Source: Candidatus Kapaibacterium sp. (GTDB lineage Bacteria; Bacteroidota; Ignavibacteria; Kapaibacteriales; UBA2268). Taken from it: a DNA stretch of 64,000 nucleotides. Shown here in pieces: positions 1-64,000 of the stretch. The notes beneath the pieces are model-generated. The model was not told the origin of the DNA. It worked only from the letters and a program-made list of their open reading frames with translations, and did not search any database. The translations under genes were made by a program, and so were the position numbers. Numbering within the stretch: the first letter of the stretch is position 1; each line of letters starts with the position of its first letter. The DNA lies in assembly GCA_963665665.1 (NCBI GenBank), contig OY762428.1, positions 1,888,001 through 1,952,000 on the forward strand, in the 5' to 3' direction.

Positions 1-672
1 GTTTACAAAATTGAAATATGAATTAAAATCTGCTTTTAAGTAAAAGAATTGTTTATTGAAATCAAAAAACTGACCGGAAATATAATTGCCATTTTTACCG
101 AAAATATTTATAGTATCAGGAAGAACTGCTTTTTTATTAGCGATTTCAGGAATAGAGATTTTATCAATTTCAATATCCAGATTTACTTTTTTACTAATTT
201 TAGCATACAACTTATCTCGTGCGAGAACCAACGAATTAAAGGAGTTATCATCAGGCTTCAGTTCATTAGCCGTTGAAATATATTTTTCGAATAGGGACTT
301 AAAATTATCTGCATTTGTTTCAATAGATATTTCGCTTGGTTTAGAAAAAGTGATTAGGTTATTGCTATAGGAATGAAGATAATTCAAATATTTCTCGGAA
401 TAAGAGAAATAATATCCGGGAGATTTTTTAACCAATACCTCATCATTATTTATTTCATTCTGAAATCGTTTAATATCTTTATTAATCCCATTAAGATAGT
501 TTCTTAAAAATTTAACGCTGTCATTTGGAATCAGTTTATTAAGAAAGCTTAATTTTTCAGGAGAATATGAGAAGAACATATTCTTATTATCAACCATCAA
601 CAAGGCAATACTCACCTGCTCGTTTATAACGGGCCGGATGGGAGTAAACATTATAGAATAATAACTTTTCAT
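1..672 (-). CDS. DUF3037-like partner of HipA-like kinase (runs off window edge)
   Basis: Not in ORF track. Hand translation from ATG at 672: MKSYYSIMFTPIRPVINEQVSIALLM...YLNYLHSYSNNLITFSKP...SLFEKYI, open to base 1. Starts 2 nt after the kinase stop. Confidence 0.7.
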   Translation of the reverse strand, partial: MKSYYSIMFTPIRPVINEQVSIALLMVDNKNMFFSYSPEKLSFLNKLIPNDSVKFLRNYLNGINKDIKRFQNEINNDEVLVKKSPGYYFSYSEKYLNYLHSYSNNLITFSKPSEISIETNADNFKSLFEKYISTANELKPDDNSFNSLVLARDKLYAKISKKVNLDIEIDKISIPEIANKKAVLPDTINIFGKNGNYISGQFFDFNKQFFYLKADFNSYFNFVN

Positions 673-674
673 CT

Positions 675-1499
675 TTATTGCCTTAAATAGTAATAATAAT
701 GTAATTCAAATGCCTTTTTTACTTTATCTAACCAATCCTCGTTGAAAAGGTTTCCTATTAAAAAATCACGTTTCAGATCAATATCTATTTCCCAATCTGA
801 TGGTATTATTTGTAATAATCTCTCAAGAGAGTTCTTACAATCATCTACAAAGATCGTAAAATTTTCAAATAAATCGAAAATTATTTCATCATGATTAATT
901 ATTTTTTTCTTGAACAATATTTGGAATAAGTCATGTCTCAAAATTGTATCATTAATAGTTAATTCAATCAAATCTGTATAAGAGTTATTATTAAATATGC
1001 TGCCATGGTCAATTGCATAAAGTCTTGGTTCAGAAGCGGAAGGCTTGAACAACATATTCGGATTATTGTATGTTCTGTCTTCATTTCCAATCCAAATATC
1101 AAATAAAGCTATTTTTAATAAATCCCAAAAATTTATCTTTCTAAGAATTTCTTTTCTTATCAGATTGAAATTTAAATCAATTTCCTTAGTATCCTTCATG
1201 TAATAAGAGGCAAAGCAAGTTTTCGAAAACCACCGGGGCTGCATATCATTTTCAATTGCAAATCTATTAAGGTATTCATTGCCAGGCGAAATAAATGCAA
1301 AATCCGGCGTTGGGATTTTCCAGAATTCAAGAAATGAAGATGCTATATACTCATTGAATGGACTCGTTGATGAAGGATAATTATGCTTACATACATAATC
1401 ATTCAGATCATTACAGGTTACGAGTAAAGGCTTATTGCCGGTATCAAAAACCTTTGCCGGCTCTGTGATTACTGATAAATATCTAATTGGCATATTCAT
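675..1499 (-). CDS. HipA-like Ser/Thr kinase (HipA_2 type)
   Basis: Motifs TGNKPLLV, YVCK, NEYIAS, FDIWIGNEDR..NNPN, AIDHG. Confidence 0.85.
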   Translation of the reverse strand: MNMPIRYLSVITEPAKVFDTGNKPLLVTCNDLNDYVCKHNYPSSTSPFNEYIASSFLEFWKIPTPDFAFISPGNEYLNRFAIENDMQPRWFSKTCFASYYMKDTKEIDLNFNLIRKEILRKINFWDLLKIALFDIWIGNEDRTYNNPNMLFKPSASEPRLYAIDHGSIFNNNSYTDLIELTINDTILRHDLFQILFKKKIINHDEIIFDLFENFTIFVDDCKNSLERLLQIIPSDWEIDIDLKRDFLIGNLFNEDWLDKVKKAFELHYYYYLRQ

Positions 1500-1516
1500 A
1501 CTTTTTTATCCATCCC

Positions 1517-1660
1517 TCACCCCTCCACTATCTTTATTTCGTCTTCGGTCAGGTTGTTGAGCTTATAGACGAGCCGGTCTATTTGCTTATCGGTTATGGC
1601 TATCTGCTTTTGCAGTATTTTCTTTTCCCGGCTAAAGGACTGATAATAGTAGTTGTTCAT
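1517..1660 (-). pseudogene. 47-aa fragment resembling the C-terminal tail of type IIG (Eco57I/TaqI-like) R-M enzymes
   Basis: Hand translation MNNYYYQSFSREKKILQKQIAITDKQIDRLVYKLNNLTEDEIKIVEG*. Confidence 0.65.
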
Positions 1661-1678
1661 AGTTTTTTTCAAAAATCC

Positions 1679-2803
1679 TTAATCGTTTAAGAAATTTATA
1701 AATTCCCTGAGTGAACTTTGCAGTACTTCCCTGGGAATTAGTTCCCGTTCGTATTTTGCTATCATGGTCGGGCTCATACTACGGTTCAACGCGTATTTTA
1801 CAACCTCCCTGTTTGTTTCTTTGCAAAGCAGTATGCCAATCGAAGGATTTTCGTTGCTGCGTTTAACATCATTATCGAGAGCTTCGAGATAAAATTCCAG
1901 CTGCCCCATAAATGCAGGCTCGAATTCATCTGTTTTCAATTCTAAGGCCACCAGGCAATGCAAAGCCCTGTGAAAAAACAATAAATCAATTTTAAATGTT
2001 TTGCTGCCTACCTGAACCGGATATTCCTGCCCCACAAACAGAAAATCTTTGCCAAGTTCAAGTACAAAATCCTTCATGTTTTCCAGGATACTTTTTTGCA
2101 GACGTTTTTCGCTGTGTTTTTGCGGGAGTCCTAAAAAATCAAGATAAGCAACATCCTTGAACATATAATTCGAGCCGGGGTATTTTTTTTGCATTCCGGC
2201 AGACTGAATATTTTCAGATTTTATTATATGGTTATATGTATTGGTTTTAATAGCTCGCCTTAGCTCTTTTACCTCGAGCCGCTCATGATTTGCATACAGG
2301 ATATAGAACAGGCGTTCTCCGTTTGTCCGGCAGCAGTTCAGAATTTCCACATGGCTTGTCCAGTTAATTTTGCCAAGAATAGACGGGAAATTCTCAGGCT
2401 TATAAATTTGTGCAGTTTCAAACTGCACAATTTCACCGGGCTTATTATCATCAGATTCTATTTGTGCAGTTTCCGGCTGCACAATTGCGGCTTTGTATTT
2501 CGTATTGCCGGCCAATTCAATAAATTCATGCGAGGAATAGGTATCGAAAAAACGAACCATATTGTAAATATTACGGCGGCTATAGCCTTTAAGCCCGGGG
2601 TCTTTAGTTCGCAGGTATTCCGACAGTTCCGTAACCACTTTGCTGCCCCATTCACTGCTTTGCAGTTTTGTAGAAACATATTGACCGACGTTCCAGCATA
2701 TAAGCAGGCTTTCGTCGTTTACTGTTTTCAAAGCCCGCGACCGGTGTAGATTAATTATACCGCGGATATGCTCGAAACGGCTGTCTCTTTTATCTGATTT
2801 CAT
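1679..2803 (-). CDS. YhcG/DUF1016 family PDDEXK nuclease domain protein
   Basis: WNVGQY, WGSKVV..LS..L, FKD.AYLDFLGL, ELGKDFLFVGQEY, IDLLFFHR, LELK, ENPSIGILLC. Confidence 0.92.
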   Translation of the reverse strand: MKSDKRDSRFEHIRGIINLHRSRALKTVNDESLLICWNVGQYVSTKLQSSEWGSKVVTELSEYLRTKDPGLKGYSRRNIYNMVRFFDTYSSHEFIELAGNTKYKAAIVQPETAQIESDDNKPGEIVQFETAQIYKPENFPSILGKINWTSHVEILNCCRTNGERLFYILYANHERLEVKELRRAIKTNTYNHIIKSENIQSAGMQKKYPGSNYMFKDVAYLDFLGLPQKHSEKRLQKSILENMKDFVLELGKDFLFVGQEYPVQVGSKTFKIDLLFFHRALHCLVALELKTDEFEPAFMGQLEFYLEALDNDVKRSNENPSIGILLCKETNREVVKYALNRSMSPTMIAKYERELIPREVLQSSLREFINFLND

Positions 2804-2860
2804 AATTTTATCTTTTTCTTTTCAATATATTCATTATCCCATACTATGCAATAACATTTC

Positions 2861-2929
2861 CACCCCTCACCCCTCCACAATCTTTATTTCTTCTTCGGTC
2901 AGGTTGTAAAGATTATAGACGAGCTGGTC
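2861..2929 (-). repeat. Second copy of the R-M-tail repeat (first copy 1511-1579)
   Basis: 62/69 nt identical to 1511-1579; encodes DQLVYNLYNLTEEEIKIVEG* with no start codon. Confidence 0.85.
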
Positions 2930-3265
2930 GAATTCTTCGACAATATTAATAACTAATATCTGTATCAGGAATATTCATATCAGCCTCATAAGTATCAAAC
3001 TGCGAAAAACACCAGTCAACTTTGACTGCCGCTTTGCTAAATTTTTCTACCCTTCGCTCTGCCATTGCCGGAATACTCCCCCGCGAGCATTCAATTTCTA
3101 ATATCGCAAAATTTTTGGAGAATGGCAAGGGGAATCGGATGAATCGAATGAGTTAATTATTATTTTGAAAGAAAGTAAATTTCAGAGCCGTTACTGGGTT
3201 CAAATATAAAATTTTGATACAAAATGTACCAGATATTTTTATGGAATGTTTAGGTAAAAACAATT

Positions 3266-3298
3266 AAGCCTTTGTAAAATATTTATTTACAAAGGCTT
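3266..3298. terminator. Hairpin downstream of the tRNA array
   Basis: AAGCCTTTGTAAA-N7-TTTACAAAGGCTT. Confidence 0.6.
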
Positions 3299-3308
3299 TT
3301 ATTTTATC

Positions 3309-3388
3309 TGGCGGAGAAGGTGGGATTCGAACCCACGATAGCGCTTAACACACTATGTCCCGATTGCATCGGGATGCCTTCAGCCACT
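3309..3388 (-). pseudogene. tRNA-Ser 3' fragment (D-loop to CCA) with substituted anticodon arm
   Basis: Identical to the tRNA at 4046-4135 except the 17-nt hairpin at 3358-3374; lacks the 5' acceptor strand; ends in encoded CCA. Confidence 0.85.
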
Positions 3389-3625
3389 ATTTATCAGTTC
3401 CTTAATATAACTTCTACTTTTCATTTTTTTGATTTTTAATTCATATACCACCGCTTCTGAGCGGCTTTCAAACATCTTTGAATAAACTAATTTCCATGGA
3501 CGGTATGGCTTTGTTGATTTTACAGAGCCGGAATTATGTTTCTCGACCCTTTGCTCAATATTTTCAGTCGATCCAACATAGTAACGGCCTGTACTCAGGC
3601 TTTGTAGTATATAAGTGTAAAACAT
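3380..3625 (-). CDS. Small stand-alone GIY-YIG nuclease, copy 1
   Basis: FYTYIL..YYVGST....RV.KHN.G..T....PWKLVY...SRSEA...E..IKK; upstream GAGG; stop codon lies in the tRNA D-loop copy. Confidence 0.92.
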   Translation of the reverse strand: MFYTYILQSLSTGRYYVGSTENIEQRVEKHNSGSVKSTKPYRPWKLVYSKMFESRSEAVVYELKIKKMKSRSYIKELINSG

Positions 3626-3646
3626 TGAAAATCCTCACCATATATG

Positions 3647-3672
3647 AAAAAAGGGAACCTGTAGTTCCCTTT
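3647..3672 (-). terminator. Intrinsic terminator between tRNA 3' end and GIY-YIG gene (repeated at 4014-4039)
   Basis: Minus strand AAAGGGAAC-TACAG-GTTCCCTTTTTT. Confidence 0.7.
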
Positions 3673-3678
3673 ATCCTG

Positions 3679-3755
3679 CGGAGAAGGTGGGATTCGAACC
3701 CACGATAGCGCTTAACACACTATGTCCCGATTGCATCGGGATGCCTTCAGCCACT
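3679..3755 (-). pseudogene. tRNA-Ser 3' fragment with substituted anticodon arm, no CCA
   Basis: As 3312-3388; hairpin at 3725-3741. Confidence 0.85.
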
Positions 3756-3992
3756 ATTTATCAGTTCCTTAATATAACTTCTACTTTTCATTTTTTTGAT
3801 TTTTAATTCATATACCACCGCTTCTGAGCGGCTTTCAAACATCTTTGAATAAACTAATTTCCATGGACGGTATGGCTTTGTTGATTTTACAGAGCCGGAA
3901 TTATGTTTCTCGACCCTTTGCTCAATATTTTCAGTCGATCCAACATAGTAACGGCCTGTACTCAGGCTTTGTAGTATATAAGTGTAAAACAT
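3747..3992 (-). CDS. Small stand-alone GIY-YIG nuclease, copy 2
   Basis: Protein identical to 3380-3625. Confidence 0.92.
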   Translation of the reverse strand: MFYTYILQSLSTGRYYVGSTENIEQRVEKHNSGSVKSTKPYRPWKLVYSKMFESRSEAVVYELKIKKMKSRSYIKELINSG

Positions 3993-4045
3993 TGAAAATC
4001 CTCACCATATATGAAAAAAGGGAACCTGTAGTTCCCTTTATCCTG

Positions 4046-4135
4046 CGGAGAAGGTGGGATTCGAACCCACGATAGCGCTTAACACACTATGCTGGTTTAG
4101 CAAACCAGTGCCTTCAGCCACTCGGCCACCTCTCC
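4046..4135 (-). tRNA. tRNA-Ser(GCT)
   Basis: GGAGAGG/CTTCTCC acceptor stem, G73, anticodon arm CTGGT-TTGCTAA-ACCAG, long variable arm, GGTTCGAATCC T-arm; CCA not encoded. Confidence 0.96.
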
Positions 4136-4471
4136 GTTTTTCAAATTTTTATCGCCAAGTGTTTTTTTCACTATGTCCCGATTGCATCGGGATGCCTTCA
4201 GCCACTCGGCCACCTCTCCGTTTTTCAAATTTTTATCGCCAAGTGTTTTTTTCACTATGTCCCGATTGCATCGGGATGCCTTCAGCCACTCGGCCACCTC
4301 TCCGTTTTTCAAATTTTTATCGCCAAGTGTTTTTTTCACTATGTCCCGATTGCATCGGGATGCCTTCAGCCACTCGGCCACCTCTCCGTTTTTCAAATTT
4401 TTATCGCCAAGTGTTTTTTTCACTATGTCCCGATTGCATCGGGATGCCTTCAGCCACTCGGCCACCTCTCC
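4136..4471 (-). repeat. 84-bp tandem repeat x4, each a tRNA-Ser 5' half with substituted anticodon arm plus 33-nt spacer
   Basis: cactatg-tcccgattgcatcggga-tgccttcagccactcggccacctctcc at 4169, 4253, 4337 and 4421. Confidence 0.95.
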
Positions 4472-4501
4472 GTTCTGACTGATTGTATCAATCAGAGAGT
4501 A

Positions 4502-4530
4502 CAAATATACAACTAATTTATAATTTCAAA
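4502..4530 (-). promoter_or_regulatory. Putative Bacteroidota-type promoter for the tRNA locus
   Basis: Minus strand TTTG-N17-TATATTTG (TAnnTTTG -7 element) about 30 nt before the first tRNA 5' half; spacer slightly short. Confidence 0.5.
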
Positions 4531-4866
4531 AAAGAATTTTTTCACAATTTATATGAATTTGCTCATTCTGTATGAAATAATATAAGAACAATTGCCGATA
4601 TCTTGTCATATCAGTTTTATTAATAAAAATCAAACAGAAGACAATGCTTGAAGAAAGAACCAGACCAGTAGTTACGAGCCGGTTTATTTATATTATGCAG
4701 ATATTAACCGGTTATATAGCGTTTAATTTTTCAGAGGCGGGGGGATAATAGAAAGAACAAGATATACAAACACCCGGTATGCAAGTACTGATCCTTTCGG
4801 TACTATTATCAGGATCGGGTAAAAATTCCGATGCCACTAATTTGAATTGCTGTTTCGGTATTTGAT

Positions 4867-6279
4867 TTATTTACTACTTGAAACAATAGCTAAGCTGTCC
4901 CGGCCAACTCTTCGCCTCAGGTATTCCCTGAATTTCATAAATCTTCCCTCCAGTTCTGCCTTTTCTTTTCTTTTTTCGGGCAGGTCGTAATCAACAACTA
5001 CTAATGGCTGGAGGTTTCTGTAATTACTATCGTTGATACTTGCCATCAGCCCGAAAGCAAGTTCATTCATTTCAGGGAACCATATCTTTGACTCCGCATA
5101 AACTCTTTGAATAAGGTTAGAATCTACAGTCAGCCTGCGGTTGGCTTCCATCAGGCTGTCAATTCGGCTGTCCAGTGTCGTCTTTACATTTTTCTCAAAC
5201 TCAATTTGCTTCATAACGTTCAGGGCAACGTCATTCAGCATCGCTGCCCTTTCGTCTTCGGGAACGTTCATCTGTACCAGTTTCAGTTGCATATCCTGAA
5301 TTTTGTGGCTGGTAAGGAATCTGCCGTCAAAAACTTCAAGCCTGTCTCGCAGTGTATCGCTTTGTGCCTGGGTAAGTGGTTCGCCAACAACATATATTTT
5401 CAGATACAGTACACTGTCACGGTCAACAGGTTCCCACTTCAGCACATCCCTTTCCTCGTTCCTTATATTATCACCAATAAATGCCTGAACGTCTTTTTCA
5501 AAATTATATTCGGCAATAACATTTACAAGAATATAAACACTCGGAACTGTAACGAATGTTGCAAACGCCATAACCCAACGCTTCATCTTTCTTTTTGATT
5601 CGGGGTTCAGGAATTCCACTTCCGGGAATTTCAGGTAGCGTACAATTATATAAGTAGAAAAACTGATAAAAAAGGCATTAATGAAGAACAGGTAGAAAGC
5701 CCCGAAGAAATACTGCAGGTTACCCGTGGCAAGCCCGAAGCCTGCAGTACAGAGCGGTGGCATAAGGGCTGTGGCAATAGCAACTCCCGGAATAGCATTG
5801 GTTTTGTCTATTCGTGAATTAGCAACTATGCCGGCAACGCCGCCAAAAACCGCCACGCCCACATCGAGCAAAGTAGGAGTGATCCTAGCTGTCATCTCGT
5901 TTGTGGTATTGCCCAAAGGCGTTAGTTTAAAATAAATAAAACTTGTTACAAGGCTGATGCCAACAGCAATAGAGAAATTCTTGAATGAACTGAAAAGCAG
6001 TTCCCGGTCGCTGATACCAACAGCAAGGCCAATACCGAGAATGGAAGACATCAGTGGCGAAATAAGCATAGCGCCTATGATAACAGCGCTGGAATTCAGG
6101 TCAAGGCCTATTGAAGCCAGCATAGCACCGCAAATAAGTATCCATGCATTAGCGCCTCGCATGGGTACGCCGCTCTTTATTGTTGTGATAGTACCGGCCA
6201 TATCGGTAGTACCGGCAAGAGAGAAAATCTTTGTTATCTTTTCTTTCAATATCCTGAGAAGATAAAGCCCTACATTCAT
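4867..6279 (-). CDS. DUF389 membrane protein
   Basis: ASIGL..NSSAVIIGAMLISPLM, IPGVAIATALMPPLCTAGFG. Confidence 0.9.
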   Translation of the reverse strand: MNVGLYLLRILKEKITKIFSLAGTTDMAGTITTIKSGVPMRGANAWILICGAMLASIGLDLNSSAVIIGAMLISPLMSSILGIGLAVGISDRELLFSSFKNFSIAVGISLVTSFIYFKLTPLGNTTNEMTARITPTLLDVGVAVFGGVAGIVANSRIDKTNAIPGVAIATALMPPLCTAGFGLATGNLQYFFGAFYLFFINAFFISFSTYIIVRYLKFPEVEFLNPESKRKMKRWVMAFATFVTVPSVYILVNVIAEYNFEKDVQAFIGDNIRNEERDVLKWEPVDRDSVLYLKIYVVGEPLTQAQSDTLRDRLEVFDGRFLTSHKIQDMQLKLVQMNVPEDERAAMLNDVALNVMKQIEFEKNVKTTLDSRIDSLMEANRRLTVDSNLIQRVYAESKIWFPEMNELAFGLMASINDSNYRNLQPLVVVDYDLPEKRKEKAELEGRFMKFREYLRRRVGRDSLAIVSSSK

Positions 6280-6601
6280 TCAGCCTCCGACAATGAACTG
6301 TTCATAGAAATGCTTCCCACTAAAACTATCGGGTTATTATCAAATCAATTCCCGAACATCACAGATAAAAATATAATTATTTCTATTTAAAACAAAGACA
6401 ATATTGAGTAGTGCTGATATTTACTATTCTATTATCAGGCATTGGTTTCAAACTGAAAATTATCTGCCGGATTATTATCAAAAACTCAATCCCCCGTTCG
6501 GAACAAAAATCTCTTATCCCGGAGGGCCGAAACAGAGCAGAAATTGCAACCAAAAAAGATGAAGGGAAGAGTAATGTAAATTCTTTCCCGGGTAAAAACA
6601 T

Positions 6602-8587
6602 TTAATTCACAGCAGGAAGTGTAAAGCTGAATTCGCTGCCTTTGTCCTTACTGCTTTGAACCGAAATACTGCCACCATGTTTTTCTACAAATTCCTTGCA
6701 AAGTATCAAACCCAGGCCGGTGCCTTTTTCCTCGGAGGTACCGATGGTTGTGTGATTAACGTCTATCCGGAAAAGTTTTTGCATATCCTGATCGGAAATT
6801 CCTATTCCGGTATCAATTACCGAAACTTTTATATCGTCTTTTTCCCTGACAGATTTAACAGTGATATTCCCGCCTTCCGGTGTAAATTTTATTGCATTAA
6901 GCACAAGATTCCTGAGTACGGTAATTATCATGTTTGTATCAATATTTGCCTTCAGGGAATTCTGAATTGCAGATTGAAGAGTAATATTTTTACGGGCAGC
7001 ATTTCCCGATGTAAGCTCAAGCACATTATCGATAATGGGTTTTAACTCATAAATATCGGGTTTATAGTCAATTCGTCCGGTCTGAGACCTGGCCCAAACC
7101 AGCAGATTTTCGAGAAGCGCATAAACCTGGCTGCATGATTTATTCATTAGCATAATCGATTCTTTTTTCTCAATTTCATCAAGCACATCATATCCCGAGC
7201 TCATTGAATGAGAAATTTCCTTTACGGCCCAAAGCGGGCTTTTCAGGTCATGGGCAATTATCGAGAAAAATTTATCTTTGGTAGCTATCAGCTCGCGAAG
7301 TTTGTTGTTGTTGTTTTTCATTTTTCTGTTGAAGCGATAAATAATAAAGCTTATCGCAGCAATCATCAGAACTATCAGCGCCATAAAAATAATTATGGTT
7401 TTTTGCCTGCCAATTTCCATATCCTTTATCTTATTATCTTTTTTCAACACCTTGTTCTCTATCTCCATTTTCTCGGTTTCGTAAAGGAACTTAAGGTCAT
7501 TTATCTGCTTCATGCTTGCTTCATTCATTATCGAGTCGTTCAGGAGAAGGAATTTATCATAATAATCCACGGATTTTTTATAACTCCCGGTTTCATAGTA
7601 AATTCTTTTCAGGTGAAAATATGCTTTCTTCTGAACTTCAATAAGCCCGGCTTTTTCTGCATGGGAAATACCATTGTGGATATAATCAATAGCAATATTG
7701 AACTTTCCGGATTTAGAATACATAATTCCAATATTTATCATATTTACTGCAATATCTTTTATTACTCCGGTCTTTTTATTTATATCAAGAGACAAGCTGT
7801 AATATTCAATTGCTTTTTTGAAATCTCCTTTTTCGGAATAAATATTAGCTATGTTTGTATAATGATTAGAAATGCCGATTTGATAATTTAACTCTTTGTC
7901 GATATCCAATGCTTTGAAATAATAATACAAAGAGCTGTCGTAATTCTTTTTTGCAAAATGCATCAGCCCGATATTACTAAGATTGAAAGAAAGGCTGCTT
8001 TTATCGCCGTGTATTAAGTTTAAATTATAAGCCTCGAACAAGTTAGCCAATCCTATATCGTATTCCTGAAGATAGTAATATACAGCACTTAAATTGCCGA
8101 GTTTTACAGCAATGCCGGATGAATCGCCGATCTTCTTGTCCAGTTCTATTCCCTTTGTATAGAATTCAATAGCTTTTGGGTAATTTGCAAAGCCCGTGTA
8201 TATTATTGCAATATTACTTATCTGTTTGGACATAGCAATACTGTCCTTAAGTTGCTGGCTAAGCTTTAGTGCAGACTTATAATATTTCAAAGCCTTAGAC
8301 ATATTGCCGGAATAATAATGTGTTGTTCCCAGCAGGTTACTGGCTTTTTTTTCAAGGTTTTTCAAGCTGAATTCACGAGATAATTCAAGGGCTTTTTCCG
8401 CATAAGGAAGTGCATCCGACGGCCTTGTCCTGACCTTCGAGGTAGCTTTGTCAATCAGTAGCAATACTTTCGAACTGTCATCAGGAATGCCTGTTAGCAG
8501 GCTGTCTAAATTCTCTGCCTGGGAAAATGTTGATCCGGGTGAAATAACACATAAAAATAACAGAAAGAATGCCCTGAGCATTTTCAT
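6602..8587 (-). CDS. TPR-containing sensor histidine kinase
   Basis: Signal peptide, TPRs, TM helix, KDKFFSIIAHDLKSP, NAIKF, DTGIG, GTGLGL. Confidence 0.92.
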   Translation of the reverse strand: MKMLRAFFLLFLCVISPGSTFSQAENLDSLLTGIPDDSSKVLLLIDKATSKVRTRPSDALPYAEKALELSREFSLKNLEKKASNLLGTTHYYSGNMSKALKYYKSALKLSQQLKDSIAMSKQISNIAIIYTGFANYPKAIEFYTKGIELDKKIGDSSGIAVKLGNLSAVYYYLQEYDIGLANLFEAYNLNLIHGDKSSLSFNLSNIGLMHFAKKNYDSSLYYYFKALDIDKELNYQIGISNHYTNIANIYSEKGDFKKAIEYYSLSLDINKKTGVIKDIAVNMINIGIMYSKSGKFNIAIDYIHNGISHAEKAGLIEVQKKAYFHLKRIYYETGSYKKSVDYYDKFLLLNDSIMNEASMKQINDLKFLYETEKMEIENKVLKKDNKIKDMEIGRQKTIIIFMALIVLMIAAISFIIYRFNRKMKNNNNKLRELIATKDKFFSIIAHDLKSPLWAVKEISHSMSSGYDVLDEIEKKESIMLMNKSCSQVYALLENLLVWARSQTGRIDYKPDIYELKPIIDNVLELTSGNAARKNITLQSAIQNSLKANIDTNMIITVLRNLVLNAIKFTPEGGNITVKSVREKDDIKVSVIDTGIGISDQDMQKLFRIDVNHTTIGTSEEKGTGLGLILCKEFVEKHGGSISVQSSKDKGSEFSFTLPAVN

Positions 8588-8968
8588 ATAAAGTCTCCTT
8601 GAATTGTTACGGAGGCAATTTATACGAAAATAGTATTATAAACAAATTAATAATTGAATAATGTTGCACCTACTCACTGATGTAATTATACGGTTATGGA
8701 GTATGCAACTTACAAAAAAGGAATTTTTATCTTTCATCTAAAAATCCAAGGCCAATTATTTTTCTTAGGATATTGTTCTATCGCTTGATTATAAAAATGA
8801 TAATCAAAACAGTCAATATTCCGCTGATTTTCGTGGCATACCGTGATATTTTCAGAAAAGCAGGTTTAACATATCAGTACTATCCTTTTAAATATCAGCC
8901 ATATACAATTATTGGCATGAGATTATCCGGTAATATTATAAATTTCTAATTACAATAAATGGATTATT

Positions 8969-9721
8969 ATGAAATATGATATATTAAGAAAAGCTGACCA
9001 GGCAGTTGGCGGATTTAACAACGGTGAAATAATCGAAAATAAACCAATAGGTTTTCCGGGTGAAACAAACGGATTTAAACCATATTCAAATTTATTCTAC
9101 TGGGCAAACGCAAGTTCCCGGAATGAATCACTTATCGCAGAACATCCACATCAGGGGTTCGAGATAATGTCCTTTGTTTTGAAAGGGTACATTGAGCATT
9201 ACGATAGTAAAAACAAAGACTGGCGCAGATTAAACCCCGGTGATGCCCAGATAATCCGTGCCGGTAACGGGATTACTCACGCTGAAAAAATGGGTACTGA
9301 TACCCAGTTTTTCCAAATATGGTTTGATCCGGGCCTTCAAAAAACTTTGGGAATGCCTGCCTCATACAATGATTATAAAAACGAAAGCTTCAGTGTGAAA
9401 ACCAATGAAAACCTTAAAATGAGAACCTATGTTGGCAAGGATAGCCCGATAATTATGGAGTCTGAAAATGTAACAGTTAAGCTTTTGGATATTGATCCGG
9501 GTGATATAAGTTTTAAGGTGGACGAAGGAAATATCTTATCAGCATATCTGATTGAAGGTAAAATACACGTTGACGGCCATGATTTGGTTAATGACGATTT
9601 TTTCAGGTTTGCCGGAACTAATATTAATATACGGTCTTATGAACATAGCAGGCTTTTTGTTATTGAATCACCTGCAGTGCCATCATATAAAACTTACGGA
9701 CAGCTATATGGCAGGGGTTAG
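8969..9721 (+). CDS. Pirin family protein
   Basis: HPHQGFE, H.DS, AGNGITHAE, FQIW. Confidence 0.88.
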   Translation: MKYDILRKADQAVGGFNNGEIIENKPIGFPGETNGFKPYSNLFYWANASSRNESLIAEHPHQGFEIMSFVLKGYIEHYDSKNKDWRRLNPGDAQIIRAGNGITHAEKMGTDTQFFQIWFDPGLQKTLGMPASYNDYKNESFSVKTNENLKMRTYVGKDSPIIMESENVTVKLLDIDPGDISFKVDEGNILSAYLIEGKIHVDGHDLVNDDFFRFAGTNINIRSYEHSRLFVIESPAVPSYKTYGQLYGRG

Positions 9722-9745
9722 AATCCCTGCCTTACAGCACTATGC

Positions 9746-10681
9746 TTAAAATCGCTTAGTATAGAAATGGCAATAAGGTTTGCTGCCTTTACGCTCGTAG
9801 TAGTCCTGATGATAATCCTCTGCAGGCCAGAATTCAGCTGCCGGGGTTAATTCCGTAGCAACATCATATCCCTTTGCTTCAAGCAAGCCTATGAGGTTTT
9901 TTGCAATAATTTTCTGTTTTTCATCGAAATAGAATACTTCGGATCTGTATTGATCCCCAATATCCGGTCCCTGCCGGTTTACCTGTGTAGGATCATGTGT
10001 TTCAAAATACAATCTTGCAAGTGTTTCATAATCTGTCTTCAATGGATCGTAAACAACCTTCACGGCTTCTGCATGGCCTGTATTCCCGGAGCAAACCTGT
10101 TCATAGGAAGGATTATCAACATGCCCGCCAATATACCCGACAGTAGTGGAAATAACACCCGGTTCCTTTGAGAAATGATACTCTGTTCCCCAGAAACACC
10201 CCGAAGCGAAAATTGCTGTTTCAGCATTAACGCTTCCGGGATCCAGTGGTTCAAAGAGAAGGGATATGGAATTTACGCAATGCCGGGTATTCTTCTCAGT
10301 AAAGCCTTCACCAAGGAACACATGCCCCAGGTGGCCTCCGCAGTTTGCACATACAATCTCTGTTCTGTGTCCGTCAGCATCCGGTACCCTTTTCACCGCA
10401 CCGTCAATTTCATCGTCAAAGCTGGGCCATCCGCAGTGCGAATCAAATTTATCTTCCGACTGATACAGCTCTGCACCGCATTGTTTGCATTTATACACTC
10501 CGCTTTCTTTATGAAATGTATATTCACCGCTGAAGGGCCTTTCTGTACCTTTATTAATTATAACTCTTTCCTCTTCCGGTGTAAGCTTGTTAAATTCCAT
10601 ACTTTCAGTTACCTCTTTGTCTTTACAGTTAGTTAATCCTGTCATTGAAAACAGCACAGCTAAATATATTATCAATTTCAT
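9746..10681 (-). CDS. msrAB: Bifunctional methionine sulfoxide reductase MsrB-MsrA with lipoprotein-like signal
   Basis: KGTERPF, CGWPSF, GHLGHVF, RHCVNS, then GCFWG, GHAEAV, AEDYHQDY; start placed at ATG 10681 after GGAGG. Confidence 0.93.
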   Translation of the reverse strand: MKLIIYLAVLFSMTGLTNCKDKEVTESMEFNKLTPEEERVIINKGTERPFSGEYTFHKESGVYKCKQCGAELYQSEDKFDSHCGWPSFDDEIDGAVKRVPDADGHRTEIVCANCGGHLGHVFLGEGFTEKNTRHCVNSISLLFEPLDPGSVNAETAIFASGCFWGTEYHFSKEPGVISTTVGYIGGHVDNPSYEQVCSGNTGHAEAVKVVYDPLKTDYETLARLYFETHDPTQVNRQGPDIGDQYRSEVFYFDEKQKIIAKNLIGLLEAKGYDVATELTPAAEFWPAEDYHQDYYERKGSKPYCHFYTKRF

Positions 10682-10834
10682 ATAGCCTCCATTAATTTTA
10701 CTATTAGTGACGGCTAATTTGTAAATTTGTTGAACAGAGATATGGGGAGTTGTAATTTTTGATTTTACATAATTTGCCGGCAATGTAAAAAATGGGTATT
10801 TTTGTTAAAATGAAGAAACGTGAAGGATGAAACG

Positions 10835-11773
10835 ATGAAGAAGTTAGTTATTCTGTTTATTATTCTTGCTGCAACAAATTATCTTTATTCAACAGTAAGC
10901 GACAGTTCAAACTGGAAAAAGGGAGGCGCCGCCAGCCTGGTGTTCAACCAGATAGCATTCTCTAATTGGGCGAAGGGCGGCGAAAGTTCTGTTTCGGGAA
11001 CATCTGCATTGAGTTTCTTTGCAAACTTTAAAGACAGTGATATTGTTTGGGATAATTCTGCGGACTTTGCCTTCGGAATAATGTATTCCGACCAATTTGA
11101 AACCAGAAAGACAGAAGATAAAATCGATTTAAGCTCTCAATTTGGTTATCGCGGGTTTGGCGATTATTATTATAGTGTTTTGCTTAGTTTTAAAACTCAA
11201 TTTGCCGAAGGATTCAATTATCCCAATGATTCTGTTCTTGTTTCAAAATTCATGGCTCCTGCCTATCTTGTGATGTCAACGGGGATGGACTATAAGCCAA
11301 ACGAAGGATTTTCTGTATATCTTTCGCCTGTAACCGGCAGAATAATTTTCGTGGAAGACCAGAACCTGGCAAACAACGGTTCATTCAGTGTTGACCCTGC
11401 CGTTAAAGACAGCCTGGGTAATATTATTAAGCCCGGCAAAAAAATCCGGGCTGATTTCGGCGCTTACCTGACTCTTAAATACAAAAAGCAAATAATCGAG
11501 AATGTAGGTTTTAAAACAAACATCAATCTGTTCAACAATTATACAGATAAGGATTCCGGCAATCGGGATAATATTGATGTAAACTGGGAAAGCTCGCTTG
11601 ACATGAAGGTGAATGATTTTATAACTTCAAATATATTTGTCCACCTGATATACGACGACAATATCAATGTTCCACTATACGATTATCAGAACGGAATAAA
11701 AACAAAAACAGGTGAAGGGCCAAGATTACAGGTAAAGGAAATTCTGGGGATTGGTTTAAAATATAAATTTTAA
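10835..11773 (+). CDS. DUF3078 outer-membrane protein
   Basis: Signal peptide, NQIAFSNW.KGG, FKTQF..G, terminal LQVKEILGIGLKYKF. Confidence 0.85.
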   Translation: MKKLVILFIILAATNYLYSTVSDSSNWKKGGAASLVFNQIAFSNWAKGGESSVSGTSALSFFANFKDSDIVWDNSADFAFGIMYSDQFETRKTEDKIDLSSQFGYRGFGDYYYSVLLSFKTQFAEGFNYPNDSVLVSKFMAPAYLVMSTGMDYKPNEGFSVYLSPVTGRIIFVEDQNLANNGSFSVDPAVKDSLGNIIKPGKKIRADFGAYLTLKYKKQIIENVGFKTNINLFNNYTDKDSGNRDNIDVNWESSLDMKVNDFITSNIFVHLIYDDNINVPLYDYQNGIKTKTGEGPRLQVKEILGIGLKYKF

Positions 11774-11855
11774 TTTTCATTTTTATTCTTATTTTTTTTA
11801 TTTTTATACTATCATAGATATTACAACATGTTTCATTACACAAAGGTTATTTATT

Positions 11856-12071
11856 ATGGCACAATGTGAATGTTTGGAAGGATGTCCTTTTTTTCATGAT
11901 AAAATGGAAAACATGCCATCGATGGCGGAAACATATAAAAACAAATACTGCCTTGGCGATTTTGAAGAATGTGCACGATATATCGTCTTTTCAAAAAAAG
12001 GGAAACCCGCAGTACCCAAAAATCTCTTTCCGAACCAGAAAGAAAAAGCCCTTGCAATTGTTAATTCATAA
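11856..12071 (+). CDS. Small Cys-rich hypothetical protein
   Basis: C.C...CPFF...YC......CAR...VP.NLFPN; followed by a terminator. Confidence 0.75.
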   Translation: MAQCECLEGCPFFHDKMENMPSMAETYKNKYCLGDFEECARYIVFSKKGKPAVPKNLFPNQKEKALAIVNS

Positions 12072-12093
12072 ATTTGTGAATTATAATATTTCT

Positions 12094-12128
12094 AAAAAGC
12101 AACTCTATTTTCCGGAGTTGCTTTTTTT
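12094..12128 (+). terminator. Intrinsic terminator
   Basis: AAAAAGCAACTC-loop-GAGTTGCTTTTTTT. Confidence 0.8.
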
Positions 12129-12550
12129 AATGATATATCTTCTCTTTCCATAGAAATTTTTATCAGATTCGATCATTTAAATGAAAATCAATGATATTAT
12201 AAAGTCAGGATTTAATTTAAAATTACTCCTGTTCGTTCTTTTTATCAGGAGATGGCTCGAAAGCCGTATAAGATTATTTCCCTTGAAATGATAAAGGAGT
12301 GCCCGGATATATCGGGGAGAATAATTATAAAGCATTTCTCCGGAAGAATGTTTTTTTTAGGCTGGTTGTACATTATAATTATTCTTTTCCGTTGAATGCA
12401 CTATGATTTGTAATATCGGAGATCCGGCCGATTATAGATTAGATATTTGATATTTCCTAAATTATCCTTATTATGTTAAAAATATTACAGGCAAATTTTT
12501 TTGCGGATAAATAATGATCTTATTCTGAAATATAATATAGCGGAGTAGTA

Positions 12551-15500
12551 ATGCCGGATACCAAAATCAAATTCGGTCTTAGTATTAAAACCCTGGTAGC
12601 TTTTGGCTCATTATTTTTATTGTTCTTTTTGATCAGTGGAAAATTCATTTCTGATATTATCGAGGATCTTATAATTGATCAGCTGGATCAGTCTATGGAA
12701 GTTTTTGTAAATGATGAAGCTTCTGATATTACAGAATTTTTCAGAAGGATAAAGAAAACCGGCGTAAAATCCTCCTTATTTATTTCAAAAATGATCCGTG
12801 ATGATAAAATTTTAAAAGACAGTGACTATAATAGTAAATATACAAGATTCAACAAATCAATAAGAACAGATACAAGTAAAATAAAAAACAAAGATATTTC
12901 AGGAGTATTTATATCTGAAATTTCGCCTGATACTGAAAGATCAATTGAATTGGTTAAAAGAACCGAAACAGGCTTTGATGAATATGCAAAAGGGCTTTCT
13001 GTTTCAATTTTCAATATGTATTTCATCACAAAAGGCCAGATGATCAGGATATATCCCAAGAATTGGGCTTTGCAAATTGAAGGCAATCATAATTTCCATG
13101 AAGATATTTTTTATTCAATTGCTACTCCTGAAAATAATCCGGGTAGATTACCGGTTTGGACTGAGCCATATTACGATCCGATATGGAAGCATTGGATGAC
13201 CTCACTTATAACTCCTGTTTATGTTGATAATAAATTTGAAGGTATTGTAGGGCATGATGTGATTCTTGATGAAATATATCTTGAAGTTCTGAGCAAAAGA
13301 TTTTACAAGACCGGTTACGGGATGATTTTTAATTCAAAAGGGCACATGATAATTTCGCCGGAACTTGCCCAAACCAAGTTGAAAAATAAAAATATCGATA
13401 TATTTGAAAATTATAGCCACCGGGAGGAAACTGAAATATTCAAAGCAATTGACAAGCTGAATAATTCCCTGCTAAATGATAAATCCTTAAAAAAAATTGA
13501 TTATTCTGACAACAGTGATTCATACTTTGTTGTTAGCAAAAAACTGGATTTCCTGGATTGGCATCTTGGTATAGTAATTCCAGCCTCTGAAGCACTTAGT
13601 GGTTTGCCGGCTTTTTACACAAATTTTGCAATTATAGTCCTGCTGTTCTTGTTAGTTCTTCTGATATCAGTTATAATTATTACCAGGCTGATAATACTTA
13701 AACCGATATATGAATTAAACAAAGCAGCTATCAAAATCAGTGAACAAAACTTCGAAAGTAGAATTGAGATAAAAGGGCACGATGAAATTTCTCAGCTCGC
13801 AGAGTCTTTTGTTAAAATGAAAATAAAACTGAAAGACACAATGCAGCAACTAAAAAGAGACCTGACAAAGCGTGAGAAAATGAAAAACGCAATAATGCTG
13901 AGCGAAGAAAAATACAGGGCCGTGATAGATAATGCCAACGAAGTAATCTTAATTGCTCAGGACGGTCTTATTAAATTCTTTAATCCTGCATTCCCGGATA
14001 TTGCCGGTTATACCGATGAAGAATGTATGGAGCAGCCCTTCATGAAATTTCTGCATGAAGATGACAGGGATATGGTGCTGAGGAACCACTACATGAGATT
14101 AAAAGGTGAGCAGGTAAAAGATTATTACGTCACCCGAATTCGCTCTAAAGTCGGTTCGATAATTTGGCTTGAAATCAAACCAGTTTTGATTAACTGGGAT
14201 GGCAAACCTGCTACTCTGAATTTTATTACTGATGTTACTCAAAAAATTAAAGCAGAAAAAGCGTTAAAGCAATCCGAGAAAAAATACAGGCAGCTATACG
14301 AAAACATGATCGAATCCTTTGCCCTCGTGGATATGAAGGGTAATATCCTGGATATGAATCCTGCTTTTGAAAAACTTATCGGCTATTCACGCGAAGAACT
14401 GAAAAAAATGTCTTATAAAGATATTACACCTGAAAAATGGTGGCCGATAGAACATAAACTTATCTATGAGCAGGTTATTCCAAAAGGTTATTCGGATAAC
14501 TATGAAAAAGAGTATATCAGAAAAGACGGAAAGATAATTCCTGTTGAGCTTCATATCTTCATTCTGAAGGATGATAGAGGCGAAAATATTGGTATGTGGT
14601 CATTTGTAAGGGATATAAGCGAAAGAAAACGCATTGAACAATTAATGAAAGAGAGAATAGATTCGCTGACCAAACCATTAACAGACAGTGTGAACTATTC
14701 ATTCGAACTTCTTTTTGATATTGAAAAAATTCAGGAAATTCAGGATGCCTTTTCAGAAGCAACAGGAGTTGCTGCATTAATAACCGAACCCGACGGAACA
14801 CCGATAACCAAACCAAGCCGGTTTACATTTTTCTGTGAGCATATTGTCCGGAAAAGCGAAAAAGGCAGAAACAACTGTATTATCAGTGATGCTGAAATAA
14901 GAAATAACTCCGGAAAGGAATTATATATTGCACCTTGCAAAAGTGCAGGCCTTTGGGATGGTGGTACAAAAATCATGGTTGGTGACCAGCACATTGCAAA
15001 CTGGCTTTTCGGACAGGTAAAAAATGAAAAGACAAATTTGTTATCCCTGGAGAAATATGCTGATGAAATAGGCGCTGACAAAAAAGAATACATGGCAGCT
15101 TTGGAAAAAGTTCCGGAAATGTCCTTGGAGCAATTTGAAAAAATTGGTTTGGCAATCACCCTGATGGCAGATCAGCTTTCTCAGTTGGCTTACAAAAATA
15201 TTCAGCAGGCCAGAGCTATAGAGGAAAGAAGAAAAGCCGAGGAAAGAGTAAAAAAACTGAATGCAGATCTTGAGCTGAAAGTTGAAGAAAGAACTGCCGA
15301 ATTACAAGTTGCTAAGGACAAACTTGAACTTGCCCTGCAAAGCGAGAAGGAACTAAGCGCTCTTAAAACCAGGTTTGTTTCCATGGTTTCGCATGAATAC
15401 CGTACACCTCTTACTGTTATAATGCTATCAACTTATGTGCTGGAAAAAATTATCGAAAATTCCGATAAATCTAATGAACAATTGAAAAAAATCAGGCACA

Positions 15501-16036
15501 GCGTTGAAATAATGACAAGCCTGCTTGAAGATGTTATTACTGTTGGCAAAATTGACAGTGACTCCGGAGTAATCTCATCGGAATTTCAGGAATTTAATTT
15601 ATTGAAGTTTTTCACTGACTTAATTGAACAGCAAAAAACAATAGATAAAGATAATCATGAAATCAATCTGGATTTTGACCTTGATGAAGAAATAATTATA
15701 AGTGATAAAAAAATACTCGGCCAGATATCAAGAAACCTGCTTTCAAACGCATTAAAATATTCTGAACCGGGTAAATTGGTTCAGATAAAAATTAGTAAAG
15801 ATGATGATAAAATTCTGATGGCATTCATGGACAAAGGATATGGAATCGGTTTCAAAGATCAGGAGAAAATTTTTGATCCCTTTTATAGAAACGAGAAATT
15901 TATAGGTTCTATTTCGGGTTCCGGGTTAGGGCTTACAATTGTTAGGAACTGCGTAGATGCATTGAAAGGAGAAATATCAATTCAAAGCGAACACGGAAAA
16001 GGAACTACTTTCTTTGTTAAAATACCAAAGATCTAA
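12551..16036 (+). CDS. Sensor histidine kinase (dCache-HAMP-PAS-PAS-PocR-HisKA-HATPase)
   Basis: WTEPYYD, DEISQLA, two PAS repeats, IQDAFSEATGVA/C.SAGLWD (PocR), SHEYRTPL, NALKY, GSGLGL. Confidence 0.9.
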   Translation: MPDTKIKFGLSIKTLVAFGSLFLLFFLISGKFISDIIEDLIIDQLDQSMEVFVNDEASDITEFFRRIKKTGVKSSLFISKMIRDDKILKDSDYNSKYTRFNKSIRTDTSKIKNKDISGVFISEISPDTERSIELVKRTETGFDEYAKGLSVSIFNMYFITKGQMIRIYPKNWALQIEGNHNFHEDIFYSIATPENNPGRLPVWTEPYYDPIWKHWMTSLITPVYVDNKFEGIVGHDVILDEIYLEVLSKRFYKTGYGMIFNSKGHMIISPELAQTKLKNKNIDIFENYSHREETEIFKAIDKLNNSLLNDKSLKKIDYSDNSDSYFVVSKKLDFLDWHLGIVIPASEALSGLPAFYTNFAIIVLLFLLVLLISVIIITRLIILKPIYELNKAAIKISEQNFESRIEIKGHDEISQLAESFVKMKIKLKDTMQQLKRDLTKREKMKNAIMLSEEKYRAVIDNANEVILIAQDGLIKFFNPAFPDIAGYTDEECMEQPFMKFLHEDDRDMVLRNHYMRLKGEQVKDYYVTRIRSKVGSIIWLEIKPVLINWDGKPATLNFITDVTQKIKAEKALKQSEKKYRQLYENMIESFALVDMKGNILDMNPAFEKLIGYSREELKKMSYKDITPEKWWPIEHKLIYEQVIPKGYSDNYEKEYIRKDGKIIPVELHIFILKDDRGENIGMWSFVRDISERKRIEQLMKERIDSLTKPLTDSVNYSFELLFDIEKIQEIQDAFSEATGVAALITEPDGTPITKPSRFTFFCEHIVRKSEKGRNNCIISDAEIRNNSGKELYIAPCKSAGLWDGGTKIMVGDQHIANWLFGQVKNEKTNLLSLEKYADEIGADKKEYMAALEKVPEMSLEQFEKIGLAITLMADQLSQLAYKNIQQARAIEERRKAEERVKKLNADLELKVEERTAELQVAKDKLELALQSEKELSALKTRFVSMVSHEYRTPLTVIMLSTYVLEKIIENSDKSNEQLKKIRHSVEIMTSLLEDVITVGKIDSDSGVISSEFQEFNLLKFFTDLIEQQKTIDKDNHEINLDFDLDEEIIISDKKILGQISRNLLSNALKYSEPGKLVQIKISKDDDKILMAFMDKGYGIGFKDQEKIFDPFYRNEKFIGSISGSGLGLTIVRNCVDALKGEISIQSEHGKGTTFFVKIPKI

Positions 16037-16485
16037 CTGATAGATGTTAAGTCTTTCAAACTGTTTATCTTATTTACAGTTTTATCTCTCAGCTCTGCCA
16101 GGGTTTCCTCGCTAAGCATTTTATAAGTTTCATCCCTGAGCTTACCCCATTTGTTATGTACCGGGCAGGGTTCCGAAACCGAACAGCCTTTAAAACCCAA
16201 CACGCATTTGTGAAAAATTTCAAGGCCGTCAATTGCCATTACTATATCAATAAGCCGGACATCTTCAGGGGATTTGTCAAGAAAAAAACCACCTGACTTA
16301 CCCTTCTGAGAACCAACAATGCCGCTTCCGGTAAGTGTTTGCAGTACTTTTGATACAAATTCCCTGGGTACGTCAAGTTCTTTTGAAATATCTGAAGCGC
16401 TGAATTTTTTACCTGCCTTCTGCGCTGAGAGAAATAATACTGCCTGAAGCCCGAGTTCACATTTTTTCGAAAATATTACAGTCAT
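16033..16485 (-). CDS. Rrf2 family Fe-S transcriptional regulator
   Basis: FSKKCELGL, SQKGKSGGFFL, CVLG...C.....CPVH. Confidence 0.92.
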   Translation of the reverse strand: MTVIFSKKCELGLQAVLFLSAQKAGKKFSASDISKELDVPREFVSKVLQTLTGSGIVGSQKGKSGGFFLDKSPEDVRLIDIVMAIDGLEIFHKCVLGFKGCSVSEPCPVHNKWGKLRDETYKMLSEETLAELRDKTVNKINSLKDLTSIS

Positions 16486-16567
16486 TCTTATATCCTTATT
16501 ATCAATTAAAGGAATTTATAAAATAATTTTTAGAAATTTAAAAAAAATGAAAATTTTTCTTGCATAG

Positions 16568-16610
16568 CAGACTTTTTTGTCCTATTTTAGAATCAGACAA
16601 ATGAGTCTGA
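16568..16610. promoter_or_regulatory. Putative Rrf2 operator pair overlapping a divergent promoter
   Basis: CAGAC-N6-GTCCT and TCAGAC-N6-GTCTGA; TTGCAT-N17-TATTTT overlaps the first. Confidence 0.55.
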
Positions 16611-16622
16611 ATAAGAAAAGGA

Positions 16623-17525
16623 ATGAAAATGAAAAGACAGATAATAAAAATAGACGAAGAAAAATGTACCGGATGCGGCGATTGCATACCGGGGTGTAAA
16701 GAAGGGGCCCTACAGGTAATCGATGGAAAATGCAGGCTTGTAAGCGAGCTGTTTTGCGACGGCCTGGGAGCATGCATAGGGCATTGTCCGGAAGGGGCAA
16801 TCATAATAGAGGAACGTGAAGCCAAGCTATACAGCGAAGAACTTGTTATAGAATCCTTGCTGAAGAAACCCGAATCCGTTATGATAGCTCATCTGAAACA
16901 TTTGAAAGAGCACGGGGCAATGGATTATTACAATCAGGCAGTCGATTACCTGAATAAGAAAGGCATTGAAAATCCCCTGAAAGAGAATTCGCCGGCTATT
17001 CCTGAAGTTCTAATGCATAAGCATCACAATGGTTCAGCCTGCCCGGGATCGCAAATAAAAGTACTGAATGTATTGAAACCGGAAAAGAAAAAACCGGAAA
17101 CGCCCGAGGGAAAGAATGAATCACTGCTGGAACAATGGCCGGTACAGCTTCATCTTGTTAATCCTGCGGCTCCTTACTTCAATGGCAAAGAACTGGTTAT
17201 TATGTCAACATGCGGGCCAATTGCCTCGGCAAACGTTCATACTGACTACCTTGCCGGGAGGTCGGTTGTTGTTGCCTGCCCCAAGCTTGATTACACCGAG
17301 CCATACGCAGAAAAACTTTCACAAATATTCAGCAATAATGATATTCCGAAAGCAATTGTTGTCAGGATGGAAGTGCCCTGCTGCAGCGGACTAAGCAAAA
17401 TTGCAAAGACAGCAGTTTTGTTAAGCAGGAATAATATTGAAATAGAAGAGCATGTAATGGATTTGCATGGTAACATTGTGCAAAAAATTCAATTAAGCGA
17501 TAAAACTATAGAAATTAACAGATAA
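16623..17525 (+). CDS. 4Fe-4S ferredoxin-domain protein associated with hcp
   Basis: CTGCGDC...[34 protein letters not shown]. Confidence 0.9.
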
Positions 17526-17542
17526 TTATTATTAATATTTTT

Positions 17543-19204
17543 TTGGAGAAAGTTATGTATTGTTTTCAGTGTCAGGAAGCCACAAATGGTGTAGCATGTA
17601 CAGCAAAAGCAGGATATTGTGGTAAAACAGCCGAAGTTTCGGATTTGCAGGACCTTTTGGTTTATATTGTAAAGGGAATATCCTTTTATGCAGAAAAAGC
17701 AAGAGAAAAAGGAATCGACAGGGATGACGTAAATCAATTTACTCTTGATGCTTTATTTGCAACAATAACAAATTCAAATTTCGATGATAAAGCTATCAGG
17801 AATAAAATTCGCAAAGGCCTGTGGATGAAGGAAGAAATAAAGACTGATCTCGTAAATGCCGGTGGCAGCACTAATGGAGATACTCCGGATTGTGCAACAT
17901 GGTACGGGAACAGCGACATTGATTTTGCCAATAAAGCTGAAGAGATAGGAATTCTTGATACAAAAAACGAAGATGTACGCTCATTGCGGGAACTTATTAT
18001 TTATGGTGTTAAGGGAATGGCTGCATACGCAGACCATGCTTTCCGTCTGGGTTATAAAAATACTGAAATATTTGCATTCGTCCACAAGGCAATGGCTGCA
18101 ACAGTTAACGATAATCTCAGCGCCGACGAGCTGGTGGCCCTCGTTATGGAAACAGGTAAATACGGTGTGGATGTAATGGCACTTCTGGATAAGGCAAATA
18201 CTGAAAAATTTGGCAACCCGGAAATTACCAAGGTTAATATCGGTGTCAGGAACAATCCCGGTATTCTGATAAGCGGACACGACCTGAAGGATATGGAAGA
18301 ACTTCTTGCACAGACAGAAGGTACGGGAGTGGATGTATATACCCACAGTGAAATGCTTCCGGCTCATTATTATCCTGCATTCAAAAAATATGATCATTTC
18401 GTTGGCAATTACGGTAATGCATGGTGGAAACAGAACGAGGAATTCGAATCATTCAACGGGCCGGTACTCTTTACAACAAACTGTATTGTTCCCCCGAAAA
18501 AATCTAACAACTATAGCGAGCGTATTTATACTACTAATGCTGCAGGATACCCCGGGTTTAAATATATCCCTGACGGCCCGGACGGTAAGAAAGATTTTTC
18601 TGAGATAATCGAACAGGCTAAGAACTGCGCACCTCCGGTAGAGATTGAAACAGGAGAAATTGTTGGCGGATTTGCCCACGAACAGGTATTTGCGCTTGCA
18701 GATAAAGTTGTGGATGCGGTTAAATCCGGCGCAATTAAGAAATTCTTTGTAATGGCAGGTTGCGACGGCAGAATGAACAAAAGGGAATATTATACTGAAT
18801 TTGCTGAAAAATTACCAAAGGATACTGTAATACTTACAGCTGGATGTGCCAAATACCGTTACAACAAACTGCCTCTTGGCGATATTGGCGGTATTCCGCG
18901 CGTACTTGATGCAGGCCAGTGCAATGATTCATATTCTCTGGCACTTATAGCCCTGAAGCTTAAAGAAGTTTTCGGGCTTGAAGATGTGAACGACCTTCCG
19001 GTGGCGTACAACATTGCCTGGTATGAACAGAAGGCCGTTATTGTTCTGCTGGCGCTGCTTTACCTTGGCGTAAAAAATATTCATCTCGGGCCAACGCTTC
19101 CGGCATTCCTATCGCCGAATGTGGTAAATGTTCTTGTCGAGAAATTCGGTATTGGTGGTATTGGTGAAGTTGATGAAGATATAAAGATGTTCATGGATAA
19201 TTAA
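17543..19204 (+). CDS. hcp: Hybrid cluster protein (hydroxylamine reductase)
   Basis: MYCFQCQE...C.....[35 protein letters not shown]. Confidence 0.97.
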
Positions 19205-19235
19205 TATCCGGCAAACAGATTTTTTATATATTTAT

Positions 19236-19270
19236 AACTCATCCGATCACTTCAAGTGGTCGGATGAGTT
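19236..19270. repeat. REP-like palindrome / bidirectional terminator
   Basis: AACTCATCCGATCACTT-C-AAGTGGTCGGATGAGTT; related copies at 21809 and 25487. Confidence 0.7.
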
Positions 19271-19282
19271 TTTTTATTCTTT

Positions 19283-21778
19283 CTACTTCTCCACTACTAT
19301 CGGAATACTATCCGTGATGCCGTTGTGGCGGACGAGGATGAAGTAAATGCCCGAGGGAACTGCCGAACAATTCCAGATGAATTCTGCCGAGGCTTTGTTC
19401 AGCCAATTAATTTCGATATGTTCTTTGTTTTGTACCTGTTCGCCGGATAGATCGTAAACCCCTAATATTGATTCTTCAAGGTCGAAGCTCATATCGTAGG
19501 ATATCAGGGTTTTTATCAGGTTGCGGCCCGGCAAGGGATATGGATTCCCTGCATAGAAATGATTAGTGTAGTAAAGCTTTTCGGCTTGAATTTCAACCCC
19601 AACCGGGGCGTGTTCTTCTGTCATCATGCGGTAGTAGTTGAAGGGGCGCAGGCTGTCACTTAGCCCGACGAGAGCCACATTACCCTTGCATATAACGGAA
19701 GAAAATGTCGGGCGGCCATAATCCCAAGGGGCGTCCTCCCATTTCGTCAGGTCGTTTCGGTCAGTATTTTCAAGGAAAAGCTCCTCGCCGAGAATGTAGA
19801 ACTTCCCGCTAAGTTCCATAAAGAAAATGCTGTCCAGCTCTGCGTTTTCGTAAAGATTATCAAATGTATTGCGTTTTCTGTCGTACATCAGTATTCGTGC
19901 GGGATATGTAGCTGCAAAGAACACAGAATCCTTGTTCAGTTCATATATTTGGCTGAACTCAAGCCACTCGTCAATTTTGTATATTGATTTTCTTACCCTG
20001 CCGCTGTCTGTGGCTTCTAACACTTCAAAAGCTGAAAAATAATTCTGGCTTTGCTCTTTTGTTGAGCAGAACTTCAAAAAAGAATCAAAATTATCGGCAA
20101 GAACATAATGAACATAGCATAATGAATCGGTTACAGCAATATCGCAGTTCAGCTTCACCTCCGGGTTGGTCTCCTCGAATATGTTCTCGTCAAAAATATA
20201 AGTATAATTCGTTGATAAGGGATTGTCAAGATAAGCGCAAAACAGGTATTTGCTTCCGGATTTGCATATATTAGTCATGTTTCTTTCGGCAGGATTTCCG
20301 CATTGGTTAAATGGAGTTAAAGTATGCGGATAAAATGATTGCCCGTAATTGTTTGTATAGAAAATATTTCCGCAAGGGTAGTTCATCCAGGATTTATAGC
20401 CAAGTATGAAGCCGCTTCCGTCTTTATTGAAATACTGACTGCATGGATTTGTTAAAGATTCGTATTTTAAGAACGGTACTGTATCCTCAGGATTGGTAGT
20501 TGTCATTTTGGTTGGTTGGAATGTATTGCCATAATTATAGCTTGTATTGATTTCATTAAAATTATTATCGGAATAATATTCATTTTTCCTGAATGAATAT
20601 GTGGAATCATTCCATATAAATGCAGGCATACCGGAATTGCTGGAAACAAGCTCCCAGGATTCCCCGAGATTTTCAGCTTTAAGCAATGTGTTTTCTATTC
20701 CGGCGCTTAGAACTGTTTTATTCCCGCACACGTTATTGCGTTCCCTTATTTTCTTATATATGCTTGTTTTAAAAACTAACGGGTAACCGTAATTATACAG
20801 GCTGTGGTAATGATTAATAAATTTATTGCCGGTAATTAAAAAGGTGTCGGCAGGCGTAGGCGAATACTGATATATCGCGTAATCCGAATAAAATTCGAAT
20901 GTTGTATCGTTAATATAATCATTAGCATAAAGCATCTCATCAAAAGCAAAAAAAGTATTCCTTAGAACATAATTGTGATATATGTTATAATTTTCATCGG
21001 CGCTGTTCATATAAAGCGTATCTGCGAAAAAATATGTCCAATTCTGGTAATCAGCGTCAGGCTTATATAAGTGATCTGTAATATTAAAAACCGGTTCGCC
21101 ATAAATACTAAAAATATTTCTCAAGTCGTAAGTGGCAGGGTTGGTGATTGACATTTTATCATTTAGCGTAACTACCCTGCTTTCTATAAGGTCCGGGGAA
21201 AGAACAAGAAATGAACTGTATTTATATGAAAGAGCAGCAATAATATCGTTATTACAAACGCCAATAAATGTGTTGTCGTAACGTCCCGGCAATTCCTTCG
21301 GATATGAAAACGGATCGTAACTTTCTTCAGAAAATATTAAAGTATCAGAAAATTCATTTATCAGGTTGTAATTTTTATCGAATCGGAAAATACTTTGTTG
21401 GGTTCTGATATAAACAAAATCACCCGACGCTAAAATATTAACAAAAATATTATCCTCGCCTGTTTCGAATTTGGTTTTCAACCATGTTTTCCCTTTATCA
21501 ACCGATTTGAGCAATATATCCGGGTTCAATATTCCAAACAAAGTATCGTTTGCATTAACAATTTTCCTTATTTCACCGTATTCGTGAATATATCTGTGCT
21601 TCCAAGTTTTACCCCCGTCCATCGATTCCAGCCCCGAACCGTTCGTCCCGTAAGCAATAATATAATTCCCTGCGGCTACAGTACCAAAATAATGTATTTT
21701 AAGCGGCATAAGGTTGAAGGTTTCGGCGCGTGCGCTGAATATTGCAGTTAGAAATACTAGAACAATAATTTTTTTCAT
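19283..21778 (-). CDS. Secreted BNR/beta-propeller protein with T9SS-like C-terminal domain
   Basis: Signal peptide, S.DGGKTW Asp-boxes, C-terminal NPYP.P...YDLSG...PSGIYFI. Confidence 0.8.
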   Translation of the reverse strand: MKKIIVLVFLTAIFSARAETFNLMPLKIHYFGTVAAGNYIIAYGTNGSGLESMDGGKTWKHRYIHEYGEIRKIVNANDTLFGILNPDILLKSVDKGKTWLKTKFETGEDNIFVNILASGDFVYIRTQQSIFRFDKNYNLINEFSDTLIFSEESYDPFSYPKELPGRYDNTFIGVCNNDIIAALSYKYSSFLVLSPDLIESRVVTLNDKMSITNPATYDLRNIFSIYGEPVFNITDHLYKPDADYQNWTYFFADTLYMNSADENYNIYHNYVLRNTFFAFDEMLYANDYINDTTFEFYSDYAIYQYSPTPADTFLITGNKFINHYHSLYNYGYPLVFKTSIYKKIRERNNVCGNKTVLSAGIENTLLKAENLGESWELVSSNSGMPAFIWNDSTYSFRKNEYYSDNNFNEINTSYNYGNTFQPTKMTTTNPEDTVPFLKYESLTNPCSQYFNKDGSGFILGYKSWMNYPCGNIFYTNNYGQSFYPHTLTPFNQCGNPAERNMTNICKSGSKYLFCAYLDNPLSTNYTYIFDENIFEETNPEVKLNCDIAVTDSLCYVHYVLADNFDSFLKFCSTKEQSQNYFSAFEVLEATDSGRVRKSIYKIDEWLEFSQIYELNKDSVFFAATYPARILMYDRKRNTFDNLYENAELDSIFFMELSGKFYILGEELFLENTDRNDLTKWEDAPWDYGRPTFSSVICKGNVALVGLSDSLRPFNYYRMMTEEHAPVGVEIQAEKLYYTNHFYAGNPYPLPGRNLIKTLISYDMSFDLEESILGVYDLSGEQVQNKEHIEINWLNKASAEFIWNCSAVPSGIYFILVRHNGITDSIPIVVEK

Positions 21779-21808
21779 CTTCTCACCATTTATGATTAGT
21801 CAACAATT

Positions 21809-21844
21809 AAGTTCAACCGATGGCTTAAGCCATCGGTTGAACTT
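21809..21844. repeat. Perfect 36-bp palindrome
   Basis: AAGTTCAACCGATGGCTTAAGCCATCGGTTGAACTT. Confidence 0.85.
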
Positions 21845-21850
21845 TCAATT

Positions 21851-24349
21851 CTACTTCTCCACTACTATCGGAATGCTGTCCGTGATGCCGTTGTGACGAA
21901 CGAGGATAAAGTAAATGCCCGAGGGAACTGCAGAACAGTTCCAGATGAATTCCGCCGAGGCTTTGTTCAGCCAATTTATTTCGATATGTTCTTTGTTTTG
22001 CACCTGCTCGCCGGAAAGATCGTAAATGCCCATAATTGATTCTTCAAGGTCGAAGCTCATATCGTAAGATATCCGTGTTTTTATCAGGTTGCGGCCCGGC
22101 AAGGGATATGGATTCCCTGCATAGAAATGATTAGTGTAGTAAAGCTTTTCGGCTTGAATTTCAACCCCTACCGGTGCGTGCTCTTCTGTCATCATGCGGT
22201 AGTAGTTGAAGGGGCGCAGGCTGTCACTTAGCCCGACGAGAGCCACATTGCCCTTGCAAATAACGGAAGAAAATGTCGGGCGGCCATAATCCCAGGGAGC
22301 GTCCTCCCATTTCGTCAGGTCGTTTCTGTCAGTATTTTCAAGGAAAAGCTCCTCGCCGAGAATGTAAAACTTTCCGCTAAGCTCCATAAAGAAAATGCTG
22401 TCCAGCTCTGCATTTTCGTAAAGATTATCAAATGTATTGCGTTTCCTGTCGTACATCAGTATTCGTGCGGGATATGTAGCGGCAAAGAACACAGAATCCT
22501 TGTTCAGTTCGTATATCTGGCTGAACTCAAGCCATTCGTCAATTTTGTATATTGATTTCCTTACCCTGCCGCTGTCTGTGGCTTCTAACACTTCAAAAGC
22601 TGAAAAATAATTCTGGCTTTGCTCTTTTGTGGAGCAGAACTTCAAAAAAGAATCAAAATTATCGGCAAGAACATAATGAACATAGCATAATGAATCGGTT
22701 ACAGCAATATCGCAGTTCAGCTTCACCTCCGGGTTGGTCTCCTCGAATATGTTCTCGTCAAAAATATAAGTATAATTCGTTGATAAGGGATTGTCAAGAT
22801 AGGCGCAAAACAGGTATTTGCTTCCGGATTTGCATATATTAGTCATGTTTCTTTCGGCAGGATTTCCGCAGTGGTTAAATGGCGTTAATGTGTGTGGATA
22901 AAACGATCGACCGTAATTGTTTGTATAGAAAATATTTCCGCAAGGGTAGTTCATCCAGGACTTATAGCCAAGTATAAAGCCGCTTCCGTCTTTATTGAAA
23001 TACTCACCGGATGGGTTTGTTAAGGCGTGATACGTTAATTCCGGAACAGAATCATGAATAATTGCAATTCTTTTTACTGGTTGGAATGTATTGCCGTAAT
23101 CAAAGCTTGTATTGATTTCATTAAAATTATTATCGGAATAATTTTCTTTTTTCCTGAATGAATATGTGGAATCATTCCAGATAAAAGCAGGCTTACCGGA
23201 GTTGCTGGAAACAAGCTCCCAGGATTCCCCGAGATTTTCAGCTTTTAGCAATGTGTTTTCTATTCCGGCGCTTAGAACTGTTTTATTCCCGCACACGTAA
23301 TTGCGTTCCCTTATTTTTTGATATATGCCGTTCTGAAAAACCGACGGCTGTCCGTAATTATTCAGGCTGTGGTAATGATTAATAAATTCATTTCCGATAT
23401 TAACAAATGTGTCTGCAGGCGTAGAAAAATATTGAAACAAACCAAAATCCCACTGAAATTGAAATGTTGTATCATCTATATAATCATTAGCATAAAGCAT
23501 TTTATCGAAAACATAATATGTATTTCCTAAAACATAATTATTCTTAAAATAATCCTTATCACTCCTGTTCATATAAAGCGTATCCGTGTAAAAATAAGTC
23601 CAGTTATCATAATCATCATCCGACATATATAGCTGACCGGCTATATTAAACACGTATTCTTCATTAATTTTCATTATGTCTCTTAGCCTGTATGTTGCCG
23701 GGTTAGTAATATACATTTTATCATTTAGCGTAATCACCCTGCTTTCTATAAGGTCCGGTGAAAGAACAAGGAATGAACTGTATTTATATGAAAGAGCAGC
23801 AATAATTTCGTCATTTCTTTCTCCAATAAAAGTGTTATCGTAATATTTAGGCAATTCATCAGGACTGAAAAAAGGATTTGAGCTTTCTTCCGAAATTATT
23901 AAAGTATCTATATATTCATTTATCAGGTTATAATTTTTATCGAATCGGAAAATACTTTGTTGGGTTCTGATATAAACAAAATCGCCAAAAGATAGAATAT
24001 TAACAAAAATATTATCCTCGCCTGTTTCGAATTTGGTTTTCAACCATGTTTTCCCTTTATCAACCGATTTGAGCAATATATCCGGGTTCAATATTCCAAA
24101 CAAAGTATCGTTTGCATTAACAATTTTCCTGATTTCACCATATTCGTGAATATATCTGTGCTTCCAAGTTTTACCGCCGTCTATCGACTCCAGCCCCGAT
24201 CCGTTCGTCCCGTAAGCAATAATATAATCCCCTGCGGCTACTGTACCCAAATAATGTATTTTCAGTGGCATAAGGTTGAAGGTTTGTGAACATATACTGA
24301 AAGCATTAAAGATAAAAAGAAAGATTGGCAGTAGATAATATTTTTTCAT
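21851..24349 (-). CDS. Paralogue of 19283-21778 (BNR propeller, T9SS-like CTD)
   Basis: Near-identical N- and C-terminal regions; start placed at MKKYYLL. Confidence 0.8.
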   Translation of the reverse strand: MKKYYLLPIFLFIFNAFSICSQTFNLMPLKIHYLGTVAAGDYIIAYGTNGSGLESIDGGKTWKHRYIHEYGEIRKIVNANDTLFGILNPDILLKSVDKGKTWLKTKFETGEDNIFVNILSFGDFVYIRTQQSIFRFDKNYNLINEYIDTLIISEESSNPFFSPDELPKYYDNTFIGERNDEIIAALSYKYSSFLVLSPDLIESRVITLNDKMYITNPATYRLRDIMKINEEYVFNIAGQLYMSDDDYDNWTYFYTDTLYMNRSDKDYFKNNYVLGNTYYVFDKMLYANDYIDDTTFQFQWDFGLFQYFSTPADTFVNIGNEFINHYHSLNNYGQPSVFQNGIYQKIRERNYVCGNKTVLSAGIENTLLKAENLGESWELVSSNSGKPAFIWNDSTYSFRKKENYSDNNFNEINTSFDYGNTFQPVKRIAIIHDSVPELTYHALTNPSGEYFNKDGSGFILGYKSWMNYPCGNIFYTNNYGRSFYPHTLTPFNHCGNPAERNMTNICKSGSKYLFCAYLDNPLSTNYTYIFDENIFEETNPEVKLNCDIAVTDSLCYVHYVLADNFDSFLKFCSTKEQSQNYFSAFEVLEATDSGRVRKSIYKIDEWLEFSQIYELNKDSVFFAATYPARILMYDRKRNTFDNLYENAELDSIFFMELSGKFYILGEELFLENTDRNDLTKWEDAPWDYGRPTFSSVICKGNVALVGLSDSLRPFNYYRMMTEEHAPVGVEIQAEKLYYTNHFYAGNPYPLPGRNLIKTRISYDMSFDLEESIMGIYDLSGEQVQNKEHIEINWLNKASAEFIWNCSAVPSGIYFILVRHNGITDSIPIVVEK

Positions 24350-24424
24350 TTTTTCACCTGAAATTAAGAATATGTAAATAAAATTGCGGAGGCATGGCAA
24401 GCCATACCTCCATAAATCAATAAT

Positions 24425-25063
24425 TTAATTGCAATCATCCTGGATTTGAACGCAATATAATACCCATGGTGTGGCTCCGTATATATAATTTGTATTTGGA
24501 CCATACGGTTCTTTTACGCATTCTCCATCTCCTGTAGTATAAGGATCATTTTCTACATAGTTTGTAAATGGTGTACAAGGAGTACGCGGAGAATTCCCTA
24601 TACAGTCCGGAGTACAATTACACCAACACCAATCAAAAACCCTTGTACAACGTAAATCACAACTTGAAGATCTTTTATAAGTCAAGGATGTCCCGTCCCA
24701 ATATATATCGGCGCATGAAAAGTTTGTAATTTCCACTGTTTTGGAACCCTGATCGCATGGTATTGAACCGCATAATTCTGCCTGGTTTTCTAAAACCCAT
24801 TCATCAAGAATATCCCATACAGCATCTTCATATCCGGGACAAACTCCCTGCATTTCTAATACTTCAACATACATATATGGTTGTGATGGTGGACATTCGT
24901 AACAAATTATTGCTTTTGCGTCAGGGCAGCCCGGCAACATATCCCCGATATTTGCTACCGAACAGACCTTTGGCGACAAACAAGCCGCGCATGGATCCTG
25001 TGCCTGGCTAAAACTAAACGAAAGCACTAATACTGCTATTACTAAAAATATAGTCTTTTTCAT
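24425..25063 (-). CDS. Cys-rich secreted hypothetical protein
   Basis: Signal peptide MKKTIFLV...SQA; many Cys including WCWCNC. Confidence 0.75.
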   Translation of the reverse strand: MKKTIFLVIAVLVLSFSFSQAQDPCAACLSPKVCSVANIGDMLPGCPDAKAIICYECPPSQPYMYVEVLEMQGVCPGYEDAVWDILDEWVLENQAELCGSIPCDQGSKTVEITNFSCADIYWDGTSLTYKRSSSCDLRCTRVFDWCWCNCTPDCIGNSPRTPCTPFTNYVENDPYTTGDGECVKEPYGPNTNYIYGATPWVLYCVQIQDDCN

Positions 25064-25298
25064 ATATCACTCTATTTTGTTATTTTTACATTTTTTGAAA
25101 ATTTCATTGCATTTACTGCAAAGCAATACAGCAAACGCAAGAGCGTCTGAAAAATATGGCACATTGACCTCTACAATTTTCCTTTAGACCGGAACGTAGA
25201 GTCAATCTGGGGTCGGGGTTTTCCCCGGCCTTTTTATTATTGCTGTTATGGGGATTATTTTTGTTACGGGCTTCTGTTCATCTCAACCTCCAATTATT

Positions 25299-25338
25299 TT
25301 GGCTTAATAAAAGCATTGGCTTAATAAAAGCATTGGCT
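25299..25338. repeat. 17-bp tandem duplication
   Basis: TTGGCTTAATAAAAGCA x2 + TTGGCT. Confidence 0.8.
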
Positions 25339-25486
25339 CCACTGTTTTCAATTTGAAATATGAATTTGAATAAAGTTAATTAAAAGAAAATAAAAAAGCA
25401 AGAAAAAAACAAATAATCTTAAATTTTATTTCACAAGTATTTATGTTTTTATAACTATATTACTCATTAGAACTTTATAAAAAAAA

Positions 25487-25515
25487 TCATCCGATCACTT
25501 AGAGTGATCGGGTGA
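25487..25515. repeat. REP-like palindrome
   Basis: TCATCCGATCACT-TAG-AGTGATCGGGTGA. Confidence 0.7.
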
Positions 25516-25679
25516 GTGGTATATGTACTACCGTAATATCAATTATCCGATTACTTATATCAGAATGTATTTGTACTTTCTCAAAAAAAATATGTTTATT
25601 ATAAAGTTTGATCTTGGTAATTAGATTGCAAAATGATAACTTGCCTGTTGTTTTTGATAAAATATTATTAAGGCTGACA

Positions 25680-26312
25680 ATGAAAAAAATATTATTGATA
25701 ATGTCTGTATTTCTTATAGGATTTGCCGTGCAGGCACAGGAAAAAAGCCTGATACAGACTGCCTATAACGCGATAATGAACAAGGATTACGACCTGGCAA
25801 TGAAAAATTATTCAGAAGCGATAAAGGTGAATTCAAATTACGCTCCGTCCTATTACGGGCGGGGGCTTGCATATTTCTACAAAGGAGATATTGCTAATGC
25901 CATTAAGGATTTTGAAATAGCCGTAAAATTATCGCCGGATTATTATGAAGCATGGTACAGCAAGGGAGTATGTAATATCAAGGAGGGTAATTATCAGGAA
26001 GCAGTTGCAGACCTTACAAAAGCAGCTGATCTGAATAATGAATCTGCTGATGCTTATTATTCAAGGGCCAATGCTTATCATTTTATGAACAACGATGAAA
26101 AAGCATTAGAAGACTACTCAAAAGCTATTCAGACGGATCCGGATTACGGTTTGGCTTATTATGGCAGGGCTGTTGTTCATAAGCTTGCCGAAAGAGACGA
26201 ACTTGCCCTTAGCGATTTTAATAAATACCTTGACCTGAATGGTAACGACGACGGGCTTCTTGAAGAATGCCAAAGGCTTATCAGGGAAATAAAAAATCCT
26301 GACGATTATTAA
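25680..26312 (+). CDS. Secreted TPR protein
   Basis: Signal peptide MKKILL..AQ; repeated AYY.RG...A..D...AI motifs. Confidence 0.88.
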   Translation: MKKILLIMSVFLIGFAVQAQEKSLIQTAYNAIMNKDYDLAMKNYSEAIKVNSNYAPSYYGRGLAYFYKGDIANAIKDFEIAVKLSPDYYEAWYSKGVCNIKEGNYQEAVADLTKAADLNNESADAYYSRANAYHFMNNDEKALEDYSKAIQTDPDYGLAYYGRAVVHKLAERDELALSDFNKYLDLNGNDDGLLEECQRLIREIKNPDDY

Positions 26313-26377
26313 GATTTTTTGTTATTACTCAGCATAAAGGAAGAATATGTTAACTGTTTTAAAAAAATTCCAAAGAA

Positions 26378-26467
26378 TGTCACTCTGAACGAAGTGAAGA
26401 GTCTATTCTTCGTGATTTTATCCAAAAACATGTGGATTCTTCAGTCGCAAGCTCCTTCAGAATGACA
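26378..26467. repeat. TGTCA-tagged REP-like element
   Basis: TGTCACTCTGAACGAAGTGAAGAGTCT...GGATTCTTC...TTCAGAATGACA; relatives at 45470 and 46901. Confidence 0.8.
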
Positions 26468-26671
26468 ATTTTGCAATTATTCTTTTCAAACAGAATAATA
26501 TCATCATAGCTGAATAGTAACAATTTTTTATGCAAATTGATTTAAAGAATTATCCCGGATGAATGTCCGGGATTTCTATTTCTGCTAATATTTAGCTTTC
26601 ACTAATTAATTCCCACTTAATATTCAAGTAATACGTCTTGCTGAATGAACTTATTATTATTAGGAATTGAA

Positions 26672-27385
26672 ATGCAATTTGATACAGAAGAAAAATCTTT
26701 AAAAGGGCTGCGTAAGATCAAAAAAGCGCTTATTCCAATATTGAAATCTGATAACTGGAATGAAAACCTTATTGATTTTGCAGAAAAATATGATTTTAGA
26801 ATTTCGGGCCCGTTGTTCTCGCTGATATGCGGAAATGATATTGAAATAAAAAATAAAGCTTTAAAGGGATTTTCCATACTGGGCGGTATGGATACCGACA
26901 GGGCAAGAATCCTGATCCGCCGTGCTGTATGGATGCTTACAGAGGAATCCGGCGGCCTGCCCTGGGGTGCCCCTGAAGCTATTGGAGAAATAATTGCTGC
27001 AAACAGGCAGCTTGCCATAGAATTTTCCAAACTGCTTATATCCTACGTTGATGAAATTGAGGAAGGCCCGGATAATTATATCGACCACACTCCACTGAGA
27101 ACCGGCGCTTATTATTCTTTATTGTTATTATCCGAAACCTATCCCGAACTGATGGAGGATTCGTGGAAATTATTGTACCGCTGCGTGTTCAAAGAAAATT
27201 CAGCAGCGTCGCTGGCCTTGCTTCTGCTGATTATCCAAAAGTTGAATGCAGCAGAATTGATACCGATGATTGAACAAAAAAAATTCCCCGACGCGAGAGT
27301 GGAATTACACAGATATGATCAGGTACATATTTATTCTTTAAAGATTTTAGCAGAAGAAACAATAAAAAAATTGAAAGTACAATAA
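26672..27385 (+). CDS. HEAT-repeat protein, DVU0298-like
   Basis: RR.VWML.EESGG..WGAPEAIGEI. Confidence 0.75.
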   Translation: MQFDTEEKSLKGLRKIKKALIPILKSDNWNENLIDFAEKYDFRISGPLFSLICGNDIEIKNKALKGFSILGGMDTDRARILIRRAVWMLTEESGGLPWGAPEAIGEIIAANRQLAIEFSKLLISYVDEIEEGPDNYIDHTPLRTGAYYSLLLLSETYPELMEDSWKLLYRCVFKENSAASLALLLLIIQKLNAAELIPMIEQKKFPDARVELHRYDQVHIYSLKILAEETIKKLKVQ

Positions 27386-27472
27386 TAAAAATTTGTATTT
27401 ATAATAAAATCAATTATTTTTCAGTTTGTTAATTAGTATGATATTTGAATTATTATTATAAAAGGGATTAAG

Positions 27473-27835
27473 ATGAAACCATTCCAGGCAAGTATCAGAG
27501 AAAAGGATAATTACGTTATTATGTTCTTGTCCGGTAGTTCCACTGCTGTGAACAAACAGGCTAAAGAAGTATTGAATTTGAGAAATAAATTTAAAGAGCT
27601 GGCAAAAAAATACAACAGGGTGATTGTTGATTTCAAGGAAGTGGAATATATAGCATCTGATACTATTGGCGCTATTCTTTCGGGTAATGCAATTATGAAG
27701 AAGAACGACGGCAAAGTTGTTTTGTCATCAGCTTCCGATTATGTGAAAAAAATATTTGATATCGTTCGTCTCGGGGATGTCCTTGATATATGCTCCGAAT
27801 TGGACGAAGCCGAAAAAGTGATATTCAAGGACTAA
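27473..27835 (+). CDS. STAS-domain anti-sigma factor antagonist
   Basis: VIVDFKEVEYIAS..IGAI, VKKIFDIVRL. Confidence 0.88.
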   Translation: MKPFQASIREKDNYVIMFLSGSSTAVNKQAKEVLNLRNKFKELAKKYNRVIVDFKEVEYIASDTIGAILSGNAIMKKNDGKVVLSSASDYVKKIFDIVRLGDVLDICSELDEAEKVIFKD

Positions 27836-27898
27836 TATATTTGATAAAGGCTTGTTCCTGTCAGGGTACAAGCCTTGTTTATTTTCAGGAGATGTGAT

Positions 27899-28951
27899 TT
27901 GAAGCAGATAAAATTAGTTTTTTTTTCAGACTCACATCTTGGTTTTGATTATCCCGTGCGTCCCCGAAAAGCCAAACCCCGCAGAGGCCCTGATTTCTTT
28001 AACAATTTTAATATTGTTTTGAATAGCGCCATAGATTCCGGCGCTGATATTGTAATACACGGTGGCGACTTGTTTTTTCGTACTCTCCTGCCCAAACAAA
28101 TAGTACACAAAGTTTATGAAAGCCTTAATGATTTTGCCGAAAGCGGCATTCCTATTCTTATAGTACCGGGCAATCACGAAAGTTCGAAACTTCCGGAATC
28201 CTTGTTCCTTAACCATAAAAATATTTTTGTTTTTGACAGGCTAAGGTCATTTTCATTCAATATTAATGATATAAAACTCAGGATTAGCGGATTCCCCTAT
28301 TATAAAAATAATGTCCGGGATAATTTTCCTGTCTTCATGGAAGAAGAAAAAAAAGACTGTGATAAAGCCGACTACAATATCCTGTGCTTTCACCACAGCG
28401 TTCAGGGTTCTACTTGCGGACCCGGTAATTTTACGTTCAAAAAAGGTGAAGATGTAATACAGATAAAAGACCTGCCAGAAGAATATAACCTTTTTCTTTC
28501 AGGGCACATACACCGGCATCAGGAACTTAGCTTTCGAAAAAACAACAGGCTGTATCAGGTACTCTACGCCGGCTCGATAGAAAGAACTTCATTTGCTGAG
28601 ATTGAAGAAACCAAGGGATATTATAAAATCATGTTAGAAATGACGAAAAATAATAATATTCTGATGAGAAAAGGCTTTGTGCCCTTACCGGCTCGGGAAA
28701 TGTTTTTACTTGATATTGATTATGAAGCAGATAATTCCGATGCCCTTGCCAAATACTTAGAAAACAATACAAAAAATATTAAACCGGGGTCGATTGTAAG
28801 GGTCAGATGTAATAATGATAAAGTAAAAAAGCTGATAAATGTAAATTATCTGAAAAATTTTATACCGGAAAACTGTTATTTGGAATACAGCGGTTTCGGA
28901 AAATTTAACGGGATGAAAAATGAAAAGAGAGCAGATAAGGAAAGAAGTTAA
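27899..28951 (+). CDS. SbcD/Mre11-like metallophosphoesterase nuclease
   Basis: SDSHLG, GGDLF, PGNHE, SGHIH, YAGSIERTSF.E; TTG start after AGGAG. Confidence 0.85.
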   Translation: MKQIKLVFFSDSHLGFDYPVRPRKAKPRRGPDFFNNFNIVLNSAIDSGADIVIHGGDLFFRTLLPKQIVHKVYESLNDFAESGIPILIVPGNHESSKLPESLFLNHKNIFVFDRLRSFSFNINDIKLRISGFPYYKNNVRDNFPVFMEEEKKDCDKADYNILCFHHSVQGSTCGPGNFTFKKGEDVIQIKDLPEEYNLFLSGHIHRHQELSFRKNNRLYQVLYAGSIERTSFAEIEETKGYYKIMLEMTKNNNILMRKGFVPLPAREMFLLDIDYEADNSDALAKYLENNTKNIKPGSIVRVRCNNDKVKKLINVNYLKNFIPENCYLEYSGFGKFNGMKNEKRADKERS

Positions 28952-30008
28952 GAAGATACCCGAAAAGCCCGGTGTATATAAGTTTTTTGATGCTCATGGG
29001 AATATCATTTATATTGGGAAATCAGTTAATCTTCGCCAAAGGGTTAGCAGCTATTTTTCCCATAATATATTTAATTATGGCATAAATAACCGAAACGGTT
29101 TTCATAGCGCGAATAAAGAACCGGATATATTTTTTACTAATAAGGGAATATCCAATTCTCCGGGGCTGAATACGCGAACAAGGATAATGATCAATAGTAT
29201 CGAAAGGTTTGAAACAGATGAAACGGGCAGCGAACTCGAAGCTTTGTTGCTGGAAGACAGGTTGATCAAGGAATACATGCCGGCTTACAATGTTCAGCAG
29301 AAAGAATTTAATTCTTATTGCAGTATAAATCTCTCAAATGATGATTTCCCAAGCCTTAAAATTGAAAATATTAGCAGTAATAAGCACAGCAATCCTAATT
29401 TTTTATTATTTAAAAACAGATACAGAGCCGAGGAATTTAGCAGGATTGTCAGCAAATATACGGGCATAAGAACCTGTGCTGATAAAACTCCCTTATTACA
29501 CTGTATGAATTATGAATTAAGCAATTGTTCTGCTCCTTGCAGGAAATGTATAAGCACTGAAGACTATCTGAATATTGTTGATGAGTGCAGAAATATATTA
29601 TCCGGGAATACAGATCATATACAGAAAAAAATGGAAACTAAAATGCAGAAATTATCTGCGGAACTTAAATTCGAAGAAGCAGGAGAAGTAAAATCGGATT
29701 TAACCATTTTTAAAAAATATTCGTCAAGAATAAAATTTCTCAGGAAATTTGTCTCCGGTATTACGATTTTGAAAGAATTTAATAAAAACGGGCTGGTATT
29801 ATTGTTTAAAAACGGAAACCTGAAAAATATAATAAGGAATAAACTAAAAGATAATGATATTGAACTGATATTAATGTCTGAAGGTTTTAACTCATCAATA
29901 GCTCCAAAACTCAATTTTTATGAACAATTCGATCGTGCAAATATTCTGTATTCCTATGCGAGGAAAAACAGTGATACAGTTAGTTATGAATTTATTCATA
30001 ATACTTAA
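28920..30008 (+). CDS. UvrC N-terminal-like (Cho-like) GIY-YIG nuclease
   Basis: PEKPGVY..IYIGKSVNLRQRVSSYF, ELEALLLE..LIK...P.YN, Cys cluster, UVR (LKFEEA); no RNaseH or HhH domains seen. Confidence 0.82.
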   Translation: MKREQIRKEVKKIPEKPGVYKFFDAHGNIIYIGKSVNLRQRVSSYFSHNIFNYGINNRNGFHSANKEPDIFFTNKGISNSPGLNTRTRIMINSIERFETDETGSELEALLLEDRLIKEYMPAYNVQQKEFNSYCSINLSNDDFPSLKIENISSNKHSNPNFLLFKNRYRAEEFSRIVSKYTGIRTCADKTPLLHCMNYELSNCSAPCRKCISTEDYLNIVDECRNILSGNTDHIQKKMETKMQKLSAELKFEEAGEVKSDLTIFKKYSSRIKFLRKFVSGITILKEFNKNGLVLLFKNGNLKNIIRNKLKDNDIELILMSEGFNSSIAPKLNFYEQFDRANILYSYARKNSDTVSYEFIHNT

Positions 30009-30258
30009 AATCCAAAATCACAGGAGAAAGTAAACTGCAAATAAGCAATCCTGTATCCTTTTGGCTTGCCCAAAAATCTATTCCGGCCTTTGGGACATCA
30101 GATTTCCAAAAATTACTTCAATTTTCAATAAGAATTTCTATCTTTTATATCATACAAACAAAATATTCCATTTAATATCAACTGATTAATATAATCCGAT
30201 AAGTTGAATTAACCGCTTAATCAGAATATGAATCGCAAACAATAATCAGATATCTCCT

Positions 30259-30897
30259 TCACTCTTTATCCAAAAAATCCGGGCGGAAAAAACCGTCGTT
30301 CTTAATGATATTATTTACAGTTTCGCTTTCTTTTATCAGGGGTATTACTTTGTTCAGGTGTGTACGTATCATTTCCAGACGCCTGTTTTCGGATCTCATC
30401 TCAAGTAATTCCTGTTTCTGCCGCAAAGTAAAACCTGATTTGGTAGCAAGGAAAAAGGAAGGAAACTTTGTTTTAAGTTCGTCGGTAATTATTTTATCCA
30501 TTTTCAGATCGGGAATGCTATCTACTATCAGGTTGAACATATTTACACAATTTCTAAGCAGGTATAAATTAAGTTCATCAATTTCATCTTCTAAGTAATC
30601 GATATTGCCGACATAATATCCGAATTCCGACTCCGAAAAATTGTTCAGCCTGTATCGCTGTACTCCTTCCACAAGGACATCCATTCTTCCGTCGCTATAT
30701 TTCTTTATCAGGCTGTCCACCCTTGCAGTAGTGCCAATATTGTGCAGTTTGTCGTCATTTAGATTTATTCCGAAAACGGTTTCATTTGCCATGCAGTCCG
30801 ATATCAATATCTTATATCTTTCCTCGAAAATATGCAGTGGAATGATCGATTCCGGAAATATCACGATTTTTAGCGGAAACAAAGGTAATTCAGTCAT
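30259..30897 (-). CDS. LON peptidase substrate-binding domain protein
   Basis: LPLFPL.IVIFP...PLHIFEERYK, IGT.A, DGRMD, QKQELLE. Confidence 0.88.
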   Translation of the reverse strand: MTELPLFPLKIVIFPESIIPLHIFEERYKILISDCMANETVFGINLNDDKLHNIGTTARVDSLIKKYSDGRMDVLVEGVQRYRLNNFSESEFGYYVGNIDYLEDEIDELNLYLLRNCVNMFNLIVDSIPDLKMDKIITDELKTKFPSFFLATKSGFTLRQKQELLEMRSENRRLEMIRTHLNKVIPLIKESETVNNIIKNDGFFRPDFLDKE

Positions 30898-30989
30898 TAA
30901 AAACAGGAGATTGATGAATAATATTTTTATTAAGATATTTATAAGTTGAAATAAAAACAAATAATTTTGTGAAAGTCCGTGTGATGGCC

Positions 30990-31328
30990 TTAAAGGAACT
31001 GCTTCCATTCTTCCGGCTGGTATCCGATTACCGCTTTATTTTTGTTTCTGACAACAGGTGTTTTCATTATCAGAGGATCATCCAGTATCTCTTCATAAGC
31101 ATCATAAACCATGAATGCAAGGTTCCTTTTTTTGAATTGTTTGCTATTCTCATCTATAAGTTCCTCCGGACTTGAGTTCCTGCAAATATTGTTCAGCTCG
31201 CCTTTGCTAAGTTTCTTCTCGTTTAAATCAAGGAACTGCACCTGTATTTTTCTCTCCTTGAAAAACCGCAATGCTTTCTGAGTATCTTTACATTTTTTCG
31301 TGCCAACTACCTGTACTTGCATGATCAT
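30990..31328 (-). CDS. ArsC/Spx family protein
   Basis: GTKKCKDTQKALRFFKER, P.IMKTPVVR. Confidence 0.88.
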   Translation of the reverse strand: MIMQVQVVGTKKCKDTQKALRFFKERKIQVQFLDLNEKKLSKGELNNICRNSSPEELIDENSKQFKKRNLAFMVYDAYEEILDDPLIMKTPVVRNKNKAVIGYQPEEWKQFL

Positions 31329-31333
31329 TTCCT

Positions 31334-32098
31334 TTATTCAAACAAATTATCGCTAATTACAAATGTAATAAATTCCGACGGAACAAAACAAAACCCGTCC
31401 TCAGTATGAATATTATTCGAGTATTTGAATGATTCTGCTATAACAAAAAAGGGGAGCAGGCTGCTGTTCTGCCGGGCAAGTTCCAAACTGGGTATCCCGT
31501 TAACAGCTCCGCCAGATCTTATCAGCATATCAGCACCAATTAAAATGGCAGTACCCCGGGTGATTGCGTGTGAAATATTTTCATCGGGAACAATATCACA
31601 GATGATATTATGTTGCCCGCATTTTTCCGCCATTTGTTTGCCGAAACTTTTGTCTTTCCATAAAGATTCGATGGCTATAACTTCAAATTCAATACCTGAT
31701 TGTTTTGCTGACCTGAACAAATTAAGAACTGTTCCGCTGTATGAGCATGTAATAATTTTCTGGTGATCCCTGCTCCTGAAAATTTTATCAATGCCAATAT
31801 TAATTATATCCCGTTTGGCTCTATCCATTAGCTGCAAAATTTGCTCGTAAACGTAATTATTGTTATCAGAATTTTTATATTTTTCAGCCGCAAATTTGAT
31901 GATATTTTTGGGTGCAGCCATAGCAGGCTTTACTTTCAGAAGTAATTGCTCAATGTTTTCCTGATCAATGCCTGATTTTAAAGCAGTGTCAAATATTTTC
32001 AAAACTTCTCGGGCTATATTAGTGCTTCCGTTTGAAAAATCACTATTAATATTTGTTATACGTTTTAATATTTCAGCAGGGATTACTATTTCATGCAT
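31334..32098 (-). CDS. eIF-2B alpha/beta/delta family (IF-2B) protein
   Basis: KPAMA, ITCSYSGTV, ES....G..MA, IGAD.....G..NG.S, AESFK. Confidence 0.8.
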   Translation of the reverse strand: MHEIVIPAEILKRITNINSDFSNGSTNIAREVLKIFDTALKSGIDQENIEQLLLKVKPAMAAPKNIIKFAAEKYKNSDNNNYVYEQILQLMDRAKRDIINIGIDKIFRSRDHQKIITCSYSGTVLNLFRSAKQSGIEFEVIAIESLWKDKSFGKQMAEKCGQHNIICDIVPDENISHAITRGTAILIGADMLIRSGGAVNGIPSLELARQNSSLLPFFVIAESFKYSNNIHTEDGFCFVPSEFITFVISDNLFE

Positions 32099-32206
32099 TA
32101 TTATGGCATTAAATTTGTGATAAATATTTTGCTAATATTAATAAAATTTATGAAATATTCATAAATTTTATATTTTAGAAGAAATGAATGAACCAGGGCG
32201 GTAGTA

Positions 32207-34147
32207 GTGAAAATAAAAAAGTCAATAGATCAGAAGGAATACCTGAAGGAAGACCTGAAATTCAATAGTAAGCTGACAACAGCAAATAGTATTGAAGATG
32301 ACGGGCTTGATAATCTTGAAGGACTAACCAAAAAGATCCGAAAGGAATACGATCAAGCACTGCTGATTTCCGAAGGCCCGAATTTTGAGCAATCTATTGA
32401 AATGTTCGAATCGATTCTTGAAGCCCTGCCAAGGCATTATCCTGCACTGTACAAGCTGGCATGGGTGAAGCTGAAAATGAATTACAGGGCCGAGTCACTT
32501 AAAATTTGTAATAAACTTGTTGAGATCCTTCCTACCCATGCAGAGACCTTCAACCTTCAGGGGACGGTATTTGCTCTTGATAAAGATTATTACCAGGCAA
32601 TTATTTCTTTCAGGAAATCCATTGATATTGACGGCGAATATTTCGATGCTTTCAGAAATCTCGGCGTTGTTTACTCTTCGGTAAAGAAATATAAAGACAG
32701 CAATGTGTGTTTTGCAAAATGCCTTAAGCTCGATCCTAAACACGCACTTTCGTATTTCAATATTGGCTATAATCATTATTTTCTTGGCAACTATGCTAAA
32801 GCAGTTGAAGCTTTCAAAAAAACAATAAGTTTCAATGATAAATTTACCAACGCCTACCACAATCTTTTTCTGACTTATTATAAAATGGGTGATTTTGACA
32901 GGGCTATTGATACGCTTGACAGAATAATGATGCTGAATCCAAAATACCCAAAGAAGGATTTTAAATATGGCCTTTGCAATTATAATCTCAGCAATTTTTC
33001 GAAAGCCTCAGATCTTTTCAGAAAATCAGTAGAAATTGATGCCAATGATGAAGATGCGCAATATCTTCTTGCAAAATCATTATTCAAGCAAAATAAATAT
33101 GAAGAAGCTATAAAAGAATTTGACGAACTGCGGCTGATGAATCCTGATACAAGGGAAGGAATGATTGAAACGGCAGTTTGCTACTGGTATCTTGGCGATG
33201 TGGATAAAGGCATTGACGTATTACTGGATATTGTCAGCGTTGACAGCAAATCCTATATTGCACATATATGGCTTGGGGTGATGTATATAACAAAGAAAGA
33301 TTATGCCAACTCTCTGAATTCTTTTAAAAGAGCGCGGGCAGTTAATCCTGAGATTGTGGATGCACATATCGGTATAGGCATATTGCATATTATGCACGAC
33401 AGGTTCCTGGATGCCATTCAATCTTTCCAATATGCTTCCACACTCGATCCATCATTGGCGGTTGCCTATTTCGGCCTGGGCGAAGCACATCTGAGAATTG
33501 CGCAGGAATCAGGATCAAAGTATGAATGTACGGTAGCTATCCTTGCATTTAAAGAAGTACTCAGATTTAATTCCGGGAATGCCTCGGCACTTATCAAAAT
33601 TGGTATGGCTTATGACAAAATGCAGCAGTATAACAAGGCTATTGAATTTTTCCTGAAAGCAAAGGACCTTCAGCCGGATAATTCCGAGGCGGATCTTCAG
33701 CTCGGGCTGGCATGTGCTCACAACGGACGTTATCAGGCAGCTCTCAGATATTTAAAAGCAGCTGTAACCAAGAATCCTGATAATCCTTCTGCACTATTCC
33801 ATTATGGCCTTATGCTTGGGTATCTGGAACGAAACAATGAGGCAATTGCTGCCCTGGAAAAAAGTATTCGCCTGGTACCCGATTTCGCTGAAGCATACAG
33901 CAGCCTTGGTAAAGTATTCCAGAATACAGAGGACTACAACCAGGCAGTTGGTTTCTTTACAAAAGCAATAGAACTCAGGCCCGACCTTGCAATCGCATTA
34001 TATAATCTTGGAGTTGCCTACCTGGAAATGGATATGCTGAAAGAAGCATTACAGAAATATGAGGATTTGAAATTTATTGATCAGGAAACAGCAGACTTAT
34101 TAAATACTAAGATTGAAATATACCGCCAGAAGAAAAAGAAAAAATGA
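32207..34147 (+). CDS. Large TPR repeat protein
   Basis: Continuous 34-aa TPR motifs. Confidence 0.9.
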   Translation: MKIKKSIDQKEYLKEDLKFNSKLTTANSIEDDGLDNLEGLTKKIRKEYDQALLISEGPNFEQSIEMFESILEALPRHYPALYKLAWVKLKMNYRAESLKICNKLVEILPTHAETFNLQGTVFALDKDYYQAIISFRKSIDIDGEYFDAFRNLGVVYSSVKKYKDSNVCFAKCLKLDPKHALSYFNIGYNHYFLGNYAKAVEAFKKTISFNDKFTNAYHNLFLTYYKMGDFDRAIDTLDRIMMLNPKYPKKDFKYGLCNYNLSNFSKASDLFRKSVEIDANDEDAQYLLAKSLFKQNKYEEAIKEFDELRLMNPDTREGMIETAVCYWYLGDVDKGIDVLLDIVSVDSKSYIAHIWLGVMYITKKDYANSLNSFKRARAVNPEIVDAHIGIGILHIMHDRFLDAIQSFQYASTLDPSLAVAYFGLGEAHLRIAQESGSKYECTVAILAFKEVLRFNSGNASALIKIGMAYDKMQQYNKAIEFFLKAKDLQPDNSEADLQLGLACAHNGRYQAALRYLKAAVTKNPDNPSALFHYGLMLGYLERNNEAIAALEKSIRLVPDFAEAYSSLGKVFQNTEDYNQAVGFFTKAIELRPDLAIALYNLGVAYLEMDMLKEALQKYEDLKFIDQETADLLNTKIEIYRQKKKKK

Positions 34148-34172
34148 TATTTTTAAATTTATTGATATACAT

Positions 34173-34202
34173 AAGCCCGGAAATTCGAATATCCGGGCTT
34201 TT
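34173..34202 (+). terminator. Intrinsic terminator
   Basis: AAGCCCGGA-loop-TCCGGGCTTTT. Confidence 0.7.
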
Positions 34203-34472
34203 CTTGTTTATTCAAAAACTGTAATCTTCCAAATCAAGTGGTTTCTGGATTTCTGTAATTATTAATTCCAACCAAAAACAGACATACCCGGCTTATAAAA
34301 TTGTAATTTTTTAAAAAAGCAATTTGATTTTTTATGATTAATAATGTAAATTAGAGTTTGGTAGTGTGTGCGCTAATCTCTTTATTTAATTAAAGATAAA
34401 AATTGCGCCGCCAAAACGCAGCAAAAAGAGATTGTTTAATATATTTAATGCCTATTGGCATGTGGGGGAAAG

Positions 34473-35456
34473 ATGAAAAAGATTCTGCTTCTTGCATTTT
34501 CCGTATTCCTTATATCTAACCTTTTTTCAAAGGCACAGTCGCCTGACGACCTGATTGCCGACTATCTTAAGCTGGTTGCAACCGGCCGTGTTGACGAAGT
34601 GAAAATGGCTCTGCCGGACTTACTGGCAGCATATCCCGAAGACCCGGGTGTAAACCTGGTTCACGGAGTAGTTATCGAGGACGCATTCAGGGCACTTGAT
34701 ATTTACAAAAGGATTATTAATGATTATCCTGACAGTAAATGGGCAGACGATGCTTACTGGCGCGTTGTTCAGTTCTACGCGGTGCTTGGGGATACAACAC
34801 AGGCAAGGATATCTCTTCATAAATTCCGGCAGAACTATCCCGATTCGGAATATATTGGCCCGGCAGCCGATGTTGTTCGATCATCGGTAGGGTTGGCCCG
34901 CAGCGGAAAGAAATCAACAACGAACAGCTACAGGCCTGAGTACAAACCTAAAGAAAGAGTTGTCAGGCATGAAGAGGATGACCTTGTTGATCCTTCTACC
35001 CAGCCGGTAACAAGGATTCAGCGAAAAAAGGAGAAACCTGTTTTTAAATACGAACCTAAAGAAAATACAAACACTATACCTAAAGAAGAGCAGCCGGCTT
35101 CACGCCCTGTGATCACACAGCCGGAAGAAAAATCTGCTGAGCCTGTGAAAACTGACAAAACGCTTGCTAATGTAGAACCTACCCCGGAAACGCAGGTTAA
35201 TAATTCTGAGCCGTCCGGCGAATCAACCGGCTGGGGGCTTCAGGTGGGTATTTATAGCAGTAAAGACGCCGCAGAGGCCGAAATGAGGAAATTCCTGCGC
35301 CAGCGTATGCGTACCGAAGTTTTTCAGAAAGTTATAAACAATGAAATGCTTTATGCAGTTGTTATAGGTAATTATAATTCCAAGGAATCAGCCGAGGCTG
35401 CTAAGCAGATCGTTCAGCAGCAATGCAGTTGCACACCGATTGTTTTTAAAAAATAA
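34473..35456 (+). CDS. Periplasmic TPR + SPOR domain protein
   Basis: Signal peptide, YPDSKWADDA, low-complexity linker, LQVG.YSSKDAA SPOR motif. Confidence 0.85.
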   Translation: MKKILLLAFSVFLISNLFSKAQSPDDLIADYLKLVATGRVDEVKMALPDLLAAYPEDPGVNLVHGVVIEDAFRALDIYKRIINDYPDSKWADDAYWRVVQFYAVLGDTTQARISLHKFRQNYPDSEYIGPAADVVRSSVGLARSGKKSTTNSYRPEYKPKERVVRHEEDDLVDPSTQPVTRIQRKKEKPVFKYEPKENTNTIPKEEQPASRPVITQPEEKSAEPVKTDKTLANVEPTPETQVNNSEPSGESTGWGLQVGIYSSKDAAEAEMRKFLRQRMRTEVFQKVINNEMLYAVVIGNYNSKESAEAAKQIVQQQCSCTPIVFKK

Positions 35457-35486
35457 TTTATTTGATAAATCTATAGCTTTTTAATT

Positions 35487-35517
35487 AAAAGGGTATTCTG
35501 CCGGGAATACCCTTTTT
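35487..35517. terminator. Bidirectional terminator
   Basis: AAAAGGGTATTC-loop-GAATACCCTTTTT between convergent genes. Confidence 0.8.
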
Positions 35518-35555
35518 GTGCTCATAATTTCTATACTTAGTATGGATAAAGTTTA

Positions 35556-36020
35556 TCAATTAAACGACGGGAATGAGCCCTTTACACAGATTGGAACTTT
35601 AGTAATTACACCAATATCCATCACGCTGTTGTCTTTTATCAGCGCGGCATCCCAGTATGTAAACAGCATATAACCCATATACAATCCTGTTTGCAGGCCG
35701 AATTTCACATCGAGGTCTTCTTTCCGGATAAGCGCAGCCCCGCCAAGCTTTGCCCCGGCAAGCAGAAATGATGTTTCCAGGCAGGCCGATACCTTAATAT
35801 CCTTGTTCATTATGTCAATATTCACTACGCCGCCATATATAAATGTAATATCATCATAAGCTGTCAGGCTGATTTCCGGGCCGTACATAAAATCAACTTC
35901 TCCCGCGCCGAGCCTCCAGCCGAATTTCATTCCCACATTCAAAAACATATCCCTTTGGGCTATCATATTGGTAGTTGAAAATAATAACAGGATTAAGGGT
36001 AACAATATCAGTTTTTTCAT
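35556..36020 (-). CDS. Hypothetical small outer-membrane beta-barrel-like protein
   Basis: Signal peptide, alternating beta strands; paralogue adjacent. Confidence 0.65.
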   Translation of the reverse strand: MKKLILLPLILLLFSTTNMIAQRDMFLNVGMKFGWRLGAGEVDFMYGPEISLTAYDDITFIYGGVVNIDIMNKDIKVSACLETSFLLAGAKLGGAALIRKEDLDVKFGLQTGLYMGYMLFTYWDAALIKDNSVMDIGVITKVPICVKGSFPSFN

Positions 36021-36074
36021 TGTTTTTTTCTCTGTAATATTTAAAGAAAATAGTTAAATTTTGATAAAATTGAA

Positions 36075-36533
36075 TTACATGTGTGGCAGGCTGCCGGACA
36101 ATCTCAACGGGGCTTTCAGTATCCCGCCCCAGTCCTCTACCGTAATTTTATTACCGAAAAAAGCTTTCTCCCAGTATATATAAGCCAATAGTCCTGTATA
36201 AACACCTGTTTGCAGGCCGAAGTTCAAATCTAAATCCTTTTTCCTTATTAGCATAGCGCCTCCGAGTTTAGCGCCGATAATGAAAAATGAGCCTTGTAAG
36301 CTGGTCGAAATTTTTATATGCTCATTCATAATGTCAATATTAAAGACGCCGCCCAGAGATGCGAACGAGCCTTTCGTCAGGCTGATCTCAGGGCCGTACA
36401 TAAAATCAACTTCTTTTGTGCCCAGCCGCCAGCCGAATTTTACTCCGATGTTGAGAAAAAGAGGTTCTTCAGCAAATAATTCCGCTGATGATAATAGTAA
36501 TAGAAATAATGGTATTATAAATAACTTTTTAAT
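36075..36533 (-). CDS. Paralogue of 35556-36020 with ATT in place of the start codon
   Basis: Frame extends upstream of the listed ORF: IKKLFIIPLFLLLLSSAELFAEEPLFLNIGVKFGWRLG..EVDFMYGPEISLT. Confidence 0.6.
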   Translation of the reverse strand: MKKLFIIPLFLLLLSSAELFAEEPLFLNIGVKFGWRLGTKEVDFMYGPEISLTKGSFASLGGVFNIDIMNEHIKISTSLQGSFFIIGAKLGGAMLIRKKDLDLNFGLQTGVYTGLLAYIYWEKAFFGNKITVEDWGGILKAPLRLSGSLPHM

Positions 36534-36554
36534 TGTTTCTTACCTTCTATTATT

Positions 36555-37166
36555 TTAAATTTTGAATTTAATATATATGTACAAAAATTGAGGCCATTCC
36601 TTATCGGCAGAATTTAGCGACGAGCCCCCCACATTAAAATCCAGGCTAACATTATCAATTGCCCTATATGATAATCCGATCAATTTCGAATCGCTAAGCC
36701 TATATACCAGTTCTATTCCTAAATCCACTGCTCCATAAAATCTGTTTTGAACTGTTAACGCCATACCCAGGTGAAAAGCCATCCCTATATTCTCACTATC
36801 TGAAAGCTTCATCGAGTTAACTTTTAATGATAACGAATGAATAATACCTGAATAATATTCATCATTCAATTTCCAATAATTTCTGTCAGCGTGTTTATTA
36901 TTGTCTTTTGCAGCGTACCAGTTAAAATTCATCAATTCAAAAGATATTAGAGAGTTGTCAGAGGGGAAATATTCGAGTCCTAAAAGAATGGAAGCGCCGG
37001 GGGAAAATGGCCAATCATGATTTGTTAGAATGGCTCCAGCCCCTGCGGAAACAAATAGTCCGTCATTTATTTCAATTGTATCCTTAGTATTTGCAGCATT
37101 CGCTTCTTTTGCACAGAAAATAATAAATAGAATTAGTGTGAAGTAAGGCAAGCACTCTTTTTTCAT
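36555..37166 (-). CDS. Hypothetical outer-membrane beta-barrel protein
   Basis: Signal peptide, NWYAAK motif shared with 37451-38098, C-terminal YIKFKI. Confidence 0.65.
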   Translation of the reverse strand: MKKECLPYFTLILFIIFCAKEANAANTKDTIEINDGLFVSAGAGAILTNHDWPFSPGASILLGLEYFPSDNSLISFELMNFNWYAAKDNNKHADRNYWKLNDEYYSGIIHSLSLKVNSMKLSDSENIGMAFHLGMALTVQNRFYGAVDLGIELVYRLSDSKLIGLSYRAIDNVSLDFNVGGSSLNSADKEWPQFLYIYIKFKI

Positions 37167-37167
37167 A

Positions 37168-37443
37168 TCAAATCCGGAAAAATATTACAATGATTTAATC
37201 GGTAAAACTATTATTTACAACATCTTATTCATATGCTTCTTAGCAGTAAGAATCTGTATTATATCCGCTCGACTCAAAATAATCATAATTGTCAGTAATA
37301 CTCTCCAATTATTTGCTGAATTGTGATTTCAATAAATTATATGCTTCTATTGTAATTCTTGAGTGAACGTACTTGTTATCATGTGCATGTATCGTGTTAT
37401 ACACCAAAAATATTTGTGATAAAGGCAATAAAAATAATTTCAT
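37168..37443 (-). pseudogene. Decayed secreted-protein gene
   Basis: MKLFLLPL...AHDNKYVHSRITIEAYNLLK, followed by several in-frame stops. Confidence 0.35.
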
Positions 37444-37450
37444 AACTTTT

Positions 37451-38098
37451 TCATATTTTAAACCTGTAATAGCAATTAATCATATAAAGGTCGGGAACAT
37501 AGCTCGTGCTGCTGCAACCAGCCGGGCAAAAATGAAAATCAAACATCCTTCTGTAAGTGAGAGAAAGTTGAAAGCGTTTATTAAGCCTGTAATATACAGC
37601 GCCGCCGAAATCCAGGTCCCTATAATCATTATCGCTTGCAAACAGAGGGAAGCCAAAGTGAAGTGAAAGCCTGACCGGCCATTCCCGGGGCAACAGATAT
37701 ACTTTTGGGGCAAGAAAGACAGCCCACGCTGAATAGATGTCAGAAGAAACATGAGTATAAGTACTAAGATTATACTCTTTGGCACCCTCTCTTTTTGCGG
37801 CATACCAGTTGTGGCCGTATATTTCGAAAGCGGCATAGTGAGATGAAAACACCGGTATTTCGAAGCCCAGGGCGGCCGCTATTCCGGCTTTCATTGTCCT
37901 GCCGTAAACATCCTTATCATTTGCTATACCAAGTCCGGCGATTGCCACAAGGTAGTAATCATCAGGCAATATTTCCGATGGCCTTTTCTGCGGCTCCGTT
38001 TTACGGAGTTCTGATAATGTCTTCGGGGCATCGCCGGTTTCCCGGGAAAAGGAACAGCCGAACCCAAAAAAGAATATGGCAATTACCATGAATTTCAT
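37451..38098 (-). CDS. Hypothetical lipoprotein/beta-barrel protein
   Basis: Signal ending FGC, NWYAAK, DLDFG..VYYRL, C-terminal YRFKI. Confidence 0.65.
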   Translation of the reverse strand: MKFMVIAIFFFGFGCSFSRETGDAPKTLSELRKTEPQKRPSEILPDDYYLVAIAGLGIANDKDVYGRTMKAGIAAALGFEIPVFSSHYAAFEIYGHNWYAAKREGAKEYNLSTYTHVSSDIYSAWAVFLAPKVYLLPREWPVRLSLHFGFPLFASDNDYRDLDFGGAVYYRLNKRFQLSLTYRRMFDFHFCPAGCSSTSYVPDLYMINCYYRFKI

Positions 38099-40125
38099 TT
38101 TATTAACTTGTAATAATAAATTTTATTTGTTTTTGTTTTTACAACCACAATACCAGGCTGTTGGGTTAAATTTGAATACATATCCTCTACAGAAAGACAG
38201 GTGCCGGTTAAAATGCCATCAATGGAGTATATGTTAATTGATTCAATATCTAAGGAGTTGATATCAGGCAATCTATCCGGAGTTCCGGAATAATTTAATT
38301 CTTCTACCGAAGTAACTTTGTCACATTTCCAGAGTCTGCCTCTATCATCAAGGTAATAGACAATATTATCAATATTAATTATTTCATAAATTGATCGAGG
38401 ATTGGTCGCCACATGGATTGGAATCTTTGTAATATCAGTTAATTGCACATCATCAATATCTTTTACAAAATATATATTTTCATTGGCAGAAACTAACAAG
38501 TCGTCTCCATATTTTTCAAAACACCCAGTTGCATAAAAAAAATCTATTCGTCTAAATAAAATATTTTCAATTTCAAGATTTTCAGAATCTATTAGTTGAA
38601 TATCACTTCCACGCGGATTTATGATTAAATCATTACCATTGAACAAATATGAATTGGTTATTATATATTCGTGATATATTGGATTGTCCAGGTTTTTGAT
38701 TTCGTTATTATAATCATATGAACATAGATTGAAGGTATTACCCTCTATTCTCTTAAAAAATAAAATTTTATCATCAGTAGCTTTTATTATACGGAAACAT
38801 TTATCCACATAATATCCTCTAAGAATTTCCAAAGAATTGAAATCCAGTTCCATAACACTATTTTCTGTTGAACACCAAATCGAATTCGTTGAAGAGGAAT
38901 AATGTATACTTGAAAGGGTTTCTCCGAAATCATGTTTTAGTGATAAATTATTTTCAATATCATAAATAACAATCTGATTTGTGATTTCCTGATAGATAAG
39001 ACCTCTGGGATAAACAGAATAAGCGTTTTGAGCTGATATATATATATAATTTAATGGTTCGTTATCAACGGTTTGTATCAACATTCTTGGCGGATCAGAA
39101 TAATTTTGATTATAGAGAATTCCGAGATAACCGTTAATGTTAATCATTGTTCTCGGACATGTTATATTGCTCATATTGATTAAGTATTCTGCCTTACCTT
39201 CAATGATGGTATAAATACTCGGCCCAATAGAATAAACAATTTGGGAATTCCCATAAATATGTAAAGCCAAAGTGCCAATATTTGCTGTTTCTTTTGTTTC
39301 AAGGTTGTATGTATTTACTTCTCTGTTCTCATCACGATAATATATCAGGTTGTCTTTGAATCCAATTTTAAAGCTAAAGTAATATCCTGTCGGGACTTCT
39401 GTTTCTTCTTTTTTGTTTACATCATAAATATGCATTTTGGAAAACGATCCGTTTTCATAATATCGGAAAATGATATAATCATTACCATTGTAGCGATAAT
39501 GATAAAAGTCTTCTAAATCTATGGATGTTAGCTCTTTAATCAATTTGAGCTCGCCGTTAATGAATTGATAAACATCACTGTTCCTTAACAAAATGAAAAG
39601 GTTGTTTTCATCAACAGCAAATACTTTTTCAATTGTAGAGCCGTCAGGCAATGAAAAGAAATCGGAATATTTTTTCAGGGTTTCTTTGTTTTTATAATCA
39701 TATAGGATAATATGATAGTTGCTGTAAAATAATAAATTATCGTTGCAGTAGATAATTGACTTAAAGCCTTCTAATCTCGGGTCCTGATAAATTCTCCTTT
39801 CATTTGTTTCATAATTCAGATATAATATCTTATCTTCACAAATTGATAACCATAAGTTGTTCTCATCATTCAGGCATGAGCCACCCCCTAAGTTCAATAC
39901 ATCGTCATCAATATCTTTGAAAAGAAGATAATTAAAGTTCATAATCAATTTATTTTTTCGAAATAACCAGACTTCATCGCCAGCATTGACTTCGACAATA
40001 CTCTCATCCGCATTTACTGAATTTGAACGTAGTTCAGCCGAAGGATATACAGACACTAATTCGCTTCCACGGGATTGAATAATTGCGGAAAAAAGTATAA
40101 GCAGAATAAATATTGATCTTTTCAT
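38095..40125 (-). CDS. Secreted beta-propeller-like protein with possible T9SS CTD
   Basis: Signal peptide; TSVEE linker; INIYSIDG...PGI......YYYKLIK. Confidence 0.65.
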   Translation of the reverse strand: MKRSIFILLILFSAIIQSRGSELVSVYPSAELRSNSVNADESIVEVNAGDEVWLFRKNKLIMNFNYLLFKDIDDDVLNLGGGSCLNDENNLWLSICEDKILYLNYETNERRIYQDPRLEGFKSIIYCNDNLLFYSNYHIILYDYKNKETLKKYSDFFSLPDGSTIEKVFAVDENNLFILLRNSDVYQFINGELKLIKELTSIDLEDFYHYRYNGNDYIIFRYYENGSFSKMHIYDVNKKEETEVPTGYYFSFKIGFKDNLIYYRDENREVNTYNLETKETANIGTLALHIYGNSQIVYSIGPSIYTIIEGKAEYLINMSNITCPRTMININGYLGILYNQNYSDPPRMLIQTVDNEPLNYIYISAQNAYSVYPRGLIYQEITNQIVIYDIENNLSLKHDFGETLSSIHYSSSTNSIWCSTENSVMELDFNSLEILRGYYVDKCFRIIKATDDKILFFKRIEGNTFNLCSYDYNNEIKNLDNPIYHEYIITNSYLFNGNDLIINPRGSDIQLIDSENLEIENILFRRIDFFYATGCFEKYGDDLLVSANENIYFVKDIDDVQLTDITKIPIHVATNPRSIYEIINIDNIVYYLDDRGRLWKCDKVTSVEELNYSGTPDRLPDINSLDIESINIYSIDGILTGTCLSVEDMYSNLTQQPGIVVVKTKTNKIYYYKLIK

Positions 40126-40354
40126 TTTGGGCTTACTCCGTTTTTAATAATTAAAGGTAATATAAAAAGTGTTCGAAGAATACAATATACAAAAACTGTA
40201 TAAGAATAGAACAATTACCATGAATTTCATTTTCCTGAATATTTCACTGCCTTCCACTTTTTTTTTGCCCCCATCCTATAAAGCGCTTCATTGGTAATTC
40301 CTTACGTTTTAATCGTATATTTAGTAATAGCGCTTGCCAATAAGCATATATATA

Positions 40355-41017
40355 CTAACGGATTATTTGATTCATAACTTTTTGTATCAGCCCGTAAGGG
40401 ATTTTAAAGTGATTCTCATTTCCCCATAAATCTATAAGTAGATTCTCCGGCTCGGAATTTGGCTCCCATGAATCGCTTTCTTCGTGATTATCCGCATAAA
40501 TGCCATTTCCAAGATTGTAACCGTAGTTGAATTCTGTTACCCAGGGGAAAAGGCATGTCAAATCTTCTTTTTCACCTTCAATATAAATGATCGCCCTGTT
40601 GGAAACAAAGCCAATAACAGGTTCTTCAATATGGCTGGATATTTTTCCCGTGGGGAAATCCTTATCCACCAAAAGAATAAACCCGGCCCCCAATGATGAA
40701 GGCGGCATGTTGGTACAAGCCAGTGTTGGCGGATAATCTTTGAATTCAACCAGGAAGGTCATATTTTCCCAATCGATATCTCCTTCGCCCCAAACAAAAA
40801 CATGATCCTCGGCTGATACGGTTACAGCCCATGCAATCACTACCTTAGCGTCAGGTGGTATATCCCGATTGTTGGGATTTTGGATTTTGCCGGATACTTT
40901 ATAAATAACTTCTTTAACATCGTTATTGTTGTCATCGTCATTTTCGGTAATAGTGGTTGCATCGTTGCAAGAAATCAAGGTAATGATAAGAACTAATAGA
41001 ACTGATATTTTCTTCAT
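40355..41017 (-). CDS. Lipoprotein (CxDATT array; family A)
   Basis: LISC-NDATT; SGKIQNPNNRDIP. Confidence 0.8.
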   Translation of the reverse strand: MKKISVLLVLIITLISCNDATTITENDDDNNNDVKEVIYKVSGKIQNPNNRDIPPDAKVVIAWAVTVSAEDHVFVWGEGDIDWENMTFLVEFKDYPPTLACTNMPPSSLGAGFILLVDKDFPTGKISSHIEEPVIGFVSNRAIIYIEGEKEDLTCLFPWVTEFNYGYNLGNGIYADNHEESDSWEPNSEPENLLIDLWGNENHFKIPYGLIQKVMNQIIR

Positions 41018-41036
41018 ATTTTATTCCTCTGTTAAA

Positions 41037-41636
41037 TTAAAACCAATATGGAAAAGAGGGCATTGGATTATCCGCAATTAATTGTATCAATAAATTGTTT
41101 TTATCATCATACTGTTCCCAATACCCGTTAACTTCATCGGTATAAACTGCCGAAGCAAAATTATAGCCATTTTTGAAAGAAGCAGTCCATGGAAGAAGAT
41201 TTTTTAGTTCGCTTCTGTCGCCGGCAATATAAATAATTGCCCTGTCCGACAAAAAACCTAAATAGTCGTCTTCATTGGGCTCGCTGAATTTTCCTTTTGG
41301 AAAGTCATTTGTTACAAACATTAAATAGCCGACTGCAATCTGCGCGTTGCCAAAAGTATTAATCACTTCCTGGTCAGGTATGGATTCCATGGGTATTTTG
41401 AAAGATAGATCGGAAAAATTTATATTAAAATCTCCGCTGGAATAAAGGTACTGTTCGGAATTATCAATAACAAGCCATACCAGCGCTAATTTACTATCGC
41501 CGGGAACGGAGCGGTTATTGGGGTTTTCAATCTTACCTTTTAAAACAAACATATCAGCGTCAGGGTCTGTTGTCGCATCATTGCACGAGAACAAAGAAAT
41601 AGAGCCGAAAAGGAATAATATTAGGAGCTTCTTCAT
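41037..41636 (-). CDS. Lipoprotein (CxDATT array; family A)
   Basis: LFSC-NDATT; GKIENPNNRSVP. Confidence 0.8.
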   Translation of the reverse strand: MKKLLILFLFGSISLFSCNDATTDPDADMFVLKGKIENPNNRSVPGDSKLALVWLVIDNSEQYLYSSGDFNINFSDLSFKIPMESIPDQEVINTFGNAQIAVGYLMFVTNDFPKGKFSEPNEDDYLGFLSDRAIIYIAGDRSELKNLLPWTASFKNGYNFASAVYTDEVNGYWEQYDDKNNLLIQLIADNPMPSFPYWF

Positions 41637-41694
41637 TTACAAACCTTCTTTTATATCCAATTAAAATCATTATTTACCTGATGAATAATACACT

Positions 41695-42465
41695 CTAATT
41701 CTTCACATTAAAGGGATAATAGTAGCTGTTGCCGTTGTTGGAATATTTCATGATATAAAAGCCGTTATCAAGATCCCCGCCGTTGAATGAATAAACTTGT
41801 GGTCCGACAGGATATACTCCGCTATATACTGTTTTTACATTAGTAAATTCCGAATCTGCTTTATGTATGCTTACCATTAATGGATCGGTACTTTCTACCT
41901 GATATTGTATCGTTCCCACTTCTTTAACCGGTTGTGGCCTAATAGCCATATTTGATTTTTGTTGTGTCAGGTCAAAAACAAGCTTTGTATCATAGTCGTC
42001 CATCAAATTGAGATAGTAATTGCCACCTTCCATCCAATCCGGCGCTATTCCGTATTTGTAAAGGAACCTGTCCTTGTCCTGGTAAATCAGATCATATTCA
42101 AGAACTGTGAATGTATCGGTTTCGAAAGTAATTTCATCGCCTATCGAGGCCCGTATTTTGTAATTGATATTTTTTTCGGCATTAGAAAATACAAAGAAGC
42201 CGTCCAGAGTATCAGAGGACTTTGTATTAGTTGTGGCTGCTATATTACCGCCTTCAATCAGTTCCAGCTTAATATCCGAAAACCCCTTATACTGCAAATA
42301 ATTACCTACAAATTGGCCGTTGTCCAGTATGGAGTCGCATTTGAAAGTTATCAGCCCGATAATATTGATACCATTATTTTCGCTGTTATCCGGTTTTGTA
42401 GTTGCATCAGGGCAGCCCGCCAATGCAAACATGCATAATAAGATAATAATTGATAGTTTTTTCAT
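41695..42465 (-). CDS. Lipoprotein (CxDATT array) with T9SS-CTD-like end
   Basis: LAGC-PDATT; RPQP...LDNGFYIMK. Confidence 0.75.
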   Translation of the reverse strand: MKKLSIIILLCMFALAGCPDATTKPDNSENNGINIIGLITFKCDSILDNGQFVGNYLQYKGFSDIKLELIEGGNIAATTNTKSSDTLDGFFVFSNAEKNINYKIRASIGDEITFETDTFTVLEYDLIYQDKDRFLYKYGIAPDWMEGGNYYLNLMDDYDTKLVFDLTQQKSNMAIRPQPVKEVGTIQYQVESTDPLMVSIHKADSEFTNVKTVYSGVYPVGPQVYSFNGGDLDNGFYIMKYSNNGNSYYYPFNVKN

Positions 42466-42474
42466 GATATTTTT

Positions 42475-42879
42475 TTATTCAGTTATTGAAATATTTTTAT
42501 TTACTAAAGAAGTTTGGCCCTTATTTTCAACCATTGCAGTAATTTGAACATCTCCCGCAATTATTGCTTTAAAGGCCGATATTGCAGAATACCTGTTATC
42601 ATCTTCCGAGCTGTTTGTAGTAAAACTTATAGCCATTTTCCCAATATCGTTGTTGGCATATTTGTATTCAATTTTAACATCGGCATATACGAGTTTTTTG
42701 TTTGATTGAATTTCTACAATTATTGAATCCTGGATTGAAAAACTTGATTTGTTCGTTTTTTCAGAATCGAGATAGGTAAGAATTCCGATTTCAAAATCTT
42801 GTTCCGGATTTGTTGTAGCATCATCACATGAAATTATTGCAAACATGCTTAATAAGATAATAATTGATAGTTTTTTCAT
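42475..42879 (-). CDS. Lipoprotein (CxDATT array), Ig-like
   Basis: IISC-DDATT; beta-rich body. Confidence 0.75.
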   Translation of the reverse strand: MKKLSIIILLSMFAIISCDDATTNPEQDFEIGILTYLDSEKTNKSSFSIQDSIIVEIQSNKKLVYADVKIEYKYANNDIGKMAISFTTNSSEDDNRYSAISAFKAIIAGDVQITAMVENKGQTSLVNKNISITE

Positions 42880-42904
42880 TGTATTCTCTTAGTACTATGT
42901 ATTT

Positions 42905-44080
42905 TCAATATTCCCACAGGGGCTTCTTAGATATATGCCAACCTGTTCCGTTATCAGCTTCCACCAAAATTTTCCCGTCATCTGTTGATAAAATTAACGG
43001 CTTCCAATACATATCAAAAAACAATACCTGCTCTTTTGTTTGTCCATTATCTGATGATTTGTAAAAACCTTCGGATTTCACGGAATCTGCCTCGATTTCT
43101 GTTCGCACAAAGTATATATTGTTTGTATTGTCCACATCAATATAATCCAAATTACAGTTGTTGTCCGGATTATTATTATCCAAATATTGTATGTCCCGTT
43201 CATCCCATATTATGCCACCATCCGAAAAATAAGTAGTTGATCCGACTTTCGGTATATACGCCCATTGTCCGTTCATGCATTCTTTAACTGTAAATGATTC
43301 ATCAGGATAATGGTCATAATTTATTCCACTTACATTCTCAAGAGATTTTGATGTCATATTGTCAGAGAAATAAAATCCCTTATAAGTAAATATTATCAAC
43401 TTATCGTTTATCATTTCCATTTCACATCCAAATATTTCACTGGTTTTCTGCCATTCGGCGCTGAATGATTCCTTATAAAATAAATCATACCAGCCCGCTC
43501 CGAGATCCACCGAAATTAAAATTTCCCCCTTATTGTTTACAAAACCGTTATTGATCTTATAAACTATCTGCTTTGGATTGCTTGCCGTCCAGATGACAGG
43601 CATATCGATACTTATCCATTTATTACCATTTGCATTGTACATAACAATACAACTTGAGTCGCTAATTTCCGCAGAAGAATTATTTACAACATTCCTGCCG
43701 AAGATATAATACATATTATCATTCTTGTCTTTAGCAAATTTCCTGAAATAAATACCGTATTCTTCTGAACTTGTATATTTCAGCGGTTTTTCAATAGTGG
43801 TTTCCCATGTTGAATTAAACTCATCAAATTTGTAAATGTATAAATCCCGGTCTCTCTTTTTATCATCATTGTCAACTCCGTTGCCCCAAATTTCATCATT
43901 TATTTTTGTTACTGAAATAATATTTTTTTCACACTTTATCGCTGTAAAATTGTTTAGAATTTCAGTTTCATAGTCATAGCCGTATAAATTATTATCATTA
44001 TCATCAGGAGTTACTGTCGCATCTTCGCAGGAAATAAATGCAAAAAAAGCAGATAGAAGAATGATGGATATTAGTTTCAT
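42905..44080 (-). CDS. Lipoprotein (CxDATT array), beta-propeller/BNR
   Basis: FISC-EDATV; KSSDNGQT Asp-box. Confidence 0.75.
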   Translation of the reverse strand: MKLISIILLSAFFAFISCEDATVTPDDNDNNLYGYDYETEILNNFTAIKCEKNIISVTKINDEIWGNGVDNDDKKRDRDLYIYKFDEFNSTWETTIEKPLKYTSSEEYGIYFRKFAKDKNDNMYYIFGRNVVNNSSAEISDSSCIVMYNANGNKWISIDMPVIWTASNPKQIVYKINNGFVNNKGEILISVDLGAGWYDLFYKESFSAEWQKTSEIFGCEMEMINDKLIIFTYKGFYFSDNMTSKSLENVSGINYDHYPDESFTVKECMNGQWAYIPKVGSTTYFSDGGIIWDERDIQYLDNNNPDNNCNLDYIDVDNTNNIYFVRTEIEADSVKSEGFYKSSDNGQTKEQVLFFDMYWKPLILSTDDGKILVEADNGTGWHISKKPLWEY

Positions 44081-44103
44081 TTCGTCACCAGTTATTATTA
44101 TTA

Positions 44104-44751
44104 TTAATTTTTCGGTTTCCAGTCGGGATAACGTTTTTCATTTTCATCCCAAAGCTTGCCCAGGTCAATTACAATATCAGATTCTGAACTGCTTATGCTC
44201 CAGCCTTCCAAACCTGTTTGAGCATTTGTTGTGTAATCGGCGCTTCCCAAACTAAAGCCTGCTGAAAATCTATCTACCCAGGGCATTGACATACTGATAA
44301 TTCCTTTTTCTCCTTCTATAAAGATCAAAGCATTATCTGTTACCGTACCAATTTTCGCCCCATAGATGTCGTTCCAGGAATCATATTTGCCGAGTGGATA
44401 ACTTTCCTTAACAAGCATAATATATGCAACCCCGAGTTTCCCGGAATTATAGGCGTTAATACATGTATCTGACGGTAACTCACTAAGGTCAATATGAAAA
44501 GTCATATCTGACTTATTAAAAGTACCTTCATGAGAAACCCAGGCATAAGACGGAGATGCTTTATATACATGCCACAACAGTACTGCTTTAGCATCCTCAG
44601 GGATAAAATTTTTATTTGGATTTAATACCTTTCCACTGATTTCTTTCAGATTCTCCCAAGTGTTTGTTTTAGGGTCAGGTTTTGTAGTAGCGTCCTTGCA
44701 GCTAATGAATGCAAAAATGCCGAGAAAGAAAATGATTGATAGTTTTTTCAT
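44104..44751 (-). CDS. Lipoprotein (CxDATT array; family A)
   Basis: FISC-KDATT; SGKVLNPNKNFIP. Confidence 0.8.
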   Translation of the reverse strand: MKKLSIIFFLGIFAFISCKDATTKPDPKTNTWENLKEISGKVLNPNKNFIPEDAKAVLLWHVYKASPSYAWVSHEGTFNKSDMTFHIDLSELPSDTCINAYNSGKLGVAYIMLVKESYPLGKYDSWNDIYGAKIGTVTDNALIFIEGEKGIISMSMPWVDRFSAGFSLGSADYTTNAQTGLEGWSISSSESDIVIDLGKLWDENEKRYPDWKPKN

Positions 44752-44762
44752 GCTAATTCCTT

Positions 44763-45392
44763 TTATTTCCAGTTTGGAAATTTAATTTTAATATCATCAG
44801 TTTGGTCTTCTTCTAACATTAGTTCAATGTTATCAGTATCCGAATCAGGAATCCAATTGTCATGAACTTCGTTTGTATAAACACCTTCAGCCCAGTTGTA
44901 ATTCTCTGCCATATCATTTAGCCAGGGGTAATATTCCACAAAATTAGTCATATCTCCTGAAGTAAATATTATAGAATGACTTGAAACCGCTCCAATCAAT
45001 TTCGGGGCGTGTATTTCATCATCCCAGACACCTGTTTGAAAATCTTTTTGAACCAGAAATAAATAATTTACGCAAAAACTATTATTTCCATCAAGAGTTA
45101 ATGATAACGAATCCGGAATTGTCGATAAATCAACATCAAAAGACAAATTTGATTTTTTAAATTCAAACTCTCCCCATGTGTAAGCATAATCTCCGTTATT
45201 TTCTGATTGAACTAATGAATATAGAACAATTTTAGCATCGGTTGGAATATCCCTGTTGTTTGGATTTAATACTTTACCGCTTATTTTGAATAAGCTTCTA
45301 TCACCATTGTTGTTAACGGGACTTGTTGTTGCATCATCACAGGAAATGATTATAAAAAGGCTTAATAAGAATAAAATCGATAGTTTTTTCAT
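44763..45392 (-). CDS. Lipoprotein (CxDATT array; family A)
   Basis: IISC-DDATT; SGKVLNPNNRDIP. Confidence 0.8.
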   Translation of the reverse strand: MKKLSILFLLSLFIIISCDDATTSPVNNNGDRSLFKISGKVLNPNNRDIPTDAKIVLYSLVQSENNGDYAYTWGEFEFKKSNLSFDVDLSTIPDSLSLTLDGNNSFCVNYLFLVQKDFQTGVWDDEIHAPKLIGAVSSHSIIFTSGDMTNFVEYYPWLNDMAENYNWAEGVYTNEVHDNWIPDSDTDNIELMLEEDQTDDIKIKFPNWK

Positions 45393-45444
45393 AGTTTGTT
45401 TCCTTGAGATTAGAAGTAAAAAATTTATTTACAATATTCTATCG

Positions 45445-45573
45445 GAGCTGTCCCAAAAATTCGAAAAGCTATTATTCTGAGTGCAGCGAAGAATCAATAA
45501 CCCGCATGAATACTGGATTCTTCACTTCGTTCAGAATGACAAATCGTAAAATATTTCATATCATAGAGACATC
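45445..45573. mobile_element. REP-like element (45470-45541) inside degenerate MITE-like ends
   Basis: GAGCTGTCCCAAAA ... ATTCTGAGTGCAGCGAAGAATC...GGATTCTTCACTTCGTTCAGAATGACA ... GAGACATC. Confidence 0.65.
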
Positions 45574-45588
45574 ACCTATTTTTTGTAC

Positions 45589-46773
45589 CTAAAAATTCAG
45601 CATAATTCCATAGTTCAAACTGATCTTGCCCGATAATTCATAGTTGCCGTTGTACCTGTATCCAAGTGCCGAACCTTCAATGGCAGCATAGAGTTTGATA
45701 ATTGTTTCCGGTTTCCAGATCAGGCCCAGCCTGGTTTTTACAAAAGGCCCAACGTTTGTTCCGCCTATGATGTTTTCAGAAAAGAATAAAACTGTCGGCA
45801 TTTTTTCATAATCAGCAAACTCATGCTTATATTTTAAGCCATATAAATTAAGGGATTTATTCAAATTCAGCTCATCGTTCCGGGCAATAAAAATATCATA
45901 GGTTTCCCTGCCCGCTTCAAATCCAAGGTAATCATTCTCATCCAGTTTCAGGCTTATTCCTACAGTGAAATTATTCAGGGTGTTGTCGAAGCTTGCGATT
46001 TGCAGCCTTTTCGGGAAAAGGTATATTCCTGTAATATTCGAGCTTGAAAGTTCAAATCCTGACAGAAAGCGCAATAAACCGGATTTCTTTTTGCCAATTA
46101 TGCCCGGCTCATTAATTGTGAGAGTAGCAGCATTGATAAAGTCAGTATCATTATATGTATAGCTGCCAATTGGAATGTTATTATTTTCCATTGCGATGTA
46201 TGCAATTTCAATTTCAGGGATTTTATCTACAGGAACTTCTTCATTTTCAATTTTTTCCGAAATGGTTTCATTTTTACTTAGTGAAACAATGCTATTTTCA
46301 ATAAATCTCTCTTCCTTTACCTTAGCAACAGGAGAGGAATAAGAAATCATCTGATCATTTTGCGATTTTGCTTTTTCTTCAATTGCCTTGGCTTCAATAT
46401 TATTTTCCGGCAGTAAAGTTGCATATTCCAGCGTAACATTTGAAGCATTCGAATCCTCGTCGGATAGAATTCCGTTGGCAAGGAATCCAAGGATAAACAC
46501 TGAAGCGAATATGCCGAATCTGAGTAAATAGGAAAGAATTGGCCCGGACTGATATATCCCTGCCGCCTTAAACAGTTTGGATTTACTGCTGGCATCAGGC
46601 ACAGCACGAATATTATCTTTAACAACCCCATTGTGGAACAGCATAAGCTCATGGAACTCATCCTGAAGCTCAGGGTTCCCGGCCAGGCCGTTAAACAGTT
46701 CCGACCTTTCGCCGGGAGTTGTTTCGCCGTCTTTAAAAACGTATAGCAAATCTATTAGTCGTTCATTTTCCAT
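45589..46773 (-). CDS. Putative anti-sigma factor with C-terminal outer-membrane beta-barrel
   Basis: N-terminal L....DGE....E...L....A.NPEL, one TM helix, low-complexity linker, beta strands ending in F; downstream of ECF sigma. Confidence 0.7.
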   Translation of the reverse strand: MENERLIDLLYVFKDGETTPGERSELFNGLAGNPELQDEFHELMLFHNGVVKDNIRAVPDASSKSKLFKAAGIYQSGPILSYLLRFGIFASVFILGFLANGILSDEDSNASNVTLEYATLLPENNIEAKAIEEKAKSQNDQMISYSSPVAKVKEERFIENSIVSLSKNETISEKIENEEVPVDKIPEIEIAYIAMENNNIPIGSYTYNDTDFINAATLTINEPGIIGKKKSGLLRFLSGFELSSSNITGIYLFPKRLQIASFDNTLNNFTVGISLKLDENDYLGFEAGRETYDIFIARNDELNLNKSLNLYGLKYKHEFADYEKMPTVLFFSENIIGGTNVGPFVKTRLGLIWKPETIIKLYAAIEGSALGYRYNGNYELSGKISLNYGIMLNF

Positions 46774-46874
46774 TTCTAATTCTGCTTAGTAAAAATTACA
46801 AAATGATAATATTATCTGATATTTCTGATAAAGGCCTTCCCACCATATCCGGATGAACGGCTTTAGAAGCTTCG

Positions 46875-47024
46875 GAGGCTGTCTCAAAAGGTAGAATAAC
46901 TGTCATTCTGAGCGCAGCGAAGAATCTATAAACCTCATAAATACTGGATTCTTCACTTCGTTCAGCCTGCCCTCGATTAATCGGGGAATGACAACACACC
47001 AAAATTCTGAATAAAGAGACATCC
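46875..47024. mobile_element. REP-like element (46901-46993) in MITE-like ends, with a 21-nt hairpin insertion
   Basis: GAGGCTGTCTCAAAA ... TGTCATTCTGAGCGCAGCGAAGAATCT ... TTCAG[CCTGCCCTCGATTAATCGGGG]AATGACA ... GAGACATCC. Confidence 0.7.
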
Positions 47025-47101
47025 AGTGGGGTGGGGTCGGGGAGACTAAAATCAATTAGTTTTCTCAGAATATCTATTTTTGCCAGTAAGCTATTCATTT
47101 T

Positions 47102-47653
47102 TCAACTCGCTTCCGTTTGATAGGATTTGATATATTCCCTGACTTCCCGTTTAGCCCTTACAACCCTGTTGCGCACTGTGCTAATCGGGATATCAAGTAT
47201 ATTTGCAATTTCTTTGTATGAGAAACCTTCAAAAACCTGAAGAATAAAAGCTTCCTTGTGTTCAACAGGAATTTTATTCAGTGCATGTTCAATAATTGAA
47301 TTCAATTCTATGCTTTCCATATTATTTTCAGTACAAACAAGATGCGATTCTTCAAGCTCAACATTTTTTGTTTTCCCGGATCTCCTTCTATTCAGGCATG
47401 TATTTTTTGCAATCCTGAAAAGAAGGCCGCTTATGTTATTTATTTCCCTGTTTTCTTTTATATAAAGCAGAAATTTCATCATAGCCTCCTGGAAGGCGTC
47501 TTCAGCTTCTGTTTTATCTCCCATAAACTTCAGGCAATAAGTATAGATTTGTGAAGAGTACAATTCATACACTCTTTCAAATGCTTTTTTATACTTACCT
47601 TTCCGGATGTATTTTATTATTTCCGTTTCACTATTTTCTGCTTTTATCGCCAT
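47102..47653 (-). CDS. ECF RNA polymerase sigma factor
   Basis: AEDAFQE, LFRIAKN.CLN, EGFSYKEIA.IL.IPISTVRNR..RAK. Confidence 0.93.
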   Translation of the reverse strand: MAIKAENSETEIIKYIRKGKYKKAFERVYELYSSQIYTYCLKFMGDKTEAEDAFQEAMMKFLLYIKENREINNISGLLFRIAKNTCLNRRRSGKTKNVELEESHLVCTENNMESIELNSIIEHALNKIPVEHKEAFILQVFEGFSYKEIANILDIPISTVRNRVVRAKREVREYIKSYQTEAS

Positions 47654-47665
47654 TCATTAACTAAG

Positions 47666-47690
47666 GCACATTAAAATTCAATTTGTTTCA
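47666..47690 (-). promoter_or_regulatory. Putative autoregulatory ECF promoter
   Basis: TGAAAC-N15-GTGC, 12 nt before the sigma ATG; same geometry at 55636 and 59286. Confidence 0.6.
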
Positions 47691-47728
47691 AAAATAATTA
47701 AAAAATTATGATGGGGACAAAACTTCTC

Positions 47729-47865
47729 TTGTGAACTATAGCAGCACGGAAAATTTACCTCATTTCCCAAACACTATTCTATCCGTATTATTACCCGCCA
47801 AAGCAGGGGCTTTGGCAGGAGGGGATAAACGATTTCTTCTCTATCCAAGACACCTGCCTGGGATA
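47729..47865. repeat. ~138-bp hairpin-containing repeat, copy 1
   Basis: TTGTGAACTATAGCA...CCCGCCAAAGCAGGGGCTTTGGCAG...CCTGCCTGGGATA. Confidence 0.85.
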
Positions 47866-47869
47866 ACAT

Positions 47870-48481
47870 CTAATTCCATTCGTTCGGTTTGGTAATCAAC
47901 AGGCCATCTTTTATTAAAAAGGAATGTTCTAATTGGCTGTTTCGTATATTATTTTCACTAATTGTAAAGTAACCATCCGATATATACCTTAATTCAAAAG
48001 ATGACCTTTTCGGAGGAAAAACAGAAATAAATCTTTTTGTCGGAAATAGTTCTTTGGCTCTTCTAATTGCCGGAACAAGGTCGCTATCCCCTGAAATTAT
48101 CAGAGCTGTATCATAGTTATCATTTACAGCATCAGTAAGAATTTCAACTGCAATATTAACGTCTGTTTCTTTCTCCGAAGGTAAATTTATGATGGATTGG
48201 CATTTCGGACATTTAATATGATTGGTATGATATTTTCCAAAATATATTTGAATATTATCTTTCGCCTTCAAAGCTTCAAGATATTTATTCTGTCTTTTTC
48301 TTTTATCTTCAGGATTTTCAATACGGGATGTAAAATACTTTACACTGATTAGTTCCTGCCCTTTTTTCAATAACCTGCAGGACAACTTATACAGATCAAG
48401 CCAATAATATTTCCTGCCATATTTATCCTTTAAGCCAAAATACAGGTTGAATCCGTCAATATATGTAATAACTTTTTTCAT
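47870..48481 (-). CDS. NYN domain (LabA/DUF88, PIN-like) protein
   Basis: YIDGFNLY, EKETDVNIAV, ISGDSDLVP; CPKC insert. Confidence 0.92.
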   Translation of the reverse strand: MKKVITYIDGFNLYFGLKDKYGRKYYWLDLYKLSCRLLKKGQELISVKYFTSRIENPEDKRKRQNKYLEALKAKDNIQIYFGKYHTNHIKCPKCQSIINLPSEKETDVNIAVEILTDAVNDNYDTALIISGDSDLVPAIRRAKELFPTKRFISVFPPKRSSFELRYISDGYFTISENNIRNSQLEHSFLIKDGLLITKPNEWN

Positions 48482-48711
48482 TTAATTGAATTATCAGCTT
48501 GACTTATATCTAAAATTATTTTATTTTGGTATAAAATATAACCCCGCAAAGGATAGTATCCTTTGCCTGACGCTTTCTGCAAAGAAAGCGTTTCTTTATT
48601 AAATTCAATTAAATATAAAAAATACTCAAGATATAATCAAAAGGAAAAATTTAATTTAGTCTTCTTCAACTTTTAATAATATATTGATATATCACTAAGC
48701 AATAATATCTA

Positions 48712-48928
48712 ATTTCTACCCGCCAAAGCAGGGGCTTTGGCAGGAGGCGGTAAACAATTTCTTCTCTGTCCCAAGCCCTGCCTGGGATAGTTGTGAACTA
48801 TAGCAACCCTGTCAATTTGCCTCATTTTCTCACACACTATTCTATTCGGATTTCTACCCGCCAAAGCAGGGGCTTTGGCAGCAGGGGATAAAGGATTTCT
48901 TCTCTGTCCCAAGCCCTGTCTGTGATAG
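48712..48928. repeat. Same repeat: half copy (48712-48790) plus full copy (48791-48928)
   Basis: ACCCGCCAAAGCAGGGGCTTTGGCAG at 48718 and 48856 (period 138). Confidence 0.85.
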
Positions 48929-49116
48929 CCACCTCCCATCTGCTGAATGACTCCGAATATTCCTGACAATTTTCTCATGCATTCTGTCAATAAATAGCAT
49001 ACTTTTTTCCTTTATCATGAAAAATTTAGTAATTTGTAATATCATTGCATATCAGGCAATAATTTCAGGATTAATAGTCTATATTTGACAAGAGGAATAA
49101 CAACAGAGAGAAAACA

Positions 49117-51153
49117 ATGGCTTTTAAAAAAATTATATCAATTATATTAGTAGCAATATCTGCTTATTTAATTTTCGGCTGTGCCGAAGAGAATGAAAAT
49201 CTTGTAAACCCGCCCTCGGCAAGCTCACTTATTCAGATCAGGGTTGTAAATGTTAACAGCGACGGGAAAACGAGGAAACTTGATTTTGAAGGGCTTGGCG
49301 AGTCAGGAGAGGCTGCTCCATTTGCATCTACCGATTTAAAGAATCCTCCTGCCGATTCAACTTATGTTACAGTACTTGCTTCGGGAACAGAGGAGTTCAC
49401 CACTTACAAAAGGGAACGTTTCATACGAAACATTTTTTATTCTTATGTTCCGCTTCCCCCACAAAACTCTGCGGATACCAAAACAGATACTCTGAAAAGA
49501 ATACAAAGCTCATCAACAATCCCTGATGACAGTAAATCGGCTTTTGTAAAATTCTTTAACGCATATCCGGATACAACCGTTACTTTTTCAGTCCGCTCGG
49601 GATGCCAGAACGGTTCTGTTCTGATGTATGCAACCGAATACGGCAGCCAGGTGGCAAGCAAGGAAGTCAGGCCCAAAGATTTTACTTTCACCCTGATGAG
49701 ATATAATAAAGCCGACAGCACGGAAGATGTAGTCGGTTTATATAAGATAGATAACCTTGTAGCAAGGGGTCAGTACTCCCTGATCGTAGCAAAAAATGGG
49801 GATAATACTGAACTGTATTTATTGGATCTGATAAATAGCCAACCTCTTGAAAAACTTGAAGCAGAAGTAAACACTACTGCTAATCTGAAAATAATAAATA
49901 TTGCCAAAAGGGATATTGATTTTAAAATTTCCGATTCAACTATCGTAGAAAACCTGCCTGATCAGACATTGAGTAAAAGTAATGAAATAACAGTTTGTGC
50001 ATCGCTTGATATGGACGAGCTAATGACATATACAAGCGGAACTTCCAATACTTTTGGCAACATGATGTATTCTTTCGAAGTTCTGAAAGATTACACTGGA
50101 ATTGTCTATGATTCAACCGGTAATGGCGACGGGGCGCTTATTATGCTGGAACCGATTTACCTTGAAGATGAGATGGGCGATAACGCTATGGTTCGCGTTG
50201 TAAATACTTCCCTGCATAAGGATATGATAACTGTTTCCCTTGGTGCAAGGATAGACACCAACAGCGTTCTTGAATTCAGGGCAGGGGACATATTTGCCGA
50301 ACAATTAAGTTTCGGTGAGGTTTCCGATGCCATGCTCGTAAAAAGCGGTATTGCCCCGATAGCGGTTTTCACAGGATACGACCCCCGGAAATTATTATAT
50401 ACTTCATATAGTAAAATTGAAGCCGGCAAGGAATATATTGTTATTATTACCGACGACGAAAACGGAGATTATGAGTTAATAATGATAGAGGATAAATTTG
50501 AAAGCAATGACCAAATACTGAATCCTCTTGATGAAGGGATTTTCACCCAGGTGATGAATGCCCTGCCGGGAATTGACGAGGTATCAATTTCAATAACCAA
50601 TTCAGAGGGCATCCAGATTGACGGAGCCATTGCTCACCTGACTGAATCACTTACCACTGTAATTCCTCAGGGACAATCCACTATCAATATAAACGGTAAC
50701 CCAATTGAAGTTGAAGCCGAGGCAGGCAAAAGGCTTATGATTATTGCTGCGGGCCATCCGGATGATATTGATTTGCTGGAATTTAAGTATAGTCCCATTA
50801 CTTCCGATATATCGCAATTGCGGAGAAGATACATAAACGCATCAACGGGCGTTGCCGAGATGAGTGTAAAAATCAATTCCAATGATACTTTAACAGATCC
50901 TGAGGTTGATTATATTTCTTACAGTCAGAGTTCAGGAATAGTCAGTATCGACAGAGATGCAAAAATATCAATGTTCTTTATAGACGCAATTCTGGATGAG
51001 CAGGTGAAACATGACCCTGATGCAGAAGTACGCGAAAGTTCCACGAAAGCTATGCTGGCAGACATCAGCCTTCCATTGGGCAAAGGCTATACTATCATCT
51101 TTTTCGGCGATGAGGAAAACGGTTATAATGCCGTTATTCAGCAGGAATTTTGA
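49117..51153 (+). CDS. Lipoprotein with repeated DUF4397-like domains
   Basis: IFGC lipobox; repeated IRVVN/VKFFNA/VRVVN...Y.(L/I)I modules. Confidence 0.7.
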   Translation: MAFKKIISIILVAISAYLIFGCAEENENLVNPPSASSLIQIRVVNVNSDGKTRKLDFEGLGESGEAAPFASTDLKNPPADSTYVTVLASGTEEFTTYKRERFIRNIFYSYVPLPPQNSADTKTDTLKRIQSSSTIPDDSKSAFVKFFNAYPDTTVTFSVRSGCQNGSVLMYATEYGSQVASKEVRPKDFTFTLMRYNKADSTEDVVGLYKIDNLVARGQYSLIVAKNGDNTELYLLDLINSQPLEKLEAEVNTTANLKIINIAKRDIDFKISDSTIVENLPDQTLSKSNEITVCASLDMDELMTYTSGTSNTFGNMMYSFEVLKDYTGIVYDSTGNGDGALIMLEPIYLEDEMGDNAMVRVVNTSLHKDMITVSLGARIDTNSVLEFRAGDIFAEQLSFGEVSDAMLVKSGIAPIAVFTGYDPRKLLYTSYSKIEAGKEYIVIITDDENGDYELIMIEDKFESNDQILNPLDEGIFTQVMNALPGIDEVSISITNSEGIQIDGAIAHLTESLTTVIPQGQSTININGNPIEVEAEAGKRLMIIAAGHPDDIDLLEFKYSPITSDISQLRRRYINASTGVAEMSVKINSNDTLTDPEVDYISYSQSSGIVSIDRDAKISMFFIDAILDEQVKHDPDAEVRESSTKAMLADISLPLGKGYTIIFFGDEENGYNAVIQQEF

Positions 51154-51263
51154 TCGGAATTGTGAGTTTATATTTACGATAAAAGCCCGTCCTTGCACTA
51201 AGCCGTTTTTTACTGCGACGACATGTAGTCGGGGTTCATGCACGATCGGCAGAGCAGCAAAGT

Positions 51264-51485
51264 ATGTTCGAAAAAGCCGCTTTTCCTGGCGGATACAGGA
51301 ATCTGACAGATTTTGTAATAGCTGCCGTAAGGGATAAAGCAAATGAAATAATTGAAAAGAATGAAAGCATAATTGCCTCGGAAAGAGACAAGGAAATATT
51401 CTTCAGCGCTTTAATGAAACCGCCGAAACCGAACAAAGAACTTTTGGCAGCAAAAGAAGAGTATGATAATCTGGTTTTGGCATAA
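51264..51485 (+). pseudogene. N-terminally truncated DUF1778 (TacA-like) antitoxin
   Basis: FEKAA..GG.RNLTDFV...A..II......SERD...FF.AL..PPKPN..L; RHH beta strand and GNAT toxin partner absent. Confidence 0.7.
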
Positions 51486-51698
51486 ATTGGTTCAATATCC
51501 TGAGAATACAATATTTATAACTACATAGGTTTCGTAAATGAAAATCCTTCTGATAGGAATAATAATTGGCATTACAACATCGAAAACCAGACAGGATTAA
51601 TTATATTCCCTTACGGGCAAATAATATTTCCATGGCAGCGAAATTATGCTTATTTTTGTAAGTTTATTATACTATTGTAGAATTTTGCGAATGTTTCT

Positions 51699-52574
51699 AT
51701 GCTAAAAAGTATGACCGGCTTCAGTAGGTGTGAAGCAAAAGAAAACGGAATTACAGCTACAGTCGAGGTGAAAACTTTGAACGGCAGGTATCTTGAGTTC
51801 AATTGCAGGCTGCCCAGGCAGATAACCCACAAAGAACTCGAAATACGAGAGCAGGTAAGAAAAGTAATGGAAAGAGGCTCGGTTACGATCATGGTAAATA
51901 TCGAAACTGATGATTCTCAGGTTCCATTCGATATAAACATGGACGCTGCCGCCCATGCTTTGGAAAGCCTCGGCGAGCTAAAAAAGAAACTGAAAATTCG
52001 CGAGACAATTAAATTCGATCATATCCTGCATTTTTCCAATCATCTTATGCAGAAAGATGATGATACTGACATCGAAGTGCAATGGAAAGTTGTTAAAAAA
52101 GCTTTGATCAATGCACTTAAGGACGTTGATAAAATGAGGAAAAAGGAAGGCCAGCAAATTGGCAAGGATATTACTGCACGCATGGCAAAGATGCAGGAAG
52201 TCGTTGATGAAATCGAGGGACTCGGACTTGACAGAATCCCTGATGAACGTGAAAGACTGCGTCAGCGTGTAGCTCAGCTCTTCGAAAGTGACGAGATTGA
52301 CGAACAGCGTCTGCAAATGGAAATGGTACTCCTTGCCGACAAATTGGATATCTCGGAAGAGTGTGTGCGTTTGAATTCACATTTCAAATTCTTTGAAGAA
52401 TCAATAATATCTAAAACTCCTTCGGGGAAGAAACTAAACTTTCTTCTTCAGGAAATGCACAGAGAAATCAATACTATTGGCTCCAAAGCCAATGATGCTA
52501 AAATTTCTCAGCTCGTTGTGGATGTTAAAGAAGAATTGGAAAAAGTCCGCGAACAGGTTCAAAACATTGAATAG
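51699..52574 (+). CDS. yicC: YicC family endoribonuclease
   Basis: MLKSMTGF, NGRYLE, DISEE.VRL.SH, GKKLNFLLQEM.REINTIGSK, REQVQNIE. Confidence 0.95.
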   Translation: MLKSMTGFSRCEAKENGITATVEVKTLNGRYLEFNCRLPRQITHKELEIREQVRKVMERGSVTIMVNIETDDSQVPFDINMDAAAHALESLGELKKKLKIRETIKFDHILHFSNHLMQKDDDTDIEVQWKVVKKALINALKDVDKMRKKEGQQIGKDITARMAKMQEVVDEIEGLGLDRIPDERERLRQRVAQLFESDEIDEQRLQMEMVLLADKLDISEECVRLNSHFKFFEESIISKTPSGKKLNFLLQEMHREINTIGSKANDAKISQLVVDVKEELEKVREQVQNIE

Positions 52575-52602
52575 TTATATTCCTATTCATAAGCGAATTT
52601 TC

Positions 52603-52632
52603 AAAAAAACTGTCCATGTGGACAGTTTTTTT
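52603..52632. terminator. Bidirectional terminator
   Basis: AAAAAAACTGTCCA-TG-TGGACAGTTTTTTT. Confidence 0.8.
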
Positions 52633-52712
52633 GCTTTAAGGTCAGATAAAAGTATGGCCCGCTTGAATGGCGGGCCTGTTTCAGGTATTTATTGTCTTTA
52701 TAGTAGTAATTT

Positions 52713-52898
52713 CTAAAATCCCATACCAAATGGATTTTTCTTGGAATCCTTTTTTATCCAGTTATTTAGCACCCTCATAGCCGAGTCGTGGTTTTTTGTA
52801 ATTGCATCGCCAAGATTTTTCTGGATTTTTTTGTCAATCACGGATACTGATGCCAGTTTATCTGTTTCTGATTTTCTTTTAAAAGCTGAATTTCTCAT
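52713..52898 (-). CDS. Small hypothetical protein (61 aa)
   Basis: AGGAGG before ATG at 52898; MRNSAFKRK...AMRVLNNWIKKD. Confidence 0.55.
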   Translation of the reverse strand: MRNSAFKRKSETDKLASVSVIDKKIQKNLGDAITKNHDSAMRVLNNWIKKDSKKNPFGMGF

Positions 52899-53324
52899 AA
52901 TGAACCTCCTTGTTTTTAAAATATTAATGTCCTTACTATATTTATCGGCACTTATATGAAAAGTTTTAGAAAAAATTAAGCTTTTATGAATTATTAATAA
53001 CAAAAAGTGAATTGTCAAAGTTCGATTGATTATCAGTTTATTGTAATTATATTGAATGCATATTTTGTATTTTATAACAGCATCGTATTATCAAAGGCTA
53101 TGGCACTCCGTTTGGCTCAAAACAGAACCCATATTTAATTTAACCTAATAATAATTTTTAATTTACGTATAAAATGATTATCTTTGTACTCTTAATTGGT
53201 TATCCGGTTTACTAACCCGATATAAACTTCTCTCGGGATATTGCTTATTGCTAAAGCGGTTGTAGTTATTGCCGGTTTCCAATATTCTTTGATAAATGGT
53301 AGTAAATTAAAATCGGAGTTTGAT

Positions 53325-55514
53325 ATGTTTTACCACAGAAAGATTGAGGGTATTGATATTACCGAAGGGGCTGAATTAATATTGTCAGACCTGCTGAATG
53401 AAAATCCAAAGCTAAAGCAAATATTTGATAATGCTAAAGATAAAGAACAGGTAAACGGCGAGATAAAAAAATGGGCCGAAGAAGAACTGAAAAAAAATCC
53501 TGATGCCGAAAATTTCTATAACTCCGATAAACCAGACAGAGAAGATTATGACAAACTGATGTGGAAAGATTTTGCCACTATCAGAATACTTGACTACGTT
53601 GAAAACTCCGGCCGTGAATTTGAAAACCCCAATCTGCGCGGCGATATGATCATTAATAATCCTTTTGCAAATCTTTGGCTTGAATATAATAATTCAGCAA
53701 AAGCAGTAAATGTAAATTTCATGAAAGATATGCTGAATTTGTTCAGGCAGTTCAGGGACAATTCAAAGCCTCACCTTCCGAAAAAAGAAACTGTAATGAA
53801 ATGGATGGACCGCCATCACTCCGGATTGGACAAAGACATAATAAAAATTCATGAGGACAACAGGGACAGAATTCTTAATCTGATAATTGACAAAATCGAT
53901 TCAGGCGAGATCGACGATCGAAATTATAAATTTAAAGAAGGAATTTCGCAAGAGGAAAAATTCCGGACAGCTCTGCTATGGTGGCAGGAACCAAAATTTC
54001 ATTTGCGTTTCGCTATCAGGAATGCTGACAGGCTTAATGAATTTCTGGGAAACAACCTTGACGACGAAACAATGGATATCCTTCATGAGGCCGAAAAGCT
54101 CGGGATTCCAATTTTTGTTAATCCATATTATCTTTCTCTGCTGCTTGTAGATTCTGACGATCCTGAAAAAAATTATGACTGGGCTGTAAGGAGTTATATA
54201 CTTTACAGCCGTGAACTGATTCAGGAATATGGACATATAATGGCATGGGAAAAAGAAGACATTGTAAAAGAGGGCGAGCCTAATGCTGCCGGCTGGCTTG
54301 TTCCCGGCAACCACTGCGTTCACAGGCGTTATCCTGAAGTAGCAATACTGATACCTGAAACAATGGGCAGAGCTTGTGCAGGCCTTTGTTCCTCTTGCCA
54401 GAGAATGTACGATTTCCAAAGCGGCCACTTGAACTTCAACTTAGACAAACTAAGGCCTAAGGAAACATGGAAAGAAAAACTTCAAAGGCTACTCAGGTAT
54501 TGGGAGGAAGATTCACAACTTAGAGATATTCTGATTACAGGTGGCGACGCACTCATGAGCTCGGATAAATCCCTGAAGCAGGTTCTCGATGAAGTCTATA
54601 ATATGGCTGAAAGAAAGAAACAGGCAAATAAGAGCAGGCCGGACGGCGAAAAGTACGCCGAACTTCTTCGGGTAAGGCTTGGAACAAGGCTGCCGGCATA
54701 CCTGCCTCAACGTATTGATGAAAATCTTGCAAATATCCTGAAAGATTTTAAAAACAAAGCTTCCAAACTCGGAGTCAGGCAATTTGTAATTCAAACCCAT
54801 TTCGAATCCCCTCTTGAAATTACACCCGAATCAAAAAGAGCCATTGATCTTTTGATTTCTGCCGGATGGATGGTAACGAATCAACATGTTTTTACTGCAG
54901 CATCTTCCCGAAAGGGCCACGCCGCCAAGCTGCGCTCGGTACTTAATCAGATAGGGATTGTTAACTACTACAATTTTACTGTAAAAGGCTTCATGGAAAA
55001 TCATAATAATTTTGCAACGAATGCCAGAGCTGTACAGGAACAACTTGAGGAAAAAAGATTTGGCATCCTGAATGAAGATTTCTACGAGAGGCTGAAAGCA
55101 CTTCCTGACCACAGCGAGGATATTGTAGCTAATATCGAAAAAATTAAAAATGATGCTGACCTGCCTTTTCTTGCAACTGACAGAAATGTATTGAACCTTC
55201 CCGGTGTTGGCAAAAGCCTGACATTCAGGACTGTAGGTATAACTATGCTTGGCCGCAGAATACTTGAATTTGACCACGATGCAACAAGAAATCACAGCCC
55301 GATTATCAATAAGATGGGTAAAGTGATAATTATTGAATCCAAGGCAATTGGTGAATACCTGGCACAACTTGAAGCAATGGGCGATAATATTGAAGAATAT
55401 AAGGATCTTTGGGGCTATTCAATCGGCAATACCGAACCCAGGATGCCAATTTATGAATATCCGGATTATGATTTCGATATAACCCCGGAATATTCCAATC
55501 TTCAGATTGATTGA
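53325..55514 (+). CDS. KamA-family radical SAM protein (long form)
   Basis: HRRYP, CAGLCSSCQR, DILITGGDALM, RLGTRLP..LPQRI, QTHFESP.EIT; start ATG after GGAG. Confidence 0.9.
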   Translation: MFYHRKIEGIDITEGAELILSDLLNENPKLKQIFDNAKDKEQVNGEIKKWAEEELKKNPDAENFYNSDKPDREDYDKLMWKDFATIRILDYVENSGREFENPNLRGDMIINNPFANLWLEYNNSAKAVNVNFMKDMLNLFRQFRDNSKPHLPKKETVMKWMDRHHSGLDKDIIKIHEDNRDRILNLIIDKIDSGEIDDRNYKFKEGISQEEKFRTALLWWQEPKFHLRFAIRNADRLNEFLGNNLDDETMDILHEAEKLGIPIFVNPYYLSLLLVDSDDPEKNYDWAVRSYILYSRELIQEYGHIMAWEKEDIVKEGEPNAAGWLVPGNHCVHRRYPEVAILIPETMGRACAGLCSSCQRMYDFQSGHLNFNLDKLRPKETWKEKLQRLLRYWEEDSQLRDILITGGDALMSSDKSLKQVLDEVYNMAERKKQANKSRPDGEKYAELLRVRLGTRLPAYLPQRIDENLANILKDFKNKASKLGVRQFVIQTHFESPLEITPESKRAIDLLISAGWMVTNQHVFTAASSRKGHAAKLRSVLNQIGIVNYYNFTVKGFMENHNNFATNARAVQEQLEEKRFGILNEDFYERLKALPDHSEDIVANIEKIKNDADLPFLATDRNVLNLPGVGKSLTFRTVGITMLGRRILEFDHDATRNHSPIINKMGKVIIIESKAIGEYLAQLEAMGDNIEEYKDLWGYSIGNTEPRMPIYEYPDYDFDITPEYSNLQID

Positions 55515-55549
55515 ATTTGATCCTTTTGCACTTTTGGGAGAAAAGATTT

Positions 55550-55589
55550 TAAGCCGGCATAATTTTCAGTGCCGGCTTATTTTTTTTTT
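55550..55589 (+). terminator. Intrinsic terminator
   Basis: TAAGCCGGCA-loop-TGCCGGCTTA followed by a T run. Confidence 0.8.
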
Positions 55590-55635
55590 ATCAGTTTAAT
55601 AAAAATCAATTATTTTTGAATTTTGAAAAAATATC

Positions 55636-55660
55636 TGAGACCTTTTACTGCTTTTAGTGT
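55636..55660 (+). promoter_or_regulatory. Putative ECF promoter
   Basis: TGAGAC-N15-GTGT. Confidence 0.55.
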
Positions 55661-55699
55661 TTATACTAATTATTTGAAAATATTTGAAAAGAGGAAATT

Positions 55700-58600
55700 G
55701 TGGGTAATAAAATATTTTATATAACTATGTTGATAGTAATTAATACTTATCTTTCTTCAGCACAGATAGTGATCAATGAAGTATGCCCGAACAACTATGA
55801 AACTTATTACGATGAAGATTATGATACGCCCGACTGGATTGAAATTTATAACAGCGGAGATGAGGATATTAGTATCAAGGATTATCGTATTTCCGATAAA
55901 GATAATTTTACCGAAGCATGGATATTGCCTGATACGATTATTCCCGCCAAAGGCTATATTACAGTTTTTGCATCCGCTAAGGAAAGAAATTCTTCCGATA
56001 ATCTGATCCTTGAAACATCAGGCGAAGGAATGTATTATTCAAGCCACCCAAAAAGTTTTTCTTTCTTATATAATGAATTTGAAGGTGATATCTGTTTGGA
56101 TTTACAGGTTCTATCACTGAGAAATGAATCGGTTGCAGCAGCGGCAGGGCTTGTTATCAGAAATTCACTCGATGACGATTCTGATTTCTGGGGTGTTTTC
56201 ACCATGTCCGACCACAGGTCGTTCGGAGATTATGCATGGATAATCAAGGACGACGGAGGCGTGGTTAATATCGGAAATGAATATCCCGAATGTTATCTGA
56301 GGCTTGAAAAATCCGGCAATATTATTAAGGCTAATATTGTCGATTCTAAAGGCCTGGTTATATCTTCAACCATTTTCGAGGGAAATATATCCGACACTTT
56401 TTATGCAGGAGCAGCTGTTTTCAGTTTCAATAAGAATCAGCTTTCCCAAAACTGTGTAAATAATTTCAGGATAAATGGCAAAGATGTTGAAATTGATTCT
56501 ATGATTTATCAGGATTTTAACTGCCATTTGCCCGGGAATACTTTTTATTCCGAAGAAATACACACTAATTTTAAACTTAGCAAAGACGGAGATGCTGTTT
56601 TCTTATGGAACGATGAGGGACAATTGATTGATAATATTAATTTTAACTACCTTCCGGCTAATGTATCCTTTGGCAGGTTTCCGGACGGCAGTTCAGAAAA
56701 GTATTGTTTTTCTCCGTCAACTCCCGACAATTCAAACCAGAACAACTACCTGGGAATTTCCCCTTTACCTAAATTCTCGATTGCCGCCGGATATTATGAA
56801 AACGGACAAAATGTATCATTATCTGGCGAATTACCAACAGACAAAATTTATTACACGCTGGACGGTGCTGAGCCTGATACAACGAAAGAATTATTTGATA
56901 CTCCTATCTATATTGACACAACAACCGTCATAAAAGCTACATTGGTAAGAGACAGCTATGTCAGCCGGCAATCAATATCCAAAACCTATATTATCGGGCA
57001 AAATTCCAGCCTGCCGGTAATATCATTCACAATTGACCCTTATGATTTGAATAATGAAGATAACGGGATGTTTGTTCACTTGTTCAGCAAATACGAAAAA
57101 AAATCAAGCATCGAATTCTTCGACGATTCATTTTCCGGATATTATTTTTCTAATGCAGGGGTAAAGCCCCACGGACACGGTCCGGCAATAGGTTTTCCAC
57201 AGCATTCAATCAGATTTTATGCCAGGGACAAATACGACAATGACCGGTTTGAATATCCTTTCTTCGGTAATGATCATGCCAGGGATTTTGATAAATTATT
57301 ATTCCGAAACGGAGGCAACGAATGGGGATACTCTCTTATCAGAAATTCCTATTATTCAAGGCTCCTGGAAACAATGGATATTGTTAATGTGGAAGCTCCG
57401 CTTTGCAGGCTGGTAGCATCATACCTGAATGGTGATTATTTTGGCATTTACAGCATGATGGAAAGAGTTGACGAAGAACTGATAAGGGACAATCATAATA
57501 TTCGCAAAGATGATATAAATTTACTTGAAGATCAGGAAAGGCTGCTACACGGCGATAAATTTGATTATATAAAAATGTATGACAGAATATTGGCGCTCGA
57601 TATGGATGCCGCCACTTCTTATAATATTATCGACAGTTTGATAGATATTTATAATTTCATTGATTATATGATATTTAATATTTATGCTGCTAACCACGAC
57701 TGGCCTGAACATAATCGTAAATTCTGGAACGCTCCCGAAACGGGATTCAAATGGCAATGGTATTTAACCGATCTTGACTGGACTACTTCATTTGACTATT
57801 TAACTCAGCCTAACGCAAAAAAACTGCATAGAATATTTTCTAATGCCGATACCTGTTCTGATCCCGAAAACTTCAGGTTTTCCAGGTTCTTTATTCAGCT
57901 ATTGAACAACGAACAATTCAAAAACTTATATATTAACAGAACTGCCGACTTGCTAAATACGATATTAGAATTCGATAATATGGATAAGCTTCTTACTGAG
58001 ATGGCCAATGAAATAAAAGATGAAATCCCCCGGCATCAGGAAAGATGGGAAAATTCAGCAGTTGATTGGGAAAAGTCAATAAAAGATATGAGGATATTTT
58101 TTGATTTGCGGGATAAATATTTAATTGATAATTATATTGAGCATTTTGGCCTGACGGACAGGTCTCATGTAGAGCTGAATATCGACCCGCCCGATGCCGG
58201 AAGAATTCAGGTATCTACAATTACTCCTGATAAATATCCATGGAAGGGCATTTATTTCAGGGACGTGCCCCTTCCAGTAAAAGCAATACCAAACAGCGGA
58301 TATAAATTTCATTCCTGGTCCTTAGCACAGTATAATAATGATAATTTTCACATCCTGCTTCCGGATTCTATAACTATTACTGCTGTCTTCGAAAAAACGT
58401 CCGTAGTTGAAAAATCAGTTGTGATAAATGAAATCATGTATAAAAATAGCGAAAATTGCGACTCTGATGACTGGTTTGAATTATATAATGCCGGGAATAA
58501 TACAATATATCTTAGCGGTTGGAGTTTTACTGACGAAAAAAGCGACCATATTTTTAAATTCGAAGATAATGATACAATCGCTCCCGGCGGGTTCATTGTT

Positions 58601-59179
58601 GTTTGTAGAAACAAAAATAAATTTTCCGGCCAGTATCCTTCGATTACAAATATCAAAGGCAATTTTGATTTTGGCCTCGGCACTGAAGATGCTATACATC
58701 TATACCGTCCCGATGGAAGTACCGGTGATTTAGTAAGCTATACTGATAAAAGCCCCTGGCCTGCAAATAGTAAGGGAACAGGCAATTCCATAGAATTAAT
58801 CTCGGCAGATATGAATAATAACGATGGCAATAACTGGAGATCGTCAGCTTATCTGTATGGCAGCCCGGGATATGCCAATCCCGGAACATACGTTGAAGAG
58901 CAATCCATATCGGATGTTGATAATCTGAAATGCTTTCCCAATCCGGCAAATGACAAAATTAATATCATCTTTTCCTGTAAGGATTTTATCCCGACGAAAA
59001 TTGTATTATGCGATTTGTCGGGAAAAGAGGTATTATGCGGATATTATGCGGTTTCAAATAAGGGATTGAATGAAAGGGAAATTGATATAAGCGCTCTGTC
59101 TCCAGGAGTATACATAGCCCGGATTATCCGCAGCAGCGACAATAGGATATGTGCTAATATAAAATTTGTAAAAAGATAA
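55700..59179 (+). CDS. CotH kinase family protein with lamin-tail domains and T9SS CTD
   Basis: VINE..DWIEIYN (LTD), IYYTLDG.EP, LFRNGGN, YLNG.Y.GIY...ER, DWPEHN, DLD, FPNPA...GVY. Confidence 0.9.
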   Translation: MGNKIFYITMLIVINTYLSSAQIVINEVCPNNYETYYDEDYDTPDWIEIYNSGDEDISIKDYRISDKDNFTEAWILPDTIIPAKGYITVFASAKERNSSDNLILETSGEGMYYSSHPKSFSFLYNEFEGDICLDLQVLSLRNESVAAAAGLVIRNSLDDDSDFWGVFTMSDHRSFGDYAWIIKDDGGVVNIGNEYPECYLRLEKSGNIIKANIVDSKGLVISSTIFEGNISDTFYAGAAVFSFNKNQLSQNCVNNFRINGKDVEIDSMIYQDFNCHLPGNTFYSEEIHTNFKLSKDGDAVFLWNDEGQLIDNINFNYLPANVSFGRFPDGSSEKYCFSPSTPDNSNQNNYLGISPLPKFSIAAGYYENGQNVSLSGELPTDKIYYTLDGAEPDTTKELFDTPIYIDTTTVIKATLVRDSYVSRQSISKTYIIGQNSSLPVISFTIDPYDLNNEDNGMFVHLFSKYEKKSSIEFFDDSFSGYYFSNAGVKPHGHGPAIGFPQHSIRFYARDKYDNDRFEYPFFGNDHARDFDKLLFRNGGNEWGYSLIRNSYYSRLLETMDIVNVEAPLCRLVASYLNGDYFGIYSMMERVDEELIRDNHNIRKDDINLLEDQERLLHGDKFDYIKMYDRILALDMDAATSYNIIDSLIDIYNFIDYMIFNIYAANHDWPEHNRKFWNAPETGFKWQWYLTDLDWTTSFDYLTQPNAKKLHRIFSNADTCSDPENFRFSRFFIQLLNNEQFKNLYINRTADLLNTILEFDNMDKLLTEMANEIKDEIPRHQERWENSAVDWEKSIKDMRIFFDLRDKYLIDNYIEHFGLTDRSHVELNIDPPDAGRIQVSTITPDKYPWKGIYFRDVPLPVKAIPNSGYKFHSWSLAQYNNDNFHILLPDSITITAVFEKTSVVEKSVVINEIMYKNSENCDSDDWFELYNAGNNTIYLSGWSFTDEKSDHIFKFEDNDTIAPGGFIVVCRNKNKFSGQYPSITNIKGNFDFGLGTEDAIHLYRPDGSTGDLVSYTDKSPWPANSKGTGNSIELISADMNNNDGNNWRSSAYLYGSPGYANPGTYVEEQSISDVDNLKCFPNPANDKINIIFSCKDFIPTKIVLCDLSGKEVLCGYYAVSNKGLNEREIDISALSPGVYIARIIRSSDNRICANIKFVKR

Positions 59180-59285
59180 ATAATATAAAAAAAATGCCGG
59201 CGGCTGCATAACCCGGCATTCTTAATTTTTTTATACTTTACGGATTTGATAAATATTATTTATTTTTATAGCTTGTAAAAAGGTT

Positions 59286-59310
59286 TGAGACATTTCTATT
59301 ATTAATGTGT
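59286..59310 (+). promoter_or_regulatory. Putative ECF promoter
   Basis: TGAGAC-N15-GTGT. Confidence 0.55.
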
Positions 59311-59339
59311 CATTACTATGATTGTTTAACCAGTTTTAG

Positions 59340-62300
59340 ATGACTATGAAAAGCATTGCTCAATTTTTAATTATTTTACTTTCTTTCGGAAGCCTGTCAG
59401 CAGAACTTAAAATTAATGAAATAATGGCTGCCAACGGAAATGCACACCATGACGAAGATTTTGATACGCCGGACTGGATAGAGATTTATAATGATTCCGA
59501 TGATGAAATTAACCTCGGGGATTATTATGTTTCGGATAAATACGATTTTAGCAAAGCATGGAAATTACCGCAAAGAAATTTGCCGGGGAAATCATACCAG
59601 CTTGTTTATGCCTCGGATAAAAACAGGTATGGAACGGATCATTTTACTACTGCTGCGTCTGGATTCCATTTAGGATCCTGGGCAAAAGACGATGGATTCA
59701 GGTTCAATTATATTCCTGTTGACGGCGATTTTGATATTGAGTTCGAAATTTTCTCGGTCAGGGAGTATTATTACGGAACGACTATCGGGCTGATGGTAAG
59801 AGATGAATTAACCCAGAAAAGCCCTTACGCAGCATTTTTTGTGAACAGCCCGGTAAGGTATAATACAATTTTTCTGCTTCGTCCGGAAATTGATGCTACT
59901 TTCCTTTGGAAAGGCACATCGATAGAATTGAAGAACTCTCAGGCAAAGATAAGGCTTCAGAGAACCGGGGACACTGTTGTATCATACTATTATTCAAATA
60001 ATTATTACTGGAAAGAAACCGCCCGATTCTATTACCCGCCGAAGAGTACCGATTATATGGGTATTGCCTATTGTTCAGGCGAAACACAGGGGCTTTCGGT
60101 ATTTAATTTTGCAGATATCAAAGTAAACGGAATTTCAAAAACACTTGATGATTTCCAATCCGAAGAAATTAACACGACCATTCAGGGCTGGCAAAAGCAG
60201 GCCGACGAGATTCATACAAACTTTAAACTCAATGCTGATGGCGAAGGTTTTTATATCTGGGATAAAGACGGGAACATTGTTGATGAAATGACTTTCGGCC
60301 CTCAGGTTGATAATATCTCTTTTGCCAGGTTCAAGGATGGCGAAGGAAGCTTTGGCCTGTCATATCCTTCAACACCGGGAAAACCGAATGATAACGTTTA
60401 TTCCAAAATTTCATCGGATGTTATTTTTTCTCATAATACGGGATTTTATAATTCGCCAATAGAAGTTGAGCTCAGCGGGCGGCAAATTAACGGTAAAATA
60501 TATTATTCCACAGACGGTTCAACCCCTACGGATACATCTGCCGTATATGACGAGCCAATAATGATTGACCATACTTGCATGCTGAGAGCAGTAATTTACG
60601 AAGACGGCAGGATACCCGGAAAGGAAAAGTTTGCATCTTATGTTGTTGGTGTTGATACAGAACTGCCGGTGGTTGTTGTGGGGCTTGATTCTCTCCTTCT
60701 CTGGGACAAATGGACAGGGCTTTTCGTTGACATTAATAACTATATGCACTTCGAGGTACCCGCAAAATTTTCTTTCTGCTTTGATGACGGGGATTACAGC
60801 CAGGCCGGAGGCATGAGGCTTCACGGCGGAGCAACAAGAATATATCCGCAAAAGTCTTTCAGGTTTTACGCCCGGGGTGAATATGGCGTTACGAAGTTCG
60901 AATATCCTTTTTTCGGGAAAGAATCCCAGCCGGAATATGACAATATATTGCTGAGGAACGGCGGGCAGGACTGGAATTATAGCATGATGCGCGACGGTAT
61001 TGTATCCAACCTGTTCAAGCCATTAAAAAAACTTGATGTTTGTGCCTATCGCCCGGCGCTTTGCTTTATTAACGGAGAATTCTACGGAATGAATAATATT
61101 CGCGAAAGAGTTGATGATGATTTCATTGCAATAAAGTACGGCCTGGATGATAAGAATATTAATATTATCGAACATCCCAACAGATTGCTAAATGGTGACT
61201 TCGCAGCATACAGAGCTTTCTTCGACAGTTTGCTGGCAATGGATATGTCCGTAGATGAAAATTACAGGAAAATTGAAGCAGGCCTGGCCATTGATAATTT
61301 TATCGATTACGTTATCAGCGAGTTGTTTATTGTTAATTATGACTGGCCGTTTAACAATCTGAAGTTCTGGAGTTCAGATGATTATGACGGTAAATGGCGT
61401 ATGGTTTCGTTCGATCACGACCTGTCAATTGGGTTTATATCAGCCACACCGGACAGGAACCATATTTCATACCTGCTTGGCCATGAACTTGAATTTTCCC
61501 GAATTTTCGGTACTATTATGCAAAACAGCCATTTCAGAAATAGTTTTATAAACCGCAGTGCCGATCTTTTAAACACCGTTTTCCTGCCCGACAGGCTGAT
61601 TTCAATTACCGACAGCCTGGCAGCTAACATCAGAAATGAAATTCATTGGCAGCAGTCAAGATGGGACAGCTCCGGGAAGGACTGGGAAAACCAGATTGTA
61701 CTGATAAAAGATTTTGCAAGGCGAAGGCCGGCATTTATGAGAATGAATTATGTTGATCAATTCGGACTCGCGGACACGTCGGTTGTGGAACTTTACAGCC
61801 ATCCTGACAAGGGCGGACAGATCAGAATAAGCACTATAGAGCAGCCTGCAAATCCCTGGCGCGGAATATATTTCCGGGATGTGCCGGTCAGGATAGAAGC
61901 AATTGCAGCTCAGGGTTATAAATTCGAGGGATGGTCCTTGCCTGGCTTAAAGGATTCCGCTTCTGTTGCACATATTTTGCTCGATTCAATGAATTATATT
62001 GAAGCATACTTTGAAAAAACCGGCCAGGACATTCCGAAGATAGTTATAAACGAGATAATGTATAATCCCGGGAACGAAAACAATTGCGGGCAGTGGTTTG
62101 AGATATATAATAATGATGCTGATGCTTTTTCTACTTCTGATATTGAAATATTCATCGATAATTTTAAAATTCTGCCGGATAAGAATTTCGACCTGCATCC
62201 GGACAACTATCTTGTTTTCTGCAATAACCAGGAAAAATTTTCCGCTATTTACAACATGGATACCATGAATTTATCAGTAAATGATTTTACTCTTAGCAAT

Positions 62301-62795
62301 ACCTCGAGGATTACGGTTTATTACCGGGAAGAAATTGCCGCAGATTATGTTCACTACAGGAATAATGCTCCATGGCCGGCGGCAGCAGACGGAAGCGGAA
62401 ACAGCCTTGAGCTGATAAGCCCCGACAGGGACAACAGGCTGGCAGTAAACTGGACTGGCAACGGAGCCATGCAGGGGTCTCCCGGAGGGCCTAATACTCC
62501 TGTTACATCAGTTAGTGAAGACTGTAGTAATATTAAAATGAGTGGTATCTATCCCAACCCGGCTGCGGATAAAATTAATATTCAATTTATTTGTGAAGAT
62601 ATTATCCCCGTATCTATCAACTTTTATGATCTCTTAGGAAATCAGGTCCTGTCCGGTTCTAAAGCAATTTCCAATAATGGATTCAATAACAGGAAAATTG
62701 ACATTAGCAGTTTATCTCCTGGAGTTTATATTGCCAGAATAATCCGGGGCAGCGACAATAAGGTATGTGCTAATATGAAATTTGTGAAGAGATGA
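59340..62795 (+). CDS. CotH kinase family protein, paralogue
   Basis: Same architecture; LRNGGQDW, DWPFNN, FDHD, YPNPA. Confidence 0.9.
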   Translation: MTMKSIAQFLIILLSFGSLSAELKINEIMAANGNAHHDEDFDTPDWIEIYNDSDDEINLGDYYVSDKYDFSKAWKLPQRNLPGKSYQLVYASDKNRYGTDHFTTAASGFHLGSWAKDDGFRFNYIPVDGDFDIEFEIFSVREYYYGTTIGLMVRDELTQKSPYAAFFVNSPVRYNTIFLLRPEIDATFLWKGTSIELKNSQAKIRLQRTGDTVVSYYYSNNYYWKETARFYYPPKSTDYMGIAYCSGETQGLSVFNFADIKVNGISKTLDDFQSEEINTTIQGWQKQADEIHTNFKLNADGEGFYIWDKDGNIVDEMTFGPQVDNISFARFKDGEGSFGLSYPSTPGKPNDNVYSKISSDVIFSHNTGFYNSPIEVELSGRQINGKIYYSTDGSTPTDTSAVYDEPIMIDHTCMLRAVIYEDGRIPGKEKFASYVVGVDTELPVVVVGLDSLLLWDKWTGLFVDINNYMHFEVPAKFSFCFDDGDYSQAGGMRLHGGATRIYPQKSFRFYARGEYGVTKFEYPFFGKESQPEYDNILLRNGGQDWNYSMMRDGIVSNLFKPLKKLDVCAYRPALCFINGEFYGMNNIRERVDDDFIAIKYGLDDKNINIIEHPNRLLNGDFAAYRAFFDSLLAMDMSVDENYRKIEAGLAIDNFIDYVISELFIVNYDWPFNNLKFWSSDDYDGKWRMVSFDHDLSIGFISATPDRNHISYLLGHELEFSRIFGTIMQNSHFRNSFINRSADLLNTVFLPDRLISITDSLAANIRNEIHWQQSRWDSSGKDWENQIVLIKDFARRRPAFMRMNYVDQFGLADTSVVELYSHPDKGGQIRISTIEQPANPWRGIYFRDVPVRIEAIAAQGYKFEGWSLPGLKDSASVAHILLDSMNYIEAYFEKTGQDIPKIVINEIMYNPGNENNCGQWFEIYNNDADAFSTSDIEIFIDNFKILPDKNFDLHPDNYLVFCNNQEKFSAIYNMDTMNLSVNDFTLSNTSRITVYYREEIAADYVHYRNNAPWPAAADGSGNSLELISPDRDNRLAVNWTGNGAMQGSPGGPNTPVTSVSEDCSNIKMSGIYPNPAADKINIQFICEDIIPVSINFYDLLGNQVLSGSKAISNNGFNNRKIDISSLSPGVYIARIIRGSDNKVCANMKFVKR

Positions 62796-62809
62796 TCGCT
62801 ATAACAGAG

Positions 62810-62838
62810 ACGAGCCACAATTTTGTATTGTGGCTCGT
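62810..62838. terminator. Hairpin between convergent genes
   Basis: ACGAGCCACAAT-loop-ATTGTGGCTCGT. Confidence 0.7.
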
Positions 62839-62853
62839 TCTTATGAAATAAAA

Positions 62854-63747
62854 TTAATAGCCGTAATGTTTTAGCATTGTAGGATTATCGCGCCATTTAT
62901 CCCTTACTTTCACGAACAATTCCAAAAATACCGGCATTTGCAGATGTTCTTCAATATCAGCCCTTGCTCTTTGGCCAATATCTTTTATCTTGGCGCCCTT
63001 CTTTCCGATAATAATGATCTTCTGGGATTTCCTTTCAACAATTATCTCGGCATGAATAAACCACTTGCCCTCTTCTCTTTCTTTGAATTCGATAATATTA
63101 ACTTCTGTGGAATAAGGTATTTCCTTTGAGTACCCCTTAAAAACATGCTCTCTGATTATTTCCGACACGAAAAACCTTTCCGGCTGCGTGCTGAGCATTT
63201 CCGGATCGTAGTAAAATGGTGATTCGGGCATATATTTCTTCAGAACATTAAGGTAAGTATCAATATTGCTGTTTTTAAGTGCCGAGATCGGTATGATTTC
63301 ATCAAATATTCCCAGCTTGTTCATCTCATCAACAAGAGGAAGCATCTTTTTAATATCAGCATCCAGATCGATTTTATTCAGCAGCAATATTTTAGGAGCC
63401 TTGTTTTTCTTCAGCAGGTTGATAATATATTCATTGGGTACGTCATAGCCTTTCTTCATCGCATCGGAATCTATGATAACCGTTATAATATCAGTTTCAA
63501 CAACCGCTTCTTCAACATAATTCATCATAGAGCGGTGCATTTGGTATTTGGGTTTTACTATGCCGGGAGTATCAACAAAAACAGCCTGAAAGTCATCTGC
63601 TGAATAAATCCCTTTTACTCTTTTCCTTGTTGTCTGGGGCTTATTCGTAACAATAGAAAGCTTTTCGCCCATAATGGCATTCATAAGTGTTGATTTGCCC
63701 GAATTCGGCTTTCCTATCAAAGCAACAAAACCAGCTTTTGTATTCAT
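62854..63747 (-). CDS. era: GTPase Era
   Basis: GKPNSGKSTL, KPQTTR, DTPG, NKID, EIPY, KH domain IIIGKKG. Confidence 0.97.
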   Translation of the reverse strand: MNTKAGFVALIGKPNSGKSTLMNAIMGEKLSIVTNKPQTTRKRVKGIYSADDFQAVFVDTPGIVKPKYQMHRSMMNYVEEAVVETDIITVIIDSDAMKKGYDVPNEYIINLLKKNKAPKILLLNKIDLDADIKKMLPLVDEMNKLGIFDEIIPISALKNSNIDTYLNVLKKYMPESPFYYDPEMLSTQPERFFVSEIIREHVFKGYSKEIPYSTEVNIIEFKEREEGKWFIHAEIIVERKSQKIIIIGKKGAKIKDIGQRARADIEEHLQMPVFLELFVKVRDKWRDNPTMLKHYGY

Positions 63748-63841
63748 GTAATAATCGATCCTGTTCTGAAAAAAAACAGCCATTCTATCCGGCACTTTAA
63801 TTTGAGCAGAGATAAAATGGCAAAATTTATTTTAAATAATA

Positions 63842-64000
63842 TCAGTCCTCTTTCTTATAATATTTTAGTATTGCAAATGGAATGATAACACAATATCCAA
63901 TTACAAGTACTACCGGGGCCACTGAAACAGCCCAAGGATTATTCCAGGTTCCGTCAATGGCAGCAGGGCCGTCGCTAAGGCCGGTTGCCATCAGGGCATA
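63842..64000 (-). CDS. DUF3098-like membrane protein, 3' end only
   Basis: Hand translation YALMATG...NPWAVSVAPVVLVIGYCVIIPFAILKYYKKED*. Confidence 0.7.
   Translation of the reverse strand, partial: YALMATGLSDGPAAIDGTWNNPWAVSVAPVVLVIGYCVIIPFAILKYYKKED

What the first reader, a model, noticed from the sequence alone, without database searches (positions are those of the whole stretch)
3309..4471. tRNA-Ser gene bracketed by arrays of its own halves, coupled to a tandem GIY-YIG nuclease
Seen, in minus-strand order: promoter, 4 x 84-bp units (tRNA 5' half + spacer), intact tRNA-Ser(GCT), 2 x 367-bp units (terminator, GIY-YIG ORF, tRNA D-loop to 3' end), final hairpin. The nuclease's last codons and stop (AGT GGC TGA) are the tRNA D-loop sequence. 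No integrase or transposase is nearby. Known: integrative elements duplicate one tRNA end using an integrase, and GIY-YIG domains occur in homing endonucleases. Inference: a minimal selfish element whose nuclease targets tRNA genes and amplifies by repair or recombination, or a locus making tRNA-fragment RNAs that partner the nuclease. I do not recognise this arrangement as a described system.
Basis: partly seen in the sequence, partly recalled or inferred. Interest (0 to 1): 0.9.

Follow-up and report, generated by a model that had tools for sequence, protein, structure and literature searches.

The report
Tiny nuclease element riding tRNA genes
A very small nuclease gene sits behind a serine tRNA gene among partial copies of that tRNA whose anticodon arm is swapped for a conserved hairpin, and the same layout recurs behind many different tRNA genes in many bacterial phyla, so it looks like a widespread selfish element that I could not find described.

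Summary
On the minus strand there are four 84-bp units, the genome's only tRNA-Ser(GCT), and two 367-bp units. Each 367-bp unit holds an 81-aa GIY-YIG gene and a copy of the tRNA from position 14 to its 3' end.

All six partial copies carry a 17-nt hairpin (TCCCGAT-GCA-ATCGGGA) exactly where the anticodon stem-loop should be. The two arrays abut that stem-loop on either side.

The layout recurs elsewhere. Of the 80 best homologue loci from many phyla, 68 have a same-strand tRNA within 200 bp, of more than 20 anticodon types. Of the 50 loci with the tRNA upstream, 38 carry a downstream partial copy. A strict TCCCG...CGGGA hairpin lies near the gene in 54 of 80 loci, with compensatory stem changes. 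Within one genus the site is empty in three genomes and occupied or decayed in four.

No integrase lies nearby. Seven literature searches found no description.

Best reading (about 0.57): a minimal selfish element living in tRNA genes, co-transcribed with the tRNA, spread and amplified by recombination between tRNA repeats, probably stimulated by its Slx1-like nuclease. The nuclease target and the hairpin's role are not shown. An RNA-partner reading stays open.

The parts
4502..4509 (-). Promoter-like TATATTTG box, 31 nt upstream of the first 5' unit.
   Evidence: Read. The same box precedes tRNA-Ser(GCT) in relatives. That TAnnTTTG is the Bacteroidota-type -7 element is recalled, not tested. 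The sigma-70 scan does not list it.
4136..4471 (-). Four 84-bp '5' units'. Each holds tRNA positions 1-27, the hairpin, 7 nt of the variable arm (CATAGTG) and a 33-nt spacer.
   Evidence: TRF array 4109-4474, 4.4 copies, 100% matches; sequence.
4428..4444 (-). Hairpin TCCCGAT-GCA-ATCGGGA in 5' unit 1. The same 17-mer lies at 4344-4360, 4260-4276 and 4176-4192 in units 2-4.
   Evidence: Exact-match search of the whole genome finds six copies, all at this locus. It folds as a 7-bp stem with a 3-nt loop.
4045..4135 (-). Intact tRNA-Ser(GCT), the only one in the genome.
   Evidence: ARAGORN; Rfam tRNA 59.7 bits.
4092..4108 (-). Anticodon stem-loop of the intact tRNA (positions 28-44). It is the only part of the gene that lies in neither array.
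   Evidence: The 84-bp array ends at 4109 and the 367-bp array starts at 4091 (read).
4017..4039 (-). Terminator-like hairpin with a T run between the tRNA and nuclease copy 1. It is repeated at 3650-3672.
3747..3992 (-). GIY-YIG nuclease gene, copy 1 (81 aa). Its stop codon lies in the D-loop of the following tRNA copy.
3678..3755 (-). 3' partial tRNA copy 1: positions 14-27, hairpin (3725-3741), positions 45-76.
   Evidence: ARAGORN miscalls it 'tRNA-Cys'. It has no Rfam tRNA hit.
3380..3625 (-). GIY-YIG nuclease gene, copy 2, identical protein.
3311..3388 (-). 3' partial tRNA copy 2, with the hairpin at 3358-3374. The native downstream flank follows.
3266..3298 (-). Final 13-bp terminator-like hairpin, probably the native tRNA terminator.

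Best explanation
The locus holds a minimal selfish genetic element that lives inside or beside tRNA genes. Its parts are an 81-aa Slx1-like GIY-YIG nuclease gene and one or more partial copies of the resident tRNA gene. In these copies the anticodon arm (in some relatives the T arm) is replaced by a conserved GC-rich hairpin.

The element keeps one intact tRNA, so the host loses nothing. It has no promoter of its own in many relatives and is read from the tRNA promoter.

The partial copies are direct repeats of the two halves of the tRNA (positions 1-27 and 45-76). Recombination between them and the intact gene inserts, deletes and tandemly amplifies the units. This explains why both arrays here end exactly at the anticodon stem-loop.

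The conserved tRNA sequence serves as a portable landing pad, which lets the element move between species and, more rarely, between tRNA types.

Shown: the anatomy, its recurrence, the co-orientation with tRNA genes, the presence/absence/decay pattern and the hairpin covariation.

Inferred: that the nuclease makes the breaks that drive the recombination, where it cuts, and that the hairpin either keeps the copy from being a target or a functional tRNA, or is the protein's recognition element.
For: 1. Link to tRNA genes. Of the 80 best homologue loci from one scan of 185,579 species genomes, 68 have a same-strand tRNA within 200 bp (50 upstream, 17 downstream, 1 both). Three more lie at a contig edge. 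By my estimate from about 50 tRNA genes in 5.46 Mb, fewer than 1 in 100 random positions would lie this close.

2. Partial copies. Of the 50 loci with the tRNA upstream, 38 have a downstream 3' fragment, 17 have an upstream 5' fragment, and 13 have a tandem nuclease gene. Fragment borders cluster at tRNA positions 27/28 and 44-46.

3. Hairpin. TCCCG-N2-20-CGGGA lies near the gene in 54 of 80 loci: 92 hits in 71 kb near the gene against 15 hits in 356 kb elsewhere. Among 72 distinct hairpins, stem pair 6 is A-T in 49 and C-G in 17. Loops are mostly 2-4 nt.

4. Turnover in one genus of 7 genomes. Three sites are empty, three are occupied (one of them, G134, with a degenerate nuclease gene lacking a start), and one holds a nuclease pseudogene with stop codons. 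In the order, 61 of 254 genomes have a homologue.

5. Native flanks. The native promoter and leader run straight into the first 5' unit, both in G136 compared with the empty G135 and in this genome compared with G009.

6. Switching. tRNA type clusters on the protein tree but switches often: 40 changes against 56.9 for shuffled labels, with 0 of 200 shuffles as low. A tRNA-Pro(CGG) clade carries labels of three phyla.

7. Co-transcription. The start codon lies 4-11 nt after the tRNA 3' end in 8 of the 50 upstream-tRNA loci.

8. Nuclease. Catalytic-type residues are invariant in 77 sequences: Y16, G18, R26, H30, E62. The nearest solved structures are UPF0213 proteins and SLX1.

9. Precedent. Phage T6 SegB, also a GIY-YIG enzyme, drives recombination-dependent tandem amplification of a tRNA-plus-segB unit (PMC13096335, passages read).
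Against: No activity, cleavage site or target has been shown.

An 81-aa protein has no room for a separate DNA-binding domain.

If the nuclease cut the anticodon region of tRNA genes, the intact gene kept by the element would stay a target. Simple homing logic therefore does not close.

Breaking homology or inactivating a copy would not need a conserved hairpin placed exactly in the anticodon-arm slot. That points to a structural role at the RNA or single-strand level.

Some nuclease-less hairpin-bearing units have their own promoter-like box and terminator (L081, L103). One genome has a lone 5' unit with no nuclease gene downstream of that tRNA; the protein search found none in that 81%-complete, 600-contig genome (G005).

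The vehicle of transfer is unknown: only 2 weak hits in 50,697 phage records, and plasmids were not searched.

The phylum labels of metagenome bins may be imprecise.
Confidence: 0.57

Rival explanations
1. RNA-partner system. The hairpin-bearing tRNA copies are made as stable tRNA-scaffolded RNAs. The hairpin is the handle for the small nuclease. The tRNA-derived flanks then guide, tether or regulate the enzyme. Possible forms are an R-loop on the tRNA gene, a three-quarter-tRNA 'external guide' for RNase P or RNase Z processing of the shared transcript, or auto-regulation of the nuclease message.
For: The hairpin replaces the anticodon arm with borders at positions 27/28 and 44-46 across many tRNA types. 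The stem covaries while loops vary from 2 to 6 nt, which fits a folded hairpin better than a duplex site for a dimer. All units are co-oriented with the tRNA and lie in its transcript. Nuclease-less units have their own promoter-like box and terminator. The protein is too small to carry sequence specificity for more than 20 tRNA types by itself.
Against: G.T versus A.C mismatches in the stems (28 versus 20) give no strand signal for RNA. Most 3' copies lack the 5' acceptor strand and most 5' units lack the T arm, so neither folds as a whole tRNA. No GIY-YIG enzyme is known to me to use an RNA partner (recalled).
Confidence: 0.2
2. Passive hitch-hiker. The small GIY-YIG protein is a host repair or housekeeping factor that merely tends to sit in tRNA operons. 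The tRNA fragments are scars of replication slippage at highly transcribed genes. Neither mobility nor a function of the hairpin is involved.
For: Bacterial Slx1-like proteins have been seen as repair factors (PMC1564403, passages read). More distant relatives in the same order are not tRNA-linked: 1 of 18 loci L025-L042 has an adjacent tRNA.
Against: Distribution is patchy, with empty sites and pseudogenes in one genus. There are more than 20 tRNA anticodon types. The hairpin is conserved and covarying, whereas slippage scars would not share a sequence across phyla.
Confidence: 0.08
3. Addiction or defence module. The nuclease is a toxin held in check by the repeat RNAs, as in type III toxin-antitoxin systems, where a promoter is followed by short tandem repeats, a terminator and then the toxin. 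Alternatively, the tRNA look-alikes act as decoys for tRNA-cutting enzymes.
For: The order here is promoter, 4.4 short repeats, tRNA, terminator hairpin, nuclease. This resembles the ToxIN layout (recalled; ToxIN is mentioned in PMC13096335).
Against: Most relatives have no upstream repeats (17 of 50) and no terminator between tRNA and gene. There is no match above noise in PADLOC (E=0.0089). The anticodon arm, the usual target of tRNA-cutting toxins, is just what the copies lack.
Confidence: 0.07
4. Assembly artefact. The arrays are mis-assembled repeats.
For: Perfect tandem repeats are error-prone in assembly, and reads could not be examined.
Against: The genome is one contig of 5.46 Mb. The same architecture with tandem units occurs in many independent assemblies, for example L048 with five full units and a sixth partial nuclease match, L074 with three, plus G011 and G023. 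Assemblers tend to collapse repeats, not expand them.
Confidence: 0.02

Closest known systems
Free-standing GIY-YIG homing endonuclease SegB of T-even phages
   Same: It is a GIY-YIG nuclease gene placed among tRNA genes. It associates with tRNAs of many isotypes. It forms tandem units of tRNA plus nuclease gene by homologous recombination after nuclease-made breaks, with microhomology between the tRNA and the gene's 3' end (PMC2330249, search listing and abstract start only; PMC13096335, passages).
   Different: SegB is a phage protein with a DNA-binding part, and it amplifies whole functional tRNA genes. Here the protein is an 81-aa catalytic core of the Slx1/UPF0213 branch on bacterial chromosomes. 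The amplified tRNA copies are partial and carry a conserved hairpin in place of the anticodon arm. No such hairpin came up in the SegB passages I read.
Integrase-borne genomic islands and prophages in tRNA genes
   Same: A direct repeat of part of the tRNA flanks the insert, and an intact tRNA is kept.
   Different: There is no integrase or other recombinase within about 10 kb. The insert is only about 290 bp. The repeat carries a substituted arm. Repeats of the 5' half also occur upstream.
Bacterial Slx1-like / UPF0213 minimal GIY-YIG proteins (PDB 1ZG2, 1YWL)
   Same: They are the best sequence matches among solved structures (E=2e-8 and 1.6e-6). They have the same minimal size and the same conserved core.
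   Different: These proteins have no known link to tRNA genes in the papers I could search. More distant relatives in the same order are not tRNA-linked.
TnpB/IS605 'homing by guide RNA' and RNase P external guide sequences (functional analogies only)
   Same: A mobile element makes an RNA from its own end, and that RNA carries host-flank sequence. Three-quarter tRNA molecules with a dispensable anticodon arm can direct RNase P (recalled).
   Different: There is no homology. No RNA has been shown here. The TnpB reference was seen only as a search listing and abstract start (PMC10690162).

Membership tests
GIY-YIG nuclease superfamily (Pfam PF01541) | Match to the domain model above the curated cut-off. 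| tested here: met
   E=8.5e-18, 64.9 bits against a cut-off of 22.6, residues 1-71.
GIY-YIG nuclease superfamily (Pfam PF01541) | Conserved Tyr, Tyr-x-Gly, Arg and Glu of the active site. | tested here: met
   Y16, G18, R26, H30, E62 are invariant and Y5 nearly so in 77 sequences. Their assignment as catalytic residues is recalled from I-TevI and UvrC.
Slx1-like / UPF0213 branch | Closest to UPF0213 and SLX1 rather than to I-TevI or UvrC; minimal domain without added domains. | tested here: met
   PDB hits are 1ZG2, 1YWL and SLX1 chains only. The protein is 81 aa. The NCBIfam group I intron endonuclease model scores 20 bits against a cut-off of 56.
Homing endonuclease gene (free-standing) | Presence/absence polymorphism at one homologous site, with decayed copies. 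| tested here: met
   In genus g50, 3 sites are empty, 3 are occupied (one with a degenerate nuclease gene) and 1 holds a pseudogene with stop codons.
Homing endonuclease gene (free-standing) | Site-specific cleavage of the empty allele and immunity of the occupied allele. | not testable with these tools
The occupied locus still holds an intact tRNA.
Homing endonuclease gene (free-standing) | A DNA-binding module that gives a long recognition site. | tested here: not met
   Only the catalytic core is present.
Integrase-mediated tRNA-site island | A tyrosine or serine recombinase gene in the element. | tested here: not met
   Pfam scans of ORFs of 150 aa or more in 1-16036 find none.
tRNA gene (for the partial copies that ARAGORN calls tRNA-Cys) | Rfam tRNA model at gathering score, with a paired acceptor stem. 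| tested here: not met
   There is no tRNA hit, and tRNA-Sec scores 21.2 bits against 47. My own reading of the sequence gives 4 of 7 acceptor pairs. The true tRNA-Cys elsewhere in the genome has an unrelated anticodon arm.
Type III toxin-antitoxin (ToxIN-like) | An endoribonuclease toxin of a ToxN-type family, plus an upstream repeat RNA. | tested here: not met
   The protein is GIY-YIG. There is no PADLOC match better than E=0.0089. Upstream repeats are absent in 33 of 50 relatives.

The most novel reading that the evidence does not exclude
The hairpin-bearing tRNA copies are made as tRNA-scaffolded RNAs. They load the 81-aa GIY-YIG core through the conserved hairpin and bring it, through their tRNA-derived flanks, to tRNA genes or transcripts. 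This would be a minimal, naturally retargetable RNA-assisted nuclease system, unrelated to Cas, TnpB or IscB, that has colonised more than 20 kinds of tRNA gene in many phyla.
Probability: 0.13. Interest if true: 0.95.

Novelty: new variant of a known kind. Interest (0 to 1): 0.8.

Why it matters
If this reading is right, one of the smallest autonomous mobile units in bacteria (about 290-370 bp: an 81-aa nuclease plus a marked tRNA copy) has gone unnoticed, although it sits behind tRNA genes in Ignavibacteriota, Bacteroidota, Patescibacteria, Pseudomonadota and other phyla.

It would show how a nuclease with no DNA-binding domain can still be tied to a class of targets, through conserved tRNA sequence or structure. 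It would also extend the phage SegB 'tRNA accordion' to bacterial chromosomes.

It offers a conserved hairpin-protein pair that can be tested at the bench. Cultured Flavobacterium, Pedobacter, Lunatimonas and Melioribacter strains carry copies.

There is a practical side as well. The copies are miscalled as tRNA genes with false anticodons: here two 'tRNA-Cys', elsewhere 'tRNA-Cys(aca)' and 'tRNA-???'. Such calls pollute tRNA inventories.

Tried and rejected
Origin of the substituted arm from the genome's true tRNA-Cys: rejected. Its anticodon arm is unrelated, and the 17-mer occurs only at this locus.

Integrase-type island: rejected, because no recombinase is present.

Known RNA family for the units: none. 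The Rfam E-value scan of 2500-5500 gives only the intact tRNA and sub-threshold noise.

Defence or phage family names: PADLOC gives nothing meaningful. PHROGs gives only a generic 'homing endonuclease with GIY-YIG motif' at E=2.7e-5. NCBIfam gives nothing above its cut-off.

Phage carriage: 2 weak hits in 50,697 phage records. Plasmids and viral contigs were not searched.

Strand test for an RNA hairpin: G.T versus A.C mismatches were 28 versus 20. This is inconclusive, and most mismatches lie outside the core stem.

Homodimer prediction for the nuclease: no answer. It counts neither for nor against anything.

Fold of the 84-nt unit: z=-3.5, with a possible pairing of D-arm and spacer. I did not follow this up in relatives.

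Literature: seven full-text searches found no description of small GIY-YIG genes with hairpin-substituted tRNA copies. Term look-ups in three of the four papers opened (PMC1564403; PMC5737381; PMC12455944) found none either, and the passages read of the fourth (PMC13096335) showed no such hairpin. Supplements were closed, and subscription journals are not in the library, so prior description elsewhere cannot be excluded.

Mechanisms I thought through and could not make fit the anatomy:
- Simple target-site duplication does not supply the hairpin.
- Snap-back repair scars would not share a sequence across tRNA types.
- Integration into the anticodon loop itself does not fit, because the nuclease gene is not between hairpin halves.
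Full report
**What is at the locus**

Read on the minus strand, the region runs in this order:
- a TATATTTG box (4509-4502);
- four 84-bp units (4471-4136);
- an intact tRNA-Ser(GCT) (4135-4045);
- two 367-bp units that end at about 3309;
- a 13-bp terminator-like hairpin (3298-3266).

Tandem Repeats Finder scores the two arrays at 732 (4.4 copies, 100% matches) and 1564 (2.1 copies, 99% matches). ARAGORN and Rfam agree on the intact tRNA.

Each long unit holds a terminator-like hairpin, an 81-aa ORF that matches Pfam GIY-YIG at E=8.5e-18, and the tRNA from position 14 to its 3' end. The ORF's last codons and stop, AGT GGC TGA, are the D-loop of that copy.

In every one of the six partial copies, the 17-nt anticodon stem-loop of the real tRNA (CTGGTTTGCTAAACCAG) is replaced by TCCCGATGCAATCGGGA. 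This folds as a 7-bp stem with a 3-nt loop.

The replacement explains ARAGORN's two false 'tRNA-Cys(gca)' calls. Rfam gives them no tRNA score. The genome's true tRNA-Cys has an unrelated arm.

The 84-bp array ends at tRNA position 27 and the 367-bp array begins at position 45. The anticodon stem-loop is therefore the only unique part of the intact gene.

The genome is one 5.46-Mb contig. It has no other tRNA-Ser(GCT) and no other copy of the nuclease gene. No recombinase lies within about 10 kb. The neighbours are a DUF389 protein, a YhcG-type nuclease, a HipA-like kinase, histidine kinases, Pirin and MsrAB.

**Recurrence in relatives**

In the same order, 61 of 254 genomes have a homologue. 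The closest ones (44-56% identity) all sit directly after a tRNA:
- five after tRNA-Ser(GCT), with one or two tandem nuclease units;
- others after tRNA-Asp or tRNA-Pro.

Each tRNA-Ser-linked unit ends in a copy of that genome's own tRNA whose anticodon arm is replaced by TCCCGA(T)-loop-(A)TCGGGA. Two of these genomes (G134, G140), and a third in the same genus (G136, found by the DNA search), also have upstream arrays of the 5' half plus hairpin, as here. In the tRNA-Asp cases, and in one tRNA-Ser case, the T arm is replaced by a similar hairpin.

More distant relatives in the order are not tRNA-linked: 1 of 18 loci.

**Recurrence across bacteria**

I examined the best 80 loci. They carry labels of Ignavibacteriota, Bacteroidota, several Patescibacteria phyla, Pseudomonadota, Chloroflexota, Acidobacteriota, Elusimicrobiota and others.

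- 68 of 80 have a same-strand tRNA within 200 bp (50 upstream, 17 downstream, 1 both). Three more are cut by a contig end.
- The nine remaining loci were not all inspected. Five of the six loci that I read still show hairpin-bearing tRNA copies. Those six were four of these nine, one further locus whose upstream is cut short, and one contig-edge locus.
- Of the 50 loci with the tRNA upstream, 38 have a downstream 3' fragment, 17 have an upstream 5' fragment, 39 have the strict hairpin, and 13 have a tandem nuclease gene.
- The fragment borders lie at positions 27/28 and 44-46 in most cases.
- In the class with the tRNA downstream (mostly Patescibacteria), the order is mirrored: 5' part, hairpin, nuclease gene, intact tRNA.

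The fullest form is therefore [1-27]-hairpin-[45-5x] ... {intact tRNA, nuclease} ... [1x-27]-hairpin-[45-76]. This reads like a tRNA gene whose anticodon arm has been replaced by an insert that brings a spare tRNA and a nuclease.

**The hairpin**

The strict motif TCCCG-N2-20-CGGGA is about 30 times denser near the nuclease gene than elsewhere in the same loci: 92 hits in 71 kb against 15 hits in 356 kb. It is present near the gene in 54 of 80 loci.

Among 72 distinct hairpins, stem pair 6 is A-T in 49 and C-G in 17, and pair 7 is T-A in 38, C-G in 11 and A-T in 6. Loops are mostly 2-4 nt. Other clades carry different but still paired stems, for example TCCGGC/GCCGGA and GGCGCC/GGCGCC.

Pairing is thus selected and loop length is free. 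This fits a folded hairpin (RNA or single-stranded DNA) better than a duplex site for a dimer.

A test for strand bias of wobble pairs was inconclusive. The 3' arm TCGGGA equals the anticodon loop of tRNA-Pro(CGG) as seen in the alignments. That may hint at the hairpin's origin, but this is only an inference.

**Signs of a selfish element**

In one genus of seven genomes, the tRNA-Ser(GCT) site is:
- empty in three;
- occupied in three (one with a degenerate nuclease gene and a damaged 3' copy);
- occupied by a nuclease pseudogene with stop codons, and no fragments, in one.

Where an empty relative is available, the native promoter and leader run straight into the first 5' unit (G136 against G135; this genome against G009).

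The arms of the partial copies match the resident tRNA of each genome, often at 100%, although the proteins are only about 50% identical. So the copies are kept in step with the host tRNA, presumably by gene conversion (inference).

On a quick maximum-likelihood tree of 85 proteins with only 81 columns, tRNA type is clustered but changes often: 40 changes against 56.9 for shuffled labels, with 0 of 200 shuffles as low. The window's protein groups with a mainly tRNA-Pro(CGG) set (SH-aLRT 96), not with the other tRNA-Ser(GCT) ones.

**How it most likely works**

Shown:
- a nuclease gene with intact catalytic-type residues, nearest to UPF0213 and SLX1 structures;
- strict co-orientation with the tRNA and close spacing, with the start codon 4-11 nt after the tRNA end in 8 of the 50 upstream-tRNA loci;
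- direct repeats of both tRNA halves on either side of the intact gene.

Inferred:
- The gene is read from the tRNA promoter.
- Unequal recombination between the intact tRNA and the partial copies adds and removes units. This explains two arrays that end exactly at the anticodon stem-loop.
- A single crossover in the 45-76 arm (or the 1-27 arm) would insert one unit while restoring an intact tRNA.
- The nuclease supplies the breaks, as SegB does in phage T6. There, a 718-bp tRNA-Tyr-plus-segB unit is amplified in a nuclease- and recombination-dependent way (PMC13096335, passages read).
- The widely conserved D-arm and T-arm blocks that flank the hairpin could give enough microhomology for occasional jumps to other tRNA types.

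Open problems:
- An intact tRNA stays in the occupied locus, so a cut in the anticodon region would not spare the carrier.
- The protein is too small for long-site recognition.
- The hairpin is conserved beyond what mere inactivation needs.

These points keep an RNA-partner or structure-guided reading alive. That reading is also hinted at by nuclease-less units with their own promoter-like box and terminator and by a lone 5' unit with no nuclease gene beside its tRNA, in an 81%-complete genome where the protein search found none.

**Comparison with what is known, and novelty**

The protein is a member of the GIY-YIG superfamily and of its Slx1-like minimal branch (PMC1564403, passages).

The system works most like free-standing homing endonucleases near tRNA genes (SegB). 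It fails one defining feature of that kind, the DNA-binding module. Its cleavage specificity cannot be tested here. It is not an integrase island and not a ToxIN-type module.

Seven full-text searches found no description of this architecture, nor did what I read of four opened papers. The library lacks most subscription journals, and supplements were closed.

I rate it a new variant of a known kind, with a modest chance (about 0.13) of being something categorically new if the hairpin RNA proves to partner the nuclease.

**Limits**

Only the best 80 of at least 567 relatives were examined. Taxon labels of metagenome bins may be wrong. The tree has few columns. The homodimer prediction gave no answer.

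Noticed in passing
window 3309-3401 and 3678-3768 (-); L082:3234-3304; L018:1425-1512: tRNA finders call the hairpin-substituted partial copies as tRNA genes with false anticodons: 'tRNA-Cys(gca)' here, 'tRNA-Cys(aca)' and 'tRNA-???' elsewhere. Automatic tRNA inventories of genomes that carry the element will be inflated.
   Followed up: partly
L036 (G171:C79) and L039 (G006:C42): A GIY-YIG domain of the more distant 'GYMYIL...' type is inserted in frame into type I restriction HsdR-like proteins longer than 900 aa. It is flanked on both sides by short peptide repeats (SSPTAS..., VGER..., PELVDSV...). Dunin-Horkawicz et al. 2006 noted such an HsdR insertion (PMC1564403).
   Followed up: no
L024 (G201:C6), about 1180-1830: A tRNA-Pro(TGG)-linked copy is surrounded by three partial tRNA-Pro 3' copies. 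These carry two different inserted hairpins (GTGATGCTTCAGCATTAT and TCACGCATTTTGCGTGA types) instead of the TCCCG...CGGGA hairpin.
   Followed up: no
L002 (G005:C562), upstream of tRNA-Ser(GCT) at 1400-1488: There is a single 5' unit (positions 1-27, hairpin TCCCGATGGCTATCGGGA, spacer) between the promoter and the intact tRNA. No nuclease gene lies downstream, and none was found in that 81%-complete genome.
   Followed up: partly
L081 and L103: Tandem nuclease-less hairpin-bearing tRNA copies are each preceded by a TAnnTTTG-like box and followed by a terminator hairpin. They look like independently transcribed small RNA genes.
   Followed up: partly
window 675-2803 (-): Directly downstream of the locus lie a YhcG/DUF1016 PDDEXK nuclease gene (1679-2803) and a HipA-like kinase gene (675-1499). 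They may be part of a variable or defence-type region beside the tRNA.
   Followed up: no
window 4391-4474 (-): The 84-nt unit is predicted to pair its D-arm segment (GCCGAGUG) with CACUUGGC in the spacer (z=-3.5). A similar CTTGGC word is in the spacer of the G005 unit.
   Followed up: no
L124 (G140) and L128 (G136): Parts of the 5' arrays and of the nuclease gene in these genomes read N (withheld bases), so their unit counts are lower bounds.
   Followed up: no

What the first reader, a model, noticed from the sequence alone, without database searches (positions are those of the whole stretch)
3358..4444. Exact 17-nt anticodon-arm swap in all six partial tRNA copies
Seen: the native arm CTGGTTT-GCT-AAACCAG (4092-4108) is replaced by TCCCGAT-GCA-ATCGGGA at 3358, 3725, 4176, 4260, 4344 and 4428. 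Length and geometry are the same (7-bp stem, 3-nt loop) and the immediate flanks are unchanged. Many compensated changes with unmutated flanks are hard to get by point drift. Inference: a hairpin-replacement event. The new hairpin could be the element's recognition end, could make copies immune to a nuclease that cuts the native arm, or could give decoys against anticodon nucleases.
Basis: partly seen in the sequence, partly recalled or inferred. Interest (0 to 1): 0.8.

Follow-up and report, generated by a model that had tools for sequence, protein, structure and literature searches.

The report
Tiny nuclease element tags tRNA copies
A very small nuclease gene that sits beside transfer-RNA genes in many bacteria carries partial copies of the tRNA in which one arm is swapped for the same little GC-rich hairpin; this looks like an undescribed kind of selfish DNA element, not a one-off accident.

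Summary
TCCCGATTGCATCGGGA occurs exactly six times (chance 0.03), each time replacing the anticodon stem-loop of a partial copy of the genome's only tRNA-Ser(GCT). The tRNA-derived flanks are identical. The hairpin is not the arm of the real tRNA-Cys; ARAGORN's two "tRNA-Cys" calls are artefacts.

It is not a local event. An 81-aa GIY-YIG nuclease gene of the Slx1/UPF0213 type, here in two tandem 367-bp units, belongs to a family found in many phyla. Of 81 loci, 67 have a co-oriented tRNA next to the gene and none has an opposite one. In 54, a YCCCGA-loop-TCGGGR hairpin lies within 50 nt of the gene. In 44, the hairpin is embedded in a pseudo-copy of the neighbouring tRNA, replacing the anticodon, T or D arm. 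Three relatives with 53-56 % identical proteins, or a decayed gene, keep the same 7-bp stem with different loops. In this genome the same stem also replaces the T arm in orphan tRNA-Ala fragments.

Best reading (about 0.5): a homing-type selfish element whose hairpin is the nuclease's own cis site. Tandem arrays would be by-products of break-induced recombination. Eight literature searches found no description. The mechanism is inferred, not shown.

The parts
4045..4135 (-). Functional tRNA-Ser(GCT), the only one in the genome. Native anticodon stem-loop at 4092-4108.
   Evidence: ARAGORN; Rfam tRNA 59.7 bits; native arm unique in the genome.
4169..4472 (-). Four tandem 84-bp units upstream of the tRNA. 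Each unit holds a 5' pseudo-copy (tRNA 5' end to the start of the variable arm; 4169-4220, 4253-4304, 4337-4388, 4421-4472) with the swapped hairpin, followed by a 32-nt AT-rich spacer.
   Evidence: Repeat family D1, spacing 84; alignment A2.
4176..4192 (-). Swapped hairpin TCCCGAT-gca-ATCGGGA (tRNA-strand reading), 5' copy 1. Identical hairpins lie at 4260-4276, 4344-4360 and 4428-4444.
4017..4039 (-). Terminator-like hairpin with a T run, between the tRNA and GIY-YIG gene B. A second copy lies at 3650-3672.
3747..3992 (-). GIY-YIG nuclease gene, copy B (81 aa). Its stop codon TGA lies in the D-loop-derived sequence of the pseudo-tRNA.
   Evidence: ORF list; Pfam PF01541 E 8.5e-18; PDB 1zg2 2e-8, 1ywl 1.6e-6, SLX1 about 0.005.
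3678..3755 (-). 3' pseudo-copy B of tRNA-Ser (D loop to 3' end), with the swapped hairpin at 3725-3741.
   Evidence: ARAGORN miscalls it tRNA-Cys; Rfam gives no tRNA hit and only tRNA-Sec at 21.2 bits against a cut-off of 47.
3380..3625 (-). GIY-YIG nuclease gene, copy A, with a protein identical to copy B.
   Evidence: These are the only two copies in the genome by tblastn.
3311..3388 (-). 3' pseudo-copy A of tRNA-Ser, with the swapped hairpin at 3358-3374.
3303..4044 (-). Two tandem 367-bp units, 99 % alike. Each unit is terminator-like hairpin + GIY-YIG gene + swapped 3' pseudo-tRNA.
   Evidence: Repeat family D2, spacing 367; 20-mer of the T arm at 3319, 3686 and 4053.
3266..3298 (-). Outer terminator-like hairpin after the last pseudo-copy. 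It may be the original tRNA terminator (inference).

Best explanation
SHOWN. The swapped arm is the conserved signature of a widespread family of very small elements that live in tRNA genes. Each element has three parts: (i) a minimal gene of about 80 aa for a GIY-YIG nuclease of the Slx1/UPF0213 type with intact catalytic residues; (ii) a partial or full duplicate of the neighbouring tRNA, whose flanks follow the host's own tRNA; (iii) inside that duplicate, a perfect GC-rich hairpin YCCCGA-loop-TCGGGR that stands in place of an arm or part of one, and lies within about 50 nt of the gene. The window holds one such element at the single tRNA-Ser(GCT), amplified to two gene units and four extra 5' pseudo-copies.

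INFERRED mechanism. The hairpin is the element's own cis-acting site. The nuclease has no DNA-binding domain and belongs to the structure-specific Slx1 branch. It most likely recognises and nicks the base of this hairpin or cruciform. The resulting break lies between two stretches that are homologous to the tRNA gene. Recombinational repair can then copy gene plus hairpin into a cognate tRNA gene (homing, with no need for homology outside the tRNA). In misaligned register, repair produces the tandem arrays. As side effects, the swap stops the duplicate from acting as a second tRNA. It also splits the homology, so that the essential gene is not readily converted and the element is not readily lost.
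For: 1. Conserved stem, free loop. At tRNA-Ser(GCT) in four genera of one family the stem TCCCGAT/ATCGGGA is identical. The loops differ: gca, tgct, tgtaa, tgaaa. The proteins are 53-56 % identical, or decayed.

2. Survey of 81 loci (the window plus the best 80 of 507 confirmed relatives, many phyla).
- 67 of 81 have a co-oriented tRNA next to the gene, 0 have an opposite one only, and 14 have none. In 8 of those 14 the gene lies within 200 nt of a locus end.
- 54 of 81 have a core hairpin within 50 nt of the gene, 40 downstream and 14 upstream.
- Hairpin density is 3.9 per kb near the genes and 0.25 per kb elsewhere.
- In 44 of 81 the hairpin is flanked by 9 nt or more identical to the locus's real tRNA. 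It stands for the anticodon arm in 38 loci, the T/variable region in 8 and the D arm in 7. The exact 17-nt anticodon stem-loop is replaced in 13 loci.

3. Compensatory variants keep the pairing: TTCCGA/TCGGAA, TCCCGG/CCGGGA, CCCCGA/TCGGGG, TCCCGC/GCGGGA. Of 107 distinct instances, 81 had no mismatch in the stem under my rule. Half-site spacing varies between 3 and 17 nt. That fits a hairpin read at its base better than a fixed double-stranded palindrome.

4. Same genome, other tRNA, no gene nearby. After tRNA-Ala in both rRNA operons lie 2 and 4 units of 41 bp. Each unit runs from the anticodon loop to the 3' end, with the T arm replaced by TCCCGAT-tc-ATCGGGA.

5. Hairpin and gene travel together, flanks do not. 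L049 (Spirochaetota) and L053 (Desulfobulbaceae) are sister proteins (support 99). Both lie at tRNA-Asn with the hairpin at the same tRNA positions. In each, the flanks match that host's own tRNA where the two tRNAs differ. G042 and G045 carry the identical hairpin TCCCGAA-agca-TTCGGGA at tRNA-Ala(GGC).

6. An active nuclease of the structure-specific branch. Y5, Y16, G18 and E62 are invariant, and R26, H30 and N31 are at least 90 % conserved in 65 sequences. The nearest solved relatives are UPF0213 proteins and SLX1.

7. Recombinogenic behaviour. 15 of 81 loci have 2-7 tandem gene copies and 10 of 81 have arrays of pseudo-copies. A phage GIY-YIG homing endonuclease, SegB, is reported to drive tandem amplification of a 718-bp tRNA+segB unit and to be enriched next to tRNAs (PMC13096335: abstract, section 10 and passages read).

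8. Among 41 relatives, TCCCGAT-N1-7-ATCGGGA gives 59 sites in 12 genomes, against 2 sites for the reversed control.
Against: - No cleavage, binding or mobility has been observed; every mechanistic step is inference.
- 27 of 81 loci have no core hairpin within 50 nt of the gene by my perfect-stem rule. Some carry other hairpins instead, such as TCGAGG..CCTCGA or ATGCAGAC..GTCTGCAT.
- A nuclease that cuts its own element has no obvious route to naive targets unless the break or a heteroduplex engages them.
- The exact arm-for-hairpin geometry (13 loci) would be more naturally explained if an RNA, or a folded single strand, mattered.
- Hairpins with the same stem base are also abundant in GC-rich dispersed repeats of G000 (169 core hairpins against 14 in the control), G005 and G023. 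G005 has 79 of them but no detectable gene (81 % complete), so the hairpin is not exclusive to the gene's neighbourhood.
- The closest relative found is only 65 % identical, and no empty site could be compared. Recent mobility is therefore not shown.
- The protein tree is poorly resolved: 4 of 78 inner branches starred.
Confidence: 0.5

Rival explanations
1. Immunity model. The nuclease cuts native tRNA-gene arms in element-free alleles (classical homing). The swapped hairpin is merely an uncuttable substitute that protects the element-borne duplicate.
For: In every multi-copy locus only one copy keeps the native arm: 1 of 7 in the window, 1 of 13 in L032 and 1 of 9 in L049. This would be expected if redundant native copies are converted. 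Free-standing homing endonucleases are known to rely on resistant target variants (recalled).
Against: Any non-target sequence would give immunity, yet one stem base (YCCCGA) is kept across phyla and across anticodon, T and D arms of 13 tRNA types. An 81-aa catalytic domain cannot read so many different targets. The intact native tRNA stays next to the gene.
Confidence: 0.15
2. RNA-level role. The hairpin is a protein-binding or processing element in the transcript (the nuclease mRNA and the pseudo-tRNA). It could serve autoregulation, or act as an uncleavable tRNA-mimic decoy or antitoxin for a tRNA-directed GIY-YIG enzyme. The layout of repeat array, terminator and small nuclease gene recalls type III toxin-antitoxin loci.
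For: Exact replacement of the 17-nt arm in 13 loci keeps the cloverleaf geometry. Full-length pseudo-tRNAs of L032 still pass Rfam's tRNA threshold (34 bits). Gene and tRNA are always co-oriented (67 against 0), and the hairpin lies in the 5' or 3' UTR position. In the window an array and a terminator-like hairpin precede the gene. One Slx1-like domain is reported fused to a TrmH-like tRNA methyltransferase (PMC1564403, passage read).
Against: Most copies lack one strand of the acceptor stem and cannot fold as tRNA. Stems almost never use G-U pairs: 1 internal G-T and 0 A-C among 107 instances, which is unusual for RNA helices. Arrays occur in only 10 of 81 loci. Orphan arrays exist without a gene. 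An RNA role does not explain why the gene always sits at a tRNA gene.
Confidence: 0.15
3. Independent palindrome invasion. The hairpin belongs to a genome-wide family of small mobile GC-rich palindromes (REP-like). These settle where they are tolerated, for instance in dead tRNA copies, without any link to the GIY-YIG protein.
For: G000 holds 169 core hairpins against 14 in the reversed control, most of them in mosaic GC-rich repeats. G005 and G023 also hold 79 and 8 YCCCGAC..GTCGGGR sites.
Against: In unrelated phyla the hairpin lies within 50 nt of the gene in 54 of 81 loci, and is about 16 times denser there than in the flanks. G011 has the element but none of the dispersed hairpins. Hairpin variants follow element lineages, not genomes.
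Confidence: 0.1
4. The swapped copies are working chimeric tRNAs (Ser body, Cys anticodon GCA), or the pattern is chance or drift.
For: ARAGORN calls two of them tRNA-Cys(GCA). The loop ATGCAAT has U33 and A37.
Against: The 5' acceptor strand is missing. Rfam's tRNA model does not match them. Relatives have loops of 2-5 nt. Thirteen compensated changes with 0 changes in the flanks, repeated 6 times, against a chance expectation of 0.03.
Confidence: 0.02

Closest known systems
Phage T4/T6 SegB, a free-standing GIY-YIG homing endonuclease in tRNA gene clusters
   Same: A GIY-YIG nuclease gene next to tRNA genes of many isotypes. It forms tandem repeats of a tRNA+nuclease unit, with homology between the gene's 3' end and the tRNA (PMC13096335, abstract, section 10 and passages; PMC2330249, abstract start only).
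   Different: SegB is a phage protein with a DNA-binding part (size recalled) and belongs to the homing-endonuclease/UvrC branch. The protein here is chromosomal, 81 aa, catalytic domain only, and of the Slx1/UPF0213 branch. The parts of the SegB papers that I read report no hairpin-swapped partial tRNA copies. Only distant relatives (24-36 % identity) turned up in viral contigs.
Stand-alone prokaryotic Slx1-like GIY-YIG proteins (UPF0213; PDB 1zg2, 1ywl) and eukaryotic SLX1
   Same: Sequence relatives (E 2e-8, 1.6e-6, about 0.005) with the minimal GIY-YIG domain. SLX1 is a structure-specific endonuclease, as the PDB molecule names and PMC1564403 state.
   Different: That family was predicted to act in DNA repair. 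The 2006 survey holds no mention of a link to tRNA genes: the 3 occurrences of 'tRNA' concern a TrmH fusion and references. Within five genomes the tRNA link holds for the close subfamily (12 of 14 loci with profile E of 1e-17 or below) but not for more distant paralogues (1 of 10).
REP elements and their RAYT transposases
   Same: A nuclease-type gene flanked by its cognate small GC-rich hairpins, with many further hairpin copies dispersed in the same genome.
   Different: RAYTs are HUH/Y1 transposases (recalled; titles and abstracts); here the enzyme is GIY-YIG. The hairpins next to the gene stand inside tRNA copies. The dispersed repeats are not present in every genome that has the gene.
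Integrase-borne islands and prophages in tRNA genes (attL/attR)
   Same: An insertion at a tRNA gene flanked by a direct repeat of part of the tRNA, often from the anticodon loop or T loop to the 3' end. The functional tRNA is preserved.
   Different: There is no integrase; the whole unit is 367 bp. The repeat copy is altered by a conserved hairpin instead of being identical.
Type III toxin-antitoxin loci (ToxIN)
   Same: Layout of a tandem short repeat array, a terminator and a small nuclease gene.
   Different: The nuclease family differs. Arrays occur in only 10 of 81 loci. The repeats derive from the adjacent tRNA. No toxicity data exist.
IS200/IS605-type elements
   Same: Small elements whose ends are defined by DNA hairpins recognised on single strands (recalled).
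   Different: There is no HUH transposase, and the element is flanked by long tRNA homology.

Membership tests
GIY-YIG nuclease superfamily (Pfam PF01541) | Match to the domain model above its curated cut-off | tested here: met
   E 8.5e-18, 64.9 bits against a cut-off of 22.6, residues 1-71.
GIY-YIG nuclease superfamily (Pfam PF01541) | Catalytic residues: the two motif tyrosines, Arg, His and the metal-binding Glu | tested here: met
   Y5, Y16, G18 and E62 are invariant; R26, H30 and N31 are at least 90 % conserved in 65 sequences. The assignment of roles is recalled from I-TevI/UvrC.
Slx1/UPF0213 branch of stand-alone GIY-YIG proteins | Closest solved relatives belong to this branch; no extra domain | tested here: met
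   1zg2 2e-8, 1ywl 1.6e-6, SLX1 chains 0.005-0.007. The protein is 81 aa; relatives are 61-135 aa. Only lengths of 44-142 aa were searched, so fused forms were not looked for.
Slx1/UPF0213 branch of stand-alone GIY-YIG proteins | Structure-specific cleavage of branched or hairpin DNA | not testable with these tools
   Needs biochemistry.
Free-standing homing endonuclease gene | Nuclease gene placed in or beside a conserved target gene | tested here: met
   67 of 81 loci have a co-oriented adjacent tRNA.
Free-standing homing endonuclease gene | Long-site recognition through a DNA-binding domain | tested here: not met
   Only the catalytic domain is present.
Free-standing homing endonuclease gene | Cleavage of the gene-less allele and unidirectional conversion | not testable with these tools
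   No empty site was found for comparison: neighbour-gene synteny is not kept in relatives.
Free-standing homing endonuclease gene | Patchy presence at one target among relatives, and transfer between distant hosts | tested here: inconclusive
   The tRNA-Ser(GCT) element is intact in 3 of 25 genomes of the family and decayed in 1. There is a cross-phylum sister pair at tRNA-Asn. No near-identical copies occur in different hosts (best 65 %).
Integrase-type tRNA-integrating element | Tyrosine or serine recombinase gene inside the insertion | tested here: not met
   The 367-bp unit holds only the 81-aa GIY-YIG ORF.
REP-RAYT system | HUH/Y1 transposase flanked by REP hairpins | tested here: not met
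   The flanked gene is GIY-YIG. The hairpin-flanking part of the definition is met.
Type III toxin-antitoxin (ToxIN-like) | Repeat array and terminator upstream of an endoribonuclease toxin of the ToxN/Abi type | tested here: not met
   The protein family differs. Arrays occur in 10 of 81 loci. I did not scan PADLOC.
Genuine tRNA-Cys(GCA) | Complete cloverleaf reaching Rfam's tRNA threshold | tested here: not met
   No RF00005 match for 3309-3401 or 3678-3768 at E up to 1, only tRNA-Sec at 21.2 bits against a cut-off of 47. The 5' acceptor strand is replaced by ORF sequence.

The most novel reading that the evidence does not exclude
The hairpin-tagged tRNA copy is a programmable targeting module. 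The nuclease is too small to read DNA by itself, so it holds on to the YCCCGA hairpin. The tRNA-identical flanks, as single-stranded DNA or as RNA, pair with the cognate tRNA gene. Where the hairpin faces the native arm, both fold back and form a four-way junction, which the Slx1-like enzyme cuts. This would be a homology-guided, structure-triggered homing system that retargets simply by exchanging the flanks. It would explain why one protein family with one hairpin occupies at least 13 tRNA types, and why arm-for-arm replacement is so often exact.
Probability: 0.08. Interest if true: 0.95.

Novelty: new variant of a known kind. Interest (0 to 1): 0.8.

Why it matters
- **A context for an unexplained protein family.** Small 'GIY-YIG nuclease family proteins' are annotated in very many bacterial genomes without a function (names seen). 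This finding gives one large subfamily a concrete context: tRNA genes, a cognate hairpin, and partial tRNA duplicates. That makes its function directly testable with a few oligonucleotides and an 81-aa protein.
- **A possible new element type.** If the hairpin is the nuclease's site, this would be among the smallest autonomous elements: about 250 bp of gene plus a 17-nt hairpin. It would also be a bacterial chromosomal counterpart of the phage tRNA/SegB association. It would further be a natural example of a palindromic heterology used to manage recombination next to an essential gene.
- **Practical consequences.** The swapped copies are miscalled as tRNAs. Two 'tRNA-Cys' calls occur here, one 'tRNA-Gly' in L045, and rows of anticodon-less 'tRNAs' in Poribacteria. 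They may also break assemblies, since many relatives sit on contigs of about 1 kb or less.

Tried and rejected
- **Homodimer prediction** for the nuclease: no verdict (score 0.02, mark 0.42). It is not used for or against anything.
- **Sequencing runs**: no RNA holder is listed, so nothing can be said about expression. Laying four runs gave contigs only, with repeats collapsed. A 389-nt contig of X4 is identical to 3359-3747. A 360-nt contig of X6 covers 3725-4080 with 12 differences. A 135-nt X6 contig spans the tRNA and the first 84-bp unit. There was no information on ends, joints or empty sites.
- **Empty-site comparison** through the upstream neighbour gene: 13 relatives hold a homologue at E of 1e-30 or below. 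None of the 6 loci scanned has tRNA-Ser beside it, so synteny is lost.
- **Strand asymmetry of wobble pairs** in the stems: too few imperfect stems to decide. There was 1 internal G-T and 0 A-C; at the stem ends, 5 G-T against 4 A-C.
- **Viral contigs**: 14 distant relatives only, so no phage reservoir is seen.
- **Rfam**: no family other than tRNA for the hairpin, the pseudo-copies or two of the dispersed repeats.
- **Promoter scan**: no more sites than in shuffles. The consensus used is not that of Bacteroidota-like promoters.
- **Protein tree**: poorly resolved. Label counts were tRNA 42 changes against 52 shuffled (minimum 48), hairpin hexamer 18 against 23 (minimum 21), phylum 32 against 42 (minimum 39). 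They show clustering by kinship only, not co-evolution. The window's label in that run was ARAGORN's false 'Cys'.
- **Literature.** Eight searches of the open library found no paper that describes small GIY-YIG genes with hairpin-swapped tRNA copies. One search was swamped by unrelated words. Subscription papers and supplements could not be seen; supplements of PMC13096335 (gene neighbourhoods of SegB) might bear on the comparison.
- **Sample limits.** The 80 related loci are the best-scoring of 507, not a random sample. L022 and L028 read the same as the G023 and G011 loci over the stretches I compared, so they are not independent. In one search I analysed 24 of the 29 matches; the 5 rows I dropped were further tandem copies inside loci already included.
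Full report
**1. What is in the window.**
- The tRNA strand is the - strand. Read in that direction, the locus runs as follows:
  - four tandem 84-bp units (4472 down to 4169), each a 5' pseudo-copy of tRNA-Ser plus a 32-nt AT-rich spacer;
  - the full tRNA-Ser(GCT) gene (4135-4045);
  - a terminator-like hairpin;
  - an 81-aa ORF (3992-3747);
  - a 3' pseudo-copy of the tRNA (3755-3678);
  - the same terminator-like hairpin, ORF (3625-3380) and 3' pseudo-copy (3388-3311) again;
  - an outer terminator-like hairpin (3298-3266).
- The ORF's stop codon lies in sequence derived from the tRNA's D loop.
- The genome is one 5.46-Mb contig with 38.6 % G+C. It has a single tRNA-Ser(GCT) and only these two copies of the ORF.

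**2. The observation.**
- The 17-mer occurs six times exactly, against 0.03 expected.
- In the alignment of the native gene with all six copies, 13 of the 17 arm positions differ, and none of the shared flanking positions does.
- The 14-nt flank on the D-arm side occurs seven times in the genome, all here. The native arm occurs once.
- The real tRNA-Cys has a different arm.
- ARAGORN's two 'tRNA-Cys' calls are artefacts. The 5' acceptor strand is ORF sequence, and Rfam's tRNA model does not match.

**3. The gene.**
- The ORF is a GIY-YIG domain and nothing else (PF01541, E 8.5e-18).
- Its nearest solved relatives are the stand-alone UPF0213 proteins 1zg2 and 1ywl, followed by SLX1 chains.
- In an alignment of 65 family members, the motif tyrosines, Gly18 and Glu62 are invariant. 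Arg26, His30 and Asn31 are at least 90 % conserved. The proteins therefore look catalytically competent.
- Public sources call relatives only 'GIY-YIG nuclease family protein' or 'putative endonuclease'.

**4. The same design in relatives.**
- Among 41 genomes of the same family and order, two (G023, G011) hold close homologues with 56 % and 53 % identity. Each has two tandem copies right after tRNA-Ser(GCT).
- In both, the 3' pseudo-copies carry TCCCGAT...ATCGGGA in place of the anticodon stem-loop. The loops differ (tgtaa, tgct; gca in the window).
- In G023 the T arm is replaced as well, by GTCCCGAAC-tc-GTTCGGGAC. There the ORF's stop codon lies in the loop of the first hairpin.
- A fourth genome (G020) holds a decayed gene end followed by a pseudo tRNA-Ser with the same stem and the loop tgaaa.
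- A 14-nt stem that is unchanged while the protein has fallen to about 55 % identity and the loop is free points to selection on the stem.

**5. The wider family.**
- A scan of one genome per species confirmed 507 relatives. I read the best 80 loci; together with the window they make 81. They come from more than 20 phyla.
- Position relative to tRNA genes: 67 of 81 have a standard tRNA on the same strand just before or just after the gene. None has only an opposite-strand tRNA. Of the 14 without one, 8 have the gene within 200 nt of a locus end. Three more (L026, L032, L061) have the tRNA further off on the same strand, with pseudo-copy hairpins between it and the gene.
- Position of the hairpin: a perfect hairpin with stem base YCCCG (or TTCCG, TCTCG) lies within 50 nt of the gene in 54 of 81 loci, downstream in 40 and upstream in 14. 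Density is 3.9 per kb near genes against 0.25 per kb elsewhere.
- Embedding in tRNA copies: in 44 of 81 loci the hairpin is flanked by 9 nt or more identical to the locus's real tRNA. It stands for the anticodon arm (38 loci), the T/variable region (8) or the D arm (7). Thirteen tRNA types are involved. In 13 loci exactly the 17-nt anticodon stem-loop is replaced; in others only part of an arm is.
- Two layouts exist: tRNA - gene - swapped 3' copy, as here, and swapped 5' copy - gene - tRNA, as in L024 and L080.
- Stem-base hexamers: TCCCGA in 37 loci, CCCCGA 9, TCCCGC 8, TTCCGA 6, TCCCGG 4, TCCCGT 3. The variants are compensated on the other strand.
- 15 of 81 loci have 2-7 tandem gene copies. 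10 of 81 have arrays of gene-less pseudo-copies, up to 11 in L032.

**6. Other sites in this genome.**
- After tRNA-Ala(TGC) in both rRNA operons come 2 and 4 head-to-tail units of 41 bp. Each runs from the anticodon loop to the 3' end of tRNA-Ala, with the T arm replaced by TCCCGAT-tc-ATCGGGA. No GIY-YIG gene is near.
- The swap therefore recurs at another arm of another tRNA with the same 7-bp stem.
- The genome also holds 169 core hairpins against 14 in a reversed control. Most sit in mosaic GC-rich dispersed repeats, such as ...GCGAGCGCAGCGAGT-TCCCGACACGTCGGGA-CAGGCTGGGGTGG....
- Among the 41 relatives, such dispersed hairpins are numerous only in G000, G005 and G023. All three also have swapped pseudo-tRNAs.
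- G011 has the element without dispersed repeats. G005 (81 % complete) has repeats and a pseudo-tRNA array but no detectable gene.

**7. What travels together.**
- L049 (Spirochaetota) and L053 (Desulfobulbaceae) are sister proteins (support 99).
- Both lie at tRNA-Asn, with the hairpin replacing the same ten positions.
- Wherever the two hosts' tRNAs differ, each pseudo-copy matches its own host's tRNA.
- Gene, hairpin and hairpin position thus behave as the element. The flanks are host sequence, either renewed at insertion or homogenised afterwards.
- Within single genomes, several paralogous elements sit at different tRNAs. The tRNA link holds for the close subfamily (12 of 14 loci) and not for distant GIY-YIG paralogues (1 of 10).
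- Two genomes (G042 and G045, named as different taxa) share the identical hairpin, loop included, at tRNA-Ala(GGC).

**8. How it most likely works.**
- Shown: the architecture, its conservation, the compensated stem variants, the tight gene-hairpin spacing, the tandem amplification and the intact catalytic motifs.
- Inferred: the hairpin is the nuclease's cis site. The reasons are as follows.
  - The protein has no DNA-binding domain and belongs to the structure-specific Slx1 branch.
  - The conserved part is the base of the stem, while the spacing between the half-sites varies from 3 to 17 nt.
  - The hairpin occupies either side of the gene and any of three arms, which argues against a role tied to expression of the gene.
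- A break at the hairpin lies between two stretches homologous to the tRNA gene. Repair can then place gene plus hairpin into a cognate tRNA gene without needing any other homology. Out of register, repair gives the tandem units.
- A phage precedent exists for break-driven tandem amplification of a tRNA+GIY-YIG unit: SegB (PMC13096335).
- The swap also kills the duplicate as a tRNA and splits the repeat. When two arms are replaced, as in G023, almost no crossover could remove the element and still leave a working tRNA-Ser(GCT).
- I put about 0.5 on this mechanism. I put well above 0.9 on the descriptive claim that this is a conserved element hallmark and not a local accident.

**9. Rivals.**
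- The immunity model (0.15), an RNA-level role including an antitoxin-like decoy (0.15), independent palindrome invasion (0.10), and a working chimeric tRNA or chance (0.02) are set out in their own sections, with evidence for and against each.
- The exact arm-for-arm geometry is the strongest point for an RNA or folded-strand role.
- The near absence of wobble pairs, the truncated copies and the orphan arrays speak against a purely RNA explanation.

**10. Comparison and novelty.**
- In behaviour the element is closest to free-standing GIY-YIG homing endonuclease genes at tRNA clusters (SegB). In sequence it is closest to UPF0213/Slx1.
- It fails the membership tests for integrase islands, REP-RAYT and ToxIN-type loci, in each case on the enzyme.
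- It lacks the DNA-binding domain of classical homing endonucleases.
- Eight searches of the open library found no description of hairpin-swapped tRNA copies beside small GIY-YIG genes. The 2006 survey of the superfamily does not link the stand-alone Slx1-like proteins to tRNA genes.
- I therefore rate it a new variant of a known kind, with the mechanism open.

Noticed in passing
G000:C1:2679060-2679150 and 3515050-3515220 (same genome, outside the window): Both rRNA operons carry, right after tRNA-Ala(TGC), 2 and 4 head-to-tail 41-bp units. Each unit is the 3' half of tRNA-Ala with the T arm replaced by TCCCGAT-tc-ATCGGGA. No GIY-YIG gene is nearby.
   Followed up: partly
G000 genome-wide, e.g. 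L109, L117 and G000:C1:1352880-1353140: Mosaic GC-rich dispersed repeats in an AT-rich genome hold TCCCGAC-nn-GTCGGGA, CCCCGCTGGCGGGG and CCCCGAC-nn-GTCGGGG hairpins. The genome has 169 core hairpins against 14 in the control, and one 260-bp composite gave 179 blastn HSPs. Among 41 relatives they are numerous only in G000, G005 and G023. They might be non-autonomous partners of the nuclease, or unrelated.
   Followed up: partly
window 3309-3401 and 3678-3768; L045 2236-2309; L026, L027, L032: ARAGORN miscalls swapped pseudo-copies as tRNAs: tRNA-Cys(GCA) twice here, tRNA-Gly(TCC) in L045, and rows of 'tRNA-???' with 2-nt anticodons in Poribacteria. Eleven full-length pseudo-tRNAs of L032 pass Rfam's tRNA threshold (29.8-34 bits). 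This is an annotation pitfall.
   Followed up: yes
L039 3-2231: Seven tandem copies of the GIY-YIG gene (period 343 bp), each followed by a TCCCGT-g-ACGGGA hairpin. It is the largest gene array seen. No tRNA lies in the stretch held.
   Followed up: no
L002 1389-1407 (G023): The nuclease ORF reads through the 5' arm of the swapped hairpin and stops at a TAA in its loop, so the protein's C-terminus and the hairpin overlap.
   Followed up: no
L034, L041, L066; L058, L062: Some family members lack the YCCCG hairpin and instead have other perfect hairpins near the gene: TCGAGG-at-CCTCGA in three loci from three phyla, and ATGCAGAC..GTCTGCAT in the sister pair L058/L062. These may be alternative cognate hairpins.
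   Followed up: no
L026 2662-2736 (tRNA-Pro CGG): The 3' half-site TCGGGA equals the string T-CGG-GA that spans the anticodon of tRNA-Pro(CGG) in L026 (...CTTCGGGAGC...), one of the commonest host tRNAs. This may be coincidence, or a hint at the hairpin's origin.
   Followed up: no
L003 1501-1749 and 1879-2127 (G011): The two tandem gene copies differ at 4 residues. One of them is Pro43, which is invariant in the 65-sequence family alignment and is Thr in the second copy. The adjoining pseudo-tRNA parts are identical to each other and to the native tRNA outside the hairpin.
   Followed up: no
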